A DNA stretch of 54,707 nucleotides from IMG/VR virus record IMGVR_UViG_3300035698_023471. One strand, written 5' to 3'. Below the pieces are notes generated by a model. The model made no database searches. It was not told the origin of the DNA and was given only the letters and a program-made list of their open reading frames with translations. How positions within the stretch are numbered: the first letter of the stretch is position 1; the number at the start of each line of letters is the position of its first letter. The position numbers and the translations under genes were made by a program. Source of the stretch: an uncultured virus (IMG/VR IMGVR_UViG_3300035698_023471). Taxonomy: Duplodnaviria > Heunggongvirae > Uroviricota > Caudoviricetes. Below, in pieces: positions 1 to 54,707 of this stretch.

Positions 1-276
1 CAGCCAAAATTGTTTAGTTACATCCCGATCAAGTTGAGCAGCAGTTTTCACATCCGCACTTTCTTCGGATTCACCAGAAGCTTGCGTCTGTCCACTGCTA
101 AGCGGTTTGTCACATTTCTTGCCTTTGCCACGAGGGGTATAATCCTTGACCTGATCTTGAGCATACTCGCTGCCCTGAAGCTCGTCCCAATACTCCAATA
201 GCACCCGGCGATCAGATTCAGACATCATGGCGATTTTCTCAATCAGTTTGTTATAATATTTGGATTGAATTTGCAT
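1..276 (-). CDS. hypothetical protein, partial (runs off window)
   Basis: ATG at 276 preceded by AAGGAG; open to window edge (MQIQSKYYNKLIEKIAMMSESDRRVLLEYW...). Confidence 0.75.
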   Translation of the reverse strand, partial: MQIQSKYYNKLIEKIAMMSESDRRVLLEYWDELQGSEYAQDQVKDYTPRGKGKKCDKPLSSGQTQASGESEESADVKTAAQLDRDVTKQFWL

Positions 277-306
277 TTTGGTTTAAACTCCTTGATTAGG
301 ATGAAA

Positions 307-1062
307 TTATAAATTTGGTTTTGACACTGTTTTCTTGGCTCTTTTATATATGTTCTTTGTAACATGCTTGTTTTGCTTTAAATTTTGTGGTATATTTTCA
401 CTCATTTGATCGACTCGGTCTCTCAATCTATTCCTATTTTGTATTAATTGGGTGGCGTTGATGCTATTCGAATTCAACGGTTGACCCTGCGGAATGAATT
501 GTTGTTGAGGTTGAGGTTGATAAGTATATTGTGGAACGGGTTGTGGCTGAGCCTGTTGTTGCGGAACAAATTGTTGTCCCGCCGTCCTCACATTATCCAT
601 AGTTGTAGAACCCGTACTCATTTGTTGCGGTTGATAGTAAACCTGCTGTTGTTGTGGATAAACAGGTTGTTGCTGCGGTTGTTGTTGAGACAATCCTAAA
701 TTTTGTTGTATGAATTGTTGAACGGCAGTTTGCTTCCCAGTATTATTCTCTATTTGTTTTAATCGAGAATCAATTTGCAAAGCACTACTCAAATGGCTAT
801 CTATGACTGCGGCAATTTCTGGATGTCGTTCTTGCAATTCTTGTTGAAAGCCATGAGGATCGAATTTTGCTCGAACATAAGTCTCTCTCAATTTTTCTGA
901 AAGAAAATCCTTATCTTTAGATAGATCGAAATTAATACCATGTTCTTGAAGATATTCTTCATCTGAAATTTGCCCAGGTTTATAATACATGGGATTCTCA
1001 TGATGAATCACTTCATCCTTTCGATTCACCGCATGGTCAATCGCTATAATTTCATGTGCCAT
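307..1062 (-). CDS. Gln/Pro-rich hypothetical protein
   Basis: 251 aa ORF, AAGGAG SD, low-complexity Q/P tract. Confidence 0.8.
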   Translation of the reverse strand: MAHEIIAIDHAVNRKDEVIHHENPMYYKPGQISDEEYLQEHGINFDLSKDKDFLSEKLRETYVRAKFDPHGFQQELQERHPEIAAVIDSHLSSALQIDSRLKQIENNTGKQTAVQQFIQQNLGLSQQQPQQQPVYPQQQQVYYQPQQMSTGSTTMDNVRTAGQQFVPQQQAQPQPVPQYTYQPQPQQQFIPQGQPLNSNSINATQLIQNRNRLRDRVDQMSENIPQNLKQNKHVTKNIYKRAKKTVSKPNL

Positions 1063-1073
1063 TTAACATCTCC

Positions 1074-1469
1074 TTAAACCCACCACTTATCTGAATGAAA
1101 AAATTTAGTCGAATGATACGTCAAAGGACCGATATTAATATATTCTGGAAAAAACTTTTTCAACATTCTTATCACGACCCATCTGAATCTACTTTTCTCC
1201 GCAAAACTATTGATGAACATATCACACATCCTATCTTGTTCACCTTCATCTTTAAACTTGTGAATGCTTTCAAATTCCTGTCGTCCTTCATTCTCATTCA
1301 ATTCGACTACTGGAGTATAATTCCAACTTTTTCCATCATAAGCACTTCTCTTTACTAAATGAGACTGATTTACTGATTCCTCAATGACTCGATCCTCCTC
1401 TTTCTTTTCCTTAAATACTGTTGGGGTCAAATCCATACAATCGATATCGATGACTTTAAAGCTATCCAT
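1074..1469 (-). CDS. hypothetical protein
   Basis: 131 aa ORF, GAGGT SD, co-oriented with neighbours. Confidence 0.75.
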   Translation of the reverse strand: MDSFKVIDIDCMDLTPTVFKEKKEEDRVIEESVNQSHLVKRSAYDGKSWNYTPVVELNENEGRQEFESIHKFKDEGEQDRMCDMFINSFAEKSRFRWVVIRMLKKFFPEYINIGPLTYHSTKFFHSDKWWV

Positions 1470-1520
1470 AATAAATACCTCACTTTCGTGACTTTTGTTA
1501 GTCGATAATTCGACTAATAG

Positions 1521-2120
1521 TTAATAATCTTTGGCCAAAGCTTCGGCCCATTCCTTATCGTCAGGAAAAATTCCCTTCCAATATTCAACGATCTTATCTC
1601 TTTGGTCTTCTGTCATTACTGATAATTGTACGATGTTTTTACTTTCATCTTGTTTTTCTTTAGATTCACGAATCAAAACTGTACTAACTTTTCTAATTTT
1701 AATCTCATCTTGTGTTTTCGATTCTTTCACTTCTTTTTTTGCCCCTTTCTCGAATCCATCTAATTGGTTTTGTTGTTTAGATAACTTTTCTTTCAACCCC
1801 TTTAGTTGATGAAGAAGAGTTTTTGATTTGTCACCGACATGAGACAATTGAATGGAATCATTCCATACATTAGCATTCCTTTTTTCAATCTTTGTCTTAA
1901 CTTTTGAAATCGTTTTCTTCGTTTCAGAAATTTCAGCTTCTAATTCTTCTTTCGTTCCAATCGGATTTTCCTCATCACCTTCTTTGTCGATGTCTTCATC
2001 TCGATCATCTAAAAGGCCGGGAATGTTGCATTTCTTTTTCGCTTCAGCGATGAAGCGATTTTTCCAATCATCTAATTCAGATTCAAACAGCTTTGATTTA
2101 CCACTAGGAATGATATTCAT
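1521..2120 (-). CDS. charged coiled-coil hypothetical protein
   Basis: Start reassigned to MNIIPSGK (AGGAG SD); E/K-rich. Confidence 0.75.
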   Translation of the reverse strand: MNIIPSGKSKLFESELDDWKNRFIAEAKKKCNIPGLLDDRDEDIDKEGDEENPIGTKEELEAEISETKKTISKVKTKIEKRNANVWNDSIQLSHVGDKSKTLLHQLKGLKEKLSKQQNQLDGFEKGAKKEVKESKTQDEIKIRKVSTVLIRESKEKQDESKNIVQLSVMTEDQRDKIVEYWKGIFPDDKEWAEALAKDY

Positions 2121-2236
2121 TGGACACAATTCTCCTATCAAAAAAGTCTTATAGATACGTATTCCCATTAAATAAATGATTTTCCTCCTTTTTTGAAGAA
2201 CCCGTAGAATAAAGATCACACATTGGAGAATTAGAA

Positions 2237-2611
2237 ATGAAACCAAAAATCGATATTGGAAGTGCAGTAGGATTCATCACTCTCGATGAGAATGGACATT
2301 ATCGTTCCATCATGGCCAAAGTCAACAATGAAACAGATTTAGATATCGTAGGATCTTATCCGAATAGTACTTACGTAGTTCATACGATCATAGAAAGTTC
2401 ATTAGACATGGTTGAAGAAAAGATCAATGATTGGTTAAATGGAAATACTGGAACTGAACTAAATAAGGGAAGAACCGATCACCAGATGAAAGCTAACCAA
2501 ATTAAACAAAAAGCTCAACAAGATAATATGAAACGATTTTCTAATCCAGGTGGAAATTCCTGGATGAGATATGCTGACGGAAACGTCGTAGAATTAATTC
2601 CAGAAGATTAA
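2237..2611 (+). CDS. hypothetical protein
   Basis: 124 aa ORF with GGAG SD. Confidence 0.75.
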   Translation: MKPKIDIGSAVGFITLDENGHYRSIMAKVNNETDLDIVGSYPNSTYVVHTIIESSLDMVEEKINDWLNGNTGTELNKGRTDHQMKANQIKQKAQQDNMKRFSNPGGNSWMRYADGNVVELIPED

Positions 2612-2629
2612 ATTGAAAGGAATCGGAAC

Positions 2630-3172
2630 ATGGATCTAATTTTCGCTTTAGGATTTCAAAAACATTTTTTAGAACAAATCAAAAATTCTCCCGAACATCA
2701 AGAATATCGTAACTTATTTCGTTCGATAATTAGCGATTCAAGCAATAATTATACGTTCTTCATTAATTATTGCTTTTCTCCGGAAGAATACGAGAGTCGT
2801 GGTTTCGGTTTACCAGAATGCATTAACGGTCAAGATGAAACTTTCATACCGAGAGAAATTCATTTAAGAAGTAAATTGGGAAATATCTGCATGGCTCATC
2901 TATCTGGAGCGGATATTTTTCAACATACTGATCCGAATATTGAAGGAGTTTTACTAGATATCGAAGAAGTATGTGATAGAATAAATGCAGATAAAAAAAC
3001 AGAAAAAGAATTCGGGGAGAGGGCACAGGTAGGTAAGAAAGGAAAGGGTTGGACCCCCATTGAAAATATGGTCATATTTTCTTGGACTCAAAGTGAGAAA
3101 GAAAAAGTCAGTCTCATCAATGGTCTGACCGATCTCGGATTCACGAGTAAATACCGCTTGATTAGTTATTGA
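2630..3172 (+). CDS. hypothetical protein
   Basis: 180 aa ORF with AAGGA SD. Confidence 0.75.
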   Translation: MDLIFALGFQKHFLEQIKNSPEHQEYRNLFRSIISDSSNNYTFFINYCFSPEEYESRGFGLPECINGQDETFIPREIHLRSKLGNICMAHLSGADIFQHTDPNIEGVLLDIEEVCDRINADKKTEKEFGERAQVGKKGKGWTPIENMVIFSWTQSEKEKVSLINGLTDLGFTSKYRLISY

Positions 3173-3186
3173 AATTGGATTATAAT
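3158..3186 (+). promoter_or_regulatory. sigma70-like promoter
   Basis: TTGATT-17bp-TATAAT upstream of the 3250 ORF. Confidence 0.5.
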
Positions 3187-3249
3187 GAATGGTATACAGG
3201 AAAAGCCACAGCTTTGTGGCTTTATTTTTTCAACAAGGAGAAGTAAATC

Positions 3250-3960
3250 ATGAAGAAGTTCGCGTTTTTAACCTTAGTATGTTGTCTTTGCATGGCCGGA
3301 GCCTTCGCCGGTGAACCTGGAGTGGAAGAAGGACCGATGATCATTCAAGTGGCTCCTCCAGTTCTTGAATGCCCACCCGTGGTAGAAGCTGAAACGATCA
3401 TCGTTCCTCAAGAAGTGAATGCTTATGCAGTTCCAGCGGAAGTCCAAGTCCAAGCCCCTGTGGCAGTAGAAGTTGTTCCACAGGTGTCTGTGAGGTCTCA
3501 ACCAGTGACGATCATCGTCGAACCACAAGTCCGTGTCTATGGCGCTGCACCGGTGACAGTTGTCGAAGAGCCTGCGGAAACTCAATTCACTACCGCCGCA
3601 GTGGCCCCACAGGTGCCTGTCTCTCCAATCCATTATGGATGCGGATGTCGATGCGTCTGCTATTGTGAACCCGCCGAGAGTGCTAACGAGATCATCGGTA
3701 CGATGTCCTTCGATCCTGACGAAACAGCCTGGGATCGCTTTAAAGGCGGTTTAAAACAGACTGTGACATTCTGGACGCCGATGGCCAACTGCAACGATCC
3801 GGGAGAGAACGCCACAGCTCTCGAAAATGCTGAAGGATTTATTGAACAAGGAGACAAGACGGTTCGTAATTTCTTCTTCAAAGGAGTTCCTAATTCTGGA
3901 GCCAAGTTTATTGATGGTGTCTGGAACACTGGAACGTTCATCTTTCCAAGTGCTAGTTAA
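3250..3960 (+). CDS. secreted/periplasmic Val-Pro-rich protein
   Basis: Signal peptide MKKFAFLTLVCCLCMAGAFA; AAGGAG SD. Confidence 0.8.
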   Translation: MKKFAFLTLVCCLCMAGAFAGEPGVEEGPMIIQVAPPVLECPPVVEAETIIVPQEVNAYAVPAEVQVQAPVAVEVVPQVSVRSQPVTIIVEPQVRVYGAAPVTVVEEPAETQFTTAAVAPQVPVSPIHYGCGCRCVCYCEPAESANEIIGTMSFDPDETAWDRFKGGLKQTVTFWTPMANCNDPGENATALENAEGFIEQGDKTVRNFFFKGVPNSGAKFIDGVWNTGTFIFPSAS

Positions 3961-3980
3961 TCTTAACAAATGCTGAAATG

Positions 3981-4012
3981 AAAAGGGGGACGATGAATCG
4001 TCCCCCTTTTTT
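3981..4012. terminator. bidirectional intrinsic terminator
   Basis: AAAAGGGGGACGAT-GA-ATCGTCCCCCTTTTTT between convergent genes. Confidence 0.8.
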
Positions 4013-4277
4013 ATTTCGACGGCATACTGATAATTTCTGAATTATTATTCATGATTGAATATGTCATCTTATTATCTTTTTTGATATTGCAAAAATACCA
4101 AGGCAATCTTCTCTTATCATTAATCCAACTTGGATAAAAACTCATCGAATCAATTCTGAAGGTTGAATGAATTTCACCTAAAGAGAAAAACAATTCCTTA
4201 CACCTATTCTTTTCGGAAATAGGATTCCCATGCCAATCTAATTCTTTCAATAAACAATTGTGTACTTTCAGTTTCAT
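4011..4277 (-). CDS. MKIKLHN-tag small protein
   Basis: starts MKLKVHNC. Confidence 0.8.
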   Translation of the reverse strand: MKLKVHNCLLKELDWHGNPISEKNRCKELFFSLGEIHSTFRIDSMSFYPSWINDKRRLPWYFCNIKKDNKMTYSIMNNNSEIISMPSK

Positions 4278-5206
4278 AATATGTATTCCATCCCTTTATT
4301 CAGTCTATCTAATTTACGAACGTTGTTACAATCGATGTAATTGTTCATCCCAGCATTGAGAGCGAACTTCTCATCGACATCTCCATGACCGATATAATAC
4401 GAATTCTCTGGATCGATCCCGAAATCAGTCAGCATCTTGAATAAGTGCCAAGGGTTCGGTTTGTTCATCCTGAAATCCTCTGTGTTCCAATCCATCTTAG
4501 TTCCCGAGACCGGAACATCTATGTTCTTGACTATCGTTTTGAGGATGTCCATCAAATGTTTATTGTTGATATGGGAATACTGATGATCCGAACAATAGGA
4601 AAGGTAGATATTGAAACCCTTCCTATTCATGTGTCTCAAATAACGTTTTAACTTTTGATTTATTCTGACAGACTTGAGCTCTCGGGGTATGTCTAAGTTG
4701 ACCTTATATTGACTGATGCCGACGAAGAAGGTCTTGATGTTGATGATCACTGCTTGCGAACCTTCTTTGAGAAGATTGAATTTAGAAGGAATCGGAGACT
4801 CTATCATTAACAAGTCTTTTTCTGGGATGTCCTTATAGTTCAAGTAGTCATAATAAATGTAAGTCGGCAGCAAGTGGTCCAAATCTTTATCAATAAAGAT
4901 TTCATACAATTCTTGTTCTTTTGAGATGTTAAACAAGATATACTTTATATCTGCTTCCTTATTGAAACTTAATATCTTTTGTGTGATCTCTTTCCTCTTA
5001 TTTACATTCTCATTCTCACCATCAATTAAAACAGTGTTAAAATCTTTAAAGAGATCGACGAGATCGTTTAAGGAAGTTTTCAGCAGGTCGTCTGTGGAAA
5101 TGAAGGTGGAACTTTGATCGTCATAAAATTTGAATAATTGTTCAAGACGATTTAATCTGGGCGGACCGATGGCTATGACAAATGTTTTCATGGGTTTAAA
5201 CCTCAC
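4274..5206 (-). CDS. polynucleotide kinase/HAD phosphatase-like fusion with degenerate catalytic motifs
   Basis: N-terminal FVIAIGPP..ISTDDL..VLIDG (P-loop kinase-like); C-terminal KPNP..FGIDPENSYYIGH..DEKFALNAGM (HAD IIIA-like). Confidence 0.6.
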   Translation of the reverse strand: MRFKPMKTFVIAIGPPRLNRLEQLFKFYDDQSSTFISTDDLLKTSLNDLVDLFKDFNTVLIDGENENVNKRKEITQKILSFNKEADIKYILFNISKEQELYEIFIDKDLDHLLPTYIYYDYLNYKDIPEKDLLMIESPIPSKFNLLKEGSQAVIINIKTFFVGISQYKVNLDIPRELKSVRINQKLKRYLRHMNRKGFNIYLSYCSDHQYSHINNKHLMDILKTIVKNIDVPVSGTKMDWNTEDFRMNKPNPWHLFKMLTDFGIDPENSYYIGHGDVDEKFALNAGMNNYIDCNNVRKLDRLNKGMEYIL

Positions 5207-5227
5207 CTTTTTTCTGATCTATAGTTC

Positions 5228-5256
5228 ATTATAGGTCAGATTGAAAAAGATTTCAA
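5228..5256 (-). promoter_or_regulatory. sigma70-like promoter
   Basis: TTGAAA-17bp-TATAAT on minus strand ahead of the 5206 ORF. Confidence 0.55.
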
Positions 5257-5258
5257 GT

Positions 5259-5507
5259 TTAAATGAAATTTCCTGTCAAAGTTGAAAAATTGTGGCGAGT
5301 ATCGACGTAAGACATCGTTTTCTCATTCGTTTTCAAATCCCATTGTAATAATAAGTTTTTCCATTTATCAAAATGGGAATAACTGATTTCAGTTTCAGAT
5401 TTAACTGGAGTCATATTGGCTCTGACAGTACCATTCAACCAATATTTTTCATCTAAATGTCCGAAATCGATCTTCGCCCAAATACTATTATGAATTTTGA
5501 TTTTCAT
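5259..5507 (-). CDS. MKIKLHN-tag small protein
   Basis: starts MKIKIHNS. Confidence 0.8.
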   Translation of the reverse strand: MKIKIHNSIWAKIDFGHLDEKYWLNGTVRANMTPVKSETEISYSHFDKWKNLLLQWDLKTNEKTMSYVDTRHNFSTLTGNFI

Positions 5508-5530
5508 ATTTGGTCTCAACACTCAATAGA

Positions 5531-6169
5531 CTATTTCTTAGGTTGTTTGTTGGGAGCTTTACCTCCTTTCTTCGGCATTAATTTAGGTGCTCTTTCTGCC
5601 CTTGGAGTTGCTTGTTCTCCCTCGTCCTTCAAATCCACATGAGTATCTGTATGAGCATTTCCCCATGGGTCTACGGTCGTTTCTCTACGAATGGTGGTCG
5701 AATGAGGTCGTCCATCCGCACCGATCCATCTCGTATCGTCTACTTCTGCTCGATAACCGGGTCCCTGCTCCACTCTCACATTTCGTCTCGGTTGAGTGAT
5801 TGCCTGATTCCTTCCGGGTGAGTAATAAGAAGAATGACGATCTTCGATCACTCTCTCTGAGTTTCCTCGTCCCTGATGAAACCCGACATCTCTTCGAACG
5901 ATTGGATTGTAATGATAGTCGTAACGGTATTGCGGGTACTGCTGGTAGTAAGAACCTCTATGAGGGCCATAATGCCTGGCCCGGCCATAATGAAACCCAT
6001 ATGAACCATGACCTTGAGAGCTGATGTAGCCACCATAGCCGACATGACCGCCATGATGATTGCTGTAACCAAAACCAACCCCCCCTGTGCCTACTGATAA
6101 ATCCCAAACTCCCGCTGATGCCGATGAAGCGATCAGTAAGAGAATTCCTACGATGATTGTAATTCTCAT
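5531..6169 (-). CDS. secreted Gly/Tyr/His/Arg-rich protein
   Basis: Signal peptide MRITIIVGILLLIASSASA; AGGAGGT SD. Confidence 0.8.
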   Translation of the reverse strand: MRITIIVGILLLIASSASAGVWDLSVGTGGVGFGYSNHHGGHVGYGGYISSQGHGSYGFHYGRARHYGPHRGSYYQQYPQYRYDYHYNPIVRRDVGFHQGRGNSERVIEDRHSSYYSPGRNQAITQPRRNVRVEQGPGYRAEVDDTRWIGADGRPHSTTIRRETTVDPWGNAHTDTHVDLKDEGEQATPRAERAPKLMPKKGGKAPNKQPKK

Positions 6170-6216
6170 TTAAAAACTACCTCCTATATTTACAAGCCTT
6201 CACTTGTATAACGATA

Positions 6217-6405
6217 TTATATTCTAAATTGACGATCAAAGTTACTCTCCTTGAAAAATAAAGGGGAATATTCATCTGGCCGGGCGAATATGGTGCGAGT
6301 TCCATCATTATGGCACCTCACTTCAACCTCATTGATGAAAAGGTAATTCCGATCATGCCCTTTAAAAATAATGCTTGTGACAGAATTGTGAACTTTTATC
6401 TTCAT
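6217..6405 (-). CDS. MKIKLHN-tag small protein
   Basis: starts MKIKVHNS. Confidence 0.8.
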   Translation of the reverse strand: MKIKVHNSVTSIIFKGHDRNYLFINEVEVRCHNDGTRTIFARPDEYSPLFFKESNFDRQFRI

Positions 6406-6638
6406 CTTACGATATCGATCCTCTCCAAACACCTTCCACGGTCATCGTAAAGAGACATTTCATATTTGTCGAAGCTTAAACAAGAAACTCCTTCTAAGCC
6501 TGTTAATTCATGCCATTCCAAGAAATTTGAGTTCGATTTTAAGGTCTTTAGTAAAATCACCTTAAATTGATTGAAGCCAGCAAGTTCCTTAACTTTCTTA
6601 CTAAATACTGCCGTCGAATTATGTGGTTTTATTCTCAT
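6402..6638 (-). CDS. MKIKLHN-tag small protein
   Basis: starts MRIKPHNS. Confidence 0.8.
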   Translation of the reverse strand: MRIKPHNSTAVFSKKVKELAGFNQFKVILLKTLKSNSNFLEWHELTGLEGVSCLSFDKYEMSLYDDRGRCLERIDIVR

Positions 6639-6663
6639 TTGAATTTGATTTCACTCCGATCTC

Positions 6664-6948
6664 CTACTTTCCACTAGAACTTGCCGTACTTGCTTCCTCT
6701 CTAGAAATGAGAGAAACTTCTGCTTGAGGAAGAAAAGGCCGAATATCATTTAAAGTCATCGTGATCTTATAGTCAGGAACGTAGATGAGTGTCATCTTTT
6801 CATCTACGATCTCAAATCCACCAAGAATATTATTCCTCTTCCTCATCTCCATTTTCCCGAAACGAAAATTAAAATGAAAAAAACTATACCTATGTTGACA
6901 TTTAAAATGACCTTCCTGTACGACAGAATTGTGAATTTTCAATTGCAT
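6664..6948 (-). CDS. MKIKLHN-tag small protein
   Basis: starts MQLKIHNS. Confidence 0.75.
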   Translation of the reverse strand: MQLKIHNSVVQEGHFKCQHRYSFFHFNFRFGKMEMRKRNNILGGFEIVDEKMTLIYVPDYKITMTLNDIRPFLPQAEVSLISREEASTASSSGK

Positions 6949-7187
6949 CCGAATAAAAATTCCCCAATCTCTAACTTTTTTTCATGAAACTTGTATTGAG
7001 CTTCTAATAAAACACTTCTTGATATACAAATTCCTCTTTTCGTCAAGAAAATGTAACATTCATTAAACGACCAGTTGTAAGGAGCGAGAAAACCGTCTCC
7101 TTTTATTTTTTCAAAAGGAACTAATTCACATATGCCTCCTCGTTCGGCGACCGAATAGGCTAATGTGTTGTGAATTCGAATTTTCAT
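6939..7187 (-). CDS. MKIKLHN-tag small protein
   Basis: starts MKIRIHNT. Confidence 0.8.
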   Translation of the reverse strand: MKIRIHNTLAYSVAERGGICELVPFEKIKGDGFLAPYNWSFNECYIFLTKRGICISRSVLLEAQYKFHEKKLEIGEFLFGCN

Positions 7188-7206
7188 TTTCCCACTTTCA
7201 TTATAG

Positions 7207-7512
7207 TCACTTGTTGCCCCAACGATCAAGAGGTATCTTCATGTCCCTCCAAATGAACTCCAAAGGCTTCAAGTTCTCCTTCACTGAATTGAAGACATCC
7301 CTAGGATTCCTCTTTAAAACGTCCCAGGACCATTTCACGAAGTCACCCATCCTTCGGCTCATTTCATCATAGTTCTCCCCGTAGCCCTCATCGAAAGCTG
7401 TGAAAACCCACCTCAGCATCTTTGTCGCTTCCTCAGATTGTTCGGGAGTCAACATTTGTGCCTCGATCATCTTCGTCAAAGAAGCAGAGTAAAACAAATC
7501 AATCATCTTCAT
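7207..7512 (-). CDS. hypothetical protein (no tag)
   Basis: 101 aa ORF with GGAGG SD, interrupts the minus-strand tag cluster. Confidence 0.7.
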   Translation of the reverse strand: MKMIDLFYSASLTKMIEAQMLTPEQSEEATKMLRWVFTAFDEGYGENYDEMSRRMGDFVKWSWDVLKRNPRDVFNSVKENLKPLEFIWRDMKIPLDRWGNK

Positions 7513-7756
7513 CCTCCAACATGACCACCGTTTTCGGCTTAGCTAAGATCCAATTGTTCTTTATGGGACCTATGATGGCTCGATTTGCCTTATAGTCAAA
7601 AGACCAGTAAAAATCTTTCGTCGAACCAGATGTTAAATTATTATTCGCATTTCCACGACAGTAGTCTCTCCAATAACGGAAAGTTAAATCCCCCATCGTG
7701 AAGTACCTATCACCTTTCCTAGGCGACAACATAGAATTGTGCATTCTCAATTTCAT
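7499..7756 (-). CDS. MKIKLHN-tag small protein
   Basis: starts MKLRMHNS. Confidence 0.8.
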   Translation of the reverse strand: MKLRMHNSMLSPRKGDRYFTMGDLTFRYWRDYCRGNANNNLTSGSTKDFYWSFDYKANRAIIGPIKNNWILAKPKTVVMLEDEDD

Positions 7757-7757
7757 C

Positions 7758-7786
7758 TTGACTTTTTCCTTCACTCATAGTATACT
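7758..7786 (+). promoter_or_regulatory. sigma70 promoter at head of the tag array
   Basis: TTGACT-17bp-TATACT; overlaps an ACTCATAGT motif (7773-7781). Confidence 0.75.
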
Positions 7787-7817
7787 CAAAAGAAACAGCG
7801 GAATACTGTACGCACTC

Positions 7818-8066
7818 ATGAATATCAAATGCCATAATTCGATCATCAGATTTGACAAAAGATGCGAAACTACCTCCATTTTAGTTGAAAATCTGCAAGA
7901 AATCAATCCGATGCATGTGAATTGCTTCAAAAAAGACTCGATGATCTGGTTGAGACACATCTTATTCAAAGGTACTTACCTAAAAATATCCGTACAAAAT
8001 TTTGTCGTGAACTATCGCCATCAGGACAAATCGCTCGAATTGTCAGATAAATGGTATTCAACATGA
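7818..8066 (+). CDS. MKIKLHN-tag small protein
   Basis: starts MNIKCHNS. Confidence 0.75.
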   Translation: MNIKCHNSIIRFDKRCETTSILVENLQEINPMHVNCFKKDSMIWLRHILFKGTYLKISVQNFVVNYRHQDKSLELSDKWYST

Positions 8067-8281
8067 AAATCAAATATCACAATTGCTTATTAGACTCAGA
8101 TCGATTGATTAGAAATTTTCAAGGTGAATCGTTCATCTGTGAAAAGAATGACGAAGTAAATGCCTTCTTTTTGACTTTTGAGGATTTCTTTTTAAACTTA
8201 TTCAAGAATGAGAACGAGGATGAAGTCATATCTCTATCTTTTATTAAAGAAAATGACATTACATTTTGGTCGAAAACATGA
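8063..8281 (+). CDS. MKIKLHN-tag small protein
   Basis: starts MKIKYHNC. Confidence 0.85.
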   Translation: MKIKYHNCLLDSDRLIRNFQGESFICEKNDEVNAFFLTFEDFFLNLFKNENEDEVISLSFIKENDITFWSKT

Positions 8282-8544
8282 AAATAAAATTACATAATCA
8301 AATAGCTAGTTATTTTCCCAAAAAAGGTTCTTGGTTCGCCTTGGATCGTTTTCTTTTGCGAAGAGACTTACTCGATTCCATCAAAATCGCAGATTTCAAG
8401 TATCGATACTCCGTCATTTACAATCTTGAAGACTGCAGTCTCAGAGAATTCGAGGTTTACGCCTATGATATGGACACCTTTTCTAAAATCGCCATGGAAA
8501 TATTGAGAAAGAGGATCATCTTGGAAGAAAGGACCTTGACATGA
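8278..8544 (+). CDS. MKIKLHN-tag small protein
   Basis: starts MKIKLHNQ. Confidence 0.85.
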   Translation: MKIKLHNQIASYFPKKGSWFALDRFLLRRDLLDSIKIADFKYRYSVIYNLEDCSLREFEVYAYDMDTFSKIAMEILRKRIILEERTLT

Positions 8545-8598
8545 AGCACTTTTTGTGATACCATTATGACAGTTGGATGGTTTCCAACCGTCCGACTG
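8536..8598 (+). promoter_or_regulatory. internal sigma70 promoter plus conserved 5' hairpin/dyad (copy 1)
   Basis: TTGACA-17-TACCAT with extended TG, then CAGTTGGATGGTTTCCAACCGTCCGACTG. Confidence 0.75.
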
Positions 8599-8616
8599 GA
8601 AGATGAGATGAGAATC

Positions 8617-8865
8617 ATGAAGATAAAAGTTCATCAATCCATTCCCGAACCCTACGCCTCGAAGGCTGGGAAAGTCGATTCTTTCATCCTAAAATGGGAT
8701 ATGGGGAGATTCAAATGCTACTATCGTCCTTCGGCGAAATTGGAATACTTCTACAAATACAAATTATGCGATCCAAATGCGAAGTTCTTGACCTTTGAAT
8801 TGAACGGGAAGGATGTCATCAGAAATACTTCCAGCATAGATACTTCGATGAAAGAATTGAAATGA
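8617..8865 (+). CDS. MKIKLHN-tag small protein
   Basis: starts MKIKVHQS. Confidence 0.85.
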   Translation: MKIKVHQSIPEPYASKAGKVDSFILKWDMGRFKCYYRPSAKLEYFYKYKLCDPNAKFLTFELNGKDVIRNTSSIDTSMKELK

Positions 8866-9065
8866 AAATCAAGCTACACAACTGTGCGAGACAACAAGGT
8901 TGTTTTTATTTCAAAAACCTTTCATTGATCTATCTCTTGAAAGATCGACGAACGATCAAGTTTTTCATGATTGATGAAACGACAGGGTATTTAAAAGCAA
9001 ATTACTATAGCACCTATACTCGATCTTTCATCGCATCCAGTGTTTTTCGAGCGACGACGAAATGA
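8862..9065 (+). CDS. MKIKLHN-tag small protein
   Basis: starts MKIKLHNC. Confidence 0.85.
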   Translation: MKIKLHNCARQQGCFYFKNLSLIYLLKDRRTIKFFMIDETTGYLKANYYSTYTRSFIASSVFRATTK

Positions 9066-9307
9066 AAATCAAAATGCACAATTCCGTCGCCTGTGGAATC
9101 TCATTTAGGAGGGGGAGGAGTCTGGACGATCATTACTTCTTCGCCAATTCTAAATGTGACAAATTCGTCAATCTTTCTGGAGCTTATATCTATTTCGGAA
9201 CAGTGAATTACAAATCCGTTCAAAAATTCAGATTCCTTTTCGAAGGAATCTTCATCAAACCAGGTAAAATTCAATTTTCTTATTTTCCGGCGACCATAGA
9301 AAAATGA
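9062..9307 (+). CDS. MKIKLHN-tag small protein
   Basis: starts MKIKMHNS. Confidence 0.85.
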   Translation: MKIKMHNSVACGISFRRGRSLDDHYFFANSKCDKFVNLSGAYIYFGTVNYKSVQKFRFLFEGIFIKPGKIQFSYFPATIEK

Positions 9308-9615
9308 AAATCAAAATTCACGATTCATTACATGAAAAATTATCCTGGTCCGGAAACGAAACTTCTATATTTTTCTTCTTTAACGGTCTGGGTTCTGGAG
9401 TAGCGACTTCTGTGTTCTTCTTCTTTAACGGACTGGGAATCGCAGTCAAGAAAAATAAAAACAGAGTCATTTTTCGAGCAACGAAAAATGACGAAGGGCA
9501 ATTGGAATTCGATTCAAAAATTAGAAAATTTTTGACCTTCGACATTCCGAATAAAAGATTTTCTTATTTCGATTTTTCGAAAAACAACGTTCCGGAAGTG
9601 GATATCCCTCTTTAA
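9304..9615 (+). CDS. MKIKLHN-tag small protein with internal 15-aa duplication
   Basis: starts MKIKIHDS; TS[IV]FFFFNGLG twice. Confidence 0.85.
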   Translation: MKIKIHDSLHEKLSWSGNETSIFFFFNGLGSGVATSVFFFFNGLGIAVKKNKNRVIFRATKNDEGQLEFDSKIRKFLTFDIPNKRFSYFDFSKNNVPEVDIPL

Positions 9616-9616
9616 G

Positions 9617-9886
9617 ATGAAAATCAAACTACACAACTCTACACTCAATTTGGTTCATGCCAGCAATGAATTCGTGACTTCCACGAGCTGGGGTGATGAT
9701 TTCAACAATCTATCTCTCTTCATACATGCAGAATACGATTTCATGCAAATACATCGGCAGGCCAGAGAATACGATCAATTCGCCTATTCTTTCAAAGGAC
9801 GCGATGAGGGAAATTTCTCAATCACTCATCGTGATAAAGATGAAATCTTGGTACAGCTCGTGAGAACGGAAACGGAATTCAAATGA
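9617..9886 (+). CDS. MKIKLHN-tag small protein
   Basis: starts MKIKLHNS. Confidence 0.85.
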   Translation: MKIKLHNSTLNLVHASNEFVTSTSWGDDFNNLSLFIHAEYDFMQIHRQAREYDQFAYSFKGRDEGNFSITHRDKDEILVQLVRTETEFK

Positions 9887-10095
9887 AGCTCAAGGTTCAT
9901 AACTCCTTGTTAGAAGAGAATCCATCTCATTTGAGACTTTCTCAATTCATCGAAGTTCGAGTTAGTCATTTCACTTATATCCTAGAAGTCAACAATTTTT
10001 CTTTCCATTGGAATCATGATGATGAAAACTTCGTCGTCTTCAGCAATGATTATGAAAATGGTTGCCATCAGTGGAGTGAGATGAAATTCAAATGA
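9883..10095 (+). CDS. MKIKLHN-tag small protein
   Basis: starts MKLKVHNS. Confidence 0.85.
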   Translation: MKLKVHNSLLEENPSHLRLSQFIEVRVSHFTYILEVNNFSFHWNHDDENFVVFSNDYENGCHQWSEMKFK

Positions 10096-10367
10096 AACTT
10101 AAAATTCATAATCTATTCGTTCAAAAAAGTAGATATTCAGATTTAAATCATTACTTGAGCTTCAACGATTTGTTTCTGATTCATCATCAAGCAGGAAGAG
10201 AATTGGTGGCCTTCTATGAATTTGATGAACGACAATTTGACTTCGAAGATGTTAAAACTTGGAGTAAATGGGAGGTACACATCAATCACCATTATGGTGA
10301 CGATCTAATTGAATATTTCCACAAAAATATCAGAATGATAGAGTCATGGTCTTGGGACATGCTTTGA
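10092..10367 (+). CDS. MKIKLHN-tag small protein
   Basis: starts MKLKIHNL. Confidence 0.85.
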   Translation: MKLKIHNLFVQKSRYSDLNHYLSFNDLFLIHHQAGRELVAFYEFDERQFDFEDVKTWSKWEVHINHHYGDDLIEYFHKNIRMIESWSWDML

Positions 10368-10368
10368 A

Positions 10369-10602
10369 ATGAAACTAAAATTACACAACATGACAATCCC
10401 CTCTCGAAAGGGTGAAGACTGTTTCATGAAATATTTCACGGTCGGACCCATGAGTTGTTGGAATGGGTCCCAATTCAATACTTTCGTCAATTACTGGTAC
10501 ATCGGAGAAAACAGCAGGATGGCCATCTTGCTATGGAATCCTCATGAAAAAGAACTTGTCAAAACTTCATTCTTCGGATGTAGGTGTGTGTCATTGATAT
10601 GA
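10369..10602 (+). CDS. MKIKLHN-tag small protein
   Basis: starts MKLKLHNM. Confidence 0.85.
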   Translation: MKLKLHNMTIPSRKGEDCFMKYFTVGPMSCWNGSQFNTFVNYWYIGENSRMAILLWNPHEKELVKTSFFGCRCVSLI

Positions 10603-10841
10603 AACTACAAATTCACAATTCATTGTTCAAAGGGAACTTAGACAGATACCCAGGGATCATCTACTTCGACATTTGTGCGAATTGGGCTTGTTGGTTCACT
10701 GACAATTCTTTCAAGTTTAAACGATGTTACATCAGCATTCGGGTCAAAGGCGATCACGAATCATCCACCTACGATTTCGTGAGGAAGGAGTTCGAACATG
10801 AAAGTTCAAGTACACAACTCTCTATCGGTAGGAGTCGATGA
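10599..10841 (+). CDS. MKIKLHN-tag small protein
   Basis: starts MKLQIHNS. Confidence 0.85.
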   Translation: MKLQIHNSLFKGNLDRYPGIIYFDICANWACWFTDNSFKFKRCYISIRVKGDHESSTYDFVRKEFEHESSSTQLSIGRSR

Positions 10842-10992
10842 ACATCCGGAAAAGTCGATTCGTTGGATCACTTTCAAACTCAATTCCAGAAGATTCTGGA
10901 CTTGGACAAATATTTCCCCTTCGGTTTACATCGAAATGGACAAAACTTTTGACAAATATTCCTTCGATTCCACGAAGAAAAGGTTCATATGA
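10798..10992 (+). CDS. MKIKLHN-tag small protein
   Basis: starts MKVQVHNS. Confidence 0.85.
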   Translation: MKVQVHNSLSVGVDEHPEKSIRWITFKLNSRRFWTWTNISPSVYIEMDKTFDKYSFDSTKKRFI

Positions 10993-11240
10993 AACTACAG
11001 ATGCACAACATGTTGACTTCGGAGGGCTGTCAGTTACCTGAATGGAGCGAATTCAATTTCAATCAATTTCGGATCGTCATCAATCAATCTGAAAAGATTT
11101 CCTACAATTTCAGGATCTTCTTCGGACCACTAGGTCCGAAAAGAATTCATCAGTTCATCTTCGAATTTTCTCCATATGGAGAGATGTATTGGGAACAAAT
11201 TGATGATGGAACGGGTTCATGGGGTCGGACTAAACTATGA
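10989..11240 (+). CDS. MKIKLHN-tag small protein
   Basis: starts MKLQMHNM. Confidence 0.85.
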   Translation: MKLQMHNMLTSEGCQLPEWSEFNFNQFRIVINQSEKISYNFRIFFGPLGPKRIHQFIFEFSPYGEMYWEQIDDGTGSWGRTKL

Positions 11241-11476
11241 GAATTAAACTACATAACACTCTGGTGGGGAATGAGGAAAATGGAATCGCCAACGTCGTGT
11301 TGTCAAGGTCCATCGGTTTCGGATACACGCATAGATTCAATGAACTCTACGTCTACGCCATGAGGATAAAATTCGAGGGACTCATTCAGTTCTATTCTCC
11401 GAAGATGAAAATTGTCATCACATACGATCCTTCAGAACAAATTTTCATAAACTTAAACTATTCAAATGAAAATTAG
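11237..11476 (+). CDS. MKIKLHN-tag small protein
   Basis: starts MRIKLHNT. Confidence 0.85.
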   Translation: MRIKLHNTLVGNEENGIANVVLSRSIGFGYTHRFNELYVYAMRIKFEGLIQFYSPKMKIVITYDPSEQIFINLNYSNEN

Positions 11477-11750
11477 GCCACATAACTCATTGTGCATCGA
11501 TTCCGAAGAAGATCCCGGCTTCCTTCTCTTGCAGCACGTCGTGGTCGGAAGAGAATTGCTATCTCACATGGCAAGAATGTTCTTCGGCAATAATGTTTCT
11601 ATCTACACCCGTAAGTTCTGTGTGACATTCTGCAAGGATAGTATGCTCTGCATCTATCCCTATCGCGGATTGAAGAAAGGGAGCAAGGGGCATTTGGACG
11701 ACATCCTCCTAGATTTTAAAAATGAGATCATGATCGAGCTGAACGAATGA
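11466..11750 (+). CDS. MKIKLHN-tag small protein
   Basis: starts MKIRPHNS. Confidence 0.85.
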   Translation: MKIRPHNSLCIDSEEDPGFLLLQHVVVGRELLSHMARMFFGNNVSIYTRKFCVTFCKDSMLCIYPYRGLKKGSKGHLDDILLDFKNEIMIELNE

Positions 11751-11992
11751 AAATTAAGATACACAATCAACTGACAACTGTGGGAAGAAATCCTGAAAAT
11801 GTTTCGATAGTAGCGAAGGGTTTCTTTTTCAATCAATTTTTCATGACCTTCTCTAGAAAGAATCCCCTCATCTATTTCAAGAATCAAATAGATGATGAAA
11901 ATCACGATCATTGTTTTTCGTTACTTCTGAGTGAAAAACAATACTTCTATCATCTTAAACGGGATGATTTCTGGGAGAGATATCGGGTCTGA
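11747..11992 (+). CDS. MKIKLHN-tag small protein
   Basis: starts MKIKIHNQ. Confidence 0.85.
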   Translation: MKIKIHNQLTTVGRNPENVSIVAKGFFFNQFFMTFSRKNPLIYFKNQIDDENHDHCFSLLLSEKQYFYHLKRDDFWERYRV

Positions 11993-12144
11993 TGAAACTC
12001 AAAATTCACAACTCATTGATCGTGCATAGAACTAGAAGACTTTGGCTCTTTCAAGGTGAGATATTTTACTTCGATCAACAATGGAAAACTTTCTTCACCG
12101 CGATAGATGAACCACATGTCCTAGAACTATCGGAATTGCTATGA
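11992..12144 (+). CDS. MKIKLHN-tag small protein (50 aa, below ORF-track cutoff)
   Basis: hand-translated MKLKIHNSLIVHRTRRLWLFQ...ELL*. Confidence 0.8.
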   Translation: MKLKIHNSLIVHRTRRLWLFQGEIFYFDQQWKTFFTAIDEPHVLELSELL

Positions 12145-12425
12145 AAATCAAACTACATGACTCTTTGGTCCTCTTCTTGAAACGAGAAAATCGGCAAAAA
12201 GATTTTCTTCGTTTCAATGATTTGATTGTGTCGATCAGCCCTCCTCCTTGCGATCTCATTCAATTTTCTCATGTTAATAAGTTGTTTTATTTCAAACGCG
12301 AGAGCTATTCTAAATACCATGAAGTCGCCATCCTTCAACATTCTTTTCGAGATGAAAACTTGAAATTCATTGACTTTAAAAATCAACCAGTCCAAATTCG
12401 TGACCGTTGGGGAAATGAAGCATGA
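12141..12425 (+). CDS. MKIKLHN-tag small protein
   Basis: starts MKIKLHDS. Confidence 0.85.
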   Translation: MKIKLHDSLVLFLKRENRQKDFLRFNDLIVSISPPPCDLIQFSHVNKLFYFKRESYSKYHEVAILQHSFRDENLKFIDFKNQPVQIRDRWGNEA

Positions 12426-12673
12426 AAATTCAAATTCACAACTCATTACTATTGCAGAATGATAAATTGAAACTCATGAGATTGAATCAAACTGCCTTGA
12501 GAGGGGGGAGATATAAGGATATCCCCGCCCCTCCTTACATGTATAGTCCCTTCTTCTACATTTACGATGAAAAACGTTTCAGCTCATCTGTTTGGGGAAT
12601 ATCCGACAGTCTTTCAGCCTTGAAGAAGATTCTTCCCGATTGGACCACCGTAGAATGGGAACAAATGTCATGA
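12422..12673 (+). CDS. MKIKLHN-tag small protein
   Basis: starts MKIQIHNS; paralog of next gene. Confidence 0.85.
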   Translation: MKIQIHNSLLLQNDKLKLMRLNQTALRGGRYKDIPAPPYMYSPFFYIYDEKRFSSSVWGISDSLSALKKILPDWTTVEWEQMS

Positions 12674-12924
12674 AAATTCAAATTCACAACTCATTGCTCT
12701 TGCAGAATCAATATCTCGTGAGATTGAATCAATCCGTATTGAAAAGACGAATAGGAAACATGAAAAGAGAAATTTACATTCCTCCTTACATGTTTCACGC
12801 CTTTTCCTACGATTATGAAACGGAAAATTTCAATATGTCGGTTTGGCACATCACTGGTTCGAAAAATTCTACGATCAAGATCAATCGTGATTGGGACAAA
12901 ATGAATTGGAAAAACTTGAGATGA
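12670..12924 (+). CDS. MKIKLHN-tag small protein
   Basis: starts MKIQIHNS. Confidence 0.85.
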   Translation: MKIQIHNSLLLQNQYLVRLNQSVLKRRIGNMKREIYIPPYMFHAFSYDYETENFNMSVWHITGSKNSTIKINRDWDKMNWKNLR

Positions 12925-13181
12925 AAATCAAATTGCACAATCAATTCAAAGATTCTTACAAACATGACTCATACCCTGGAACTTTGTTTAAATTTGGCGA
13001 TGAAATATCGATGACGTTCTCACAACTCAATATTTCATCCATCTTTTACTCATGTCATGACGCTTGCACTTTCCTCGGTTTCAATCATGTCGATGGAAAA
13101 TTCACTGAAGAATCTGGCTTCGGAGATGGTACGAGATATTCGATGAATGAAGATTGGATCGAAACTTGGACGAAAGAATGA
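12921..13181 (+). CDS. MKIKLHN-tag small protein
   Basis: starts MKIKLHNQ. Confidence 0.85.
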   Translation: MKIKLHNQFKDSYKHDSYPGTLFKFGDEISMTFSQLNISSIFYSCHDACTFLGFNHVDGKFTEESGFGDGTRYSMNEDWIETWTKE

Positions 13182-13187
13182 AAAACC

Positions 13188-13400
13188 ATGAAAATCAAAT
13201 TGCACAATCAATTATGTGAGAAGAAAAATTACAAGGGTTACTACTTGTTCGGTATCTTGAAAAGTGAAGAGACATTTCATGTCTGGACCAATGCGGAGAT
13301 GAAAGTCATTCGTCTTCGTGTCGAATTTGACGACCGATTCAATTTCGATGTCTTGGCATTCGACCCCGACACGAGAACCTTCACGGGAGAAAAACCATGA
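13188..13400 (+). CDS. MKIKLHN-tag small protein
   Basis: starts MKIKLHNQ. Confidence 0.85.
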   Translation: MKIKLHNQLCEKKNYKGYYLFGILKSEETFHVWTNAEMKVIRLRVEFDDRFNFDVLAFDPDTRTFTGEKP

Positions 13401-13618
13401 AGATTAAATTGCACAACTATTCGGTGAACCTCAAGGAAGAATCAGTCTTGACCAAGAATTTGATCGTCACTGAAGAGGACATAGTCATCACGAACTTTCA
13501 CGTAGATAGAAACCTCATGACGCTGTGGGCGGGGCAAAGATTCAACCCGCTGAAAATACATCCCTTGAACAACTTGACGATGGGCATCTTTTCCCATGAG
13601 AAGGTGAAATGGGTTTAA
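13397..13618 (+). CDS. MKIKLHN-tag small protein
   Basis: starts MKIKLHNY; paralog of next gene. Confidence 0.85.
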   Translation: MKIKLHNYSVNLKEESVLTKNLIVTEEDIVITNFHVDRNLMTLWAGQRFNPLKIHPLNNLTMGIFSHEKVKWV

Positions 13619-13626
13619 AAACTGAA

Positions 13627-13875
13627 ATGAAGATCAAATTACACAACCTCACGATGGTGACCAAACCGGGGAGCCCTGAAGCCGGCCTCACCGTGAATTT
13701 GGTCGTCATGAATGACCTCATCTTCGTCACGAACTTCTACGTCAATAGACATGTGATGGGTTTGTTTGAAAAACCTGCGGCCATGAAAATGATGAATCTT
13801 TGTCCCACGGATGATTTCACCATCGGCGTCTTTCATGTGGTGAGGAAGGAATGGACTGAGAACCCCTTGACATGA
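13627..13875 (+). CDS. MKIKLHN-tag small protein
   Basis: starts MKIKLHNL. Confidence 0.85.
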   Translation: MKIKLHNLTMVTKPGSPEAGLTVNLVVMNDLIFVTNFYVNRHVMGLFEKPAAMKMMNLCPTDDFTIGVFHVVRKEWTENPLT

Positions 13876-13895
13876 AGGCCCGGATGTGATAGACT
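13867..13895 (+). promoter_or_regulatory. internal sigma70 promoter in the array
   Basis: TTGACA-17-TAGACT with extended TG. Confidence 0.7.
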
Positions 13896-13904
13896 TCAAC
13901 TAAG

Positions 13905-14132
13905 ATGAAACTCAAGGTACACAATTCTCTCATCGAGATTGAAAACAATGACTGTCTGCCATGGAACAGGATGTTCGTGGGCTTTTTTGGGGGTGATATC
14001 ATCTCCATCGCTCAGAGAGGCGATGAAGAAAATTTTCATGACTTGGTCATCGACAGGATCAGAGGCAGATTTTTCATGAAAGAACATGACCTCGATGGAC
14101 ATATGCTGAACTTCTTGGGAGATTTCGGATGA
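13905..14132 (+). CDS. MKIKLHN-tag small protein
   Basis: starts MKLKVHNS. Confidence 0.85.
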   Translation: MKLKVHNSLIEIENNDCLPWNRMFVGFFGGDIISIAQRGDEENFHDLVIDRIRGRFFMKEHDLDGHMLNFLGDFG

Positions 14133-14383
14133 AACTTCGAGTTCACAATTCATTGTTGAGGGCTGAGGCAGATAGTGATAATTTCGTGAACGCTTACTTC
14201 TCCCTCAATCAAATCCTCACTCTCAGAGGGAGAATTGAAATTCATGTCTGGGACGGAATCCATGCCCCCTCCTTCATGATTTTTCATGAAGGTGGGGAGA
14301 TTTCCTTACGTGAAAATGTATTACCGGCTTCTAAAAGACATGAGGAGTTTTTCAATTTTATCTCATGGGAGAATTTAACGTGA
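14129..14383 (+). CDS. MKIKLHN-tag small protein
   Basis: starts MKLRVHNS; close paralog of next gene. Confidence 0.85.
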   Translation: MKLRVHNSLLRAEADSDNFVNAYFSLNQILTLRGRIEIHVWDGIHAPSFMIFHEGGEISLRENVLPASKRHEEFFNFISWENLT

Positions 14384-14685
14384 AACTTCGAGTTCACAAT
14401 TCATTGTTGATGATTGAGGAAGTGGAAGAACTTGTGAGTTCTTACTTCTCCCTCAATCAGGAGGAAGTGGAAGAATTTTCGAGTTCTTACTTCTCCCTCA
14501 ATCGAATCCTCACTCTCAGAGCGAGAATTGAAATTCATGTCTGGGACGGAATCCTTTCAGCCGCCTTCATGACTTTTCATGAGGGAGGGAGGATGACTTT
14601 GAATGAAAGCCATTCTCTCGATCCTAAAAGACTCTTCAATTGGGATAAGATCATGAGCCATATCTCATGGAAGGATCTTAAATGA
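14380..14685 (+). CDS. MKIKLHN-tag small protein with internal 15-aa duplication
   Basis: GTG start, MKLRVHNS; EEVEExxSSYFSLN twice. Confidence 0.85.
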   Translation: MKLRVHNSLLMIEEVEELVSSYFSLNQEEVEEFSSSYFSLNRILTLRARIEIHVWDGILSAAFMTFHEGGRMTLNESHSLDPKRLFNWDKIMSHISWKDLK

Positions 14686-14870
14686 AGATCAAATATCATA
14701 ATCTCTTGGCTGTGGAGATACGTGAAGATGATTCCCATTGTTTCATCTTATCTCAAACACTCATCTGGTTTGGAACGGTTCAACGACAAGCCGTCTTCGT
14801 CTGTGATCGTGAGAATGGATTAGCTCACCTTCGCCTCGATGAGGAGAAGGAACTATCGGAAGTGAACTAA
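14682..14870 (+). CDS. MKIKLHN-tag small protein
   Basis: starts MKIKYHNL. Confidence 0.85.
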   Translation: MKIKYHNLLAVEIREDDSHCFILSQTLIWFGTVQRQAVFVCDRENGLAHLRLDEEKELSEVN

Positions 14871-15049
14871 TGAAGATCAAATATCATAATCTCTTGGCCG
14901 TCGAGAGCGGGGAGGGATTCTTCTCCTTCTCGGATAGTGTCATCTTCCTCGGGGCCTTTCAAGAAACCATCTTCGTGAGTGATGGGTGGAAGTCGTCAGC
15001 TCATCTTTACCTCGATGAGGAGAAGGAGATAATCGACTGTGAGAGTTAA
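14870..15049 (+). CDS. MKIKLHN-tag small protein (59 aa, below ORF-track cutoff)
   Basis: hand-translated MKIKYHNLLAVESGEG...AHLYLDEEKEIIDCES*; paralog of previous gene. Confidence 0.8.
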   Translation: MKIKYHNLLAVESGEGFFSFSDSVIFLGAFQETIFVSDGWKSSAHLYLDEEKEIIDCES

Positions 15050-15323
15050 AATTCACAACTCATTATGTCTGATCGAAGCCGATCATGATCCAACTTATGA
15101 ATCATGGGGGATCGTGAATAGAAATAAATATTGCGTCGTCATTCATTTAAGCTTCGAAGAGAATCATATTTACGTCATGGAGAAGGATTGGTCTTTGTTC
15201 AGACTCGATGTGAGGAAGAAAAACTTGGACTGGATCATGACGGATGAAGGTTATGACATGTTTTTCAGATTCGAGTCCTCTGGGAAGGACATCAACTCTT
15301 TGTTCGGGGGGAACTGGAAATGA
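15039..15323 (+). CDS. MKIKLHN-tag small protein
   Basis: starts MRVKIHNS. Confidence 0.85.
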   Translation: MRVKIHNSLCLIEADHDPTYESWGIVNRNKYCVVIHLSFEENHIYVMEKDWSLFRLDVRKKNLDWIMTDEGYDMFFRFESSGKDINSLFGGNWK

Positions 15324-15538
15324 AGATCAAATTACACAACTTTTTGATGAGAATTGAGGAGAATCAGCCTTTTGACATTAATAGGAAGTGTCGTCTCGAC
15401 TATCATCATGACACTCTCGGATTAACTGCATTTGTGATGAATGATGGGAAGATTTACATCTTCGGAGCACTCCCCTGTCCAGACTATGTGATCTTCGATT
15501 TGGAGAAGAAGGAACCGGAAGTGACGGACTTGACATGA
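15320..15538 (+). CDS. MKIKLHN-tag small protein
   Basis: starts MKIKLHNF. Confidence 0.85.
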   Translation: MKIKLHNFLMRIEENQPFDINRKCRLDYHHDTLGLTAFVMNDGKIYIFGALPCPDYVIFDLEKKEPEVTDLT

Positions 15539-15831
15539 AGATAAAATTGCATGACTCGATGGCGTTGACCTCGATCCTCCGATCTTATCGTAAGGTAAAT
15601 GACATCATCCTTTGCATTTACGATGATGACGTTCGTTACATCACCGATCATGGATGGTCCTACATGTGCTTTGAGAGGGGCGAACTCCTCTTGATCCTCA
15701 CCGACCATGGTTACAAGAATTTCGTGTCGAAGGAGAGGCAAATCCTCGACTCTCACGATCATTGGCTGGAAGAAGTACCGGATGATTCATTCAAAGAAGC
15801 CAAGGCGAAACTGGAAAGAGAATTCATGTGA
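15535..15831 (+). CDS. MKIKLHN-tag small protein
   Basis: starts MKIKLHDS. Confidence 0.85.
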   Translation: MKIKLHDSMALTSILRSYRKVNDIILCIYDDDVRYITDHGWSYMCFERGELLLILTDHGYKNFVSKERQILDSHDHWLEEVPDDSFKEAKAKLEREFM

Positions 15832-16010
15832 AAATCAAATTACACAATTTATTTCAAGAAAAAATGGAGAGGTCCAGGTTCTTCTGCTTCTTCAAAACTG
15901 AGAAGGTGCATATTTGGTCTTATAGTTATGAAAATTGTGTGTCATTAATGCTCTTACCGACCGTTCTTCCCACATGGAAGTTTTATTCACATGAAAATCA
16001 AATTACATAA
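15828..16010 (+). CDS. MKIKLHN-tag small protein
   Basis: starts MKIKLHNL. Confidence 0.8.
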   Translation: MKIKLHNLFQEKMERSRFFCFFKTEKVHIWSYSYENCVSLMLLPTVLPTWKFYSHENQIT

Positions 16011-16218
16011 CGTCCTGACGGTCGTCAGACCGGAAGGTAATTCTTTCATTCTCATTCAAGATTTAGATGTTTTCGAAAGATTTAAATTCGGATTAAAACG
16101 AAATTATGGGGTAGGGATGATCGGGAGACGTGAGTCATTGATTTACATTTGTTCTTCAGGGCGAAGGGGATTTTACGACATCATTTATGACTTGATCGAC
16201 AAGGAATTTAAGAAATGA
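15991..16218 (+). CDS. MKIKLHN-tag small protein
   Basis: starts MKIKLHNV. Confidence 0.85.
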   Translation: MKIKLHNVLTVVRPEGNSFILIQDLDVFERFKFGLKRNYGVGMIGRRESLIYICSSGRRGFYDIIYDLIDKEFKK

Positions 16219-16421
16219 AAATCAAATTACATAACTTCCTGGCTTTTCATCGGAAGAAGAATAAGTCTTATGAAAGATTCGGCTTTCTTCGTGATGAAGA
16301 TGCCTGGATGATCTGGAGGCATAACGACAATGATGAGATTTACATCTGTCTCGACGACGATGATAAGGGACTTTTAGACTTATCCTTCCATTTGGTCACG
16401 AAGGCTTTTCGCTGGGAGTGA
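16215..16421 (+). CDS. MKIKLHN-tag small protein
   Basis: starts MKIKLHNF. Confidence 0.85.
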   Translation: MKIKLHNFLAFHRKKNKSYERFGFLRDEDAWMIWRHNDNDEIYICLDDDDKGLLDLSFHLVTKAFRWE

Positions 16422-16640
16422 ATGATGAAACTCAAAGTTCACAACTCTCTGCTCGTTCATGAAGTGATCGTCTCGGGCGGTAGAGTTGAATTGTCGGATT
16501 TCAAACTTCATGACATCAATGTGTGGAAATGGTATCATCTCTACCATAGATATAGCAGGGAAGCGAATGTCATGTGTTTCGACGTCAGCGAGATCGACTT
16601 CTCCGGAACTTTTGATTATGAGGAGAAGGAATTTCAATGA
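16422..16640 (+). CDS. MKIKLHN-tag small protein
   Basis: starts (M)MKLKVHNS. Confidence 0.85.
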   Translation: MMKLKVHNSLLVHEVIVSGGRVELSDFKLHDINVWKWYHLYHRYSREANVMCFDVSEIDFSGTFDYEEKEFQ

Positions 16641-16810
16641 GAATCAAAATTCACAATCTCTTTTTCATGAAAACGGAATTGAAGAGCAATTATTCCGCTG
16701 TCGGCTATTTCTGGTACATCGTTGAGGATGAAGAATCCTTCCTCGGGATTCATGTCGATGACGATTACGTTCTATTCTATTCTTTCAAGGGGAAGGAGTT
16801 TGAAGAGTGA
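16637..16810 (+). CDS. MKIKLHN-tag small protein (57 aa, below ORF-track cutoff)
   Basis: hand-translated MRIKIHNLFFMKTELKSNY...GKEFEE*. Confidence 0.8.
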   Translation: MRIKIHNLFFMKTELKSNYSAVGYFWYIVEDEESFLGIHVDDDYVLFYSFKGKEFEE

Positions 16811-17046
16811 AAATCAAATTACATAATTCTTTGCCGCGAGGAAGCGGGGAAGGGGAATGGTTCATTCTCAATGAAGAAATGATCCTCGACTTCGTTTATG
16901 TCAACGGGAAAAAGCCTGATTACATCTCAGGACATCACTTACGCAGGGGAGAATACTTCTCCTACGACATGAAGAAGGGGAAATTCGAGTTTCAGGATCA
17001 GATGGCAAGTATACTCAAGGTGGTGAGGAGGATCATTAAGTCTTGA
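16807..17046 (+). CDS. MKIKLHN-tag small protein
   Basis: starts MKIKLHNS. Confidence 0.85.
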   Translation: MKIKLHNSLPRGSGEGEWFILNEEMILDFVYVNGKKPDYISGHHLRRGEYFSYDMKKGKFEFQDQMASILKVVRRIIKS

Positions 17047-17093
17047 CTGTCGTCAGACTGGAGGCCATCGTCTTGACTGTCGTCAGACTGGAG
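17040..17093 (+). repeat. 24-bp direct repeat (period 30) in an array gap
   Basis: GTCTTGACTGTCGTCAGACTGGAG at 17040 and 17070. Confidence 0.9.
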
Positions 17094-17104
17094 AAAATTG
17101 AGTC

Positions 17105-17371
17105 ATGAAAATCAAAATTCACAATTCTTTGCCGAGAAGCAAAAAATTAAAGATTAAAGAATATACTGAATTTTTCTTTAACAAGTTGAAAATCTTTAAA
17201 GATTACTCGTGTTCAGATTATTATTGTAGAATTTTTCATGGACCAGCTGATAAAGATACCGATCATATCTACATCTATGAATTTGGACCTGAAAACAAAG
17301 TTTGGCATCATGAGGAAATCACGGATGAGACCACATTTCCCATTCATAATTGGAATTGGAAATGTTTCTAA
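17105..17371 (+). CDS. MKIKLHN-tag small protein
   Basis: starts MKIKIHNS. Confidence 0.85.
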   Translation: MKIKIHNSLPRSKKLKIKEYTEFFFNKLKIFKDYSCSDYYCRIFHGPADKDTDHIYIYEFGPENKVWHHEEITDETTFPIHNWNWKCF

Positions 17372-17626
17372 ATGAAAATCAAGCCTCACAATTCTTTGGC
17401 GATTTCAAATTCGTCTGATCGTTTTCATAGAATTAACGATACAGTCGTCTATGTCGATAGCGGTCTCGTCTTCGTGGACATCATGTCTAAGACTTTCTCT
17501 GTCTTTCAATTAGATTTAGAAAAACGAAAATTAGAATTGGCCATGACGAACGATGATTACGATTTTTTTTTCAGATGCAAAGATTATGATATGGATATTG
17601 AAAAATGGTTTGGTTGGGTGAAATGA
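17372..17626 (+). CDS. MKIKLHN-tag small protein
   Basis: starts MKIKPHNS. Confidence 0.85.
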   Translation: MKIKPHNSLAISNSSDRFHRINDTVVYVDSGLVFVDIMSKTFSVFQLDLEKRKLELAMTNDDYDFFFRCKDYDMDIEKWFGWVK

Positions 17627-17627
17627 C

Positions 17628-17882
17628 ATGAAAATCAAAATTCACAATTCTTTGAGGAGGGTTCTTCCGAATGGCGTTTTCCTCCTTCACGGGGGAAGGA
17701 GGACGGTCATCTTATCTGACTTGAAGTATGGAAAAATTGATATTTGGGATGGTAAATTCCTTAATCCATTCATTTGCTTGAGGGATGAATCATTATCCCT
17801 GATTAGAGAACAGGATCATGATCGGGAGGTCGCTTTGAATGTGGTGAGTTTGGCGAGAAGATCTATGGAGGTGATCGAATGA
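17628..17882 (+). CDS. MKIKLHN-tag small protein
   Basis: starts MKIKIHNS. Confidence 0.85.
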   Translation: MKIKIHNSLRRVLPNGVFLLHGGRRTVILSDLKYGKIDIWDGKFLNPFICLRDESLSLIREQDHDREVALNVVSLARRSMEVIE

Positions 17883-18101
17883 AACTGAAGGTTCATAATT
17901 CTTTGAGGGGGAGGAGGAACGGTCATCGCAGTCAGAAAAGACAATCACGATTCAATTTACATTTGGGACGGTAAGACGAATCATTCTTTAGCTTACTTCC
18001 TCGGCGGTCATTTTCATTCACTGCATTTAGGAACTAACTCAACCTTGATGAACATAGAAACGATGCTGAAGAAATCTCGTGAAGATGAGGTGGAGGAATA
18101 A
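17879..18101 (+). pseudogene. frameshifted last MKIKLHN-tag gene
   Basis: MKLKVHNSLR frame stops at 17974; a shifted frame after the G-run at 17907-17911 reads GGTVIAVRK..IYIWDGK..EE* to 18101, homologous to the upstream gene (TVIL..IDIWDGK). Confidence 0.7.
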
Positions 18102-18106
18102 AGACG

Positions 18107-18240
18107 TGGGAAAAACGTCCACTCAAGGGAAAAATTATGCTGTCGCAGAATTTTGACTAGGGAACCTGAGAGAGAGGTTGGGAAAAACGTCCATTTGAGG
18201 GAAAAATTGTTCATGTCGGGAATTTTGATTTAGGGAACCT
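18107..18240 (+). repeat. imperfect ~61-bp direct repeat, 2 copies
   Basis: TGGGAAAAACGTCCA..AGGGAAAAATT..GAATTTTGA..TAGGGAACCT at 18107-18167 and 18179-18240. Confidence 0.85.
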
Positions 18241-18284
18241 ATTCTGACGAATATGGAACCAAGAAGAAACCCCCACCCCCATGA

Positions 18285-18326
18285 TTAGCCCAGGAAGAAT
18301 ACTACATTTGTAGTAATAAATATCAC
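18285..18326 (-). CDS. putative 13-aa hydrophobic peptide MIFITTNVVFFLG
   Basis: AAGGAGG SD 5 nt before GTG, downstream of a consensus promoter. Confidence 0.35.
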   Translation of the reverse strand: MIFITTNVVFFLG

Positions 18327-18390
18327 ACACCCCTCCTTTTATTCTACACTACGATAAGTGATTTACAAGCGTAATGATTAAGGCTCAAGC

Positions 18391-18419
18391 ATTATAGCAT
18401 AAGCTGAGATCATTGTCAA
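18391..18419 (-). promoter_or_regulatory. perfect consensus sigma70 promoter, leftward
   Basis: TTGACA-17bp-TATAAT with extended TG, preceded by the TAG context shared by the other promoters. Confidence 0.85.
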
Positions 18420-18651
18420 CTACCTTATAACTTTTCAACCTCATAGTCTACCTAGGTAACTTTCATTCTTCTGTCAGAAGATAGTTGACAGCGGATTGAA
18501 TGTATGGTATTATATATTCAACAATCAAGGAAAGAAGAGAACCACAACGGTTCTCTTCTTTCTTCTATTGTGGAGGTTCCAATCCAAAGATAGTTGACAG
18601 CAGATTGGAACTGTGGTATTATTAGGACACAATCAAGGAAGGGGAAACGAA

Positions 18652-18849
18652 ATGGCATTCAAGGCATGGAGAGCACACTGCGAGGATATCCTCGCTGATG
18701 AAAATGAACGGAAACCGGTGGGACAGTGGGCGGAACTTGGTCCGGAACCTATTCTCAAGATGGCTTACAATCGAGAGGAAGATCCGTCCCGAGTCGTGGC
18801 ATTGTGCATTGCCACGGAAATGGTGGAGAGGGGAGTCCAGGTACAGTAG
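18652..18849 (+). CDS. hypothetical protein
   Basis: MAFKAW..., SD after promoter 18594. Confidence 0.7.
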   Translation: MAFKAWRAHCEDILADENERKPVGQWAELGPEPILKMAYNREEDPSRVVALCIATEMVERGVQVQ

Positions 18850-18929
18850 TACGACAAAGGGAATCCTCCGACAAACATCGAAGGATTCTGTTGGTTGTAT
18901 CACAATTCAGAAGAGAAAGGTGTACTATC

Positions 18930-19331
18930 ATGCCGAATCACAAGATTGTCAAGAGGGGATCGCAAACCTATATCGTTTCGACCAGCGACAAGGGGATCAA
19001 GACCGCAACGCCGACCTTCCGACTCTCGCAAAGCGACACTTGTCGCTTCGCCCTACGGGGCGGAGTGTGTTTGATGGCAAGGGAGTCAAACGGGGAGACC
19101 GTCATCGAAGGAGTTCCCCAGCAGGGGAAACTGGTGATCTCCAAGAGGCTTCGTTTTGCCGAGATGAAACCGAAGGATATGAGTGCGATCCTCTGTCAAG
19201 TCAACGGTCACGAACCGAATGCAATCCTTCGCCCTGCCGGTCTCTTCGTAGAGTCTCACAAGGGATGGAATCTTGTCGCACAAGGACAGATTCACGAATT
19301 CAATCACGCAGCCGAGAAGTTTCTCGGCTGA
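18930..19331 (+). CDS. hypothetical protein
   Basis: MPNHKIVK..., GAAAGGT SD. Confidence 0.7.
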   Translation: MPNHKIVKRGSQTYIVSTSDKGIKTATPTFRLSQSDTCRFALRGGVCLMARESNGETVIEGVPQQGKLVISKRLRFAEMKPKDMSAILCQVNGHEPNAILRPAGLFVESHKGWNLVAQGQIHEFNHAAEKFLG

Positions 19332-19393
19332 CCTTTCTCCTTCCGGGGGGATGCAATGCGTCCCCCCAATCTTTTCTACATAAGGAAAATGAA

Positions 19394-19534
19394 ATGAAAG
19401 TCGTACCAACATACACTATTCCAAAGATTCCGAATTTCGACACCTTCTCTACCTTTCTCGAACAAATCGAGAAAGGCGAGATCGAGTCAGATGGCCACGT
19501 AGAAATCACAATCGTAGAAAAGGAGGACAATTAG
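19394..19534 (+). CDS. small acidic hypothetical protein
   Basis: MKVVPTY..., TAAGGA SD. Confidence 0.55.
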   Translation: MKVVPTYTIPKIPNFDTFSTFLEQIEKGEIESDGHVEITIVEKEDN

Positions 19535-19777
19535 ATGGCTTTGTCACCTTCGATAGTAGACTCCAAAGGAGTCGAGCATCTTGACTTCGCCGTAGCCTCA
19601 CGGCGAGTCAAGAAGATGAGCGAGGAGTCCCTGCGCTTCACCATCAAAGACGCAGGCGAAGCCTTAGCTAACTCTACGCTCATGGAGAAAAAGGGATTCA
19701 GCACAACTAAGGTCGGTTTCTACGCCGACGAGATCCACGTCTGCTATGCGGAACTCAACAGACGTAGAAGCGAGTGA
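19535..19777 (+). CDS. hypothetical protein
   Basis: 80 aa, AGGAGG SD. Confidence 0.7.
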   Translation: MALSPSIVDSKGVEHLDFAVASRRVKKMSEESLRFTIKDAGEALANSTLMEKKGFSTTKVGFYADEIHVCYAELNRRRSE

Positions 19778-19784
19778 CGAACAC

Positions 19785-19808
19785 GGGAGAGGTCTTCGGA
19801 CCTCTCCC
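19785..19808 (+). terminator. terminator-like hairpin
   Basis: GGGAGAGGTC-TTCG-GACCTCTCCC. Confidence 0.6.
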
Positions 19809-19984
19809 TAACTCATAGTCAAAAATTCCTAGGTACCGACACCGTTTATCTTAATAACATATGCTCGAATGAATAATCCGACGAGAAAGTTTTCCTAGCT
19901 ACCTTTTCTAAGGTGTTAGAAGATAGTTGACAACAGATTGAGACTGTGGTATTATTATGACACAATCAAGGGAGGGAGAAAGAT

Positions 19985-20257
19985 ATGACGAAAACGATCA
20001 ATCAAGAGGTTCACACAAGTGAACTGAAAACAGGAGATTCAATCCGAATCGGTGGAGGTCCCTTCTCCGACGCTACCGTTCGGAATGTGGACCGGGATGG
20101 GAAATGGTTCGAGATTTTCAGGCCGCATGTCGTCACCGCGAATTTCGGATATACCGGGGGGGTCTTGTGTACCATCGGAATCGAGATATTCACACGTTCT
20201 ATCGGATCTCATCCGGAGGACACGGTTTTCCTATACAACAGAAAGGAACTCAAGTAA
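19985..20257 (+). CDS. hypothetical protein
   Basis: 90 aa, strong SD after promoter 19927. Confidence 0.75.
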   Translation: MTKTINQEVHTSELKTGDSIRIGGGPFSDATVRNVDRDGKWFEIFRPHVVTANFGYTGGVLCTIGIEIFTRSIGSHPEDTVFLYNRKELK

Positions 20258-20258
20258 T

Positions 20259-20489
20259 ATGCCAAGTCCTAAATTGACAGCGGGTGACGCCATGATGATC
20301 GGAACTATCGTGGGAAATTGCCACTGCGGTTCTACAAACCTACAAGTTTGTAGAACACTGTGGAGTAAGATGGGCGGTGTGAAGTGTTACAAAGTCCCGA
20401 AAGCCTATCGCCGGGCGGCAATGCGACACGCCACCAAGAAACATCGACAGAACAGGAAACAATACTGCCTTGTCATGCGAGGTTGGTAG
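20259..20489 (+). CDS. basic hypothetical protein
   Basis: MPSPKLT..., coupled to the previous gene. Confidence 0.65.
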   Translation: MPSPKLTAGDAMMIGTIVGNCHCGSTNLQVCRTLWSKMGGVKCYKVPKAYRRAAMRHATKKHRQNRKQYCLVMRGW

Positions 20490-20542
20490 TAAAATTTGAG
20501 GGGGATCTTTTGATCCCCCTCGCCTAGGGAGGGAATGAGAAG

Positions 20543-20926
20543 GTGAAAATAACAGAATATGAAATGGGTACACGTTTGTCGAAATCGGACATGATCGGTT
20601 GGCTGGAATGTGAAGGGGTGGAGTTTTCCAGTCCACGAATGATCAAGCCAAACACTCTACAGTACCGCAAGAAAACACCTCAAGGTGAATGGGTCATCAC
20701 ACGTCTATTCGACACGGATATCGTGGCCGTTCAAAAAGAAGGGAGGAAGTTAGTTCTCAACTCGGGAACGGCGAGAACAGTTCTGACAAAGAATCGAATC
20801 AATGATATCATCAAGGAATTCGGTCTCTGTGTTTTCCAGAGGAATAAAGAGTGGTTCGTCTCTGGAGGACGTTTGTACCGTGATGAAATGCCTTTCACGG
20901 ACGAAATGGTCTTGTGCAACGTTTGA
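20543..20926 (+). CDS. hypothetical protein
   Basis: 127 aa ORF followed by terminator. Confidence 0.7.
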   Translation: MKITEYEMGTRLSKSDMIGWLECEGVEFSSPRMIKPNTLQYRKKTPQGEWVITRLFDTDIVAVQKEGRKLVLNSGTARTVLTKNRINDIIKEFGLCVFQRNKEWFVSGGRLYRDEMPFTDEMVLCNV

Positions 20927-20932
20927 CAAATC

Positions 20933-20959
20933 GGGGGAGGCGAAAGTCTCCCCCTTTTT
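20933..20959 (+). terminator. intrinsic terminator
   Basis: GGGGGAGGC-GAAA-GTCTCCCCC-TTTTT. Confidence 0.75.
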
Positions 20960-21358
20960 CATTTGTCAATTCATCCTAGGTACTTACCGAACTCATAATG
21001 CTTGAGTTCTACGAATGTCAAACTCATAGTCATGCCTAGTTACCCAATGCCATAGTTTATAATAAGGGATAGTTAATAATAATTAAATAATAAATAATAA
21101 GAAGTTTGATTTTCACAAGTTAGGGGAGCACTTCCTAGGTAATGACTTACCGACACCTTTTTCCTTAATAACATATGCTCGAATGAATAAACCGTTCGAT
21201 TCAAAAATAGTTGACAATGTATGGTAACTATGTTAAACTGGTCGGGTAACGTGAGAGAAGGAATTGATTCATCGCGGCGAGAATTGAGGTTCGATTCTAG
21301 TTGACAATGTATGGTAACTATGTTAGATTGGATCATCACAATCGGAAAGGGGATTGAC

Positions 21359-21481
21359 ATGGACGAAGAAATGCGATTGGAAAATGTTTTGTTTCCTTGG
21401 TTGGATGATCCGTCTATAGAAGATTATGACGGGGATCATCTTTCCGATGAAGAACGGGAGATAGTTGACAACGCTTGCTAA
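21359..21481 (+). CDS. 40-aa acidic peptide
   Basis: MDEEMRLENVLFPWLDDPSIEDYDGDHLSDEEREIVDNAC; AAGGGG SD after tandem promoters. Confidence 0.5.
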   Translation: MDEEMRLENVLFPWLDDPSIEDYDGDHLSDEEREIVDNAC

Positions 21482-21540
21482 CTGTGTTAGATTGGAGGCA
21501 CGATGGTTGAGAAAGCGACAGAACGAAAAGGAGAACAAGG

Positions 21541-22539
21541 ATGACTGTACGTGAGAAGGTTTCGTTGGCAAAATCGGTACTTGAGGCACTCTGTATCTAT
21601 TCCGGAATCGTCCGGCTGGAGGGTCCGTTCAAACGAACGGGACACCACAAGAATTCCGGTCCACATACCCGGAATGAGAACCAAGCCTATACCAAGTGGC
21701 GTCCACAAGTGAGTGGTACGTCGATGAAAAAGGGAGGATTGAAGAAAGCCGGGCTGAATATTCTCGGATTGGATACTACCGCCCAAGACGACAAGGGTGA
21801 GTATGAGCATCGGAGCAAGGTATTGCTCCGAGGGTTTCTGGATAAGGAATGGGTGAACACGCCGGTATTCTTCTCGGGATCGAACGTTTACACTCCCGAT
21901 CTGGAAGGAAAGCATCGGTTCCCTCAGATTTCCAACGCCTTGGTCCCCAATTTCCTCGAACTATATGAGGATCTGTTAAAATTGCGGGACTATCAAACCA
22001 AGGCCAAGAGGAAGGAGTCGGAAATCAAGAAGGCCGTCGAAGGATCTTCGAGGGGTGGCTCTTGGGGTGGTGACATTGACTCGGTTCTCATCGACACTCC
22101 CTGCGATCATTGGGAAATCAGTATGACTCCTCCATCGGAGTCTTACTCTTGGAAAGCGTATTCCAAGGATGAAATCGGATTGAAAAAGATCCGTGATACT
22201 CTCTCCGGAATCGACACGGAGATTGACGAATTGGGAGAACGTCTTCGAGACTTGTCACTTTCTACATGGATGGAAGTTCTCCCGGTCACCGAACAATTCC
22301 GTGCAATCGAGTTAGGTATCCTCGAAACGGCTCAATTGACCGGAACGGTCTACAGCGACAAAATCGTTTTTGAGGAACGTATGGACAAGACATACGTCCC
22401 GGAAGCGCAAGCCAAACAGACCGTCGCCGATGGTGACGGTGAATGGTCCACGTATGTGGCAAGAGGAGTAGAGAAGTCTTGTGTGGTCGCTAAGAAACTG
22501 GATGTCGAACATTTAGATCATCCGATCTTCGCCGCCTAA
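21541..22539 (+). CDS. hypothetical protein
   Basis: 332 aa, AAGGAG SD, own promoter and downstream hairpin. Confidence 0.85.
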   Translation: MTVREKVSLAKSVLEALCIYSGIVRLEGPFKRTGHHKNSGPHTRNENQAYTKWRPQVSGTSMKKGGLKKAGLNILGLDTTAQDDKGEYEHRSKVLLRGFLDKEWVNTPVFFSGSNVYTPDLEGKHRFPQISNALVPNFLELYEDLLKLRDYQTKAKRKESEIKKAVEGSSRGGSWGGDIDSVLIDTPCDHWEISMTPPSESYSWKAYSKDEIGLKKIRDTLSGIDTEIDELGERLRDLSLSTWMEVLPVTEQFRAIELGILETAQLTGTVYSDKIVFEERMDKTYVPEAQAKQTVADGDGEWSTYVARGVEKSCVVAKKLDVEHLDHPIFAA

Positions 22540-22738
22540 GTAGGACAAGCGGGGGAAGCAATTGCTTCCCCCGCAATCTTAATGTAGTTGACAATGAATG
22601 ATAACTATGTTAAGATTGCGACAGTTGCTTGAAAGGGGAAGGGAATGAATGAGAGAGCAAAGATTCAATTGACAATTTTAGGATTGTCCATACCATTCTT
22701 GTGTTGGCTAGTCAAGATATCCCTTTAAGGAGAAATAG

Positions 22739-22930
22739 ATGACATACAAGGTGACAGAATTTGCTACCTTTCCGGGAAGAAAATCCTCGATAGGTGGGGT
22801 TTCAACGGGTTGTACTTTGGAACAAGCGGAAAGAGCCAAAGAAGTTTGGGAATCGAAAGAATTTCGCCGGGATCATTTAGGTAATGTTTACTCGATGAAT
22901 CATTGGGCCAAAATTGAGGAGGAATATTAG
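22739..22930 (+). CDS. hypothetical protein
   Basis: TAAGGAG SD. Confidence 0.7.
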   Translation: MTYKVTEFATFPGRKSSIGGVSTGCTLEQAERAKEVWESKEFRRDHLGNVYSMNHWAKIEEEY

Positions 22931-22931
22931 A

Positions 22932-23144
22932 ATGAAGAAATGGCTGGTCACATTCATTCTGCTAGGATCGTTGAAAATTGGTTCAGAATACGAAGTCTAT
23001 AAAGACAAGATTTTACATGAACGTCAAATGTGCATTGATCGCACAATTTACGTCAAAATTCCCAAGGGTATGCACGTAATCAAATTGAGTCGCTTGCAAC
23101 CTTGCGCGGTAGAGAACTGGAAATTATATGACAGAGAAAAATAA
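22932..23144 (+). CDS. hypothetical protein
   Basis: MKKWLVTFILLGSL..., GGAGG SD. Confidence 0.6.
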   Translation: MKKWLVTFILLGSLKIGSEYEVYKDKILHERQMCIDRTIYVKIPKGMHVIKLSRLQPCAVENWKLYDREK

Positions 23145-23146
23145 CT

Positions 23147-23542
23147 ATGGAGGAAACTGACGTGACGAAAACTTTCGTTTGTGTAGACTGTGAACAAGTG
23201 AAGGAAACGCAAACATCCGGAGGTACGGGATACGTTATTGACAATGACGACAGGATTTGCTACGCTTGTTGTGCCGTCCGGGACGTGGCCTACATGGCGG
23301 AGAATAAGAAGATTTGCCTTTATCTGTCCAAGGATGAGGTAGATCGGTGGCAGGTGACAAATTGGCCCGGAACACTTACCTTCAGAACCCTCTGTCATTC
23401 CAGCGGGAATCACAACTTCACGGGGGCACGAAGGGACGTGTGGTTCAAGGACAGGCAAGGAAAGGTGTGGTGGGGCGTTCAGTATGGACACAACACCCAA
23501 GTTCTGCATTGCACGAAAACAGTCCAGAAGTGGGGTAGATAG
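23147..23542 (+). CDS. Cys-containing hypothetical protein
   Basis: CxxC...CxxCC motifs; start may be GTG at 23162. Confidence 0.7.
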   Translation: MEETDVTKTFVCVDCEQVKETQTSGGTGYVIDNDDRICYACCAVRDVAYMAENKKICLYLSKDEVDRWQVTNWPGTLTFRTLCHSSGNHNFTGARRDVWFKDRQGKVWWGVQYGHNTQVLHCTKTVQKWGR

Positions 23543-23599
23543 AGACGAAGGGGGTTGACTATGAGTCAGCCCCCTCAAAACGAACGAAGGAGAACGGAT

Positions 23600-23884
23600 A
23601 TGTTTCGTTATGAATACAGTTTCATCCCCCCGGACTCGCCGGAAATCAAACCAGAGAGTCGAGGTAAGGTCGGTCAAACTTACGGATACTTCGATTCCCC
23701 CGATCTGTTGCTTCATTGGCTACAGGCATGGAGCCATCCGGAAGGATGGGATTACTTCTTAACATCTGCCAACATCCGAGCGAATACCTTGTCTCCGCTT
23801 TTAGACATCAAAGAAGTCTCAGACTTACGCTTGTGCTGGACGGGGAAAAACTCGCATCAAAATATTCCCTTGTGGGAAGATTGA
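23600..23884 (+). CDS. hypothetical protein
   Basis: MFRYEY..., AAGGAG SD. Confidence 0.7.
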   Translation: MFRYEYSFIPPDSPEIKPESRGKVGQTYGYFDSPDLLLHWLQAWSHPEGWDYFLTSANIRANTLSPLLDIKEVSDLRLCWTGKNSHQNIPLWED

Positions 23885-23951
23885 CAAAAGTAGTTGACAA
23901 TTCCGATTTTCTGTGATAAGATCGGGCATCACGAACAAAGGAGAAGGGACA

Positions 23952-24170
23952 ATGAAGATAGGTGATAAATTGCGGGTGTTTCGCGGAGACACAAGCACGA
24001 TTCGTCCCTTCACCGGCATCGTAGATGACATCAAACCAGATACAAGGATTTCAGACCCGGAGTGGGTTTTCCTGCAAATCAATGTTTTCGATGGGGACCG
24101 AATGAGGCACATCATGCTCCCCCAGCATCTTGTCGCAGAAGCGACAAACGGCACGACCATCATCATGTAA
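23952..24170 (+). CDS. hypothetical protein
   Basis: MKIGDKLRV..., AAGGAG SD after promoter. Confidence 0.7.
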   Translation: MKIGDKLRVFRGDTSTIRPFTGIVDDIKPDTRISDPEWVFLQINVFDGDRMRHIMLPQHLVAEATNGTTIIM

Positions 24171-24179
24171 GGAGGAATC

Positions 24180-24419
24180 ATGATCCAAGTACATAAGGAG
24201 ACACAAGAGTATCAAGCGAAAGGGAAACGTCCCTTTCGCTTGGTCGTCAAACCACATGACTATGAGTTTGGGGTGTTCCGGGTGTTTGCCGATGACTCGG
24301 AACCTCAAGAAGAATTGCTTGTCCAGCATCACTTGAGGGGTTGTGCCCTCTGTTTTGACTTGCGGCAAGCGGCTTTGAATAAAGTTCACAAGGTAGTTGA
24401 CAATCCGGCTCAAGTGTGA
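24180..24419 (+). CDS. hypothetical protein
   Basis: TAAGGAGG SD. Confidence 0.7.
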   Translation: MIQVHKETQEYQAKGKRPFRLVVKPHDYEFGVFRVFADDSEPQEELLVQHHLRGCALCFDLRQAALNKVHKVVDNPAQV

Positions 24420-24565
24420 TAGGATGTTCGGGTAGATGGTCAAGATGCTTGTTGCATCTCCTTTCTTCTCCCCTTTCTCTCAGGACGGTAGGGTCGTGCG
24501 AAGCCTTCCCTACCGTCCTGAGAGAAAGGGGATGAGACAATCAAAAGGAATAGGAAATAAAGCCG

Positions 24566-24823
24566 ATGAGAATGGACCAAGTGATCGCAGGAATCAACGA
24601 TACACTGAAATGCCTCTCCGAACCGTCCGGGATGTTTGTCTATCTCCGGGACATGAAAAGACTGGCTTTGGAGTTAGTCGTTCGAGGCAAGTGGCACGAT
24701 CAAGCCACGGGGGCTTTCGCGGCTATCCAATTGGCAGAACAGAGGGAGTTCAAGAGTATCCCTCACCGTGATGAGGTGGTTCGTTTCATTCGGTCAGGAC
24801 AATTCAAGAGGCCGACTGTCTGA
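24566..24823 (+). CDS. hypothetical protein
   Basis: 85 aa ORF. Confidence 0.65.
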   Translation: MRMDQVIAGINDTLKCLSEPSGMFVYLRDMKRLALELVVRGKWHDQATGAFAAIQLAEQREFKSIPHRDEVVRFIRSGQFKRPTV

Positions 24824-24867
24824 AGGTAGTTGACAACGGTCCGGTCTTGTGATAAGATGCTTGTGAT

Positions 24868-25290
24868 TGGGTGGCGAGGAACGATTCCGGAATATTTTGA
24901 TTCCGGTTGAATCCCGTCGCCCGTAAAGAATGGGTTAAAATCTTTGCCACAAATCTCGACTGGCATCGAGGGAAGCACCCCCGCCCCATCGGCGGGGGCG
25001 ATGTTTCCCACCCGTAAGTGAATGAGTTAAACGGGAAGTACGGAACACATTTTATCCCTTTCGAGATCGCCTTAGAATATCCCCAACGAGCGTCGGGGAC
25101 ATAGGATCAAAAGGGATAGTAAATAGGAGAAAAATCATGAAGTGGGGTTAGATTGAGGAGTTTAGGACTCAAAGTACAACGACCAATTGAATCCTAAACG
25201 GAGAAAACGCACAAATAAAATTTAATAAATGATTTTCGATGAAAGAGAGACGCGGGGGGCATGACACTGCACCCTCCGCGTCTCTTTGCA
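24868..25290 (+). ncRNA. candidate structured non-coding RNA
   Basis: ~420 nt after promoter 24830 with no plausible + strand ORF and several stems. Confidence 0.4.
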
Positions 25291-25308
25291 TCACAAGGGA
25301 GAACAGAC

Positions 25309-25572
25309 ATGAAAAATCGCATTCCATTCGTTCTCGGGGAATTCGACTCCTTCCTAACTTCCATCACTTCAAAATCATTGTCCCTCATTTTCGCAGACTG
25401 CGAAAATAAAGGGATTCAAAGAGTAGTCAAGGTCCCTCGAAAAATCCACCAAGTATCTTTCACTCCTCAACATCGGCTCGTCGTTCAAATTCCTTATTGG
25501 TTCATCAAGAATAAGGGACTTGATGCCATCACACGTTTCGGTCAATCGAAATGGAGACTCACCACAAGTTGA
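25309..25572 (+). CDS. hypothetical protein
   Basis: MKNRIPF..., GGGAG SD. Confidence 0.65.
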   Translation: MKNRIPFVLGEFDSFLTSITSKSLSLIFADCENKGIQRVVKVPRKIHQVSFTPQHRLVVQIPYWFIKNKGLDAITRFGQSKWRLTTS

Positions 25573-25598
25573 CGGAAGGGGATCAAAAGATCCCCTTC

Positions 25599-25792
25599 TT
25601 TTATTTCCTCAATCATCCTAGTTAACTTCGTAACTTAAGTTTTACATCTGTAAAACTCATAGTTAAGCCTAACCCTATGCCTATTATAAGGGTATTATAG
25701 TATTATATTATATATAGGTATTTACCGACATTGAAAAAGATAATAACATATGCTTTCCTAAATCTTATGTCTTGTTTAAGATAGTTGACAAT
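25599..25792 (+). repeat. ~200-bp intergenic module, copy A
   Basis: Near-identical to 29658-29865; lies between a terminator hairpin and a promoter. Confidence 0.9.
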
Positions 25793-25818
25793 GGTCCCGA
25801 CCTGTGATATCATTCTGA

Positions 25819-25846
25819 CAGTTGAACGGTGTCAACCGTCCGACTG
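25819..25846 (+). promoter_or_regulatory. conserved promoter-proximal hairpin/dyad (copy 2)
   Basis: CAGTTGAACGGTGTCAACCGTCCGACTG. Confidence 0.7.
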
Positions 25847-25869
25847 GTAGAATAAAAAGTCAAGAAAAG

Positions 25870-25979
25870 ACTTGTGTGCAATGCACACAAGTGAACTGAT
25901 TCTAGTTGACAATGGATTCAATCTATAGTAGAATGGTTGAATCACAGTCGAGAAAGACTTGTGTGCAATGCACACAAGT
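25870..25979. repeat. two perfect 23-bp palindromes in tandem promoter repeats
   Basis: ACTTGTGTGCA-A-TGCACACAAGT at 25870 and 25957 (period 87). Confidence 0.9.
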
Positions 25980-26042
25980 GAACTGATTCTAGTTGACAAC
26001 GGCATCCGATTGTGAAATAATGGTAGCACGATTGAAGGGAGA

Positions 26043-26762
26043 TTGAAAATGAGAATACCAAAAGCACTAATGGCGGTTCGGTTCTTGGTGAACCCCTCCT
26101 CTGGGAATAAGACGACGGGTCCCATCGTAGTATCCAAGTCGGACAAGTCTACTTGTCCGTGGACCTGTCCGTTGCGGAAACATGGTTGTTATGCCGAATC
26201 GGGTCCCGTCGTGATGCACTGGAACAATCTTGTCAACACGGGAGTCGATTTTGTTAAATTCGTGAGACAGATTCGACAATTGACGAACGGTTTTTTCTTC
26301 CGTTTAAGTGAAGAAGGGGATCTTCCGGGGAATGGTAAGTCTGGACGTTTGTACAAGTCGATGTGTCTACCCTTGGCAAAGGCTTGTCGTCACCTCAAGG
26401 CTTGGACGTATACACACTATCGTCCGACCAAACATAACGAACCAATTTTGAGGGAAATGAATGAGACGATGAACGTCAATCTGTCGGCAAACACTATGCA
26501 AACCGCCGACGATTATTTCGCAAAGGGATTTGACGTTTGTCTTTCAGTTCCCAAAGATTTTCCAATGATCGGTTCCAAGTCTCCCAATGGGGTTCAATTG
26601 GTTGCTTGTCCCAATAAGATGGGGAAAGTGGAGAACTGTATGAAGTGCGGCAACGGGGACCCATTGTGTCACCGAAAGAATCGGAAATATATCATTCTCT
26701 TTCCGGCTCATAAGGCGACTAGGTTGGTTGCCGCCGTCTTCGACGGATTCAAACTACAGTAG
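26043..26762 (+). CDS. Cys-rich phage protein, Gp88-like
   Basis: GNKTTGP..TCPWTCPL..GCYA, FRLSEEGD, AWTYTH, VNLSAN, CP..CxxC..LC..R..IILFPAH motifs. Confidence 0.55.
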   Translation: MKMRIPKALMAVRFLVNPSSGNKTTGPIVVSKSDKSTCPWTCPLRKHGCYAESGPVVMHWNNLVNTGVDFVKFVRQIRQLTNGFFFRLSEEGDLPGNGKSGRLYKSMCLPLAKACRHLKAWTYTHYRPTKHNEPILREMNETMNVNLSANTMQTADDYFAKGFDVCLSVPKDFPMIGSKSPNGVQLVACPNKMGKVENCMKCGNGDPLCHRKNRKYIILFPAHKATRLVAAVFDGFKLQ

Positions 26763-26897
26763 TTGACAGTCGAAGAGATTCATGGTATGATGGTTTTAGA
26801 GTCGGGGGGACAACGGGCTTCATGCCCGGTGGCCCCCGAAACGGATCAGCCCTCACCCCCGACTCTTGCTTAACTCACACGGGAAAGGAGAACGAAG

Positions 26898-27281
26898 ATG
26901 TCTTGTGACACCTATTATCAAGCAGCCGTAGATCCGGGGAGTATTTCGCCACCATTGGAGGATGAAGAGGTAGAGCAGGTCAATGCGAAAATCCTGAGCG
27001 ACCGGTGGCCGTGGGGGGTGACCGCTGACAGAATCACAACTCCTCCAGACCCTTTTCGTCAAGATTATGACGGTGAGGAGAGTGATGCTTCCACGTTGGC
27101 ATTCATCGTGGAAACCATTCTCTCGATTCGTCCAGACGTTGAGGTTGAAGGGGTTTTCTACATGACCTATTCTGATGATGACTCGATGGACAGATTGGAA
27201 ATTCTCGACGGCAAGGTCTACTCAAGTTATCGAAACTTTTCCTTCACGGAAAATGAACTAGAAGAGCCTTGGAAAGAATAG
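26898..27281 (+). CDS. acidic hypothetical protein
   Basis: AAGGAG SD, D/E-rich. Confidence 0.75.
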   Translation: MSCDTYYQAAVDPGSISPPLEDEEVEQVNAKILSDRWPWGVTADRITTPPDPFRQDYDGEESDASTLAFIVETILSIRPDVEVEGVFYMTYSDDDSMDRLEILDGKVYSSYRNFSFTENELEEPWKE

Positions 27282-27286
27282 AAAAC

Positions 27287-27514
27287 ATGAAAACGAAAAG
27301 TTTCATTGCCAAAGTAGTCGCCAAGACGGGTCTCTTGAGTGGTGGTGTCAAGTCCAATTCATCGTCCAGATTTGAGCGTGAGAGACACGCTCAAATGTGG
27401 CTCGATGTGATCGTTGGAGGTTCAAACGGGACTGCAAAGATCGACAAAGATCAAACGGGAGTGTTTCCCTCTAAACTGAAGCCTGAAATCATGGCGAAGG
27501 ACATCGAAGGATGA
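27287..27514 (+). CDS. hypothetical protein
   Basis: MKTKSFIA..., operon context. Confidence 0.65.
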   Translation: MKTKSFIAKVVAKTGLLSGGVKSNSSSRFERERHAQMWLDVIVGGSNGTAKIDKDQTGVFPSKLKPEIMAKDIEG

Positions 27515-27518
27515 GACT

Positions 27519-27827
27519 ATGAGTGCTGAGAGAAAAATAATCAAATCTGGCCCCTGGCATCTGAGGTTTTTCTGTAAATGTGGTTGGTCCTACACAAATA
27601 CATTTGAAGATCCATTTTTTGGCCCAGAAAGATGTCCAGAATGTGGAAATTGGCATGGATCTCCAGGCGGTTGGCTGGGGGCTTCCCGAGAGTTGAAAGA
27701 ACGCGGTTGGAAAGAAATTGTGGTGAGGGAAAACAGAACGGGAGTTCGGGGAAGATGGTTTTGGAGACAAATGAGAATGGAATTCGAGACTCATTCAGAT
27801 TGGATTAAGAAAAATGAAATTTCCTAA
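27519..27827 (+). CDS. zinc-ribbon-like hypothetical protein
   Basis: CKCG...CPECG. Confidence 0.65.
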   Translation: MSAERKIIKSGPWHLRFFCKCGWSYTNTFEDPFFGPERCPECGNWHGSPGGWLGASRELKERGWKEIVVRENRTGVRGRWFWRQMRMEFETHSDWIKKNEIS

Positions 27828-28047
27828 CGAATCATATATCAAAGCAGTGAAAGAACTTGTCAAGGATTTTCGTGAAGGTGATAGGGACCCTGGAAATCTG
27901 TCCATCATTCGTGGGGTCGCCATGAAGATCATCCCAGAATTATGGGGTCCGCGAAAACCTTACCTAGATCGGCTAGATGAGTTTCGAGAAGACGAAACGA
28001 AAGCAGTTGAAGCGATAGAAGAATGGCTTGAAAGGATTGAAATATGA
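27814..28047 (+). CDS. hypothetical protein
   Basis: operon context. Confidence 0.65.
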   Translation: MKFPNESYIKAVKELVKDFREGDRDPGNLSIIRGVAMKIIPELWGPRKPYLDRLDEFREDETKAVEAIEEWLERIEI

Positions 28048-28550
28048 TACCGAAATTCTTGAAAATTCCATGCAGTTACAATAGCGATTTTGGAGACCTG
28101 CAATCTTGCACTGCATTTGTGAGCCTGGAAGGTCTCAAAGAAACTCAGTCACTCATGAAAGACTTGCGAAAGCAACGCCCTCACTCTACAATCCTGCAAG
28201 GAATGTCCAACTTTTCTTTCAGCGATCAACCTGATGAACTACTTGAGGATGACAAATTTAAGACTCGCGGACTGAAGATTGTGGCCAAAGAATACAGGGT
28301 TGTAACAGAATTTATACCCGACTGCGACGACAATCCTACAATCTGGAACAGCGATCTGGAAATTTTCTACATCGGTGAAACAACTTTGGCTTTCCAGTAC
28401 CGAATGGAAATCAAACATTGCGGGACGATTGTCTTCAGTGTTTGCATTGAAGAAGGCTCCCTCAATGACATCATCGAAGAGTGGGAACTCCTCATCCGTG
28501 AAGACGATGAAGAGGCTTGGAATGACCCAAGCTACACAAGAGAGGACTAG
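28044..28550 (+). CDS. hypothetical protein
   Basis: 168 aa, ATGA coupling. Confidence 0.75.
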   Translation: MIPKFLKIPCSYNSDFGDLQSCTAFVSLEGLKETQSLMKDLRKQRPHSTILQGMSNFSFSDQPDELLEDDKFKTRGLKIVAKEYRVVTEFIPDCDDNPTIWNSDLEIFYIGETTLAFQYRMEIKHCGTIVFSVCIEEGSLNDIIEEWELLIREDDEEAWNDPSYTRED

Positions 28551-28557
28551 TGATGAA

Positions 28558-28770
28558 ATGGCGGAATACACAGACGCACAGATCGACGCGGCACCGGCTC
28601 TATTAAAAGAGTTTCTTGAGGGAATGCCAGAAATCGTTGTTAACAGAGATTCTCCACAAGTAGAAGCTCAAGTCGGACTCAGTGATATCGTCACAGATTG
28701 TCATGATGGTGACGATCACGCTTACATTCAAGAATCATTTGTAAAATTCTTGGAACAATTCCACTGTTGA
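28558..28770 (+). CDS. hypothetical protein
   Basis: MAEYTDAQ..., GAGGA SD. Confidence 0.65.
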   Translation: MAEYTDAQIDAAPALLKEFLEGMPEIVVNRDSPQVEAQVGLSDIVTDCHDGDDHAYIQESFVKFLEQFHC

Positions 28771-28782
28771 GAGGGAAAACAA

Positions 28783-29007
28783 ATGCCAAAATATATCGTT
28801 GAAATTAACTTACCACCGAATCCGACATTTGAAAACTTCACACCTGAAGAAGTCGCTGTCGATGTCTGTCAAAGTTTGGAACAAAATCTGGAATCTCACT
28901 ATCCGCCATCCCACCACCTGTTACCGAACCGCGACAGATATCAAGTGGTCTGTAGCCATGTCAGTGATCCGCTATTCATCGGCGGAGAGAAAGAGACGAA
29001 GACATGA
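28783..29007 (+). CDS. hypothetical protein
   Basis: GAGGG SD. Confidence 0.65.
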   Translation: MPKYIVEINLPPNPTFENFTPEEVAVDVCQSLEQNLESHYPPSHHLLPNRDRYQVVCSHVSDPLFIGGEKETKT

Positions 29008-29204
29008 AATGCTTTCCGGGGTTTCACGTTTGGGAAATCATCGAGAGTAAGGAGTCCGAATCTCCTTTGGAAATTGCTCGATCAAATGGAGTCGGACTAT
29101 GCGATCAGATATCGACAGAGGAAATCCTTCAGGTATCACGAAGACCCTTGATCGTCGCCTACAAGTGTAGTAAATGTGGTACTCAAAAAGTAGTGAAAGG
29201 ATGA
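29004..29204 (+). CDS. hypothetical protein (C..H..CxxC)
   Basis: ATGA coupling. Confidence 0.65.
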   Translation: MKCFPGFHVWEIIESKESESPLEIARSNGVGLCDQISTEEILQVSRRPLIVAYKCSKCGTQKVVKG

Positions 29205-29207
29205 GGA

Positions 29208-29402
29208 ATGCAAACCCAACAGAAGATCGTATTCACAAAGGTAGAAACAATGGAAATGGTTTCTCTCTTCCTGCAACATCATGCCCGACCGGAAATAGGG
29301 AAAAACATCTCACTCACGGGGGGCGATGACGACATGAACTTTCTCATCATCACCGCTGACGAATCGACAACTCTGACGCATGAGAACGGCAAGAAAATGT
29401 AG
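29208..29402 (+). CDS. hypothetical protein
   Basis: operon context. Confidence 0.6.
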   Translation: MQTQQKIVFTKVETMEMVSLFLQHHARPEIGKNISLTGGDDDMNFLIITADESTTLTHENGKKM

Positions 29403-29436
29403 TATAGTAGTAAGGACTTTCTATTTAAGGGAGGAA

Positions 29437-29625
29437 ATGGAAATGCCATCTAACTCTGCCATCCTGAAACAAATCGAGATTTGCTTCGATAATGCTGACA
29501 AGCAATTGAATTATGAGGCAACTCAAGCAAAGATTCGAGACTTAGATCCATCCATGAAGGGTTGTCTCTTGACAGCCCTTCAATGTCACAATGAAGAGAA
29601 GGTGATTCAAATCATAGAAGAATGA
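29437..29625 (+). CDS. hypothetical protein
   Basis: GGAGG SD. Confidence 0.6.
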   Translation: MEMPSNSAILKQIEICFDNADKQLNYEATQAKIRDLDPSMKGCLLTALQCHNEEKVIQIIEE

Positions 29626-29657
29626 TCTTCCGGGGGATCTTTCAGATCCCCCTTCCC

Positions 29658-29865
29658 TTTATTTCCTCAGTCATCCTAACTAACTTCATAACTTAAGTTT
29701 TACATCTGTAAAACTCATAGTCAAGCCTTTCCCTAAGCCTATTATAAGGGTATTATAGTATTATATTATATATAGTTATTTCCTAGGTAAGTTCTTACCG
29801 ACATCATTTTCCTTAATAACATATGCTTTCCTAAAACTTATGTCTTGTTTGAAATAGTTGACAAT
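29658..29865 (+). repeat. ~200-bp intergenic module, copy B
   Basis: Near-identical to 25599-25792. Confidence 0.9.
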
Positions 29866-30184
29866 ACCTCTCATCTGTGATAATATCGTGTGTGTACGTG
29901 GGAAACAGTTTTATTCACACGGGTGAGGGAGTCACAAAAACAGAGATAGGATATAGTTGACAATGGAAGTGAGCCATGGTAGACTGGTGATAGAAAGTGA
30001 GAGATGAATGGAAACGCTCGTATGTATCTTGGTGGTACTCAGTATCGGTTTTCCTTCAGCGGGAATTGGAATTTTAGTTAAGACGATCATGTTTGAAGGT
30101 TGGCACCGCCGACCGGAAGGTAGTTGACAATATATCCGAGATAGGATATAGTGATGCCAACAAATCAGAAAGGGGTTAACGCTC

Positions 30185-31138
30185 ATGGCAAAGATGGAAA
30201 TCAAGCTTCAAGAAGACGAGAGTGTGTGTGACGCAATCCGGAGGGCTGACAACGGTCCTCTTCCGATCATCAATTTCGAGGTGGAGAAACTACCGAACGA
30301 ATCGGTTCTTCATACGACCGACGATCATGGTGTGAGTTGTGAACAGCGATTCACTTCCTTCAGCCAGTCCATACGTCGGGCCGATGATCCCAACGTCGAA
30401 CTAGGTGTGGCCACCGGTTCGGTCGGGGGAGAGTATCAGACCGTCCCCAACATGGAAGCTATCGCAATGTTCTATCCCGTCCACGACGACATGCCTTCGG
30501 ACATCGTCATCTGGAATGCCGATAAGGGACGTAGGTGTGGAGTCGAGGCAAAGACCCTCACCACCGCCATCGGGACAGAACAGTGGATCGGTCGAACCAC
30601 CGTCCAAAATTCCTTCGACCTGACAAGATCCCTGGAAACCTCCTGTGTGTTGGTCCGGGCATCCGATGGTCTCCGGTACCCGGTGACCTTGCAAGGTGGT
30701 GTGCAGGCAGTGAAGCACACCAAGAATGCCAAGATTCGAGCGGACAAAGTTTCCAAGTATAGGGAACAAATCCGAGAAGTGTTGGATGAGCAAGTAATGC
30801 TCATGCACCAATTCTCCCGATTCAATTTGGATTGGACGACTTTCAAGAACATTCTCTTGAAAGCCTGTCCCATCTACGATCCCGACAAGGCCACTGGAGG
30901 CCGTGGAATCACGAGACGAACCAACATGGTCGTCAAGATCTCCAAACGCTGTCACGGGGCTGCTACGGCTCTGGATTGCCTTCTGGGGTTCATGACCTAC
31001 CTGTCGTTGGATGCGGCAGCACGGTCCTGTGAAGGTAAGGACAAGGAAGAGGTCAAGTTCCTCTCCTTGACCGATGGAGACAAGTTCGGCAAGTTGAAGG
31101 CCGCTCAGAAGGCCGTCTTCGAGCACATGAGTGCGTGA
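30185..31138 (+). CDS. DUF932/DUF945-like phage protein
   Basis: LGV..VGGEYQTVPN.EA, NSFD..RSL and VKHTKNA motifs resemble DUF932. Confidence 0.5.
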   Translation: MAKMEIKLQEDESVCDAIRRADNGPLPIINFEVEKLPNESVLHTTDDHGVSCEQRFTSFSQSIRRADDPNVELGVATGSVGGEYQTVPNMEAIAMFYPVHDDMPSDIVIWNADKGRRCGVEAKTLTTAIGTEQWIGRTTVQNSFDLTRSLETSCVLVRASDGLRYPVTLQGGVQAVKHTKNAKIRADKVSKYREQIREVLDEQVMLMHQFSRFNLDWTTFKNILLKACPIYDPDKATGGRGITRRTNMVVKISKRCHGAATALDCLLGFMTYLSLDAAARSCEGKDKEEVKFLSLTDGDKFGKLKAAQKAVFEHMSA

Positions 31139-31193
31139 GATTCTATGAGAGTGGGACACAAGTGTCCCACTCTCTTCTCGGAAAGGCGAAGTC

Positions 31194-31391
31194 ATGAAAA
31201 TGTCATTTTGGTGTCATTGCGGACAAGAGATAGACATGAGCCTTGTCGAAATGGCTTGTGATGAAGACTTGCAAGAGATGAAATTCACCATCGGATCATG
31301 CATGAACTGTTACGGGAAAGCCCTTGACTCGGGGATCGAGATAGGGGAACGAATAGCTGTAAAAATGTCAAGACCAGTGGAGGATAGTTAA
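31194..31391 (+). CDS. hypothetical protein (CxCG..CxxC)
   Basis: 65 aa. Confidence 0.6.
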   Translation: MKMSFWCHCGQEIDMSLVEMACDEDLQEMKFTIGSCMNCYGKALDSGIEIGERIAVKMSRPVEDS

Positions 31392-31392
31392 A

Positions 31393-31686
31393 ATGGAAGT
31401 TGGAAATAAACTTTATCTAGTTCTACACAAGAAAACAGATGAATTACTTTCTATATCAAATGATGTAGAAGATAGTGTAGAAAAAGAAATTGTTGAAATT
31501 AAAGAAATCATCTCACAAGGAGATAATTTTCTAGTCAAAACAAAGAGAAGAGAAATACTTATCGAAAAATCTTCTGCAAGAAAAATTGACGATCTCGATT
31601 TTTTGATATTCTCTCCTCACAACAATCTAATTGGATTCAAAAAACATTCTCCAGTTTGGGAGGCTGAGGGGAGATTACTATCTTAA
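31393..31686 (+). CDS. hypothetical protein
   Basis: GGAGG SD. Confidence 0.7.
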   Translation: MEVGNKLYLVLHKKTDELLSISNDVEDSVEKEIVEIKEIISQGDNFLVKTKRREILIEKSSARKIDDLDFLIFSPHNNLIGFKKHSPVWEAEGRLLS

Positions 31687-31734
31687 ACAATATGGAGAAA
31701 ACAACATGAAAGTGAATGATAGAGAGAAATCGTC

Positions 31735-32073
31735 ATGAAATACAATGTCAACACAAGTAGAAAGATCTCGCTCGTGAAAAAATTCATGAGAATTTTCTAC
31801 AAGATTGGATCGGAAGGAGAGATGGCGAAACGCTTGTGTTTGATTCGCTTGAGGTTCTTGAAGGAGGGACACAACTACGTTGACTTAGATTTGATCGAGA
31901 CCTTTCTAGAAGAACAAGACATAAGCGTCAGACACACCTTCTTCGTGGACTTGGATCAAGAGACGAAGGATCGACTTCTTTCTACATTCTACATCCTCTA
32001 CGATTTACACGGTATTCCTCAGCGGAAAAGTAAGTTCGATAGATTCTGTGAAGAAAGGAATTTTGAGTTATGA
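31735..32073 (+). CDS. hypothetical protein
   Basis: 112 aa. Confidence 0.65.
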   Translation: MKYNVNTSRKISLVKKFMRIFYKIGSEGEMAKRLCLIRLRFLKEGHNYVDLDLIETFLEEQDISVRHTFFVDLDQETKDRLLSTFYILYDLHGIPQRKSKFDRFCEERNFEL

Positions 32074-32348
32074 AAGGCGCTTGCGTCAAGTGTGAACATT
32101 GTTTAAAACTTGAATTGTTTTATCTCTGCAAACATCCAGACAAGATTATACATGTAGACAACCTGGTGACTGGTGAAGAAGAGACAAGTCTTGTTCAGTG
32201 TTACCATTTAAACTATGAGAGTGAGCCATGCGACACCTTCGAGGAAGGTTCTCCCGAGATTAAGAGGGGATTGATTTACCAAGGTCTTCGTTGGCTTTGG
32301 AATCAAACCAAGTCCTTCTGCTTCGATCCCAGGTCAGACATTCACTGA
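32070..32348 (+). CDS. Cys-rich hypothetical protein
   Basis: CxxCxHC; ATGA coupling. Confidence 0.65.
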   Translation: MKGACVKCEHCLKLELFYLCKHPDKIIHVDNLVTGEEETSLVQCYHLNYESEPCDTFEEGSPEIKRGLIYQGLRWLWNQTKSFCFDPRSDIH

Positions 32349-32380
32349 CATCAACCCTATATAAGGAAATTTAATGTCGC

Positions 32381-32594
32381 AAATAAGATATTGCTATGTC
32401 TTATTCCTTATTGAAAAGAGGGAGGTTTCACAGCGTGTGATTTTTCGTGAAGACTACTACGTATTACTTCACGAAAAATCACACGCTGTGAAACCTCCCT
32501 CAAAATTTCCTGACATCTTAAATAAGATATTGCTATGTCTTATTTGATGACGAAAACACACCCCTCTTCTAAAGAAATTTAGAAGAGGGGTGTG
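32381..32594. repeat. cluster of long inverted repeats
   Basis: 35-bp perfect arms 32418-32452/32467-32501; flanking 25-bp direct repeats at 32381 and 32520; 17-bp perfect arms 32557-32594. Confidence 0.9.
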
Positions 32595-32691
32595 AACTAA
32601 GGCAGATAAGATTTACTGAATCGAGAGAGGGGAAGAAAAGAGTTGACTATGAGTTCATTTTGTGATACCATTCTGACAGTGGAGGTGAACG

Positions 32692-33144
32692 ATGGAGCCT
32701 GACCCTTATGAAAAGATGGAAGCATTCAATTTCATCGGCCAAGTAGTTGCACAACGAGTTCATGACTACGGATACGATCCCGCTCAACCTTTGACTTGCC
32801 GAGATGCTGAAGTGATGAATCTCGGAATTCAACTGAAGTTCCTAGGACAAGCGATGAAAGAGGGAGATCCCGTCGCTCTTGACGACTTCGATGCTGCTTT
32901 GGAAGCGATTCAATCCTTCTGTGAAGTGAAAGAGCCTGACTTGAGTGAGGATCACGAAGGACGTTGTTTCCTCAAAGCCTGTGAGGAATTGCAGGAAATG
33001 AAGCCACAATTGATACAACAACTCGCAAAGTTCTTGGAAACGATGATTCGACAATCGAACGTGGAGAAGGAAGAACCAGTGGTCAAATCTCCTCCTTGGT
33101 GGAAGAGGTTGTTCAAATACATTTATCGAAAGGAATCAAATTAA
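32692..33144 (+). CDS. hypothetical protein
   Basis: GGAGGT SD after promoter 32643. Confidence 0.75.
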   Translation: MEPDPYEKMEAFNFIGQVVAQRVHDYGYDPAQPLTCRDAEVMNLGIQLKFLGQAMKEGDPVALDDFDAALEAIQSFCEVKEPDLSEDHEGRCFLKACEELQEMKPQLIQQLAKFLETMIRQSNVEKEEPVVKSPPWWKRLFKYIYRKESN

Positions 33145-33145
33145 C

Positions 33146-33784
33146 ATGGCTGAGATCGACCAAACCACAAGAGGCATAGAAGTACTCTTTGAAGATGACG
33201 CCATCGAAAATTCGACCGATCCGTTCGTGATTCAAATCCGAAACAAGTGTCCAGAACGAGTGACGAGGGAGGATGTGAGGGACGATCTTGCTCTCGCAAA
33301 TATTTGCGATAAATATTATCTTCGCATCTTGCCGAGAGAAGGGGTTCGCACCGATTTGACCATCTATTTCGATGACAACGAGACCACAGGAGCGATGGTC
33401 ATTCATGGAGAGCATTTGGATGTGGCGATCATGACTGTCACTGAACTCATCGGCCTTCAAGAGAGAACGGACAACGCTTTCGTCTGCTGCATCTACGGTG
33501 GTCTTTTCTCTGGAAGATGGGCGGTGATGGGAATCAAGAAAGAGGGTCTTTACATCATTCGAGAGATGAACGTCCTTCCCAAAGACGAAGACAAGGTCTT
33601 CATCACAATCAACAATCTTGTGGAAGGGGATGAAACTTTCCTACAAGCCAAGAATGATGAAGCCGAAGGCAAGAGGAACAAGAGTGAAGAACTTCCGGAC
33701 ATCTTCGCTCCTTACGAAAATCCGAAATATGTCAAACTCGTAGAGGATCATGAAGCCGCAAAGGCAACAAAGGAGAGCGTTTAA
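33146..33784 (+). CDS. hypothetical protein, paralog of 43589..44278
   Basis: MAEIDQTTRGIEVL..PFVIQIR..IFAPYENPKYVKLV. Confidence 0.8.
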   Translation: MAEIDQTTRGIEVLFEDDAIENSTDPFVIQIRNKCPERVTREDVRDDLALANICDKYYLRILPREGVRTDLTIYFDDNETTGAMVIHGEHLDVAIMTVTELIGLQERTDNAFVCCIYGGLFSGRWAVMGIKKEGLYIIREMNVLPKDEDKVFITINNLVEGDETFLQAKNDEAEGKRNKSEELPDIFAPYENPKYVKLVEDHEAAKATKESV

Positions 33785-33785
33785 C

Positions 33786-33932
33786 ATGGACAACGACATC
33801 AGAACCTTGCTCAAAGCAGTTGAAACGGTGTTGGAACAACGAGATGAAGTAGATGATGAGATCGAATTCGTCTCGACAGAATCCTTGGATGCTCTGTCCA
33901 AGGCTCATCGGAACGTGTTAGTGAGAGCCTAA
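33786..33932 (+). CDS. small hypothetical protein
   Basis: MDNDIRT..., AAGGAG SD. Confidence 0.55.
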   Translation: MDNDIRTLLKAVETVLEQRDEVDDEIEFVSTESLDALSKAHRNVLVRA

Positions 33933-34050
33933 ACGAAAATGGAAACCACAGTGGCAACCAATTGGAATGAAATCGCAGGATCGATTTGTCTCGCAGTAGT
34001 TTGCGTCTCCGTAGCATATTTCAATTACAAGAAAGGAAATCTGTGAACTC

Positions 34051-34311
34051 ATGTCTAGAGCGAGAGACTTAATCAACAGTACCACGTTTGAAAATGAAAT
34101 CGAGGACCTTCCTCCCAAGGAACGATGTGAGATGATCATTCGCAAGGCAGAAGCCCTCGCGTTGATCGAGCATTTCGATAAATTGGGAGCACTTGAATCA
34201 AGACACAATGATTGGATTCAAGAGGAAATGGCATACCGAAACTCAAATAAGGCAGAAGCGGAGAAACGACACCGCTTCAATCTTCTCGAAATCAAGAGAG
34301 GGAGAGTGTGA
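34051..34311 (+). CDS. hypothetical protein
   Basis: 86 aa. Confidence 0.65.
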   Translation: MSRARDLINSTTFENEIEDLPPKERCEMIIRKAEALALIEHFDKLGALESRHNDWIQEEMAYRNSNKAEAEKRHRFNLLEIKRGRV

Positions 34312-34314
34312 ACT

Positions 34315-34911
34315 ATGAACCTGACAATCAGACAAATGCTTGACAAAACCTTTGAAAGACTTTCGGAATGTCCTACACTCGAACGCATTCCCTTGAGTGT
34401 TGTACTCAAGGGAACTTGTCGAGAGATGTATCCTTTCATGGAATTCGCCATCGAGACGCATGGCACGATGTACACCTTTTCAAGGGATGACTGGCAACTG
34501 GAATTGAAAAGATTTGAAGAGGGCGAACCCCTACGAGATGATGTCGTCATTTATGATGGCCTAACGCCGAGTTGGGAACTCGTCGGAGACGAAGATCCCG
34601 TCGATCCCAGTGTGAGAGCCGCTGAAGAGGCTGAAGAGGCTCTTTCCGACAACGACAAGATGGAACGAGTCATACAGCAACTTACTGACTTGAGAGACGA
34701 TCAATCAGATCCAGTGATCCTTACAGATCTCTACAATATCATCGACAGGTCCAAAGGAGTTCAGAAAAACATGAGCAGAAACAAATACGTTCGCATAGAG
34801 AACGATGAAGCCATCGTCATTACCGATTGCGGCTTGGAAATCCAATTCCATCCAGATGAGGCGAGAGATCTCGTCAAAGAGTTGCAAGCGGCCATCATTG
34901 AATTCGGATGA
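34315..34911 (+). CDS. acidic hypothetical protein
   Basis: 198 aa. Confidence 0.75.
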   Translation: MNLTIRQMLDKTFERLSECPTLERIPLSVVLKGTCREMYPFMEFAIETHGTMYTFSRDDWQLELKRFEEGEPLRDDVVIYDGLTPSWELVGDEDPVDPSVRAAEEAEEALSDNDKMERVIQQLTDLRDDQSDPVILTDLYNIIDRSKGVQKNMSRNKYVRIENDEAIVITDCGLEIQFHPDEARDLVKELQAAIIEFG

Positions 34912-34951
34912 AAGGGGTTGACACGGGCTTCAATTTGTGATACCATTCTGA

Positions 34952-34979
34952 CAGTTGGATGGTGCCAACCGTCCGACTG
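34952..34979 (+). promoter_or_regulatory. conserved promoter-proximal hairpin/dyad (copy 3)
   Basis: CAGTTGGATGGTGCCAACCGTCCGACTG. Confidence 0.7.
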
Positions 34980-35417
34980 GAAGATAGAGTACTAAGTGAT
35001 CAGTTGGTGTTGCTCGATGTAGTTTGATGTAGTTTGATGATTGGGGGAGTGACGAGGAGCCGCCGGGCATGCCCCGGTACAACGAAGTTTGTTGCCCTCG
35101 TCACTCCCAACAAAGAGTACTTTCGGAAAACAATATCGTACACTATAGAAGAGAAAGATCATGACTATGAGTTTGAATCAAAGATTTAAACTCAAGCCTT
35201 ATGAGTCTGGACGAGCCAGACTCAGTCAAGTTTTCGAGGAAAACATTATGCGTCATTCCATCTTACATACCTACCAAAGTAAACAGTCCCTCTGTTGTCA
35301 GAGCAAGTCTCTCAGTCTGTCCTGGCAATCCAAACAATCATCTTATTTTAATCTTAATAACTAATCTTCTGGCTTCCCCCCATCTCAAGTTTTCCTTGAA
35401 ATGAGGAGAACTCAGAA

Positions 35418-35507
35418 GGGGAAGTTGAGCAATTGGCTGCTCAGCAGATTGTAAATCTGTCGGCTCGACAAGGGCCATTGCTGGTTCAAATCCAGCCTTC
35501 CCCACCA
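35418..35507 (+). tRNA. tRNA-Tyr(GTA)
   Basis: GGGGAAG/CTTCCCC acceptor, GCAGA-TTGTAAA-TCTGT, long variable arm, CCA. Confidence 0.9.
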
Positions 35508-35509
35508 GT

Positions 35510-35586
35510 GCCTCCATAGCTCAATTGCGTAGAGCCTTCGGCTTTTAACCGAAAGATTCTTGGTTCAAATCCAAGTGGGGGTACCA
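35510..35586 (+). tRNA. tRNA-Lys(TTT)
   Basis: TTCGG-CTTTTAA-CCGAA, GGTTCAAATCC T-arm, CCA. Confidence 0.9.
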
Positions 35587-35592
35587 ATCGAA

Positions 35593-35829
35593 ATGAATAA
35601 GACATACGGAGAAATAAATTCAGGAGAATGTTTTCGAGATCACAAGGGAGTCGTTTGGATGAGGTTCAAGGACGGCACATCGATAAATATTCATTGGTTC
35701 ATCATTGATGGATGTGAAGACTGTGTTGACAAGGATGAAATATTTCAGATCGTTCCTAGATCTGAATTCGACGCGGAATACAAAGAGTGGTCCGGTTTTG
35801 ATTTTGTCATGCCAGAATATGAAGAATAA
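35593..35829 (+). CDS. hypothetical protein between tRNAs
   Basis: MNKTYGEI... Confidence 0.6.
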   Translation: MNKTYGEINSGECFRDHKGVVWMRFKDGTSINIHWFIIDGCEDCVDKDEIFQIVPRSEFDAEYKEWSGFDFVMPEYEE

Positions 35830-35835
35830 GGCAAT

Positions 35836-35911
35836 TCCTGGGTAGTTCAATTGGTAGAACGCTTGACTGTTAATCAAGATGTTGAAGGTTCAATTCCTTC
35901 CCCAGGAGCCA
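35836..35911 (+). tRNA. tRNA-Asn(GTT)
   Basis: CTTGA-CTGTTAA-TCAAG, G73, CCA. Confidence 0.92.
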
Positions 35912-35912
35912 T

Positions 35913-35987
35913 GGGAAGATAGCCAAGTAGGTAAGGCATCGGTGTGAAGTACCGACATCGAGAGTTCGATCCTCTCTCTTCCCACCA
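35913..35987 (+). tRNA. tRNA-Phe(GAA), atypical anticodon loop
   Basis: GGGAAGA/TCTTCCC acceptor, TCGGT-GTGAAGT-ACCGA, CCA. Confidence 0.8.
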
Positions 35988-36059
35988 TATCGTCCTGACT
36001 GTCGTCGGACTGGAGATCAGTTGACAACCATCTTAGGATGTGATAGAATAGATTAAAAT

Positions 36060-36150
36060 GCGGGAGTAGGAAAATCTGGAAAATCCGTCAGGTTTAGGCC
36101 CTGATTTCACGAAAGTGATGCTGAGAGTTCGAATCTCTCCTCCCGTACCA
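36060..36150 (+). tRNA. tRNA-Leu(TAG)
   Basis: TCAGG-TTTAGGC-CCTGA, long variable arm, A73, CCA. Confidence 0.85.
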
Positions 36151-36166
36151 TTTACCATGCAAACAA

Positions 36167-36412
36167 ATGAAAATCAAACTACACAACAGTTTGTTCAGGA
36201 TGAGGATACCGATTGGCAACTTAGTCCTCACAGAGTTCAGCACAAAAGCAGTAGTGTTGAGAGAGGACCCTAGAGGAGAGGACATCAATGAATTAGTAAT
36301 CACACACAATGGTTTCTGTTGGTGGAATTTCCAACTTGATGGAAACGTCAAGACACAAATCATGAAAAAAGACGATGAGATAAGTCAAAATTATCTTTTC
36401 TTGGATGAATAA
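36167..36412 (+). CDS. MKIKLHN-tag small protein between tRNAs
   Basis: starts MKIKLHNS. Confidence 0.85.
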   Translation: MKIKLHNSLFRMRIPIGNLVLTEFSTKAVVLREDPRGEDINELVITHNGFCWWNFQLDGNVKTQIMKKDDEISQNYLFLDE

Positions 36413-36415
36413 AGT

Positions 36416-36491
36416 GGTGTGGTAGCTTAATTGGAAGAGCGACTGTCTCCAAAACAGTTAGGTCAGAGTTCAAATCTCTGCCGCACCGCCA
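36416..36491 (+). tRNA. tRNA-Trp(CCA)
   Basis: ACTGT-CTCCAAA-ACAGT, G73, CCA. Confidence 0.9.
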
Positions 36492-36493
36492 AT

Positions 36494-36569
36494 AGGGGTG
36501 TAGTTCAATTGGATGAACATCTGACCTTGGATCAGAAGGCTGAAGGTTCGAACCCTTCCACCCCTGCCA
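36494..36569 (+). tRNA. tRNA-Gln(TTG), atypical (C33)
   Basis: AGGGGTG/CACCCCT acceptor, TCTGA-CCTTGGA-TCAGA, G73, CCA. Confidence 0.75.
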
Positions 36570-36605
36570 GTTGACAATGACATCGAAAGGTGATATGATA
36601 CCACC

Positions 36606-36860
36606 ATGGAATTCACAAATGAAGAACTGGACACTCTTGAACGACCTGAGAGTTGGAGTTTGGCGAGAGATAACTGGAGAGCGGCAGACATCACTCTGAA
36701 AGATCGACAAAAGGCTCTACGTCGATTTGAGCATACCGTTCAAGGTATCTTAGAAATAACACAATCAAACTGGAAGATATTGCTTGCTGAAGAAAGCAAG
36801 TTGAAAAGATTTCGGAAGGCTCAACAAGAAAGATCGAGATCATTGAAAAAGCAGGAATAG
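36606..36860 (+). CDS. hypothetical protein (possibly near-leaderless)
   Basis: ATG 6 nt after the -10 of promoter 36571. Confidence 0.65.
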   Translation: MEFTNEELDTLERPESWSLARDNWRAADITLKDRQKALRRFEHTVQGILEITQSNWKILLAEESKLKRFRKAQQERSRSLKKQE

Positions 36861-36926
36861 CCAAGTAGGTAAGGCGTTGGATTGCAAATCCAATCATCAT
36901 CGGTTCGATTCCGATTTCCTGCTCCA
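36851..36926 (+). tRNA. tRNA-Cys(GCA)
   Basis: TTGGA-TTGCAAA-TCCAA, U73, CCA. Confidence 0.9.
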
Positions 36927-36938
36927 ACTAAATTTAAT

Positions 36939-37028
36939 GGTGGGGTGGCCGAGTGGCTGAAGGCGTTCGCTTGGAAAGCGTTAGAACCTTAACCGGTTCC
37001 GAGAGTTCGAATCTCTCCCTCACCGCCA
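36939..37028 (+). tRNA. tRNA-Ser(GGA)
   Basis: CGC-TTGGAAA-GCG, long variable arm, G73, CCA. Confidence 0.88.
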
Positions 37029-37044
37029 TCCTGAAAGGAACGAT

Positions 37045-37398
37045 ATGTCTTTCACATTAGCCAAAGATCAACCGAGGAAAGAACAAGAATGTGTAGAAGA
37101 GGTGAAATCTCTCTTCAATGAATTAGGAGATCTCATCGAAGAGGATACTCTGGGAAAATTTAAAGAAGAACTTAGCACAAAATTCAGTACTTGTATCATT
37201 TACTTAATCAATCATCATTCTGAAGAAGGAGAAGAAAAAGAAGCTCTAGACATTTTTGATGGAGGGACTTCAATCCTTACGGATTACGATTTTAAGGTAG
37301 GAAAACAATGTATGCAAATTCTCCGAAGAGACATCACAAGATATCCAGAGTCGCTTCAAACAGAAATAAATTGTTCATGGGAGTACACCTTCAAATGA
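37045..37398 (+). CDS. hypothetical protein
   Basis: AAAGGA SD. Confidence 0.7.
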   Translation: MSFTLAKDQPRKEQECVEEVKSLFNELGDLIEEDTLGKFKEELSTKFSTCIIYLINHHSEEGEEKEALDIFDGGTSILTDYDFKVGKQCMQILRRDITRYPESLQTEINCSWEYTFK

Positions 37399-37437
37399 CA
37401 CGCGATGAACAAATCAGATACATGAAAGGATTGTGAA

Positions 37438-37863
37438 ATGTCTTTCACTCCACACCGTACCATGCCGGTTGAAAAAGAAGTGACACCTAAGTCGAAAGCC
37501 TACGAAGCTCCACCTTTCACTCCAAGCACAAGAAGTACGAAAGAGTTGAAAGAACTCTATGATGAAATAGAAAGGCAAGTCTTCACTGACGACAGTAATG
37601 GAAAACCCAACTTAAGGACATTGGCTCCTAAGTTTGCCAAGATTAGTGTACAATTGGTAGATAGATATTGTGACGAAGGCATGTTCGAGAAAGCAAGTGA
37701 GGTCGCTTCTAACGGAATGTTGCATACTTATTCTCCAGAAGAGGCCATTGACACTCTCTTGAAATCAGCAGACATCGTCGAACGAAAAGGAGATGATGAT
37801 TCTTTTCGGTGGATCAAAAAAGTTTTAGCGATGAGCTTCGGAATAAGGATAGACAAGACATGA
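37438..37863 (+). CDS. hypothetical helical protein
   Basis: AAAGGA SD. Confidence 0.7.
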   Translation: MSFTPHRTMPVEKEVTPKSKAYEAPPFTPSTRSTKELKELYDEIERQVFTDDSNGKPNLRTLAPKFAKISVQLVDRYCDEGMFEKASEVASNGMLHTYSPEEAIDTLLKSADIVERKGDDDSFRWIKKVLAMSFGIRIDKT

Positions 37864-38114
37864 CACGCGATGAACTCATAGTCAGGCATCTTAGAAAACC
37901 TGAAGGCTACAAGGTCACGGACGAGGAATGGCAAGAGAAGGTAGAACGTGCGTTGGTCTATGGATGTGATTGGCTGCAACATCTTCAGAACGACATGGGA
38001 TTGAATCCTCTCATCGCTGCTTCAGTGGAAGAGTTGTGTGAGAGGATGGAAGAGACGGAACGAGAAGTTAGAGATTTAAGAGACATAGAATTCGAATCTC
38101 AAGGAGGTTGTTGA
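37860..38114 (+). CDS. hypothetical protein
   Basis: MTRDELIV..., ATGA coupling. Confidence 0.65.
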   Translation: MTRDELIVRHLRKPEGYKVTDEEWQEKVERALVYGCDWLQHLQNDMGLNPLIAASVEELCERMEETEREVRDLRDIEFESQGGC

Positions 38115-38165
38115 TGAAGATCAATGTCCCGAACATGATGTTAAGAAGAATCATTTGAAACATAA

Positions 38166-38253
38166 GGAGGGGCAAGCCGATAGTTGGCGACGGCACCGGA
38201 TTTGAACCCCGGCGAGGTGAAAGCCCTTGAGAGTTCGACCCTCTCTCCCTCCG
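38166..38253 (+). tRNA. tRNA-Ser(TGA), no encoded CCA
   Basis: GGAGGGG/TCCCTCC acceptor, loop TTTGAAC, long variable arm, G73. Confidence 0.8.
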
Positions 38254-38321
38254 AGAATCCCTGAATAATTTCAGGGATTCTCGGAGTGTCATCAAACAAG
38301 TACTGATGAGAAAGGAACGAG

Positions 38322-38648
38322 ATGAAACTTCGACTCCATCAGTCTTTAATTTGGAACGAGGTAGATGAACTTCACGCAGAGGCATTAGGAGAAGACCTGG
38401 TTTATTCCATAGGGAAGATGGATTTCATCTTCAAAATTGGAAGACGTCATACTACCTGCCCTTACAAAATGGTGATTAAGACAAACCTAGATATTAGCGA
38501 TAAAGGCAGAGGCAGATTGATGCTTCCCTATACCGATTACTGGGTGATGGAAGTAAATCAACATGGTGCTCCATTTCTAATCTCTTCTTCAGAGCATTCC
38601 CGTGGAATTTATTTCACAGCAATAACATTTCGTTACGATGTAGATTAA
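38322..38648 (+). CDS. MKIKLHN-tag small protein between tRNAs
   Basis: starts MKLRLHQS. Confidence 0.8.
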   Translation: MKLRLHQSLIWNEVDELHAEALGEDLVYSIGKMDFIFKIGRRHTTCPYKMVIKTNLDISDKGRGRLMLPYTDYWVMEVNQHGAPFLISSSEHSRGIYFTAITFRYDVD

Positions 38649-38649
38649 A

Positions 38650-38746
38650 GGTGGCATACTCAAGTCTGGTTTAAGAGGGGTGATTGCTAATCACCTAGGG
38701 GGTTGAAACATATCCCGCGAAAGTTCAAATCTTTCTGCCACCGCCA
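38650..38746 (+). tRNA. tRNA-Ser(GCT)
   Basis: GGTGA-TTGCTAA-TCACC, long variable arm, CCA. Confidence 0.88.
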
Positions 38747-38824
38747 TTCAAAAACAGTTGACATACCTTCGAAGGATGATACAGTAGGGGGAATCACGTA
38801 AAAACAGTTCAGAAAGAGAGTACC

Positions 38825-40540
38825 ATGTGGAAAGTCAAACCGATCACACTTCTTGACGACCAAGGACAACTTGTCAAAGTAGCATCCACCATTCAAAATG
38901 AAAAGGGGGATTTCATTGGAAGACCGACCGGCGAGGGTTTTTATCCTGCCTCCTTCGCTTCCAAAGCCGCTTGTGAAACCAAAGTAGACATGTTAAACTT
39001 CCTGGACCGACCGAAGGAAGTGGAGAATCATGAATGGAAAGTCGGAGATGAAGCTTTGAGAGATGGAGTCAAAGTTCAAATCACCGCCATCACATCAAAG
39101 TCCTTCGCAATCGCATACCCCGTCGAGCACGGCCCAGGCCAGATTCTTGAATTTCCACTTTCTTGCTTCGAGGAACTCACCCCGGTCGATGCCGTAAGTA
39201 CTCCAGAACAAATTCGCTACGCCGACCTTCAAAAAGGAGACCTCATCTCTCGGGAGTGGGATGATCCAGATCGAAGTATCTCGATTTACGAAGTCATCAA
39301 TCCACAAATTGAATCCAACAACGTCGCCCTGGTAGAAATCCTTCATTCTGATTATCGGGAATCCGGATCTCGCTGCTACTTTCCAGACGCCGAGATCGAA
39401 GCGAACTTCCATCGCACGACTGAAGAGGAGAAGAGGAAATATCTCAAGCCAGATTCTTTCTTCGACAAACTTCAAAAAGGAGATATTGTCACTCGGGAAC
39501 GGGATGACTCAGATCGAGGTGTCTCGATTTACGAAGTCATCGAGCCACAAAACGAACTCGAAACTGGAACCAAGGTAAAAGTCCTTCATTCTGATTCTGG
39601 GTATATCGGAGACCGCAACACCATTCCAGCCTGGAAGATCAATAAGAACTGTCATCTCACGACCGAAGAGGAGAAGAAGAAATATCTCGAACTAACCGAA
39701 ACCCTTTTCGACGAACTGGAAATAGGAGATGTGGTCACATACTGTTGGGGACAAGAAACCCCTTCCATTTACAAAGTCACTCTCAAAGGAAGTCTTTCCA
39801 TCAATGTCGAGATACTTCATTCACCCCAGAAAAACCTTACGTCTGGAATCTCCAATATCTCTGCAACGTCTGTCAATAAGAATTGTCATCGAACGACCGA
39901 TGAGGAGAAGAGGAAGTATCTTCAGAAAACAGAAGAGGAGAAGGAAAATCTTCTTATCTCACCGTGGGCGGACCGGGTAGGCACACTTTCCGAACTTGCA
40001 GTCCCAATCTTCTCCACACCGGTAAGAAAACCCTGGGTGGATGATCTCAAAGTGGGAGATTATTTCACCAAGACAAATCATGACGGAACTCTACGAACCA
40101 TCTACCAAGTAACTTACATCGAAACCTTCGAATCAGTCATAAGTTTCAGCATCACGGTGGTGATCGATACCAGGGATACAGAATGGATGCTCACTTTTGT
40201 ATCAGCAGAAAGACTTCGTTCCGATGACTTCCGCCCCACGACACAGGAGGAAAAAGAACTATGGAGTATCGGAGTCAAACCAGATGAAAATGAGGAAGGA
40301 ACTAAATTCCCAAAAGTTCATCGAGGAGATCTGATCACGGAGATCGATGAGGATGGCAATTTGACAGTGTTTAGATATTATTCCCGTAGTTCGGTTCAGG
40401 TCTGGATGACAGTCGTTTGGACGAACCATCCCAATGGAAAAGCGGGAGAGATAACGATGATCGAAATTGATGAAAGATTCTATTCCAAATTTCATCATAC
40501 GACTGACGTCGAATGGTGGAAGTATGTGAGGAAGGTATGA
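38825..40540 (+). CDS. protein with ~5 internal ~75-aa repeats
   Basis: LxxGDxxT...IYxV...VxxLHS...NxHxTTxEEKxKY recurs. Confidence 0.85.
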   Translation: MWKVKPITLLDDQGQLVKVASTIQNEKGDFIGRPTGEGFYPASFASKAACETKVDMLNFLDRPKEVENHEWKVGDEALRDGVKVQITAITSKSFAIAYPVEHGPGQILEFPLSCFEELTPVDAVSTPEQIRYADLQKGDLISREWDDPDRSISIYEVINPQIESNNVALVEILHSDYRESGSRCYFPDAEIEANFHRTTEEEKRKYLKPDSFFDKLQKGDIVTRERDDSDRGVSIYEVIEPQNELETGTKVKVLHSDSGYIGDRNTIPAWKINKNCHLTTEEEKKKYLELTETLFDELEIGDVVTYCWGQETPSIYKVTLKGSLSINVEILHSPQKNLTSGISNISATSVNKNCHRTTDEEKRKYLQKTEEEKENLLISPWADRVGTLSELAVPIFSTPVRKPWVDDLKVGDYFTKTNHDGTLRTIYQVTYIETFESVISFSITVVIDTRDTEWMLTFVSAERLRSDDFRPTTQEEKELWSIGVKPDENEEGTKFPKVHRGDLITEIDEDGNLTVFRYYSRSSVQVWMTVVWTNHPNGKAGEITMIEIDERFYSKFHHTTDVEWWKYVRKV

Positions 40541-40695
40541 CATGACAGAATCAAGAATAGCATATGTCTTAGGGCTGATAATTATCTCCATTTCAATTGG
40601 AAATCTTTTCTCTTCTCCATGGGGTTTCATCGCCTTCGGGTCAGGATTGGTTTTACCAGAAATAATAAGATTCATTCGTTCGTAAAGAAATGTAT

Positions 40696-40782
40696 GCGGG
40701 AGTGGTGGAACTGGTATACACTCAGCACTTAAAATGCTGCGCCGGGAACGGATCGGGGGTTCAAATCCCCCCTCCCGCACCA
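40696..40782 (+). tRNA. tRNA-Leu(TAA)
   Basis: CAGCA-CTTAAAA-TGCTG, long variable arm, CCA. Confidence 0.9.
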
Positions 40783-40804
40783 TATTATCTGAAAGGAAAG
40801 TTTC

Positions 40805-41155
40805 ATGGAAAACATTGAAAAAGAAGTTTTGAAAATCATTCGAGAGAAACAGGACAAGGGAATTCTGACTTGGCATCGTGAAAAAACTTATCGAGACAAT
40901 GTCTTAAATACTTCCGTGGGAGATTGGGAAATTCAAATTGGGGAGCGGCGCAGCAAAGCGGAAAAAACAGATGAGTGGTACTTGCATCTCTCCCTTAAGG
41001 GTGAAGAGTCTCCAGAATCAATGATCGAACAGGCTCCAGGAAAGGTTTTTGGCGTTCGAGATTTATTCAATTACCTCAATGATGAGCATAGGATATCTCT
41101 CTATCAAAAGTTCTTGGGAGATAGTGTCGATTTTAGCCCCGAATCAAACTCATAG
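40805..41155 (+). CDS. hypothetical protein
   Basis: AAAGGA SD. Confidence 0.7.
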   Translation: MENIEKEVLKIIREKQDKGILTWHREKTYRDNVLNTSVGDWEIQIGERRSKAEKTDEWYLHLSLKGEESPESMIEQAPGKVFGVRDLFNYLNDEHRISLYQKFLGDSVDFSPESNS

Positions 41156-41275
41156 TCAAAGCCATCAATTCTTTTTAAACCCTCGGAAGCGTAAAATATA
41201 AGATGAAGAGGGTTTAAAAAGAGTTGACAATGAACCTCGATCATGATAGGGTAAGAATCCTCAAGGAGGATTAAA

Positions 41276-41623
41276 ATGATTTCGCTTTATTTCACCAACA
41301 ACGCTTGGTATCAACGATTCGAAAAGATCAAACACGCCTTCGTCCGGGGAACATCTTCGGGCAGAATAAAGACATTCAAAGATACAGTGGTAGTCATCAC
41401 CGGGACCCTCTCCCGTTACTCTCGAAAAGAGGCAAAACTCCTCATCTTAAACTTGGGAGGCATCACTTCTCCAAAAGTTAATCACAACACAGATTTCTTG
41501 ATCGTCACCGATGCGATGTTCAACTCGGGAAGAAAGACAGTCAAGATGAAATCCGCAGATTCTTTTGGAATACCAATCATTCCCGAAACAGATTTCTATG
41601 AAGTAGTTGACAAGACGGCCTAA
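41276..41623 (+). CDS. stand-alone BRCT domain protein
   Basis: VVITGTLSRYSRKEAK.LI.NLGG...KV..NTDFLIV...K...A..FGIPII.E.DF matches the NAD-ligase/RFC-type BRCT consensus. Confidence 0.85.
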   Translation: MISLYFTNNAWYQRFEKIKHAFVRGTSSGRIKTFKDTVVVITGTLSRYSRKEAKLLILNLGGITSPKVNHNTDFLIVTDAMFNSGRKTVKMKSADSFGIPIIPETDFYEVVDKTA

Positions 41624-41638
41624 CTGTGATACCATACA

Positions 41639-41980
41639 GGAGTCACAGTGATTAGTTGAAGCGTTTCAATCTCTTAAGAAAGGATCGGATCTCTATGAAA
41701 CGAATTCTAGTTCCGCCTTAAATAAGTCGCTCCCTATGTGGAATAATAACTTTATTGATTTAAAAACCTCGGACGGTATCAGGACACCTTGCCTAGTAAT
41801 TTTCAACATCGGTCTTAGTAGTTTAGAGAATGAAAAGCAACAAGTGACACGCTGGCTGAAACCCGAGTGAGAATGCCCTTGGCCTGATGACCACTTATAA
41901 TGTAAAATAAAAAATGATTGACTAAGTAAAAAACCGGGGGGAGGCGGTGGATTCCTAATGCGCAGCCGCCTTCCCCGCTT
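41639..41980 (+). ncRNA. candidate structured non-coding RNA
   Basis: ~340 nt after promoter 41607, no plausible ORF, terminal GC-rich stem. Confidence 0.35.
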
Positions 41981-41998
41981 TGAAAGGGAGAAAATGAA

Positions 41999-42391
41999 GT
42001 GACCACATTCCTCATCATTTTAGGATGTTTATTCCTCGGGCTGATGTTGTTGAAAACTTTCACGATATTTGCCTGTATGAGAAAGATAGACACAACAATC
42101 GAACTTACGAGTCTCTATCTGAAAGAGATGTGCATCCATACAGAGAGAAATGTTAGAAATATTTCTGAAATCGCTAAATTCTTCGGGAAGATCAACATCT
42201 CTCAAGGTCCTCCTCCAGATCAAAATCATCCCCTCGAAGGAGAAATTTGGAAGGAACCTCAACAAAACGACACCCCTCCGAATGAAGAAGACATCAAATG
42301 GGTCAATGAGTTCATCGAGAAACATGATCGTTCCGAAAATCCTAAATTGGATGAAAACGATCCATTGAATGATTTTTTCAAAGATAGTTGA
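41999..42391 (+). CDS. N-terminally membrane-anchored protein
   Basis: hydrophobic N-terminus FLIILGCLFLGLMLL. Confidence 0.7.
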   Translation: MTTFLIILGCLFLGLMLLKTFTIFACMRKIDTTIELTSLYLKEMCIHTERNVRNISEIAKFFGKINISQGPPPDQNHPLEGEIWKEPQQNDTPPNEEDIKWVNEFIEKHDRSENPKLDENDPLNDFFKDS

Positions 42392-42421
42392 CAATCGATG
42401 AAAAGTGTGATACCATTCAGA

Positions 42422-42449
42422 CAGTTGAACGGTGTCAACCGTCCGACTG
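42422..42449 (+). promoter_or_regulatory. conserved promoter-proximal hairpin/dyad (copy 4)
   Basis: identical to copy 2. Confidence 0.7.
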
Positions 42450-42491
42450 GATGATACCATTCAATCTACAATCAAAAAATGGGAGGTTTAA

Positions 42492-43361
42492 ATGAAGCGA
42501 ACATATCAGGTCAGTGCTGACAAAAAAACGATTGAGACATTGGACAACTTGTTGTCCATGCTCCATCACAGCGACAAACGTAAGGTGACTTTCGCATTCG
42601 AATTCGATGGAGATTCTCAAGAGGCAGAAGTTTCACCGCTACCAACCTCGGCCCTCTCGGATCAACTCGATGAAGAGTGGGACTTCCTTCCGCGAATCTG
42701 CAACTGCGTCATTCTTGACGAAGACGGTTTCAAGGGTGGGGAAATGAGATTGGTGGAAGATGGCAAAGCCCTTCATACCGCTGCAACAGGCACCGCTGCC
42801 ACCCTTCCTTCGGCTCGTGCGGCTGCTACTGAGGAAGATGAGGAGGAAGAGGAAAATAAGAAAACAGACGAAGAAGATCCCGAACTCGCCAAGATCAAAA
42901 AGATCCATGAGACAAAGATCGATCCTTCCCTGCTCGTCGCTGCTTGGCCAGACGTGAAAGGGTTCGTAGATGTATCCAAACTCGCAGAATGTGAAGGGAG
43001 TCTTGACGCCTACTTCGCTCAAGACATCGACAAGATCAAAGACGGATTGAGAACCCATTGTATCGAAGGGACCGTCTTCCAACTACTTGAAGAAACCTCT
43101 TTGAACTTTTACGAATCCAAAGATCCGAAAGGTGGAGAAGAAGGGGATGTAGAATACGACATCCCTTTGAATGACTTCTCCGGGATCGGGGAAGGACAAA
43201 TCTTTAACCAAATCGAAATTGTCTCAGAAAATTGGGAGAAGGACAAATTCATCGGAAGCATCAATGACCGAGCACTTCTGTGGTTCAGTGACGGTTGGGT
43301 ATTTCATCTCGACTGGAACCTGGACTCTCGTGAAAAATACGGAGACTTAAGAGGTGCATAA
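42492..43361 (+). CDS. acidic two-domain hypothetical protein
   Basis: GGAGGT SD; Ala/Glu linker. Confidence 0.8.
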   Translation: MKRTYQVSADKKTIETLDNLLSMLHHSDKRKVTFAFEFDGDSQEAEVSPLPTSALSDQLDEEWDFLPRICNCVILDEDGFKGGEMRLVEDGKALHTAATGTAATLPSARAAATEEDEEEEENKKTDEEDPELAKIKKIHETKIDPSLLVAAWPDVKGFVDVSKLAECEGSLDAYFAQDIDKIKDGLRTHCIEGTVFQLLEETSLNFYESKDPKGGEEGDVEYDIPLNDFSGIGEGQIFNQIEIVSENWEKDKFIGSINDRALLWFSDGWVFHLDWNLDSREKYGDLRGA

Positions 43362-43588
43362 CATGTATGAATACGTAGAGATCCTCGCATGGATTTACGT
43401 CCTCTCTTGGCCCGACATCATGACAACTATGAGTTTTGTCAAGAACTATATGAAGGGAAGGTCCTAAAGACTTTCCCTGGGTGACGGGGCCTCTCCCTCC
43501 CCGTCACCCTCTGCTTCACAAAACAGTTGACAACGAACAAAAAGTGTGATATCATTCACTCGATACTCAAAACTAGGAGGAAATCAAC

Positions 43589-44278
43589 ATGGCCGAGATC
43601 GACCAAACAGACGAAGGAATCGAAGCACTGAATGTGGGAGATGTCGAGAAAGCATCTGCGCCTTTTCCAATAGTGTTTCAAATTCGACTCAAACGAGAGT
43701 TGACGACAAAACAGTTGGAGAAAGTTGACAGTCTTGTTGACAAACTCCTCATCGATCATGGTGACATCGTTTTCATTCGAGACTACAGCGATGAAGCCAT
43801 CGAGTTTCACAAGGAGAATACTCCTGATGGACAAAGCACCATCAAGTTGTTCTTCACGAACACGACAATCACAGAGGCTCTCGTCGTCGGTTCCAACGAG
43901 AGACTCAAGATCATGACCGAGTTCTTGTGGAAACTCCAGAAGCAAACCAATTCCGCCTACATCATCTGGATTCAAGATGACCGTTATCCCGACAATACTG
44001 GTTTCGGTTTGGACAAAAAGGGCATCTATCCGACCGTTTCCATGAATAACTGTCCTTCCGACAAACGGAAGAAACACGTTTCCCTCCCCGATTATCTAGA
44101 TGGAAACGCGGCTGCCATCAACAAGGCCGTCAAGGGAGCTGCGGATGACTTAGAACCGGACGCACATCCCTGGATTTTCGAACCTTTCGACCATCCCAAA
44201 TATCCGGAATTGGTTCGGAAGCACAAAGAGAAGATGGCTGAGAAAGAGAAAGAAGCGGAAGAAGCAGCCGCGAAGTAA
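43589..44278 (+). CDS. hypothetical protein, paralog of 33146..33784
   Basis: MAEIDQTDEGIEAL..IFEPFDHPKYPELV. Confidence 0.8.
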   Translation: MAEIDQTDEGIEALNVGDVEKASAPFPIVFQIRLKRELTTKQLEKVDSLVDKLLIDHGDIVFIRDYSDEAIEFHKENTPDGQSTIKLFFTNTTITEALVVGSNERLKIMTEFLWKLQKQTNSAYIIWIQDDRYPDNTGFGLDKKGIYPTVSMNNCPSDKRKKHVSLPDYLDGNAAAINKAVKGAADDLEPDAHPWIFEPFDHPKYPELVRKHKEKMAEKEKEAEEAAAK

Positions 44279-44397
44279 ACGATGTCTTCTGGGGGGATCG
44301 AATTCGATCCCCCCAATTGTAGTTGACAACAGATTCCACCTGTGATATCGTAGTCCCAGTGGTGAAACTACGACACCACATTCGAAAGGAGGATTAA

Positions 44398-46368
44398 ATG
44401 CAAACACGTAAATGGTCTTTGCTGGATTATGCCAGAGCATACGATGCCTTGGCAAAAAGCCTTTATGGTTTCAAGAAAGTCGAATACCCAAGAAACATGA
44501 AGACCTATGCAATGGACCCGAGAACAAAAACACTTTACGCAATCGTTCCGGAAGCAATTCCCGCGATCCCTCAAGAACTTCGTATCAATTTTGTTCAGGC
44601 TGGTGTCGCTCATGAAGCCGGACATTTGGAAAACGGGACATCCTTGACGAAGGCACTCACAAAGGTACAGGACAAAGATTACCTCGATGGTCGGAACGCC
44701 AAGTTCATGAAAGACCTTCACAACATTCTCATTGATGTCAGTCATGAGCGTTGTATTGGAGAGAAATTCCTCCAAGACCAAGTTCATCTTTACACGATGT
44801 GGAGTAACATCGAAGACAATATGTGGAGATTGGAAAAACTGGCATCCGTCACGACGAAAGGAAAAGACGAGAAAGATCCTGAAGACGGGGACGACAATCC
44901 CGAACTCACAAAAGAATTGAACGACTTCAATAATCTCTGGCATTATCTCGCTCTGACTCAGAGGGACATCGTCCCCCACTGTGAAGAAGCAGAATTGCCG
45001 GAACGATATAAGCCACGGTGGAATGAGATCGAAGATAGGGTTTGCTCGGTCCTTCATGCAACTTTTGACTCGATCAAGGTCCTCGATGCTTCGAAAGTCT
45101 GGTACGACATCATCGTACAAGAAAGCCCCGCTCTTCACGAGCAGTTGAAAAAGAATAAGGGGATGAAAATCAAAGTCATCAGAATCAAAGGGATTCCGGA
45201 GGGGATGTCTCTCCCCGGTGGTGGAGGGATAGACCTGTCAGAATTCGATCCTGAAGATGTCGAAATCGAGGAAATGGAGTGGGAAGATTATCTGGACTCC
45301 CTAGGTAAGAGTCGAGAAGAATTCATGGGCAAGATGGTCAAAAATCAGAACGATGATGACAAAGACAAGTCCATGGAAAAAGATTCCCGTTCATTCGAGT
45401 TTGACGAGGATGGAAAACCACGTAAGGGCAAGTCGTGTAAGAGCGACAATTCGCGGAGACCAAACAGTACTCGTAAACCGCATGATGACGACCAGTTCGA
45501 TCCACCGATGCATGAAGGTTCTGGAAGAAAATGTGTCGTGGTAGATTACGACCTAGAACTCACCGGAACATCAGACCCAGAGGGTTATCAAGAAGCCAAA
45601 ACTGCCCTACAGGACATGAATCGTCTGCGGACATTGTTGCAGAAGAAGTTGGTCCACTTGTCTAAAGACCGGATGCTTCGAGATCAAACCGTAGGTCGTC
45701 TCGACCCTCGTAGGCTTTCTCGAATCCCTCTTCTCCGAGGGATGCCCGAAAAGCCTGTACACAAGAAGATCATTCGCAGTCGCAGTTTTAAGAAGGTCGT
45801 CTGTTCTCTTCTGATCGATGAGAGCGGTTCGATGGGAAGTTCTAAGAAGTACTTTCACGCACGTTGTGCGGCAGTGCTATTCGCAGAAGTTCTCGAATCT
45901 CTGAAGATCAAGAATGAAGTCATTGGCTTCTCGACAGATTGGAATAATGGCAGAGACATGCCTGCTTGTTGTAATCGACATGAACCTCTTCGACACATCG
46001 TCTACAAAAACTTTGCACAAAAGTTGAGGAAGGATTTGTTGGGATCGATCACAGCACGGGACAACAATGCCGATGGAGAATCGCTTCTCTTCACCGCAAT
46101 GAGAATCGCAAAGCAAACAGCAGATAGGCGAATCATCTTCGTCTTCTCGGATGGATATCCACAATGCTCTTGCGACTATGACATGCAGGAGGATTTGCGA
46201 AGTACGATCCAGTTGTGCCTAAACAATCACATCGAAATAATCGGAATCGGGATATGTTCTGACGCAGTGAAACAGTTCTATCCCGACAATGTCGTCATCG
46301 ACGATGCTTCCGATCTGACACAAGAGTTCTACCGCAAGTTGGATGAACTCCTGTCGAGACAAAAGTGA
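44398..46368 (+). CDS. CobT-like vWA domain protein with N-terminal HExxH
   Basis: MIDAS LLIDESGSMG, NNADGESL, VFSDGYP, IIGIGI; GRLDPRRL; HEAGH; acidic linker. Confidence 0.85.
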   Translation: MQTRKWSLLDYARAYDALAKSLYGFKKVEYPRNMKTYAMDPRTKTLYAIVPEAIPAIPQELRINFVQAGVAHEAGHLENGTSLTKALTKVQDKDYLDGRNAKFMKDLHNILIDVSHERCIGEKFLQDQVHLYTMWSNIEDNMWRLEKLASVTTKGKDEKDPEDGDDNPELTKELNDFNNLWHYLALTQRDIVPHCEEAELPERYKPRWNEIEDRVCSVLHATFDSIKVLDASKVWYDIIVQESPALHEQLKKNKGMKIKVIRIKGIPEGMSLPGGGGIDLSEFDPEDVEIEEMEWEDYLDSLGKSREEFMGKMVKNQNDDDKDKSMEKDSRSFEFDEDGKPRKGKSCKSDNSRRPNSTRKPHDDDQFDPPMHEGSGRKCVVVDYDLELTGTSDPEGYQEAKTALQDMNRLRTLLQKKLVHLSKDRMLRDQTVGRLDPRRLSRIPLLRGMPEKPVHKKIIRSRSFKKVVCSLLIDESGSMGSSKKYFHARCAAVLFAEVLESLKIKNEVIGFSTDWNNGRDMPACCNRHEPLRHIVYKNFAQKLRKDLLGSITARDNNADGESLLFTAMRIAKQTADRRIIFVFSDGYPQCSCDYDMQEDLRSTIQLCLNNHIEIIGIGICSDAVKQFYPDNVVIDDASDLTQEFYRKLDELLSRQK

Positions 46369-46460
46369 CCGCTAGTGGTGGAGAGGATTGACTATGAGTC
46401 CCCTCTCCACCACAGCAGCAAAGTAGTTGACAACGAACAAAAAGTGTGATACCATTCAGA

Positions 46461-46488
46461 CAGTTGAACGGTGTCAACCGTCCGACTG
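46461..46488 (+). promoter_or_regulatory. conserved promoter-proximal hairpin/dyad (copy 5)
   Basis: identical to copy 2. Confidence 0.7.
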
Positions 46489-46555
46489 GATGATATCATC
46501 CACTCAACAATCAAGAAAAGACAATAGATCAAAACAGGAGGATTGAACGAAGGTC

Positions 46556-47794
46556 ATGGAAATAAAAAATCTTATCGAAACAATTTCCACAAATCTGAAT
46601 GACGGGAATGGAAAAGAGGGTGTCGTCAAAGCGTTGACGATGATTCGTAGGGACACAATGGAAGAGGGTGACACCACGATGACCAACTTCTCCAAAGAGT
46701 TGTGTCGTCGGGCAAAGATCGAGTATCCGGGGGACGAGCACGGTCGTTCGAAACTGGAATCTCAATGTTACCAGATTCTTTCCAAATTCGGAGTCCCTCA
46801 TCGGGGGAAAAAGTTTCATGAATTCGTCGCTTCGCAACTCGCGGAGGAACGTGGCACTGCGGAGGTCACTTGGGAAGAGACTTACGACGATTACATCATG
46901 CCAGAATGTACGGGGCATGTCTTGGACCTTCTGGAGCAAGGACAGAACGTCCTTCTGACAGGTCCCAAAGGTTGTGGCAAAACTTCCTTGGCAGAAATTC
47001 TTTTTGAGAAAGTCATGGAGAAAAACTACACGACCATCGACATCTCCCCCGAGGTTTCTCGGATGGACTTGGAAGGTTGTCCGGAACTAAGTACCAAGCA
47101 GGTCTGTTCCGAATGTGGTTCGGAAGACCTGAAATTCAACGGCAACACCGAGTGTGGTAACTGTGGGACGAAGAACAGTGTTCGCACTTTCGATGTCTCC
47201 ACCTGGAGAGACGGTCTTCTGGCAGCAGCATGTCGTGCCGGGAACAGCATCGTCTTCAACGAGTTGGATGCTCTGAGTGAAGCCCTCACGACAGGTTTCA
47301 TGGAGTTGTTTCAGTCCAGGCGTTACACCCTCATGCAGACGGGTGAACGGCTGACTGCCGAGGGGATTCAGATCATCGCCACTTCCAACACCATCGGTAG
47401 TGGTTCGGATGAAATGTATTCCAGGAATTTCTTGGACAAGGCTTTCCTTTCCAGATGCGTCCCGATTTACGTGGACTATCTCAGCAAGGAAGATGAGACC
47501 AAGATTATTCTTCACCACAACCAAGCGTTGTCGCACCCTTACGCACAGAAGGCGGTCAACCTGGCACAGTGGACCCGTGAGGCTCACATGCAAGGGAGTC
47601 TGACCGATGTCATCTCCACTCGTGAATTGGTTCAGTTCGCCAAGATGTACGAAATGAACCCTCGCTGGGATTTGGCAGCGACAGTGAAGGTCACTCTCTG
47701 CAACCGTTTCAACGGTACGGAGATCGTCCAGGTGATGGAGGCCGCTGGCAAGTTCTTCGGTCTGAAGGATGAGATCAAAGCCCTTTCGTTCTAA
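46556..47794 (+). CDS. CobS/MoxR-like AAA+ ATPase with inserted zinc ribbon
   Basis: Walker A GPKGCGKT, Walker B-like IVFNELD, IIATSN, LDKAFLSR, ISTREL; CSECG..CGNCG insert. Confidence 0.85.
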   Translation: MEIKNLIETISTNLNDGNGKEGVVKALTMIRRDTMEEGDTTMTNFSKELCRRAKIEYPGDEHGRSKLESQCYQILSKFGVPHRGKKFHEFVASQLAEERGTAEVTWEETYDDYIMPECTGHVLDLLEQGQNVLLTGPKGCGKTSLAEILFEKVMEKNYTTIDISPEVSRMDLEGCPELSTKQVCSECGSEDLKFNGNTECGNCGTKNSVRTFDVSTWRDGLLAAACRAGNSIVFNELDALSEALTTGFMELFQSRRYTLMQTGERLTAEGIQIIATSNTIGSGSDEMYSRNFLDKAFLSRCVPIYVDYLSKEDETKIILHHNQALSHPYAQKAVNLAQWTREAHMQGSLTDVISTRELVQFAKMYEMNPRWDLAATVKVTLCNRFNGTEIVQVMEAAGKFFGLKDEIKALSF

Positions 47795-47847
47795 GGGTCT
47801 ATTGTCTGAAGTGGGGGAGGGAATCTTCCCTCCCCCGAGGAGAAAAC

Positions 47848-48129
47848 ATGCCGTTTAAAATCGTAGACCCGAACGAAGAATGTTCTTGTGGTGATGATTG
47901 TGAATGCGATGGAAGATGCTCTTGCGGTAAAGAAAAACCTCTCTCCGAAAAAGAAGTTGAAGCAATCGAAGAAGTTTTCGGGAAGATGGGAACCGCGTCC
48001 AAAGATCCCACCAAAGTCATAGAATGGTTAGGGAAAAACATTTCCAAAACAGAGATCGTAGGAGCGATGAAACGCTTTGAGGAATTCTCAAAACGTGGTG
48101 GTAAAATAAAACCTTCAGGAGGAATTTGA
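47848..48129 (+). CDS. hypothetical protein with Cys-rich N-terminus
   Basis: CSCGDDCECDGRCSCG; GAGGAG SD. Confidence 0.65.
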   Translation: MPFKIVDPNEECSCGDDCECDGRCSCGKEKPLSEKEVEAIEEVFGKMGTASKDPTKVIEWLGKNISKTEIVGAMKRFEEFSKRGGKIKPSGGI

Positions 48130-48211
48130 CGTGGGCAAGAAAGTCACATGGAGTACAGTCAGGTCAGCAGTGCGTAAGAACAAGAAGGGAAAGAAATCCT
48201 AGGGAGAGAAG

Positions 48212-49033
48212 ATGTCTAGAAAAGGATTCGCAGAACAGATCAAAGAACGGTTCGGAATGGATTATGATGCCATCCTGATCAAATTAAAATTCGATGAGGA
48301 TCAGGCTCCATGGCAAATCAGTGAGTGGTTCAACATCACTTACGGTCCAGAATTCACCCCTTCTCCAGCGACAATACAAAGGCACTTGAACAACCTTTCT
48401 ACCAAAAGAATGGGAAGGAAGACCATCGTTGCCAAACTGTTGGACTTGGGGATCACAGATTATCGTTCTCATCTCGAATCCCTTTCGACCATGTCTTTCG
48501 AAAAGATCTCTGCATATTTTAAAGATCGATTCGAACTATCAATTAGTCCTCTCACAATCGAATCTCATTTCAAAGGCTTACAAATAGAACATAAGGTAGA
48601 TGCGAATTCCTTACGACTCGTCAAGGAAGAGGACTTGAACACAAGTCTCATCATTCATAAAACTCTACCTTTGGAAAGGTCGTTTAATGGAACATCCGAC
48701 TTAGGATACATTCAGTTTCAAGGTCTGACCAAAGGGGTCTTTGAGATTGAATCTAAACTCATAGTCATCTCTTCGTATAAAGCAGAGATAGAAATAACGG
48801 TCAAAGCCTATAAAGGCCCTCAAACGACAGAGACACAAGTCCTTCATCAACAAGATGCCTCTGATCTGTTACCTAAATTGACCGATCTAAACTTCAGTTC
48901 TCAATGCAAAGAAAGAGTCTTAGATTTCGTTCAATCTCTTGAGTCCATGGATGAGGAGGAGATTAAAAATCTCCTCCTCACAAAATCCATCGACTCAACG
49001 AAGATGGAACAGATTCTTTCTCAGAGTAGTTGA
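48212..49033 (+). CDS. putative tandem-HTH DNA-binding protein
   Basis: two ISxxF...SPxTIxxH repeats resembling winged HTH. Confidence 0.5.
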   Translation: MSRKGFAEQIKERFGMDYDAILIKLKFDEDQAPWQISEWFNITYGPEFTPSPATIQRHLNNLSTKRMGRKTIVAKLLDLGITDYRSHLESLSTMSFEKISAYFKDRFELSISPLTIESHFKGLQIEHKVDANSLRLVKEEDLNTSLIIHKTLPLERSFNGTSDLGYIQFQGLTKGVFEIESKLIVISSYKAEIEITVKAYKGPQTTETQVLHQQDASDLLPKLTDLNFSSQCKERVLDFVQSLESMDEEEIKNLLLTKSIDSTKMEQILSQSS

Positions 49034-49084
49034 CAAATTCTCTGTTTTATGGTCTAATACTCCCAACGAACCCAAAGGAGCGGA

Positions 49085-49651
49085 ATGATGGTCCAACCAA
49101 TCTTCAAAGATATCATTGAAAAAGAAGTTCAAGTTGATCTTGGTGAAATGGAAAAAGGAGACATCTCAGAACTCAAGGTGTATTTCATCGCCAACATCAA
49201 AGTGGTTCCCGAAAGACAAAGAGATCAAATCATCGACCTAGTCATGGAATGTTCATCCGATCATGAAGATGTCGTCCTCGTCGCCGGAATCACCGACGCA
49301 GAAGTCGCCCTCGGTCCAGTTGACCCGACAGAAGGTCCTGCACCCTTCAAAATCAGTTTCACTGGCTCCAATGTCTGTGAAGCCACTGCTTCCAAGAGCC
49401 ATAAAGTAGATCTTTTTCTCAAGGATCTTTTCTGTCGAATCCAAAAACTGACAAAGAATTTGTTCGACATCTGTTCTTTTCAAGATCATCTCGGATATAA
49501 AACGGAAGGGATCTTCGGCCTCAATTCCAACAATGAAGAGCCAGAAGATGAAAACAAGATTTTCATCCCCTTCGCAGACTACGAAGTGAGTAAGGACAGC
49601 ATCCCATCTATCGTGAAACAAATGGATATCATCATGAAAGAGGAGGAATAA
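49085..49651 (+). CDS. acidic hypothetical protein
   Basis: AAGGAG SD after promoter 49030. Confidence 0.75.
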   Translation: MMVQPIFKDIIEKEVQVDLGEMEKGDISELKVYFIANIKVVPERQRDQIIDLVMECSSDHEDVVLVAGITDAEVALGPVDPTEGPAPFKISFTGSNVCEATASKSHKVDLFLKDLFCRIQKLTKNLFDICSFQDHLGYKTEGIFGLNSNNEEPEDENKIFIPFADYEVSKDSIPSIVKQMDIIMKEEE

Positions 49652-49661
49652 ATAAGTTCCG

Positions 49662-49913
49662 ATGAACCAAGAACAACAAAATCATCTCAACAATCTTCTA
49701 TCCAAGATGAACATCCCTGATTCCAGAAGACGGGATTACAATTGGTTGATTCGAAATCTCGCCGTGAAAAACGAAGAGCATAAATATTTCGAAGAAACCA
49801 TGAAACTTATCTTGAAAATTCTGAAGGCACGGAACCTCCTCAAAAAAAGTGATGAAAAATATATCTTGAAACAACTCCAGGAAGGAAAAGAAAGTGAAGA
49901 TCAAAGTTCCTGA
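49662..49913 (+). CDS. hypothetical protein
   Basis: GAGGAGG SD. Confidence 0.7.
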   Translation: MNQEQQNHLNNLLSKMNIPDSRRRDYNWLIRNLAVKNEEHKYFEETMKLILKILKARNLLKKSDEKYILKQLQEGKESEDQSS

Positions 49914-51297
49914 AAAAAGATGGCTCAAGATACTTCCTAGAAAGGATTTAACTAGGTATCTTCGCTGGCAAGCAGAATCAAGCAGAACCACTGACAAAGA
50001 TCAAGTTCTTACACTCTTACGTCATCCCGGCTGCAACCAACGAGTGACCAATGTCCTGATTGAAAGAGGGCTACTCAATTGGGACCATTGGTTCGAATTC
50101 CCCAAGATCATCAATTTGAGAAAATTCAAACGATATAACTATATACCCGCAAATCAATTCAGAGAGATCACAGAAAAAATCATCGAGATGGGAGCCTACG
50201 GAGTAGTTTGTCCATTCAATCAATCTTTGTGCATCCAAGATGTAGCAAATATGGGGCTGATAGCCTTCTCGAAAATTCTTGATCTCGGGATCGCACAAGG
50301 CACTCAAGTCAGTTATTTTGTCGGACGGAGCATGTGCCGTAAGCCTTCTGACTACGCTCCAGAGAAAGCCGCACATGAAGAAATCACTGCTGACCCTGAT
50401 CTCGAATGGTTCATCGAGACCTACATGATGAACATCTCTTACTCTCGGGAAAGACAAGCTTTCTCCTCGTATCGTTTGTCGAAGGAACATTTAGAAAAAC
50501 ATTTTAGTTATTACCAAGAACGTCTAAAATCCTTGATTCACAAAAACAGATTCGCAGATATCCCGTACTGTGAAACTGCTGAGACAAAGGTGGAGATAGA
50601 TTTCTTCGTTGACAATTGGACTAGGTTCTCTAAAGAATCATGGGACCTATTTTGGTACACTTTTCCCTTTGCCCCAGAAGATATCGAGCAACTAATCTTG
50701 AATAGGATTTGTATCGATTGGAGAAAACTTTCTCACAACACTCATTGTAGTACCGAATTCTATCATACCTATGGCTCAGAACTCAACCGAGAAGCCATCT
50801 TTAAGGAGATGCTGGAATTCACGAACTCTAAAACAGGAGAAAGTAATCCTAAGAATCGTCAAGCCGAATTGACCCCATTGTTCTTTGCTGATTCAGAGGT
50901 ACTGATAGAAGAGTTGAACAAATACCTCGATCTTCTCGATTGGTCGAAGTGTCATTCAGTGGTGTCACTCATTAAACAACTTCATGAAAAGATCGATTTC
51001 AGACATCTCGATTGGGATAAGTTGTTCAATTTATATGGAAATGACAAATTCACCAGCGGAACAAATATTTTGCTGACAATCGCATTGGAAGCACATCAAC
51101 ATGAAATCAAACCTCAATTTTTCGAGGATAGGCTTCCCATCACTCAGTACTTGTCTATCAATATCGCTAAACATTTGAATTGGGTGGCCCTCAAGAAGAA
51201 GACAAAAGTGAGGACAGAAGAACGAAGAACCGTCAATCAGATCATCAGAAATCTGAAAAGTGTCCAACTATGGACGGGTTATTGTGCAGGAGAATGA
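49894..51297 (+). CDS. hypothetical protein with LDW-type Trp repeats
   Basis: IDWRKLS, LDWSKC, LDWDKL, LNWVAL. Confidence 0.75.
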   Translation: MKIKVPEKRWLKILPRKDLTRYLRWQAESSRTTDKDQVLTLLRHPGCNQRVTNVLIERGLLNWDHWFEFPKIINLRKFKRYNYIPANQFREITEKIIEMGAYGVVCPFNQSLCIQDVANMGLIAFSKILDLGIAQGTQVSYFVGRSMCRKPSDYAPEKAAHEEITADPDLEWFIETYMMNISYSRERQAFSSYRLSKEHLEKHFSYYQERLKSLIHKNRFADIPYCETAETKVEIDFFVDNWTRFSKESWDLFWYTFPFAPEDIEQLILNRICIDWRKLSHNTHCSTEFYHTYGSELNREAIFKEMLEFTNSKTGESNPKNRQAELTPLFFADSEVLIEELNKYLDLLDWSKCHSVVSLIKQLHEKIDFRHLDWDKLFNLYGNDKFTSGTNILLTIALEAHQHEIKPQFFEDRLPITQYLSINIAKHLNWVALKKKTKVRTEERRTVNQIIRNLKSVQLWTGYCAGE

Positions 51298-51330
51298 AAT
51301 ACCTTCATTTTCTCGTTCCTTTCTTGGGTG

Positions 51331-51360
51331 AGGGGGGCAGAATTCTGCCCCCCATTTTTT
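51331..51360 (+). terminator. intrinsic terminator
   Basis: GGGGGCAG-AATT-CTGCCCCC followed by ATTTTTT. Confidence 0.7.
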
Positions 51361-51471
51361 CAGTCGTCAGACTGGAAGATAGTTGACAAAGGAGCCGTAA
51401 GATGATATCGTAGTTCCAGTGGTGGAACTACTGGAAGTTACTATGTTTTTCAATCCAAAAAGGAGCGTCAA

Positions 51472-51678
51472 ATGAAGATTAAACCCCATTTGTGTCTATG
51501 TCGTCCCCAAAGGGACAAAACAGTCAATGAATCCGTTGTCCTCCAATTCGGCACGATGGACATCGAAAGGTATGAATCGTCTGACAGTTGCAACAAATTT
51601 CAATATCGAATGAACGGCATGGAAATATTCTTCCGTTTCGTCAACGTCAGCGATCAAATCTCCATGGAAAGACTATGA
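51472..51678 (+). CDS. MKIKLHN-tag small protein (variant)
   Basis: starts MKIKPHLC; AAGGAG SD. Confidence 0.75.
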   Translation: MKIKPHLCLCRPQRDKTVNESVVLQFGTMDIERYESSDSCNKFQYRMNGMEIFFRFVNVSDQISMERL

Positions 51679-51851
51679 GTTCTGCAAACAGAACTCCGGT
51701 GTGAATCGGTCTTGAAGGGGCATGGGGAGAGGCGGTACCCGATAAGATCATTGACACGTCGATCTCTGTCAATGGCACCGAAATCCTCCCCCATAGCCTC
51801 CTCTGACTGCAAAAGGTGGAATCCTCTCCCCACCCTCACACCCTTCCTGAA

Positions 51852-52100
51852 ATGAAAATCAAAATCCATAACTCACTATTCAAATACTCAGGAGAAAATA
51901 AATCTTCTTATTTCAGAACTCTAATCAGATTCAACGAAGAAGTGATAGGATATGGAGGAAACCATGGAGACACAGAAATGACCATGATCTGTCCTAGTCC
52001 ATGGATTTTCTATTTCGCGTGGATGCTCTATCATGAAACAGTAATTATAATGGACATGGAGACAAGAGAAGAAATAGGAGAATTTGATTTAAAACCATGA
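51852..52100 (+). CDS. MKIKLHN-tag small protein
   Basis: starts MKIKIHNS. Confidence 0.85.
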   Translation: MKIKIHNSLFKYSGENKSSYFRTLIRFNEEVIGYGGNHGDTEMTMICPSPWIFYFAWMLYHETVIIMDMETREEIGEFDLKP

Positions 52101-52354
52101 AAATCAAAGCCCATAACTCATTAATTAAATATTCGGAAACAAATCTGAGCTATTGGATTCACTATATCCGATTTAATACACTTCAATTTGCCCTAGGTAG
52201 CAATGATGGAACAATCATTTTTGACATAGATCCCATGAATACCTCAACTTGTGACATAACTTATCATTGGGACGGGGGAACAAATCAAGTGACTTTAATG
52301 GACCTACGAAATAAGGTGAACTTCGGAGGACCTTACTCTCGAAAATTAGATTAA
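52097..52354 (+). CDS. MKIKLHN-tag small protein
   Basis: starts MKIKAHNS. Confidence 0.85.
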   Translation: MKIKAHNSLIKYSETNLSYWIHYIRFNTLQFALGSNDGTIIFDIDPMNTSTCDITYHWDGGTNQVTLMDLRNKVNFGGPYSRKLD

Positions 52355-52357
52355 ACC

Positions 52358-52582
52358 ATGAGAATCACCCTGCACAACTCCCTCCTCACCATCACAGAAA
52401 CCGGAGAAGAAATTAGAATAGACTCTCCGAATAATTTGAGAGTCCAAAGAATACCATACAGATTAGATGAGAGTTATATCCTCTATTCAAGACATTTTGA
52501 AATCACTGTTGAAAATACTCATAAAATGATGATGATGATGGATCTTTCAAATGCTGACACAATTTCTTCAATAGAGGTTTAA
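52358..52582 (+). CDS. MKIKLHN-tag small protein
   Basis: starts MRITLHNS. Confidence 0.85.
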   Translation: MRITLHNSLLTITETGEEIRIDSPNNLRVQRIPYRLDESYILYSRHFEITVENTHKMMMMMDLSNADTISSIEV

Positions 52583-52591
52583 AGATAAACC

Positions 52592-52810
52592 ATGAAAATC
52601 CCGCTACACAACTCACTCCTCACCATCACAGAAAACAATTGGTCCGGCCATAGAGGCTCCACAGGGGCTTTAGAAGTATATTTAATACCATACGGAGACT
52701 TCGGCTATATCGTCTGCTCACGAGGTCTTGAAGTCACCTACAATGATGTCCATCAATTCCTTCAAATAGATGATATCAAAAATAGGACATTCGCACAAGT
52801 CTATCTTTAA
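52592..52810 (+). CDS. MKIKLHN-tag small protein
   Basis: starts MKIPLHNS. Confidence 0.85.
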   Translation: MKIPLHNSLLTITENNWSGHRGSTGALEVYLIPYGDFGYIVCSRGLEVTYNDVHQFLQIDDIKNRTFAQVYL

Positions 52811-53500
52811 AAAATCCCCGCTTAAAAATTCTTAAAATTATAAAATCCCCAAAATCTTTTAAAACCCTCCTCAATCTTTCCCCCCCCAAATCTTCAAAAA
52901 CCCCAATGAATCCGCCGATTTAAAGTCCTATTTTTTAATTTAATTAAATCTTATTATTTATAAAAAAAGTATAAATTATATATAAAACTATAAATAATAA
53001 GATTTAATTAAATCATTTCTAAGACGTTAAATTAATTCATAAGTCATTGATTTCATTGAACTTACATCTTTCAAAACAATCATTCCGTCGGAGCAATTAA
53101 TTCGATTAATTAAACTTTATTTAATAATAAATTTATACCCCTTATACTTTTAATCACAATAAATAAAACATAATTAAATCAAAAAATGAGACATAAAAAT
53201 CGTCCTAACCCATTGATTTTGTTGAGATTAGGTCTATGCGGAATGACCCGAAAGAGTTCTTTAAACAGTTTAAAGAACCCTTATTAATTTATTTATATAA
53301 ACTATAAATAATAAAACATTAAAAACCTGTATGATGAATTCACCACTCCAGTCTACAATAAGGAAAATAACACATGTCTTCCCTATTGAAGACTGAGGTC
53401 AATTTTTTGACCTAAGTCTTCAAGCAGAACTCATAGTCATGCCTCCCCCATTCCTTATATGAAGGATTAAATAATAAATAAATACTTATTTAATCAATCC
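52811..53500. other. AT-rich non-coding region with inverted repeats (candidate origin or terminus)
   Basis: very AT-rich; 25-bp perfect inverted arms 52938-52962/52989-53013. Confidence 0.5.
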
Positions 53501-53549
53501 ATACATTGACTCTCGTCTCCCCTTGACATGCGTACCTTTCTGTGATACC

Positions 53550-53798
53550 ATGCCAGAGAAGGATCAAGATATGCTTCTGAACTTATTTAAAATGCCCAAT
53601 GGATTGGCTCAGCAAATAATCATCATCGAAAGAGGTAAAACGGATTGTTTCTTGGAATCTCTCAAGAAAAACAACTTTCCCAAGAAAGATGACGATCCAG
53701 TCATAAAAGAGACTAAAAACCGTATAGAACAATTAGCCATACTCTCTTTTGAATTAGGACTCAAATATGGAACTCGACTCCTCAAAAATAAGCGATAG
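53550..53798 (+). CDS. hypothetical protein
   Basis: after promoter 53523; start uncertain. Confidence 0.55.
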   Translation: MPEKDQDMLLNLFKMPNGLAQQIIIIERGKTDCFLESLKKNNFPKKDDDPVIKETKNRIEQLAILSFELGLKYGTRLLKNKR

Positions 53799-53994
53799 GA
53801 TATTGGCCGTCATTCATTTTAATGTCCTGAGTATTGGAGATCATGTCTCACTTAATGAATATGGGGAGGCCATTCAGTGTACAGATTTAGAAGACTCTAT
53901 CGGACAAGTAGTGGCAGGAGATAAAACAAAAGTCGCCATAAGGTCAATTAATACAGATAAGATATTCGAATTCACGAAAGGAACAAAACATTGA
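53767..53994 (+). CDS. hypothetical protein
   Basis: operon context. Confidence 0.6.
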   Translation: MELDSSKISDRILAVIHFNVLSIGDHVSLNEYGEAIQCTDLEDSIGQVVAGDKTKVAIRSINTDKIFEFTKGTKH

Positions 53995-54239
53995 AAATAG
54001 AAATATCTAAAATACCACCATTATTTCTAAGCCTGTTAGGTGTTCACCTGAACGCAAACCCACATCGTTGGTTAAAAGAATTAGATGGATTATACTCCTC
54101 TAAAACCATGGAAGAAGTAAAGATAACCTCTGATTATCCTAAAGAGAATTTAGACAAAGACTACAATGGTAAAATAATTCCTAAAAAGTTCCTTTTTAAA
54201 CCAAAGATTATCGACAAATTTATAATAAATGATCGTTAA
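53991..54239 (+). CDS. hypothetical protein
   Basis: TTGA coupling. Confidence 0.6.
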   Translation: MKIEISKIPPLFLSLLGVHLNANPHRWLKELDGLYSSKTMEEVKITSDYPKENLDKDYNGKIIPKKFLFKPKIIDKFIINDR

Positions 54240-54420
54240 CTCAGATCTCATCCCACCACCTATCTTAAAAGTCATCGAACATAACATACCCTTCTTTAAC
54301 TGGATATGTCCTACATGTGACGAAGTGAACAAAACTCCTGAAGTAATTCGATACGATGATAAGACAACTTTAATCAAATGTCGTCATTGCGGCGGTGCCG
54401 AAATGATCGCTGACAAATAG
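54229..54420 (+). CDS. zinc-ribbon-like small protein
   Basis: CPTC...CRHC. Confidence 0.6.
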   Translation: MIVNSDLIPPPILKVIEHNIPFFNWICPTCDEVNKTPEVIRYDDKTTLIKCRHCGGAEMIADK

Positions 54421-54580
54421 GATTTTTTCAAAAATCCTCCTAATCCCACCTTTCTCTTTAACTTTTCTTGTAAAATAATGTATTCCGGGCAATAATCTAC
54501 GTTATGTGTCAATTATGTAATCTTTTATTTTACATAACATTTTAAGGGTGAAGAGAAGGGCGAAAGAATTAGCTTTAACT

Positions 54581-54707
54581 ATTTTCATTCATTTCATCTC
54601 ATTTTCATTCATTTCATCTCATTTTCATTCATTTCATCTCATTTTCATTCATTTCATCTCATTTTCATTCATTTCATCTCATTTTCATTCATTTCATCTC
54701 ATTTTCA
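54581..54707 (+). repeat. perfect 20-bp tandem repeat, >6 copies, runs off window
   Basis: (ATTTTCATTCATTTCATCTC)n. Confidence 0.95.

Follow-up and report, generated by a model that had tools for sequence, protein, structure and literature searches.

An uncultured phage from salt-lake metagenomes, with a very divergent, tailed-phage-like genome, encodes a family of 57 small proteins (31-108 aa) that begin alike and then diverge to near-random similarity: averaged across 1596 pairs, members are 64.5% identical at residues 1-9, 7.0% at residues 10-18 and 6.8% at residues 19-27. Their common start is M-[KR]-[ILV]-[KRQ]-x-H-[NDQ], usually followed by S-L. We tentatively propose that these are hyper-diverged paralogs whose N-terminal nonapeptide acts as a common docking or address element. 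A conserved short module on fast-diverging bodies had already been suggested from the sequence alone, and this reading stays in the lead; identity falls off a cliff between residues 9 and 10. In our model, the bodies would have drifted, or been driven, to near-random similarity, with purifying selection holding the first nine residues in place. The nonapeptide would be an amphipathic strand whose Lys-Lys-His face precedes Asn-Ser, and through it all members would reach the same partner or destination (candidates are the prohead, a protease/unfoldase, a phage protein or a host hub), and the variable bodies would supply differing specificities. If this is true, the family fits what is expected of host-takeover or anti-defence proteins engaged in an arms race.

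Within the window, by which we mean the whole 54,707-nt stretch of DNA analysed, a strict regular expression (M[KR][ILVM][KRQ].H[NDQ]) gave 48 matches in six frames against a shuffle mean of 0.04 (maximum 1; 50 shuffles). A relaxed expression anchored at the start codon gave 61, from which four were removed by eye: 17816-17896(-), 22877-22957(-) and 48294-48389(+), which encode 26-31 aa and do not continue with H-N/D/Q-S-L, and 28799-29050(+), where the start is TTG and position 7 is R. The 57 that remain (Table 1), the number of tagged copies estimated by the sequence-only reading, include a borderline member at 51472 (L at position 7) and a 31-aa stump at 17879. Start codons are ATG in 53 and GTG in four, and the typical product is about 80 aa long and rich in aromatic residues. 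The family lies in an AT-richer accessory region of the genome, with 43 members back to back on the + strand at 7818-17974, seven on the - strand at 4011-7756, five at 51472-52810, and one each at 36167 and 38322, flanked by tRNA genes. The main array of 43 had thus been counted correctly from the outset, but its products span 31-103 aa rather than 50-105 aa.

Table 1. Tag-family genes and promoter-like sites of the array
Feature	Coordinates	Strand	Basis or context
Tag-family gene, 88 aa	4011..4277	-	ORF + N-terminal motif
Tag-family gene, 82 aa	5259..5507	-	ORF + N-terminal motif
Tag-family gene, 62 aa	6217..6405	-	ORF + N-terminal motif
Tag-family gene, 78 aa	6402..6638	-	ORF + N-terminal motif
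Tag-family gene, 94 aa	6664..6948	-	ORF + N-terminal motif
Tag-family gene, 82 aa	6939..7187	-	ORF + N-terminal motif
Tag-family gene, 85 aa	7499..7756	-	ORF + N-terminal motif
Sigma-70-type promoter-like site, TTGACT-17-TATACT	7758..7786	+	In 61-nt divergent gap before first array gene
Tag-family gene, 82 aa, first of + array	7818..8066	+	ORF + N-terminal motif
Tag-family gene, 72 aa	8063..8281	+	ORF + N-terminal motif
Tag-family gene, 88 aa	8278..8544	+	ORF + N-terminal motif
Promoter-like site, TTGACA-17-TACCAT with TG, plus leader repeat	8536..8604	+	Fills 72-nt array gap
Tag-family gene, 82 aa	8617..8865	+	ORF + N-terminal motif
Tag-family gene, 67 aa	8862..9065	+	ORF + N-terminal motif
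Tag-family gene, 81 aa	9062..9307	+	ORF + N-terminal motif
Tag-family gene, 103 aa	9304..9615	+	ORF + N-terminal motif; tandem duplication inside
Tag-family gene, 89 aa	9617..9886	+	ORF + N-terminal motif
Tag-family gene, 70 aa	9883..10095	+	ORF + N-terminal motif
Tag-family gene, 91 aa	10092..10367	+	ORF + N-terminal motif
Tag-family gene, 77 aa	10369..10602	+	ORF + N-terminal motif
Tag-family gene, 80 aa	10599..10841	+	ORF + N-terminal motif
Tag-family gene, 64 aa	10798..10992	+	ORF + N-terminal motif
Tag-family gene, 83 aa	10989..11240	+	ORF + N-terminal motif
Tag-family gene, 79 aa	11237..11476	+	ORF + N-terminal motif
Tag-family gene, 94 aa	11466..11750	+	ORF + N-terminal motif
Tag-family gene, 81 aa	11747..11992	+	ORF + N-terminal motif
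Tag-family gene, 50 aa	11992..12144	+	ORF + N-terminal motif
Tag-family gene, 94 aa	12141..12425	+	ORF + N-terminal motif
Tag-family gene, 83 aa	12422..12673	+	ORF + N-terminal motif
Tag-family gene, 84 aa	12670..12924	+	ORF + N-terminal motif
Tag-family gene, 86 aa	12921..13181	+	ORF + N-terminal motif
Tag-family gene, 70 aa	13188..13400	+	ORF + N-terminal motif
Tag-family gene, 73 aa	13397..13618	+	ORF + N-terminal motif
Tag-family gene, 82 aa	13627..13875	+	ORF + N-terminal motif
Promoter-like site, TTGACA-17-TAGACT with TG	13867..13895	+	29-nt gap of array
Tag-family gene, 75 aa	13905..14132	+	ORF + N-terminal motif
Tag-family gene, 84 aa	14129..14383	+	ORF + N-terminal motif
Tag-family gene, 101 aa, GTG start	14380..14685	+	ORF + N-terminal motif; tandem duplication inside
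Tag-family gene, 62 aa	14682..14870	+	ORF + N-terminal motif
Tag-family gene, 59 aa	14870..15049	+	ORF + N-terminal motif
Tag-family gene, 94 aa, GTG start	15039..15323	+	ORF + N-terminal motif
Tag-family gene, 72 aa	15320..15538	+	ORF + N-terminal motif
Tag-family gene, 98 aa	15535..15831	+	ORF + N-terminal motif
Tag-family gene, 60 aa, GTG start	15828..16010	+	ORF + N-terminal motif
Tag-family gene, 75 aa	15991..16218	+	ORF + N-terminal motif
Tag-family gene, 68 aa	16215..16421	+	ORF + N-terminal motif
Tag-family gene, 71 aa	16425..16640	+	ORF + N-terminal motif
Tag-family gene, 57 aa, modelled at pLDDT 72.7	16637..16810	+	ORF + N-terminal motif
Tag-family gene, 79 aa, GTG start	16807..17046	+	ORF + N-terminal motif
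Tag-family gene, 88 aa	17105..17371	+	ORF + N-terminal motif
Tag-family gene, 84 aa	17372..17626	+	ORF + N-terminal motif
Tag-family gene, 84 aa	17628..17882	+	ORF + N-terminal motif
Truncated tag-family gene, 31 aa, array's last	17879..17974	+	ORF + N-terminal motif
Tag-family gene, 81 aa, between tRNA-Leu and tRNA-Trp	36167..36412	+	ORF + N-terminal motif
Tag-family gene, 108 aa, between two tRNA-Ser genes	38322..38648	+	ORF + N-terminal motif
Borderline tag-family gene, 68 aa, Leu at position 7	51472..51678	+	ORF + N-terminal motif
Tag-family gene, 82 aa	51852..52100	+	ORF + N-terminal motif
Tag-family gene, 85 aa	52097..52354	+	ORF + N-terminal motif
Tag-family gene, 74 aa	52358..52582	+	ORF + N-terminal motif
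Tag-family gene, 72 aa	52592..52810	+	ORF + N-terminal motif

The conserved block begins exactly at the start codon, since sequence conservation over the 30 nt upstream of the starts is close to nil (no position above 0.4 bit). Its consensus is M-K-I-K-phi-H-N-S-L, with His6 in 57/57 members and position 7 occupied by N in 51/57, D in three, Q in two and L in one. Because S8 (35/57) and L9 (38/57) are also conserved, the tag is nine residues long, not eight as first described, and the invariance of His6 stands. No member has Asp or Glu within residues 1-10. Alternating polar and hydrophobic residues (K-I-K-phi-H) are followed by hydrophobic positions 9-10, a polar, turn-rich, linker-like segment at residues 11-18, and a hydrophobic stretch at 19-27.

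Codon usage indicates that purifying selection acts on the tag mainly as a peptide. Eight codons are used for Ile/Leu at position 3, Ser8 is encoded by TCN and AGT, and Leu9 by TTR and CTN; these switches between six-fold-degenerate codons (CTN to and from TTG for Leu, TCN to and from AGT for Ser) imply selection at the amino-acid level, mainly bearing out the sequence-only reading's preference for a peptide over a DNA site. The synonymous variation that it reported is real, but not neutral: His6 is CAC in 36/57 members (63%) versus 19/118 (16%) in bodies (Fisher p = 8e-10), and the tag likewise favors AAA for Lys, ATC for Ile and AAC for Asn over the usage in bodies, suggesting that a force at the nucleotide or translation level acts on it too.

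By their bodies, 8 of 1540 pairs are detectable as paralogs at BLAST E<=1e-3. Held-out bodies outscore their own reversed versions in 39/56 cases (Wilcoxon p = 2e-4), and still do so in 35/56 (p = 0.002) without their last seven residues; for two weak body motifs, the share of members scoring within the top 5% of their own shuffles is 24% and 28%, where 5% is expected. Body-only profile-profile comparison of family halves, over six splits, did no better than shuffled or reversed controls. Family-wide body homology appears to be present but statistically faint. The clear paralog pairs and this weak but significant signal indicate that the payloads are not wholly unrelated, and they correct the initial view that members share only the tag. 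Two genes each contain an internal 45-nt tandem duplication, at 9361-9437 (in 9304..9615) and 14416-14503 (in 14380..14685). The products are predicted to be beta-sheet proteins. An AF2 (AlphaFold) model of the 57-aa member at 16637..16810 (pLDDT 72.7) forms a five-strand beta-meander from residues 18-56 (pLDDT 75-88) and leaves residues 1-10 as a low-confidence coil (pLDDT 57), with the tag unplaced; a second model is also all-beta, but its pLDDT of 52 is too low for use.

That both models are all-beta also suits an ordinary paralog expansion in which the nonapeptide supplies the opening beta-strand and turn of a single small fold and is not read as a tag; conservation would then reflect folding nucleation or the family's functional residues (His6, Asn7). 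We consider both this account and its explanation of the conservation unlikely. The K-I-K-phi-H alternation, the polar loop and the hydrophobic runs at 9-10 and 19-27 match the first strand of an in-fold hairpin and thereby weigh against a docking element, as does the fact that the model's non-placement of the tag is a matter of low confidence; the weak signal and the two motifs common to the bodies likewise favor a single fold. However, sequence is not retained in any further strand of the putative fold, identity falling to 7% right after residue 9; the better-confidence model does not add the tag to its sheet; and a structural strand would be expected to drift conservatively, as the rest of these proteins has.

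Array genes are mostly translationally coupled, with 4-nt, ATGA-type stop/start overlaps at 26/42 junctions; Arg2 is encoded by AGA in 5/5 cases, as this overlap requires. Such a layout, together with the over-use of AAA, ATC, CAC and AAC in the tag, is consistent with a translation module, in which the mRNA and nascent peptide provide optimized initiation and an early-elongation ramp, needed for each cistron of the long coupled operons to be made, and the mature peptide has no role. Verma et al. 2019 report a higher protein yield, due in part to the amino acids themselves, with K|N-Y|I at codons 3-5 and with K-I-H as a tripeptide (PMC6920384), and the likeness of M-K-I-K to these elongation-boosting sequences, with the synonymous bias, counts against docking. 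Both the module and the need for it in each cistron are nonetheless distinctly unlikely. The effect as published there is limited to codons 3-5 and does not predict His6 in every member, Asn7 in 51/57 or the S-L pair of positions 8-9; M-K also opens further genes of the window, which lack H-N-S-L; and SD-like 4-mers already lie upstream of 39/57 starts (14.3 ± 3.1 at random positions).

The promoter-like sites in array gaps at 7758, 8536 and 13867 belong to a window-wide class that also precedes tRNA and CobS/CobT genes, and the leader repeat of the second recurs at 25785, 34918, 42388 and 46427. Since they resemble host sigma-70-type promoters, the tag genes are probably expressed early. Such early-looking promoters argue against the parallel first drawn with T4 internal proteins, in which a capsid-targeting sequence would bring all members into the prohead, to be injected together with the DNA. 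The layout is alike in the T4 sources as cited, a peptide of about 10 N-terminal residues on polymorphic small bodies (PMC3012670, PMC9026906), and [LI]-x-E is enriched after the tag (residues 7-25 of 21/57 members versus 12.1 ± 2.8 for shuffled bodies). The parallel fails, however, on the cleavage site, with 36/57 members lacking [LI]-x-E in that segment and no acidic residue in positions 1-10; the window has no recognisable gene for a head protein, protease or scaffold, and no member matches any internal-protein family in PHROG. We therefore regard capsid targeting as very unlikely.

More doubtful still is an N-terminal degron that an AAA+ protease or adaptor, of host or phage origin, would recognise for timed clearance of early proteins. 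Early-type promoters would suit it, as would a tag that is terminal, short and, in the model, apparently outside the folded part. One class of ClpX N-terminal motifs begins Met-basic-hydrophobic, a putative resemblance to the tag. ClpX does recognise N-terminal motifs in native substrates, as described in the cited part of one study (PMC5415555).

A split-intein C-fragment seems remote, as does the mechanism it entails: seven residues ending in His-Asn, followed by Ser/Cys/Thr, would form a minimal C-intein (the last HINT-fold strand), and an N-intein protein from elsewhere in the genome would splice onto, or cleave, many C-terminal modules. H-N occurs in 51/57 members, Ser/Cys/Thr at residue 8 in 41/57 and exact H-N-[SCT] in 35/57, Asp and Gln are replacements at position 7, and engineered S11 split inteins, in the excerpts cited, work with C-inteins of only 6-7 residues (PMC3620165). 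Yet 16/57 members lack the +1 nucleophile, a Pfam scan of the 72 non-family ORFs found no Hint or intein domain, and NCBIfam gave no match on members. The putative strand has Lys at two positions, which is atypical for that motif, and we know of no natural split intein of this type.

A shared docking or address element thus remains our preferred reading of the nonapeptide. Consistent with the family having gone unrecognised at first, no member matched anything in Pfam, PHROG, NCBIfam or PDB-sequence searches. An exhaustive profile search of 1.84 billion proteins, a check that the sequence-only reading had proposed for the tag, returned a single member outside this phage, P0008, which has the tag and, on visual inspection, the two weak body motifs as well. 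As judged from these searches, the family is lineage-specific, comprising 57 genes in the window and at least one elsewhere. Whereas its tag is free of Asp and Glu through residue 10, the capsid-targeting peptides of T4, as described in the cited sections, end in an L/I-x-E cleavage site (PMC9026906).

The 57 small open reading frames (ORFs) that make up the family were defined by their N-termini: a strict N-terminal regular expression finds 48 ORFs in the window where shuffled sequences lead one to expect 0.04, and a relaxed expression anchored on start codons finds 61, of which we dropped four and kept 57. Both counts of the sequence-only reading, 43 genes in the plus-strand array and about 57 copies in all, proved correct under this search and curation. 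Members share a nine-residue tag, M-K-I-K-phi-H-N-S-L, in which His6 is invariant (57/57). The initiating Met is encoded by 53 ATG and 4 GTG codons; position 2 is Lys in 50 members and Arg in 5, position 3 is Ile in 40, Leu in 15 and Val in 2, position 4 is Lys in 44, Arg in 6 and Gln in 5, and position 5 is Leu, Ile or Val in most. After the histidine come Asn (51; Asp in 3, Gln in 2, Leu in 1), then Ser (35; Cys in 4, Thr in 2, and Leu, Gln, Met, Phe, Tyr or Val in the other 16), and finally Leu in 38 members, this ninth position being hydrophobic in 51 of 57. Compared pairwise (1596 pairs), members are on average 64.5% identical across residues 1-9, 7.0% across residues 10-18 and 6.8% across residues 19-27. 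In the 30 nt before the start codon, information content does not exceed 0.4 bit at any position. Thus, the conserved block runs from the start codon through codon 9. Two archaeal MAG contigs encode related 98-aa ORFs whose first eight residues correspond to the tag and which then diverge from the family; the likeness, which involves a short N-terminal strand, most probably arose by chance.

Outside the window, searches found the family only sparsely. Members have no Pfam match above the gathering score, no PHROGs match at E<=0.001 (all 57 members) and no match among PDB sequences at E<=10. Weaker PHROG matches (E 0.0085-0.097) point to unrelated families of unknown function, and four single-member NCBIfam matches (E 0.03-0.09) all fall below threshold. 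When the family profile was run exhaustively against 1.84 billion representative proteins, 8 matches reached E<=1e-3: six are window proteins, identical by eye, and a seventh, P0005, differs by one residue from the member starting at 12670. The sole new match, P0008, is encoded on a 15.8-kb contig from a different source and carries the tag after a probable GTG start as well as, by eye, both of the weak body motifs described below. P0008 has no tblastn match among phages, and in a word-index search the family profile retrieved only its own query protein and P0008 only itself. Scanning three collections for the DNA pattern turned up 4, 66 and 24 single matches, and the only contigs with two or more tag ORFs were L017 and L062, both from the window's own phage. 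L062 is 100% identical to the window, and L017, which represents a second strain, is 99.84% identical to positions 7435-9360 (3 of 1926 bases differ). Compared with the member starting at 8063, L017 shows three residue differences, all within the first twelve residues. Parts of the array are present at low depth in eight runs labelled salt lake metagenome. Contigs matching the array are low-depth DNA fragments; one joint, from 4297 to 11097, carries 28 foreign letters, and loose ends at 8552 and 8604 arise because the promoter-leader repeat there is also present at 34918. A narrow literature search for phage tandem multigene families with a conserved N-terminus found, among the titles listed, no description of this one. 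The family, which the sequence-only reading had not recognized, is new to Pfam, PHROGs, NCBIfam and the PDB, with P0008 the only addition from the profile search.

The window appears to be a piece of a large and highly divergent phage genome. Domain scans identify a CobT-like VWA protein, a CobS-like AAA+ protein, a DUF7227 protein, a Kyano_Gp96-like protein and a BRCT domain; the remaining ORFs mostly lack a Pfam or PHROGs match, and the same scans reveal no recognizable head genes within the window. No close relative turned up in the phage collection, as judged by megablast of positions 38825-47794 and tblastn of a 571-aa protein, neither of which gave a match. The CobS-like protein has only distant matches (<=30% identity, cyanophage-type), and a search of viral contigs for a related locus with P0008, a 467-aa protein and the CobS-like protein yielded no usable locus. 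Two family genes are inserted among the twelve tRNA genes. Two larger ORFs elsewhere may form a second, small paralog pair with a common start, two long ORFs occupy one stretch in different frames, neither matching any family, just downstream of duplicated strong promoters, and the end of the array contains two direct repeats (see table).

Coordinates of the tag-bearing genes and other features of the window
Feature	Position (nt)	Strand	Remarks
Tag-bearing genes, 43 (array)	7818 to 17974	+	Head to tail
Tag-bearing genes, 7	7756 down to 4011	-	Three larger genes interspersed
Tag-bearing genes, 2	36167, 38322		Flanked by tRNA genes
Tag-bearing genes, 5	51472-52810		
Promoter-like sites, array	7758, 8536, 13867		
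Promoter-like sites, examples	18485, 19927, 25785, 34918, 42388, 46427	+	Range 18485-53551
Leader repeat, ~40 nt	8565-8604, 25814-25850, 34947-34985, 42417-42455, 46456-46494		Stem-loop potential; directly downstream of five promoters
tRNA genes, 12	35418-40782		Tyr, Lys, Asn, Phe, Leu x2, Trp, Gln, Cys, Ser x3
Larger ORFs (212 and 229 aa)	33146-33784, 43589-44278		Identical first seven residues
Overlapping long ORFs	18698-19534, 18726-19331		Different frames
Duplicated strong promoters	18485, 18594		
24-nt direct repeat, array end	17040-17093		Two copies 30 nt apart; includes TTGACT
30-nt direct repeat, array end	18107-18208		Two copies 72 nt apart
45-nt tandem duplications	9361-9437, 14416-14503		One in each of two members, at weak aromatic-Asn motif

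Shine-Dalgarno-like 4-mers lie upstream of 39 of the 57 starts, as against 14.3±3.1 for random array positions. The pattern TTGAC[AT]-N16-18-TAnnnT occurs 39 times in the window, compared with 5.1±2.1 times in shuffles. These promoter-like sites are spaced at about one per kb, with 34 on the plus strand; a longer consensus, tag-TTGACAAT...TGTGATAyCAT, is common to most of them. Within the array such sites occupy three of the larger gaps between genes, and promoters of this class also stand before the tRNA and CobS/CobT genes; the leader repeat that follows the site at 8536 recurs at four other promoters. Judged from consensus matches alone, the family is probably transcribed by the host RNA polymerase in an early-type program, in a bacterial host that uses Shine-Dalgarno sequences, and the 39 near-consensus sigma-70-type sites suggest that the entire window is early-type territory of this kind.

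Selection on the tag acts mainly on the peptide. Third codon positions carry little information, and codon usage is varied: position 3 (Leu/Ile) uses eight codons, Ser8 both TCN and AGT, and Leu9 both TTR and CTN, a synonymous variety that is explained only by selection at the amino-acid level. The switches among six-fold-degenerate codons, together with the lack of upstream conservation, exclude an RNA or DNA site as the sole cause of the tag, and an Rfam scan found tRNAs and nothing else. The claim that selection acts on the peptide rather than on a DNA site thus stands on these codon switches, but the synonymous sites are biased, not neutral. His6 is CAC in 36 of 57 members versus 19 of 118 body His codons (p 8e-10), Lys is AAA in 78 of 94 tag codons versus 168 of 263 in bodies, Asn is AAC in 24 of 51 versus 63 of 232, and Arg2 is AGA in all five cases. 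Since 26 of the 42 array junctions are 4-nt stop/start overlaps, which the AGA preference fits, gene architecture imposes part of the Met-Lys conservation. Selection on translation level or accuracy has likely been added to selection on the peptide itself.

Past the tag, resemblance between members is slight. With the first ten residues removed, BLAST connects 8 of 1540 pairs at E<=1e-3 and 19 at E<=0.1, compared with 0 and 4 of 3136 ordered pairs in a shuffled-body control. Body-to-body DNA similarity is confined to five pairs, all in frame, and out-of-frame translations give no match below E 0.03, so frameshifting is not the source of body divergence. Alignment suggests a pair of weak motifs, namely an aromatic-x-aromatic-Asn turn leading into an alternating strand and, further along, phi-x-phi-Asp-x-x-x-Lys-x-Phe. 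When the family was split for two-fold cross-validation, 24% and 28% of the members held out ranked among the top 5% of scores from their own shuffled versions (5% expected), and in leave-one-out profiles with BLAST neighbours excluded, 13 of 56 bodies beat all 30 shuffles. Reversal leaves composition and periodicity intact, and real bodies outscore their reversed counterparts in 39 of 56 cases (p 2e-4); the difference holds in 35 of 56 (p 0.002) after trimming the last 7 residues, a step taken because the codons for the C-terminal 'K-E-F'-like residues double as the Shine-Dalgarno sequence of the following gene. Comparison of half-family body alignments by hhalign, over six splits, gave nothing above controls. 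This weak family-wide signal suggests that the bodies share an origin and belong to a single family whose divergence has come close to randomness; together with the detectable paralog pairs, it tells against the sequence-only picture of unrelated payloads. Two members each carry a 45-nt tandem duplication, which shows that the bodies have diverged in part by tandem duplication in frame.

We propose that the nine-residue tag would serve as a common docking or address element, read by an interaction. We hold this reading tentatively, at somewhat less than even confidence, and favor it because nothing else readily explains why nine residues alone resist divergence across 57 copies, and because our best structural model places the tag outside the folded part. 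In that AlphaFold2 model, of the shortest complete member with the paralog alignment (57 aa; pLDDT 72.7, pTM 0.49), residues 18-56 form five antiparallel strands (block means 75-88) and residues 1-10 are coil (pLDDT 57). A model of an 89-aa member made in the same way was unusable (pLDDT 52.3), and the ESM Atlas modeled one member poorly (pLDDT 0.37) and another not at all, with a best feature score of <=0.77. Foldseek against the PDB and BFVD found nothing at E<=0.001, VIA-align against 48,161 chains gave as its best result a generic beta-meander match that is not significant (Z 4.7), and a complex prediction with two copies of the 57-aa member scored 0.01. That the tag is instead the integral first strand of the fold is unlikely, yet it is the alternative we take most seriously: the positional profile (hydrophobic at 9-10, polar and turn-rich at 11-18, hydrophobic at 19-27) is compatible with a free arm and linker, and also with a first strand and hairpin loop.

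A translation ramp, in which the tag would act by raising expression, is rather improbable. According to Verma et al. 2019 (PMC6920384), N-terminal K-I and K-I-H raise protein yield, partly at the amino-acid level, and the tag, like these motifs, begins M-K-I-K-[LIV]-H; the effect as described there concerns codons 3-5 only, and leaves His6, Asn7, Ser8 and Leu9 unaccounted for.

The sequence-only reading had drawn a parallel with T4 internal proteins and their capsid targeting sequence (CTS), a special case of the docking or address element. In the published accounts, these proteins are small and highly diverse, are thought to be arms-race effectors and share a conserved N-terminal peptide of ~10 residues (PMC3012670, PMC9026906), a propeptide ending in an L/I-x-E site at which the prohead protease cuts (PMC9026906). 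The likeness lies in a conserved N-terminal peptide on diverse bodies, here with a fall in identity from 64.5% to 7%, and [LI]-x-E is mildly enriched just past the tag, occurring within residues 7-25 in 21 of 57 members versus 12.1±2.8. The tag itself lacks this defining site, however, and residues 1-10 contain no Asp or Glu in any of the 57; there are 57 copies here rather than a handful, and no sequence or profile match to T4-type internal proteins was found. Because the tag has no cleavage site, the promoters resemble early ones and the window shows no recognizable head genes, we rate the capsid-targeting version low, and the parallel is not supported in its specific form. Lower still we place a degron, in which the tag would govern protein turnover.

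It is very doubtful that the tag is a natural minimal split-intein C-fragment (M-K-I-K-phi-H-N, then a nucleophile), and just as far-fetched that one N-intein protein encoded outside the window is trans-spliced onto, or cleaves, dozens of C-terminal modules: His is penultimate in 57/57, Asn, Asp or Gln occupies position 7 in 56/57, H-N-[S/C/T] occurs in 35/57 and the +1 residue is Ser, Cys or Thr in 41/57, but 16/57 have no nucleophile, and no Hint/intein Pfam family appears in the 72 non-family window ORFs scanned. If true, this reading would describe a protein-level cassette system producing a combinatorial set of fusion proteins. The engineered precedent, S11 split inteins with C-inteins of 6-7 residues (PMC3620165), likewise combines a very short N-terminal peptide, C-terminal splicing residues and an adjoining nucleophile with any attached protein; these inteins are man-made, and here no N-intein partner was found. 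RiPP precursors fit poorly, as Pfam scans of the window show no RiPP enzyme family and the 'cores' would be 50-100 aa and predicted to fold, and so do diversity-generating retroelement targets, with no reverse transcriptase family (Pfam) and body DNA similarity limited to five in-frame paralog pairs.

The setting of the proposed docking element recalls the hyperplastic early regions of T4-type phages, which, according to Arbiol et al. 2010 (PMC2839356), are AT-rich and contain many small non-essential ORFans and repeated cassettes (PeSL) in which strong promoters of sigma-70-like type come with early stem-loops. The 39 promoter-like sites, some with a repeated ~40-nt leader of stem-loop potential, are reminiscent of these cassettes; unlike the ORFans described there, which are mutually unrelated, the genes here have a common start peptide and form stop/start-overlap operons. 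Both kinds of feature have precedents: phages are known to carry lineage-specific arrays of small early ORFans, and polymorphic phage proteins to bear short, conserved peptides at a terminus. The family itself is new, and for its scale, for so sharp a tag boundary and for the tag's own sequence, the literature and databases searched offer no described counterpart. Large tandem families with a short N-terminal address and bodies beyond alignment also include the oomycete RxLR and Plasmodium PEXEL effectors; these belong to eukaryotic secretory systems with signal peptides, and the analogy is one of logic only.

The finding is real and unusual. The analysis establishes the family, its identity cliff, selection at the level of the peptide, the arrangement in operons and the lack of known relatives among protein families; the function is inferred. 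Should the tag affect only translation or turnover, the family would offer an unusually clean example, from nature, of selection for an N-terminal module that governs expression or stability, and either way, the identity cliff across 57 paralogs is a natural experiment on selection in the first nine residues of bacterial-type proteins. If the tag is a portable label, it would provide a ready nine-residue handle for finding its partner and for studying how phage protein arsenals diversify, and the family would be a second, independent case of the logic of T4 internal proteins, one tag on many interchangeable effectors, at a scale tenfold larger and in a setting of early genes.
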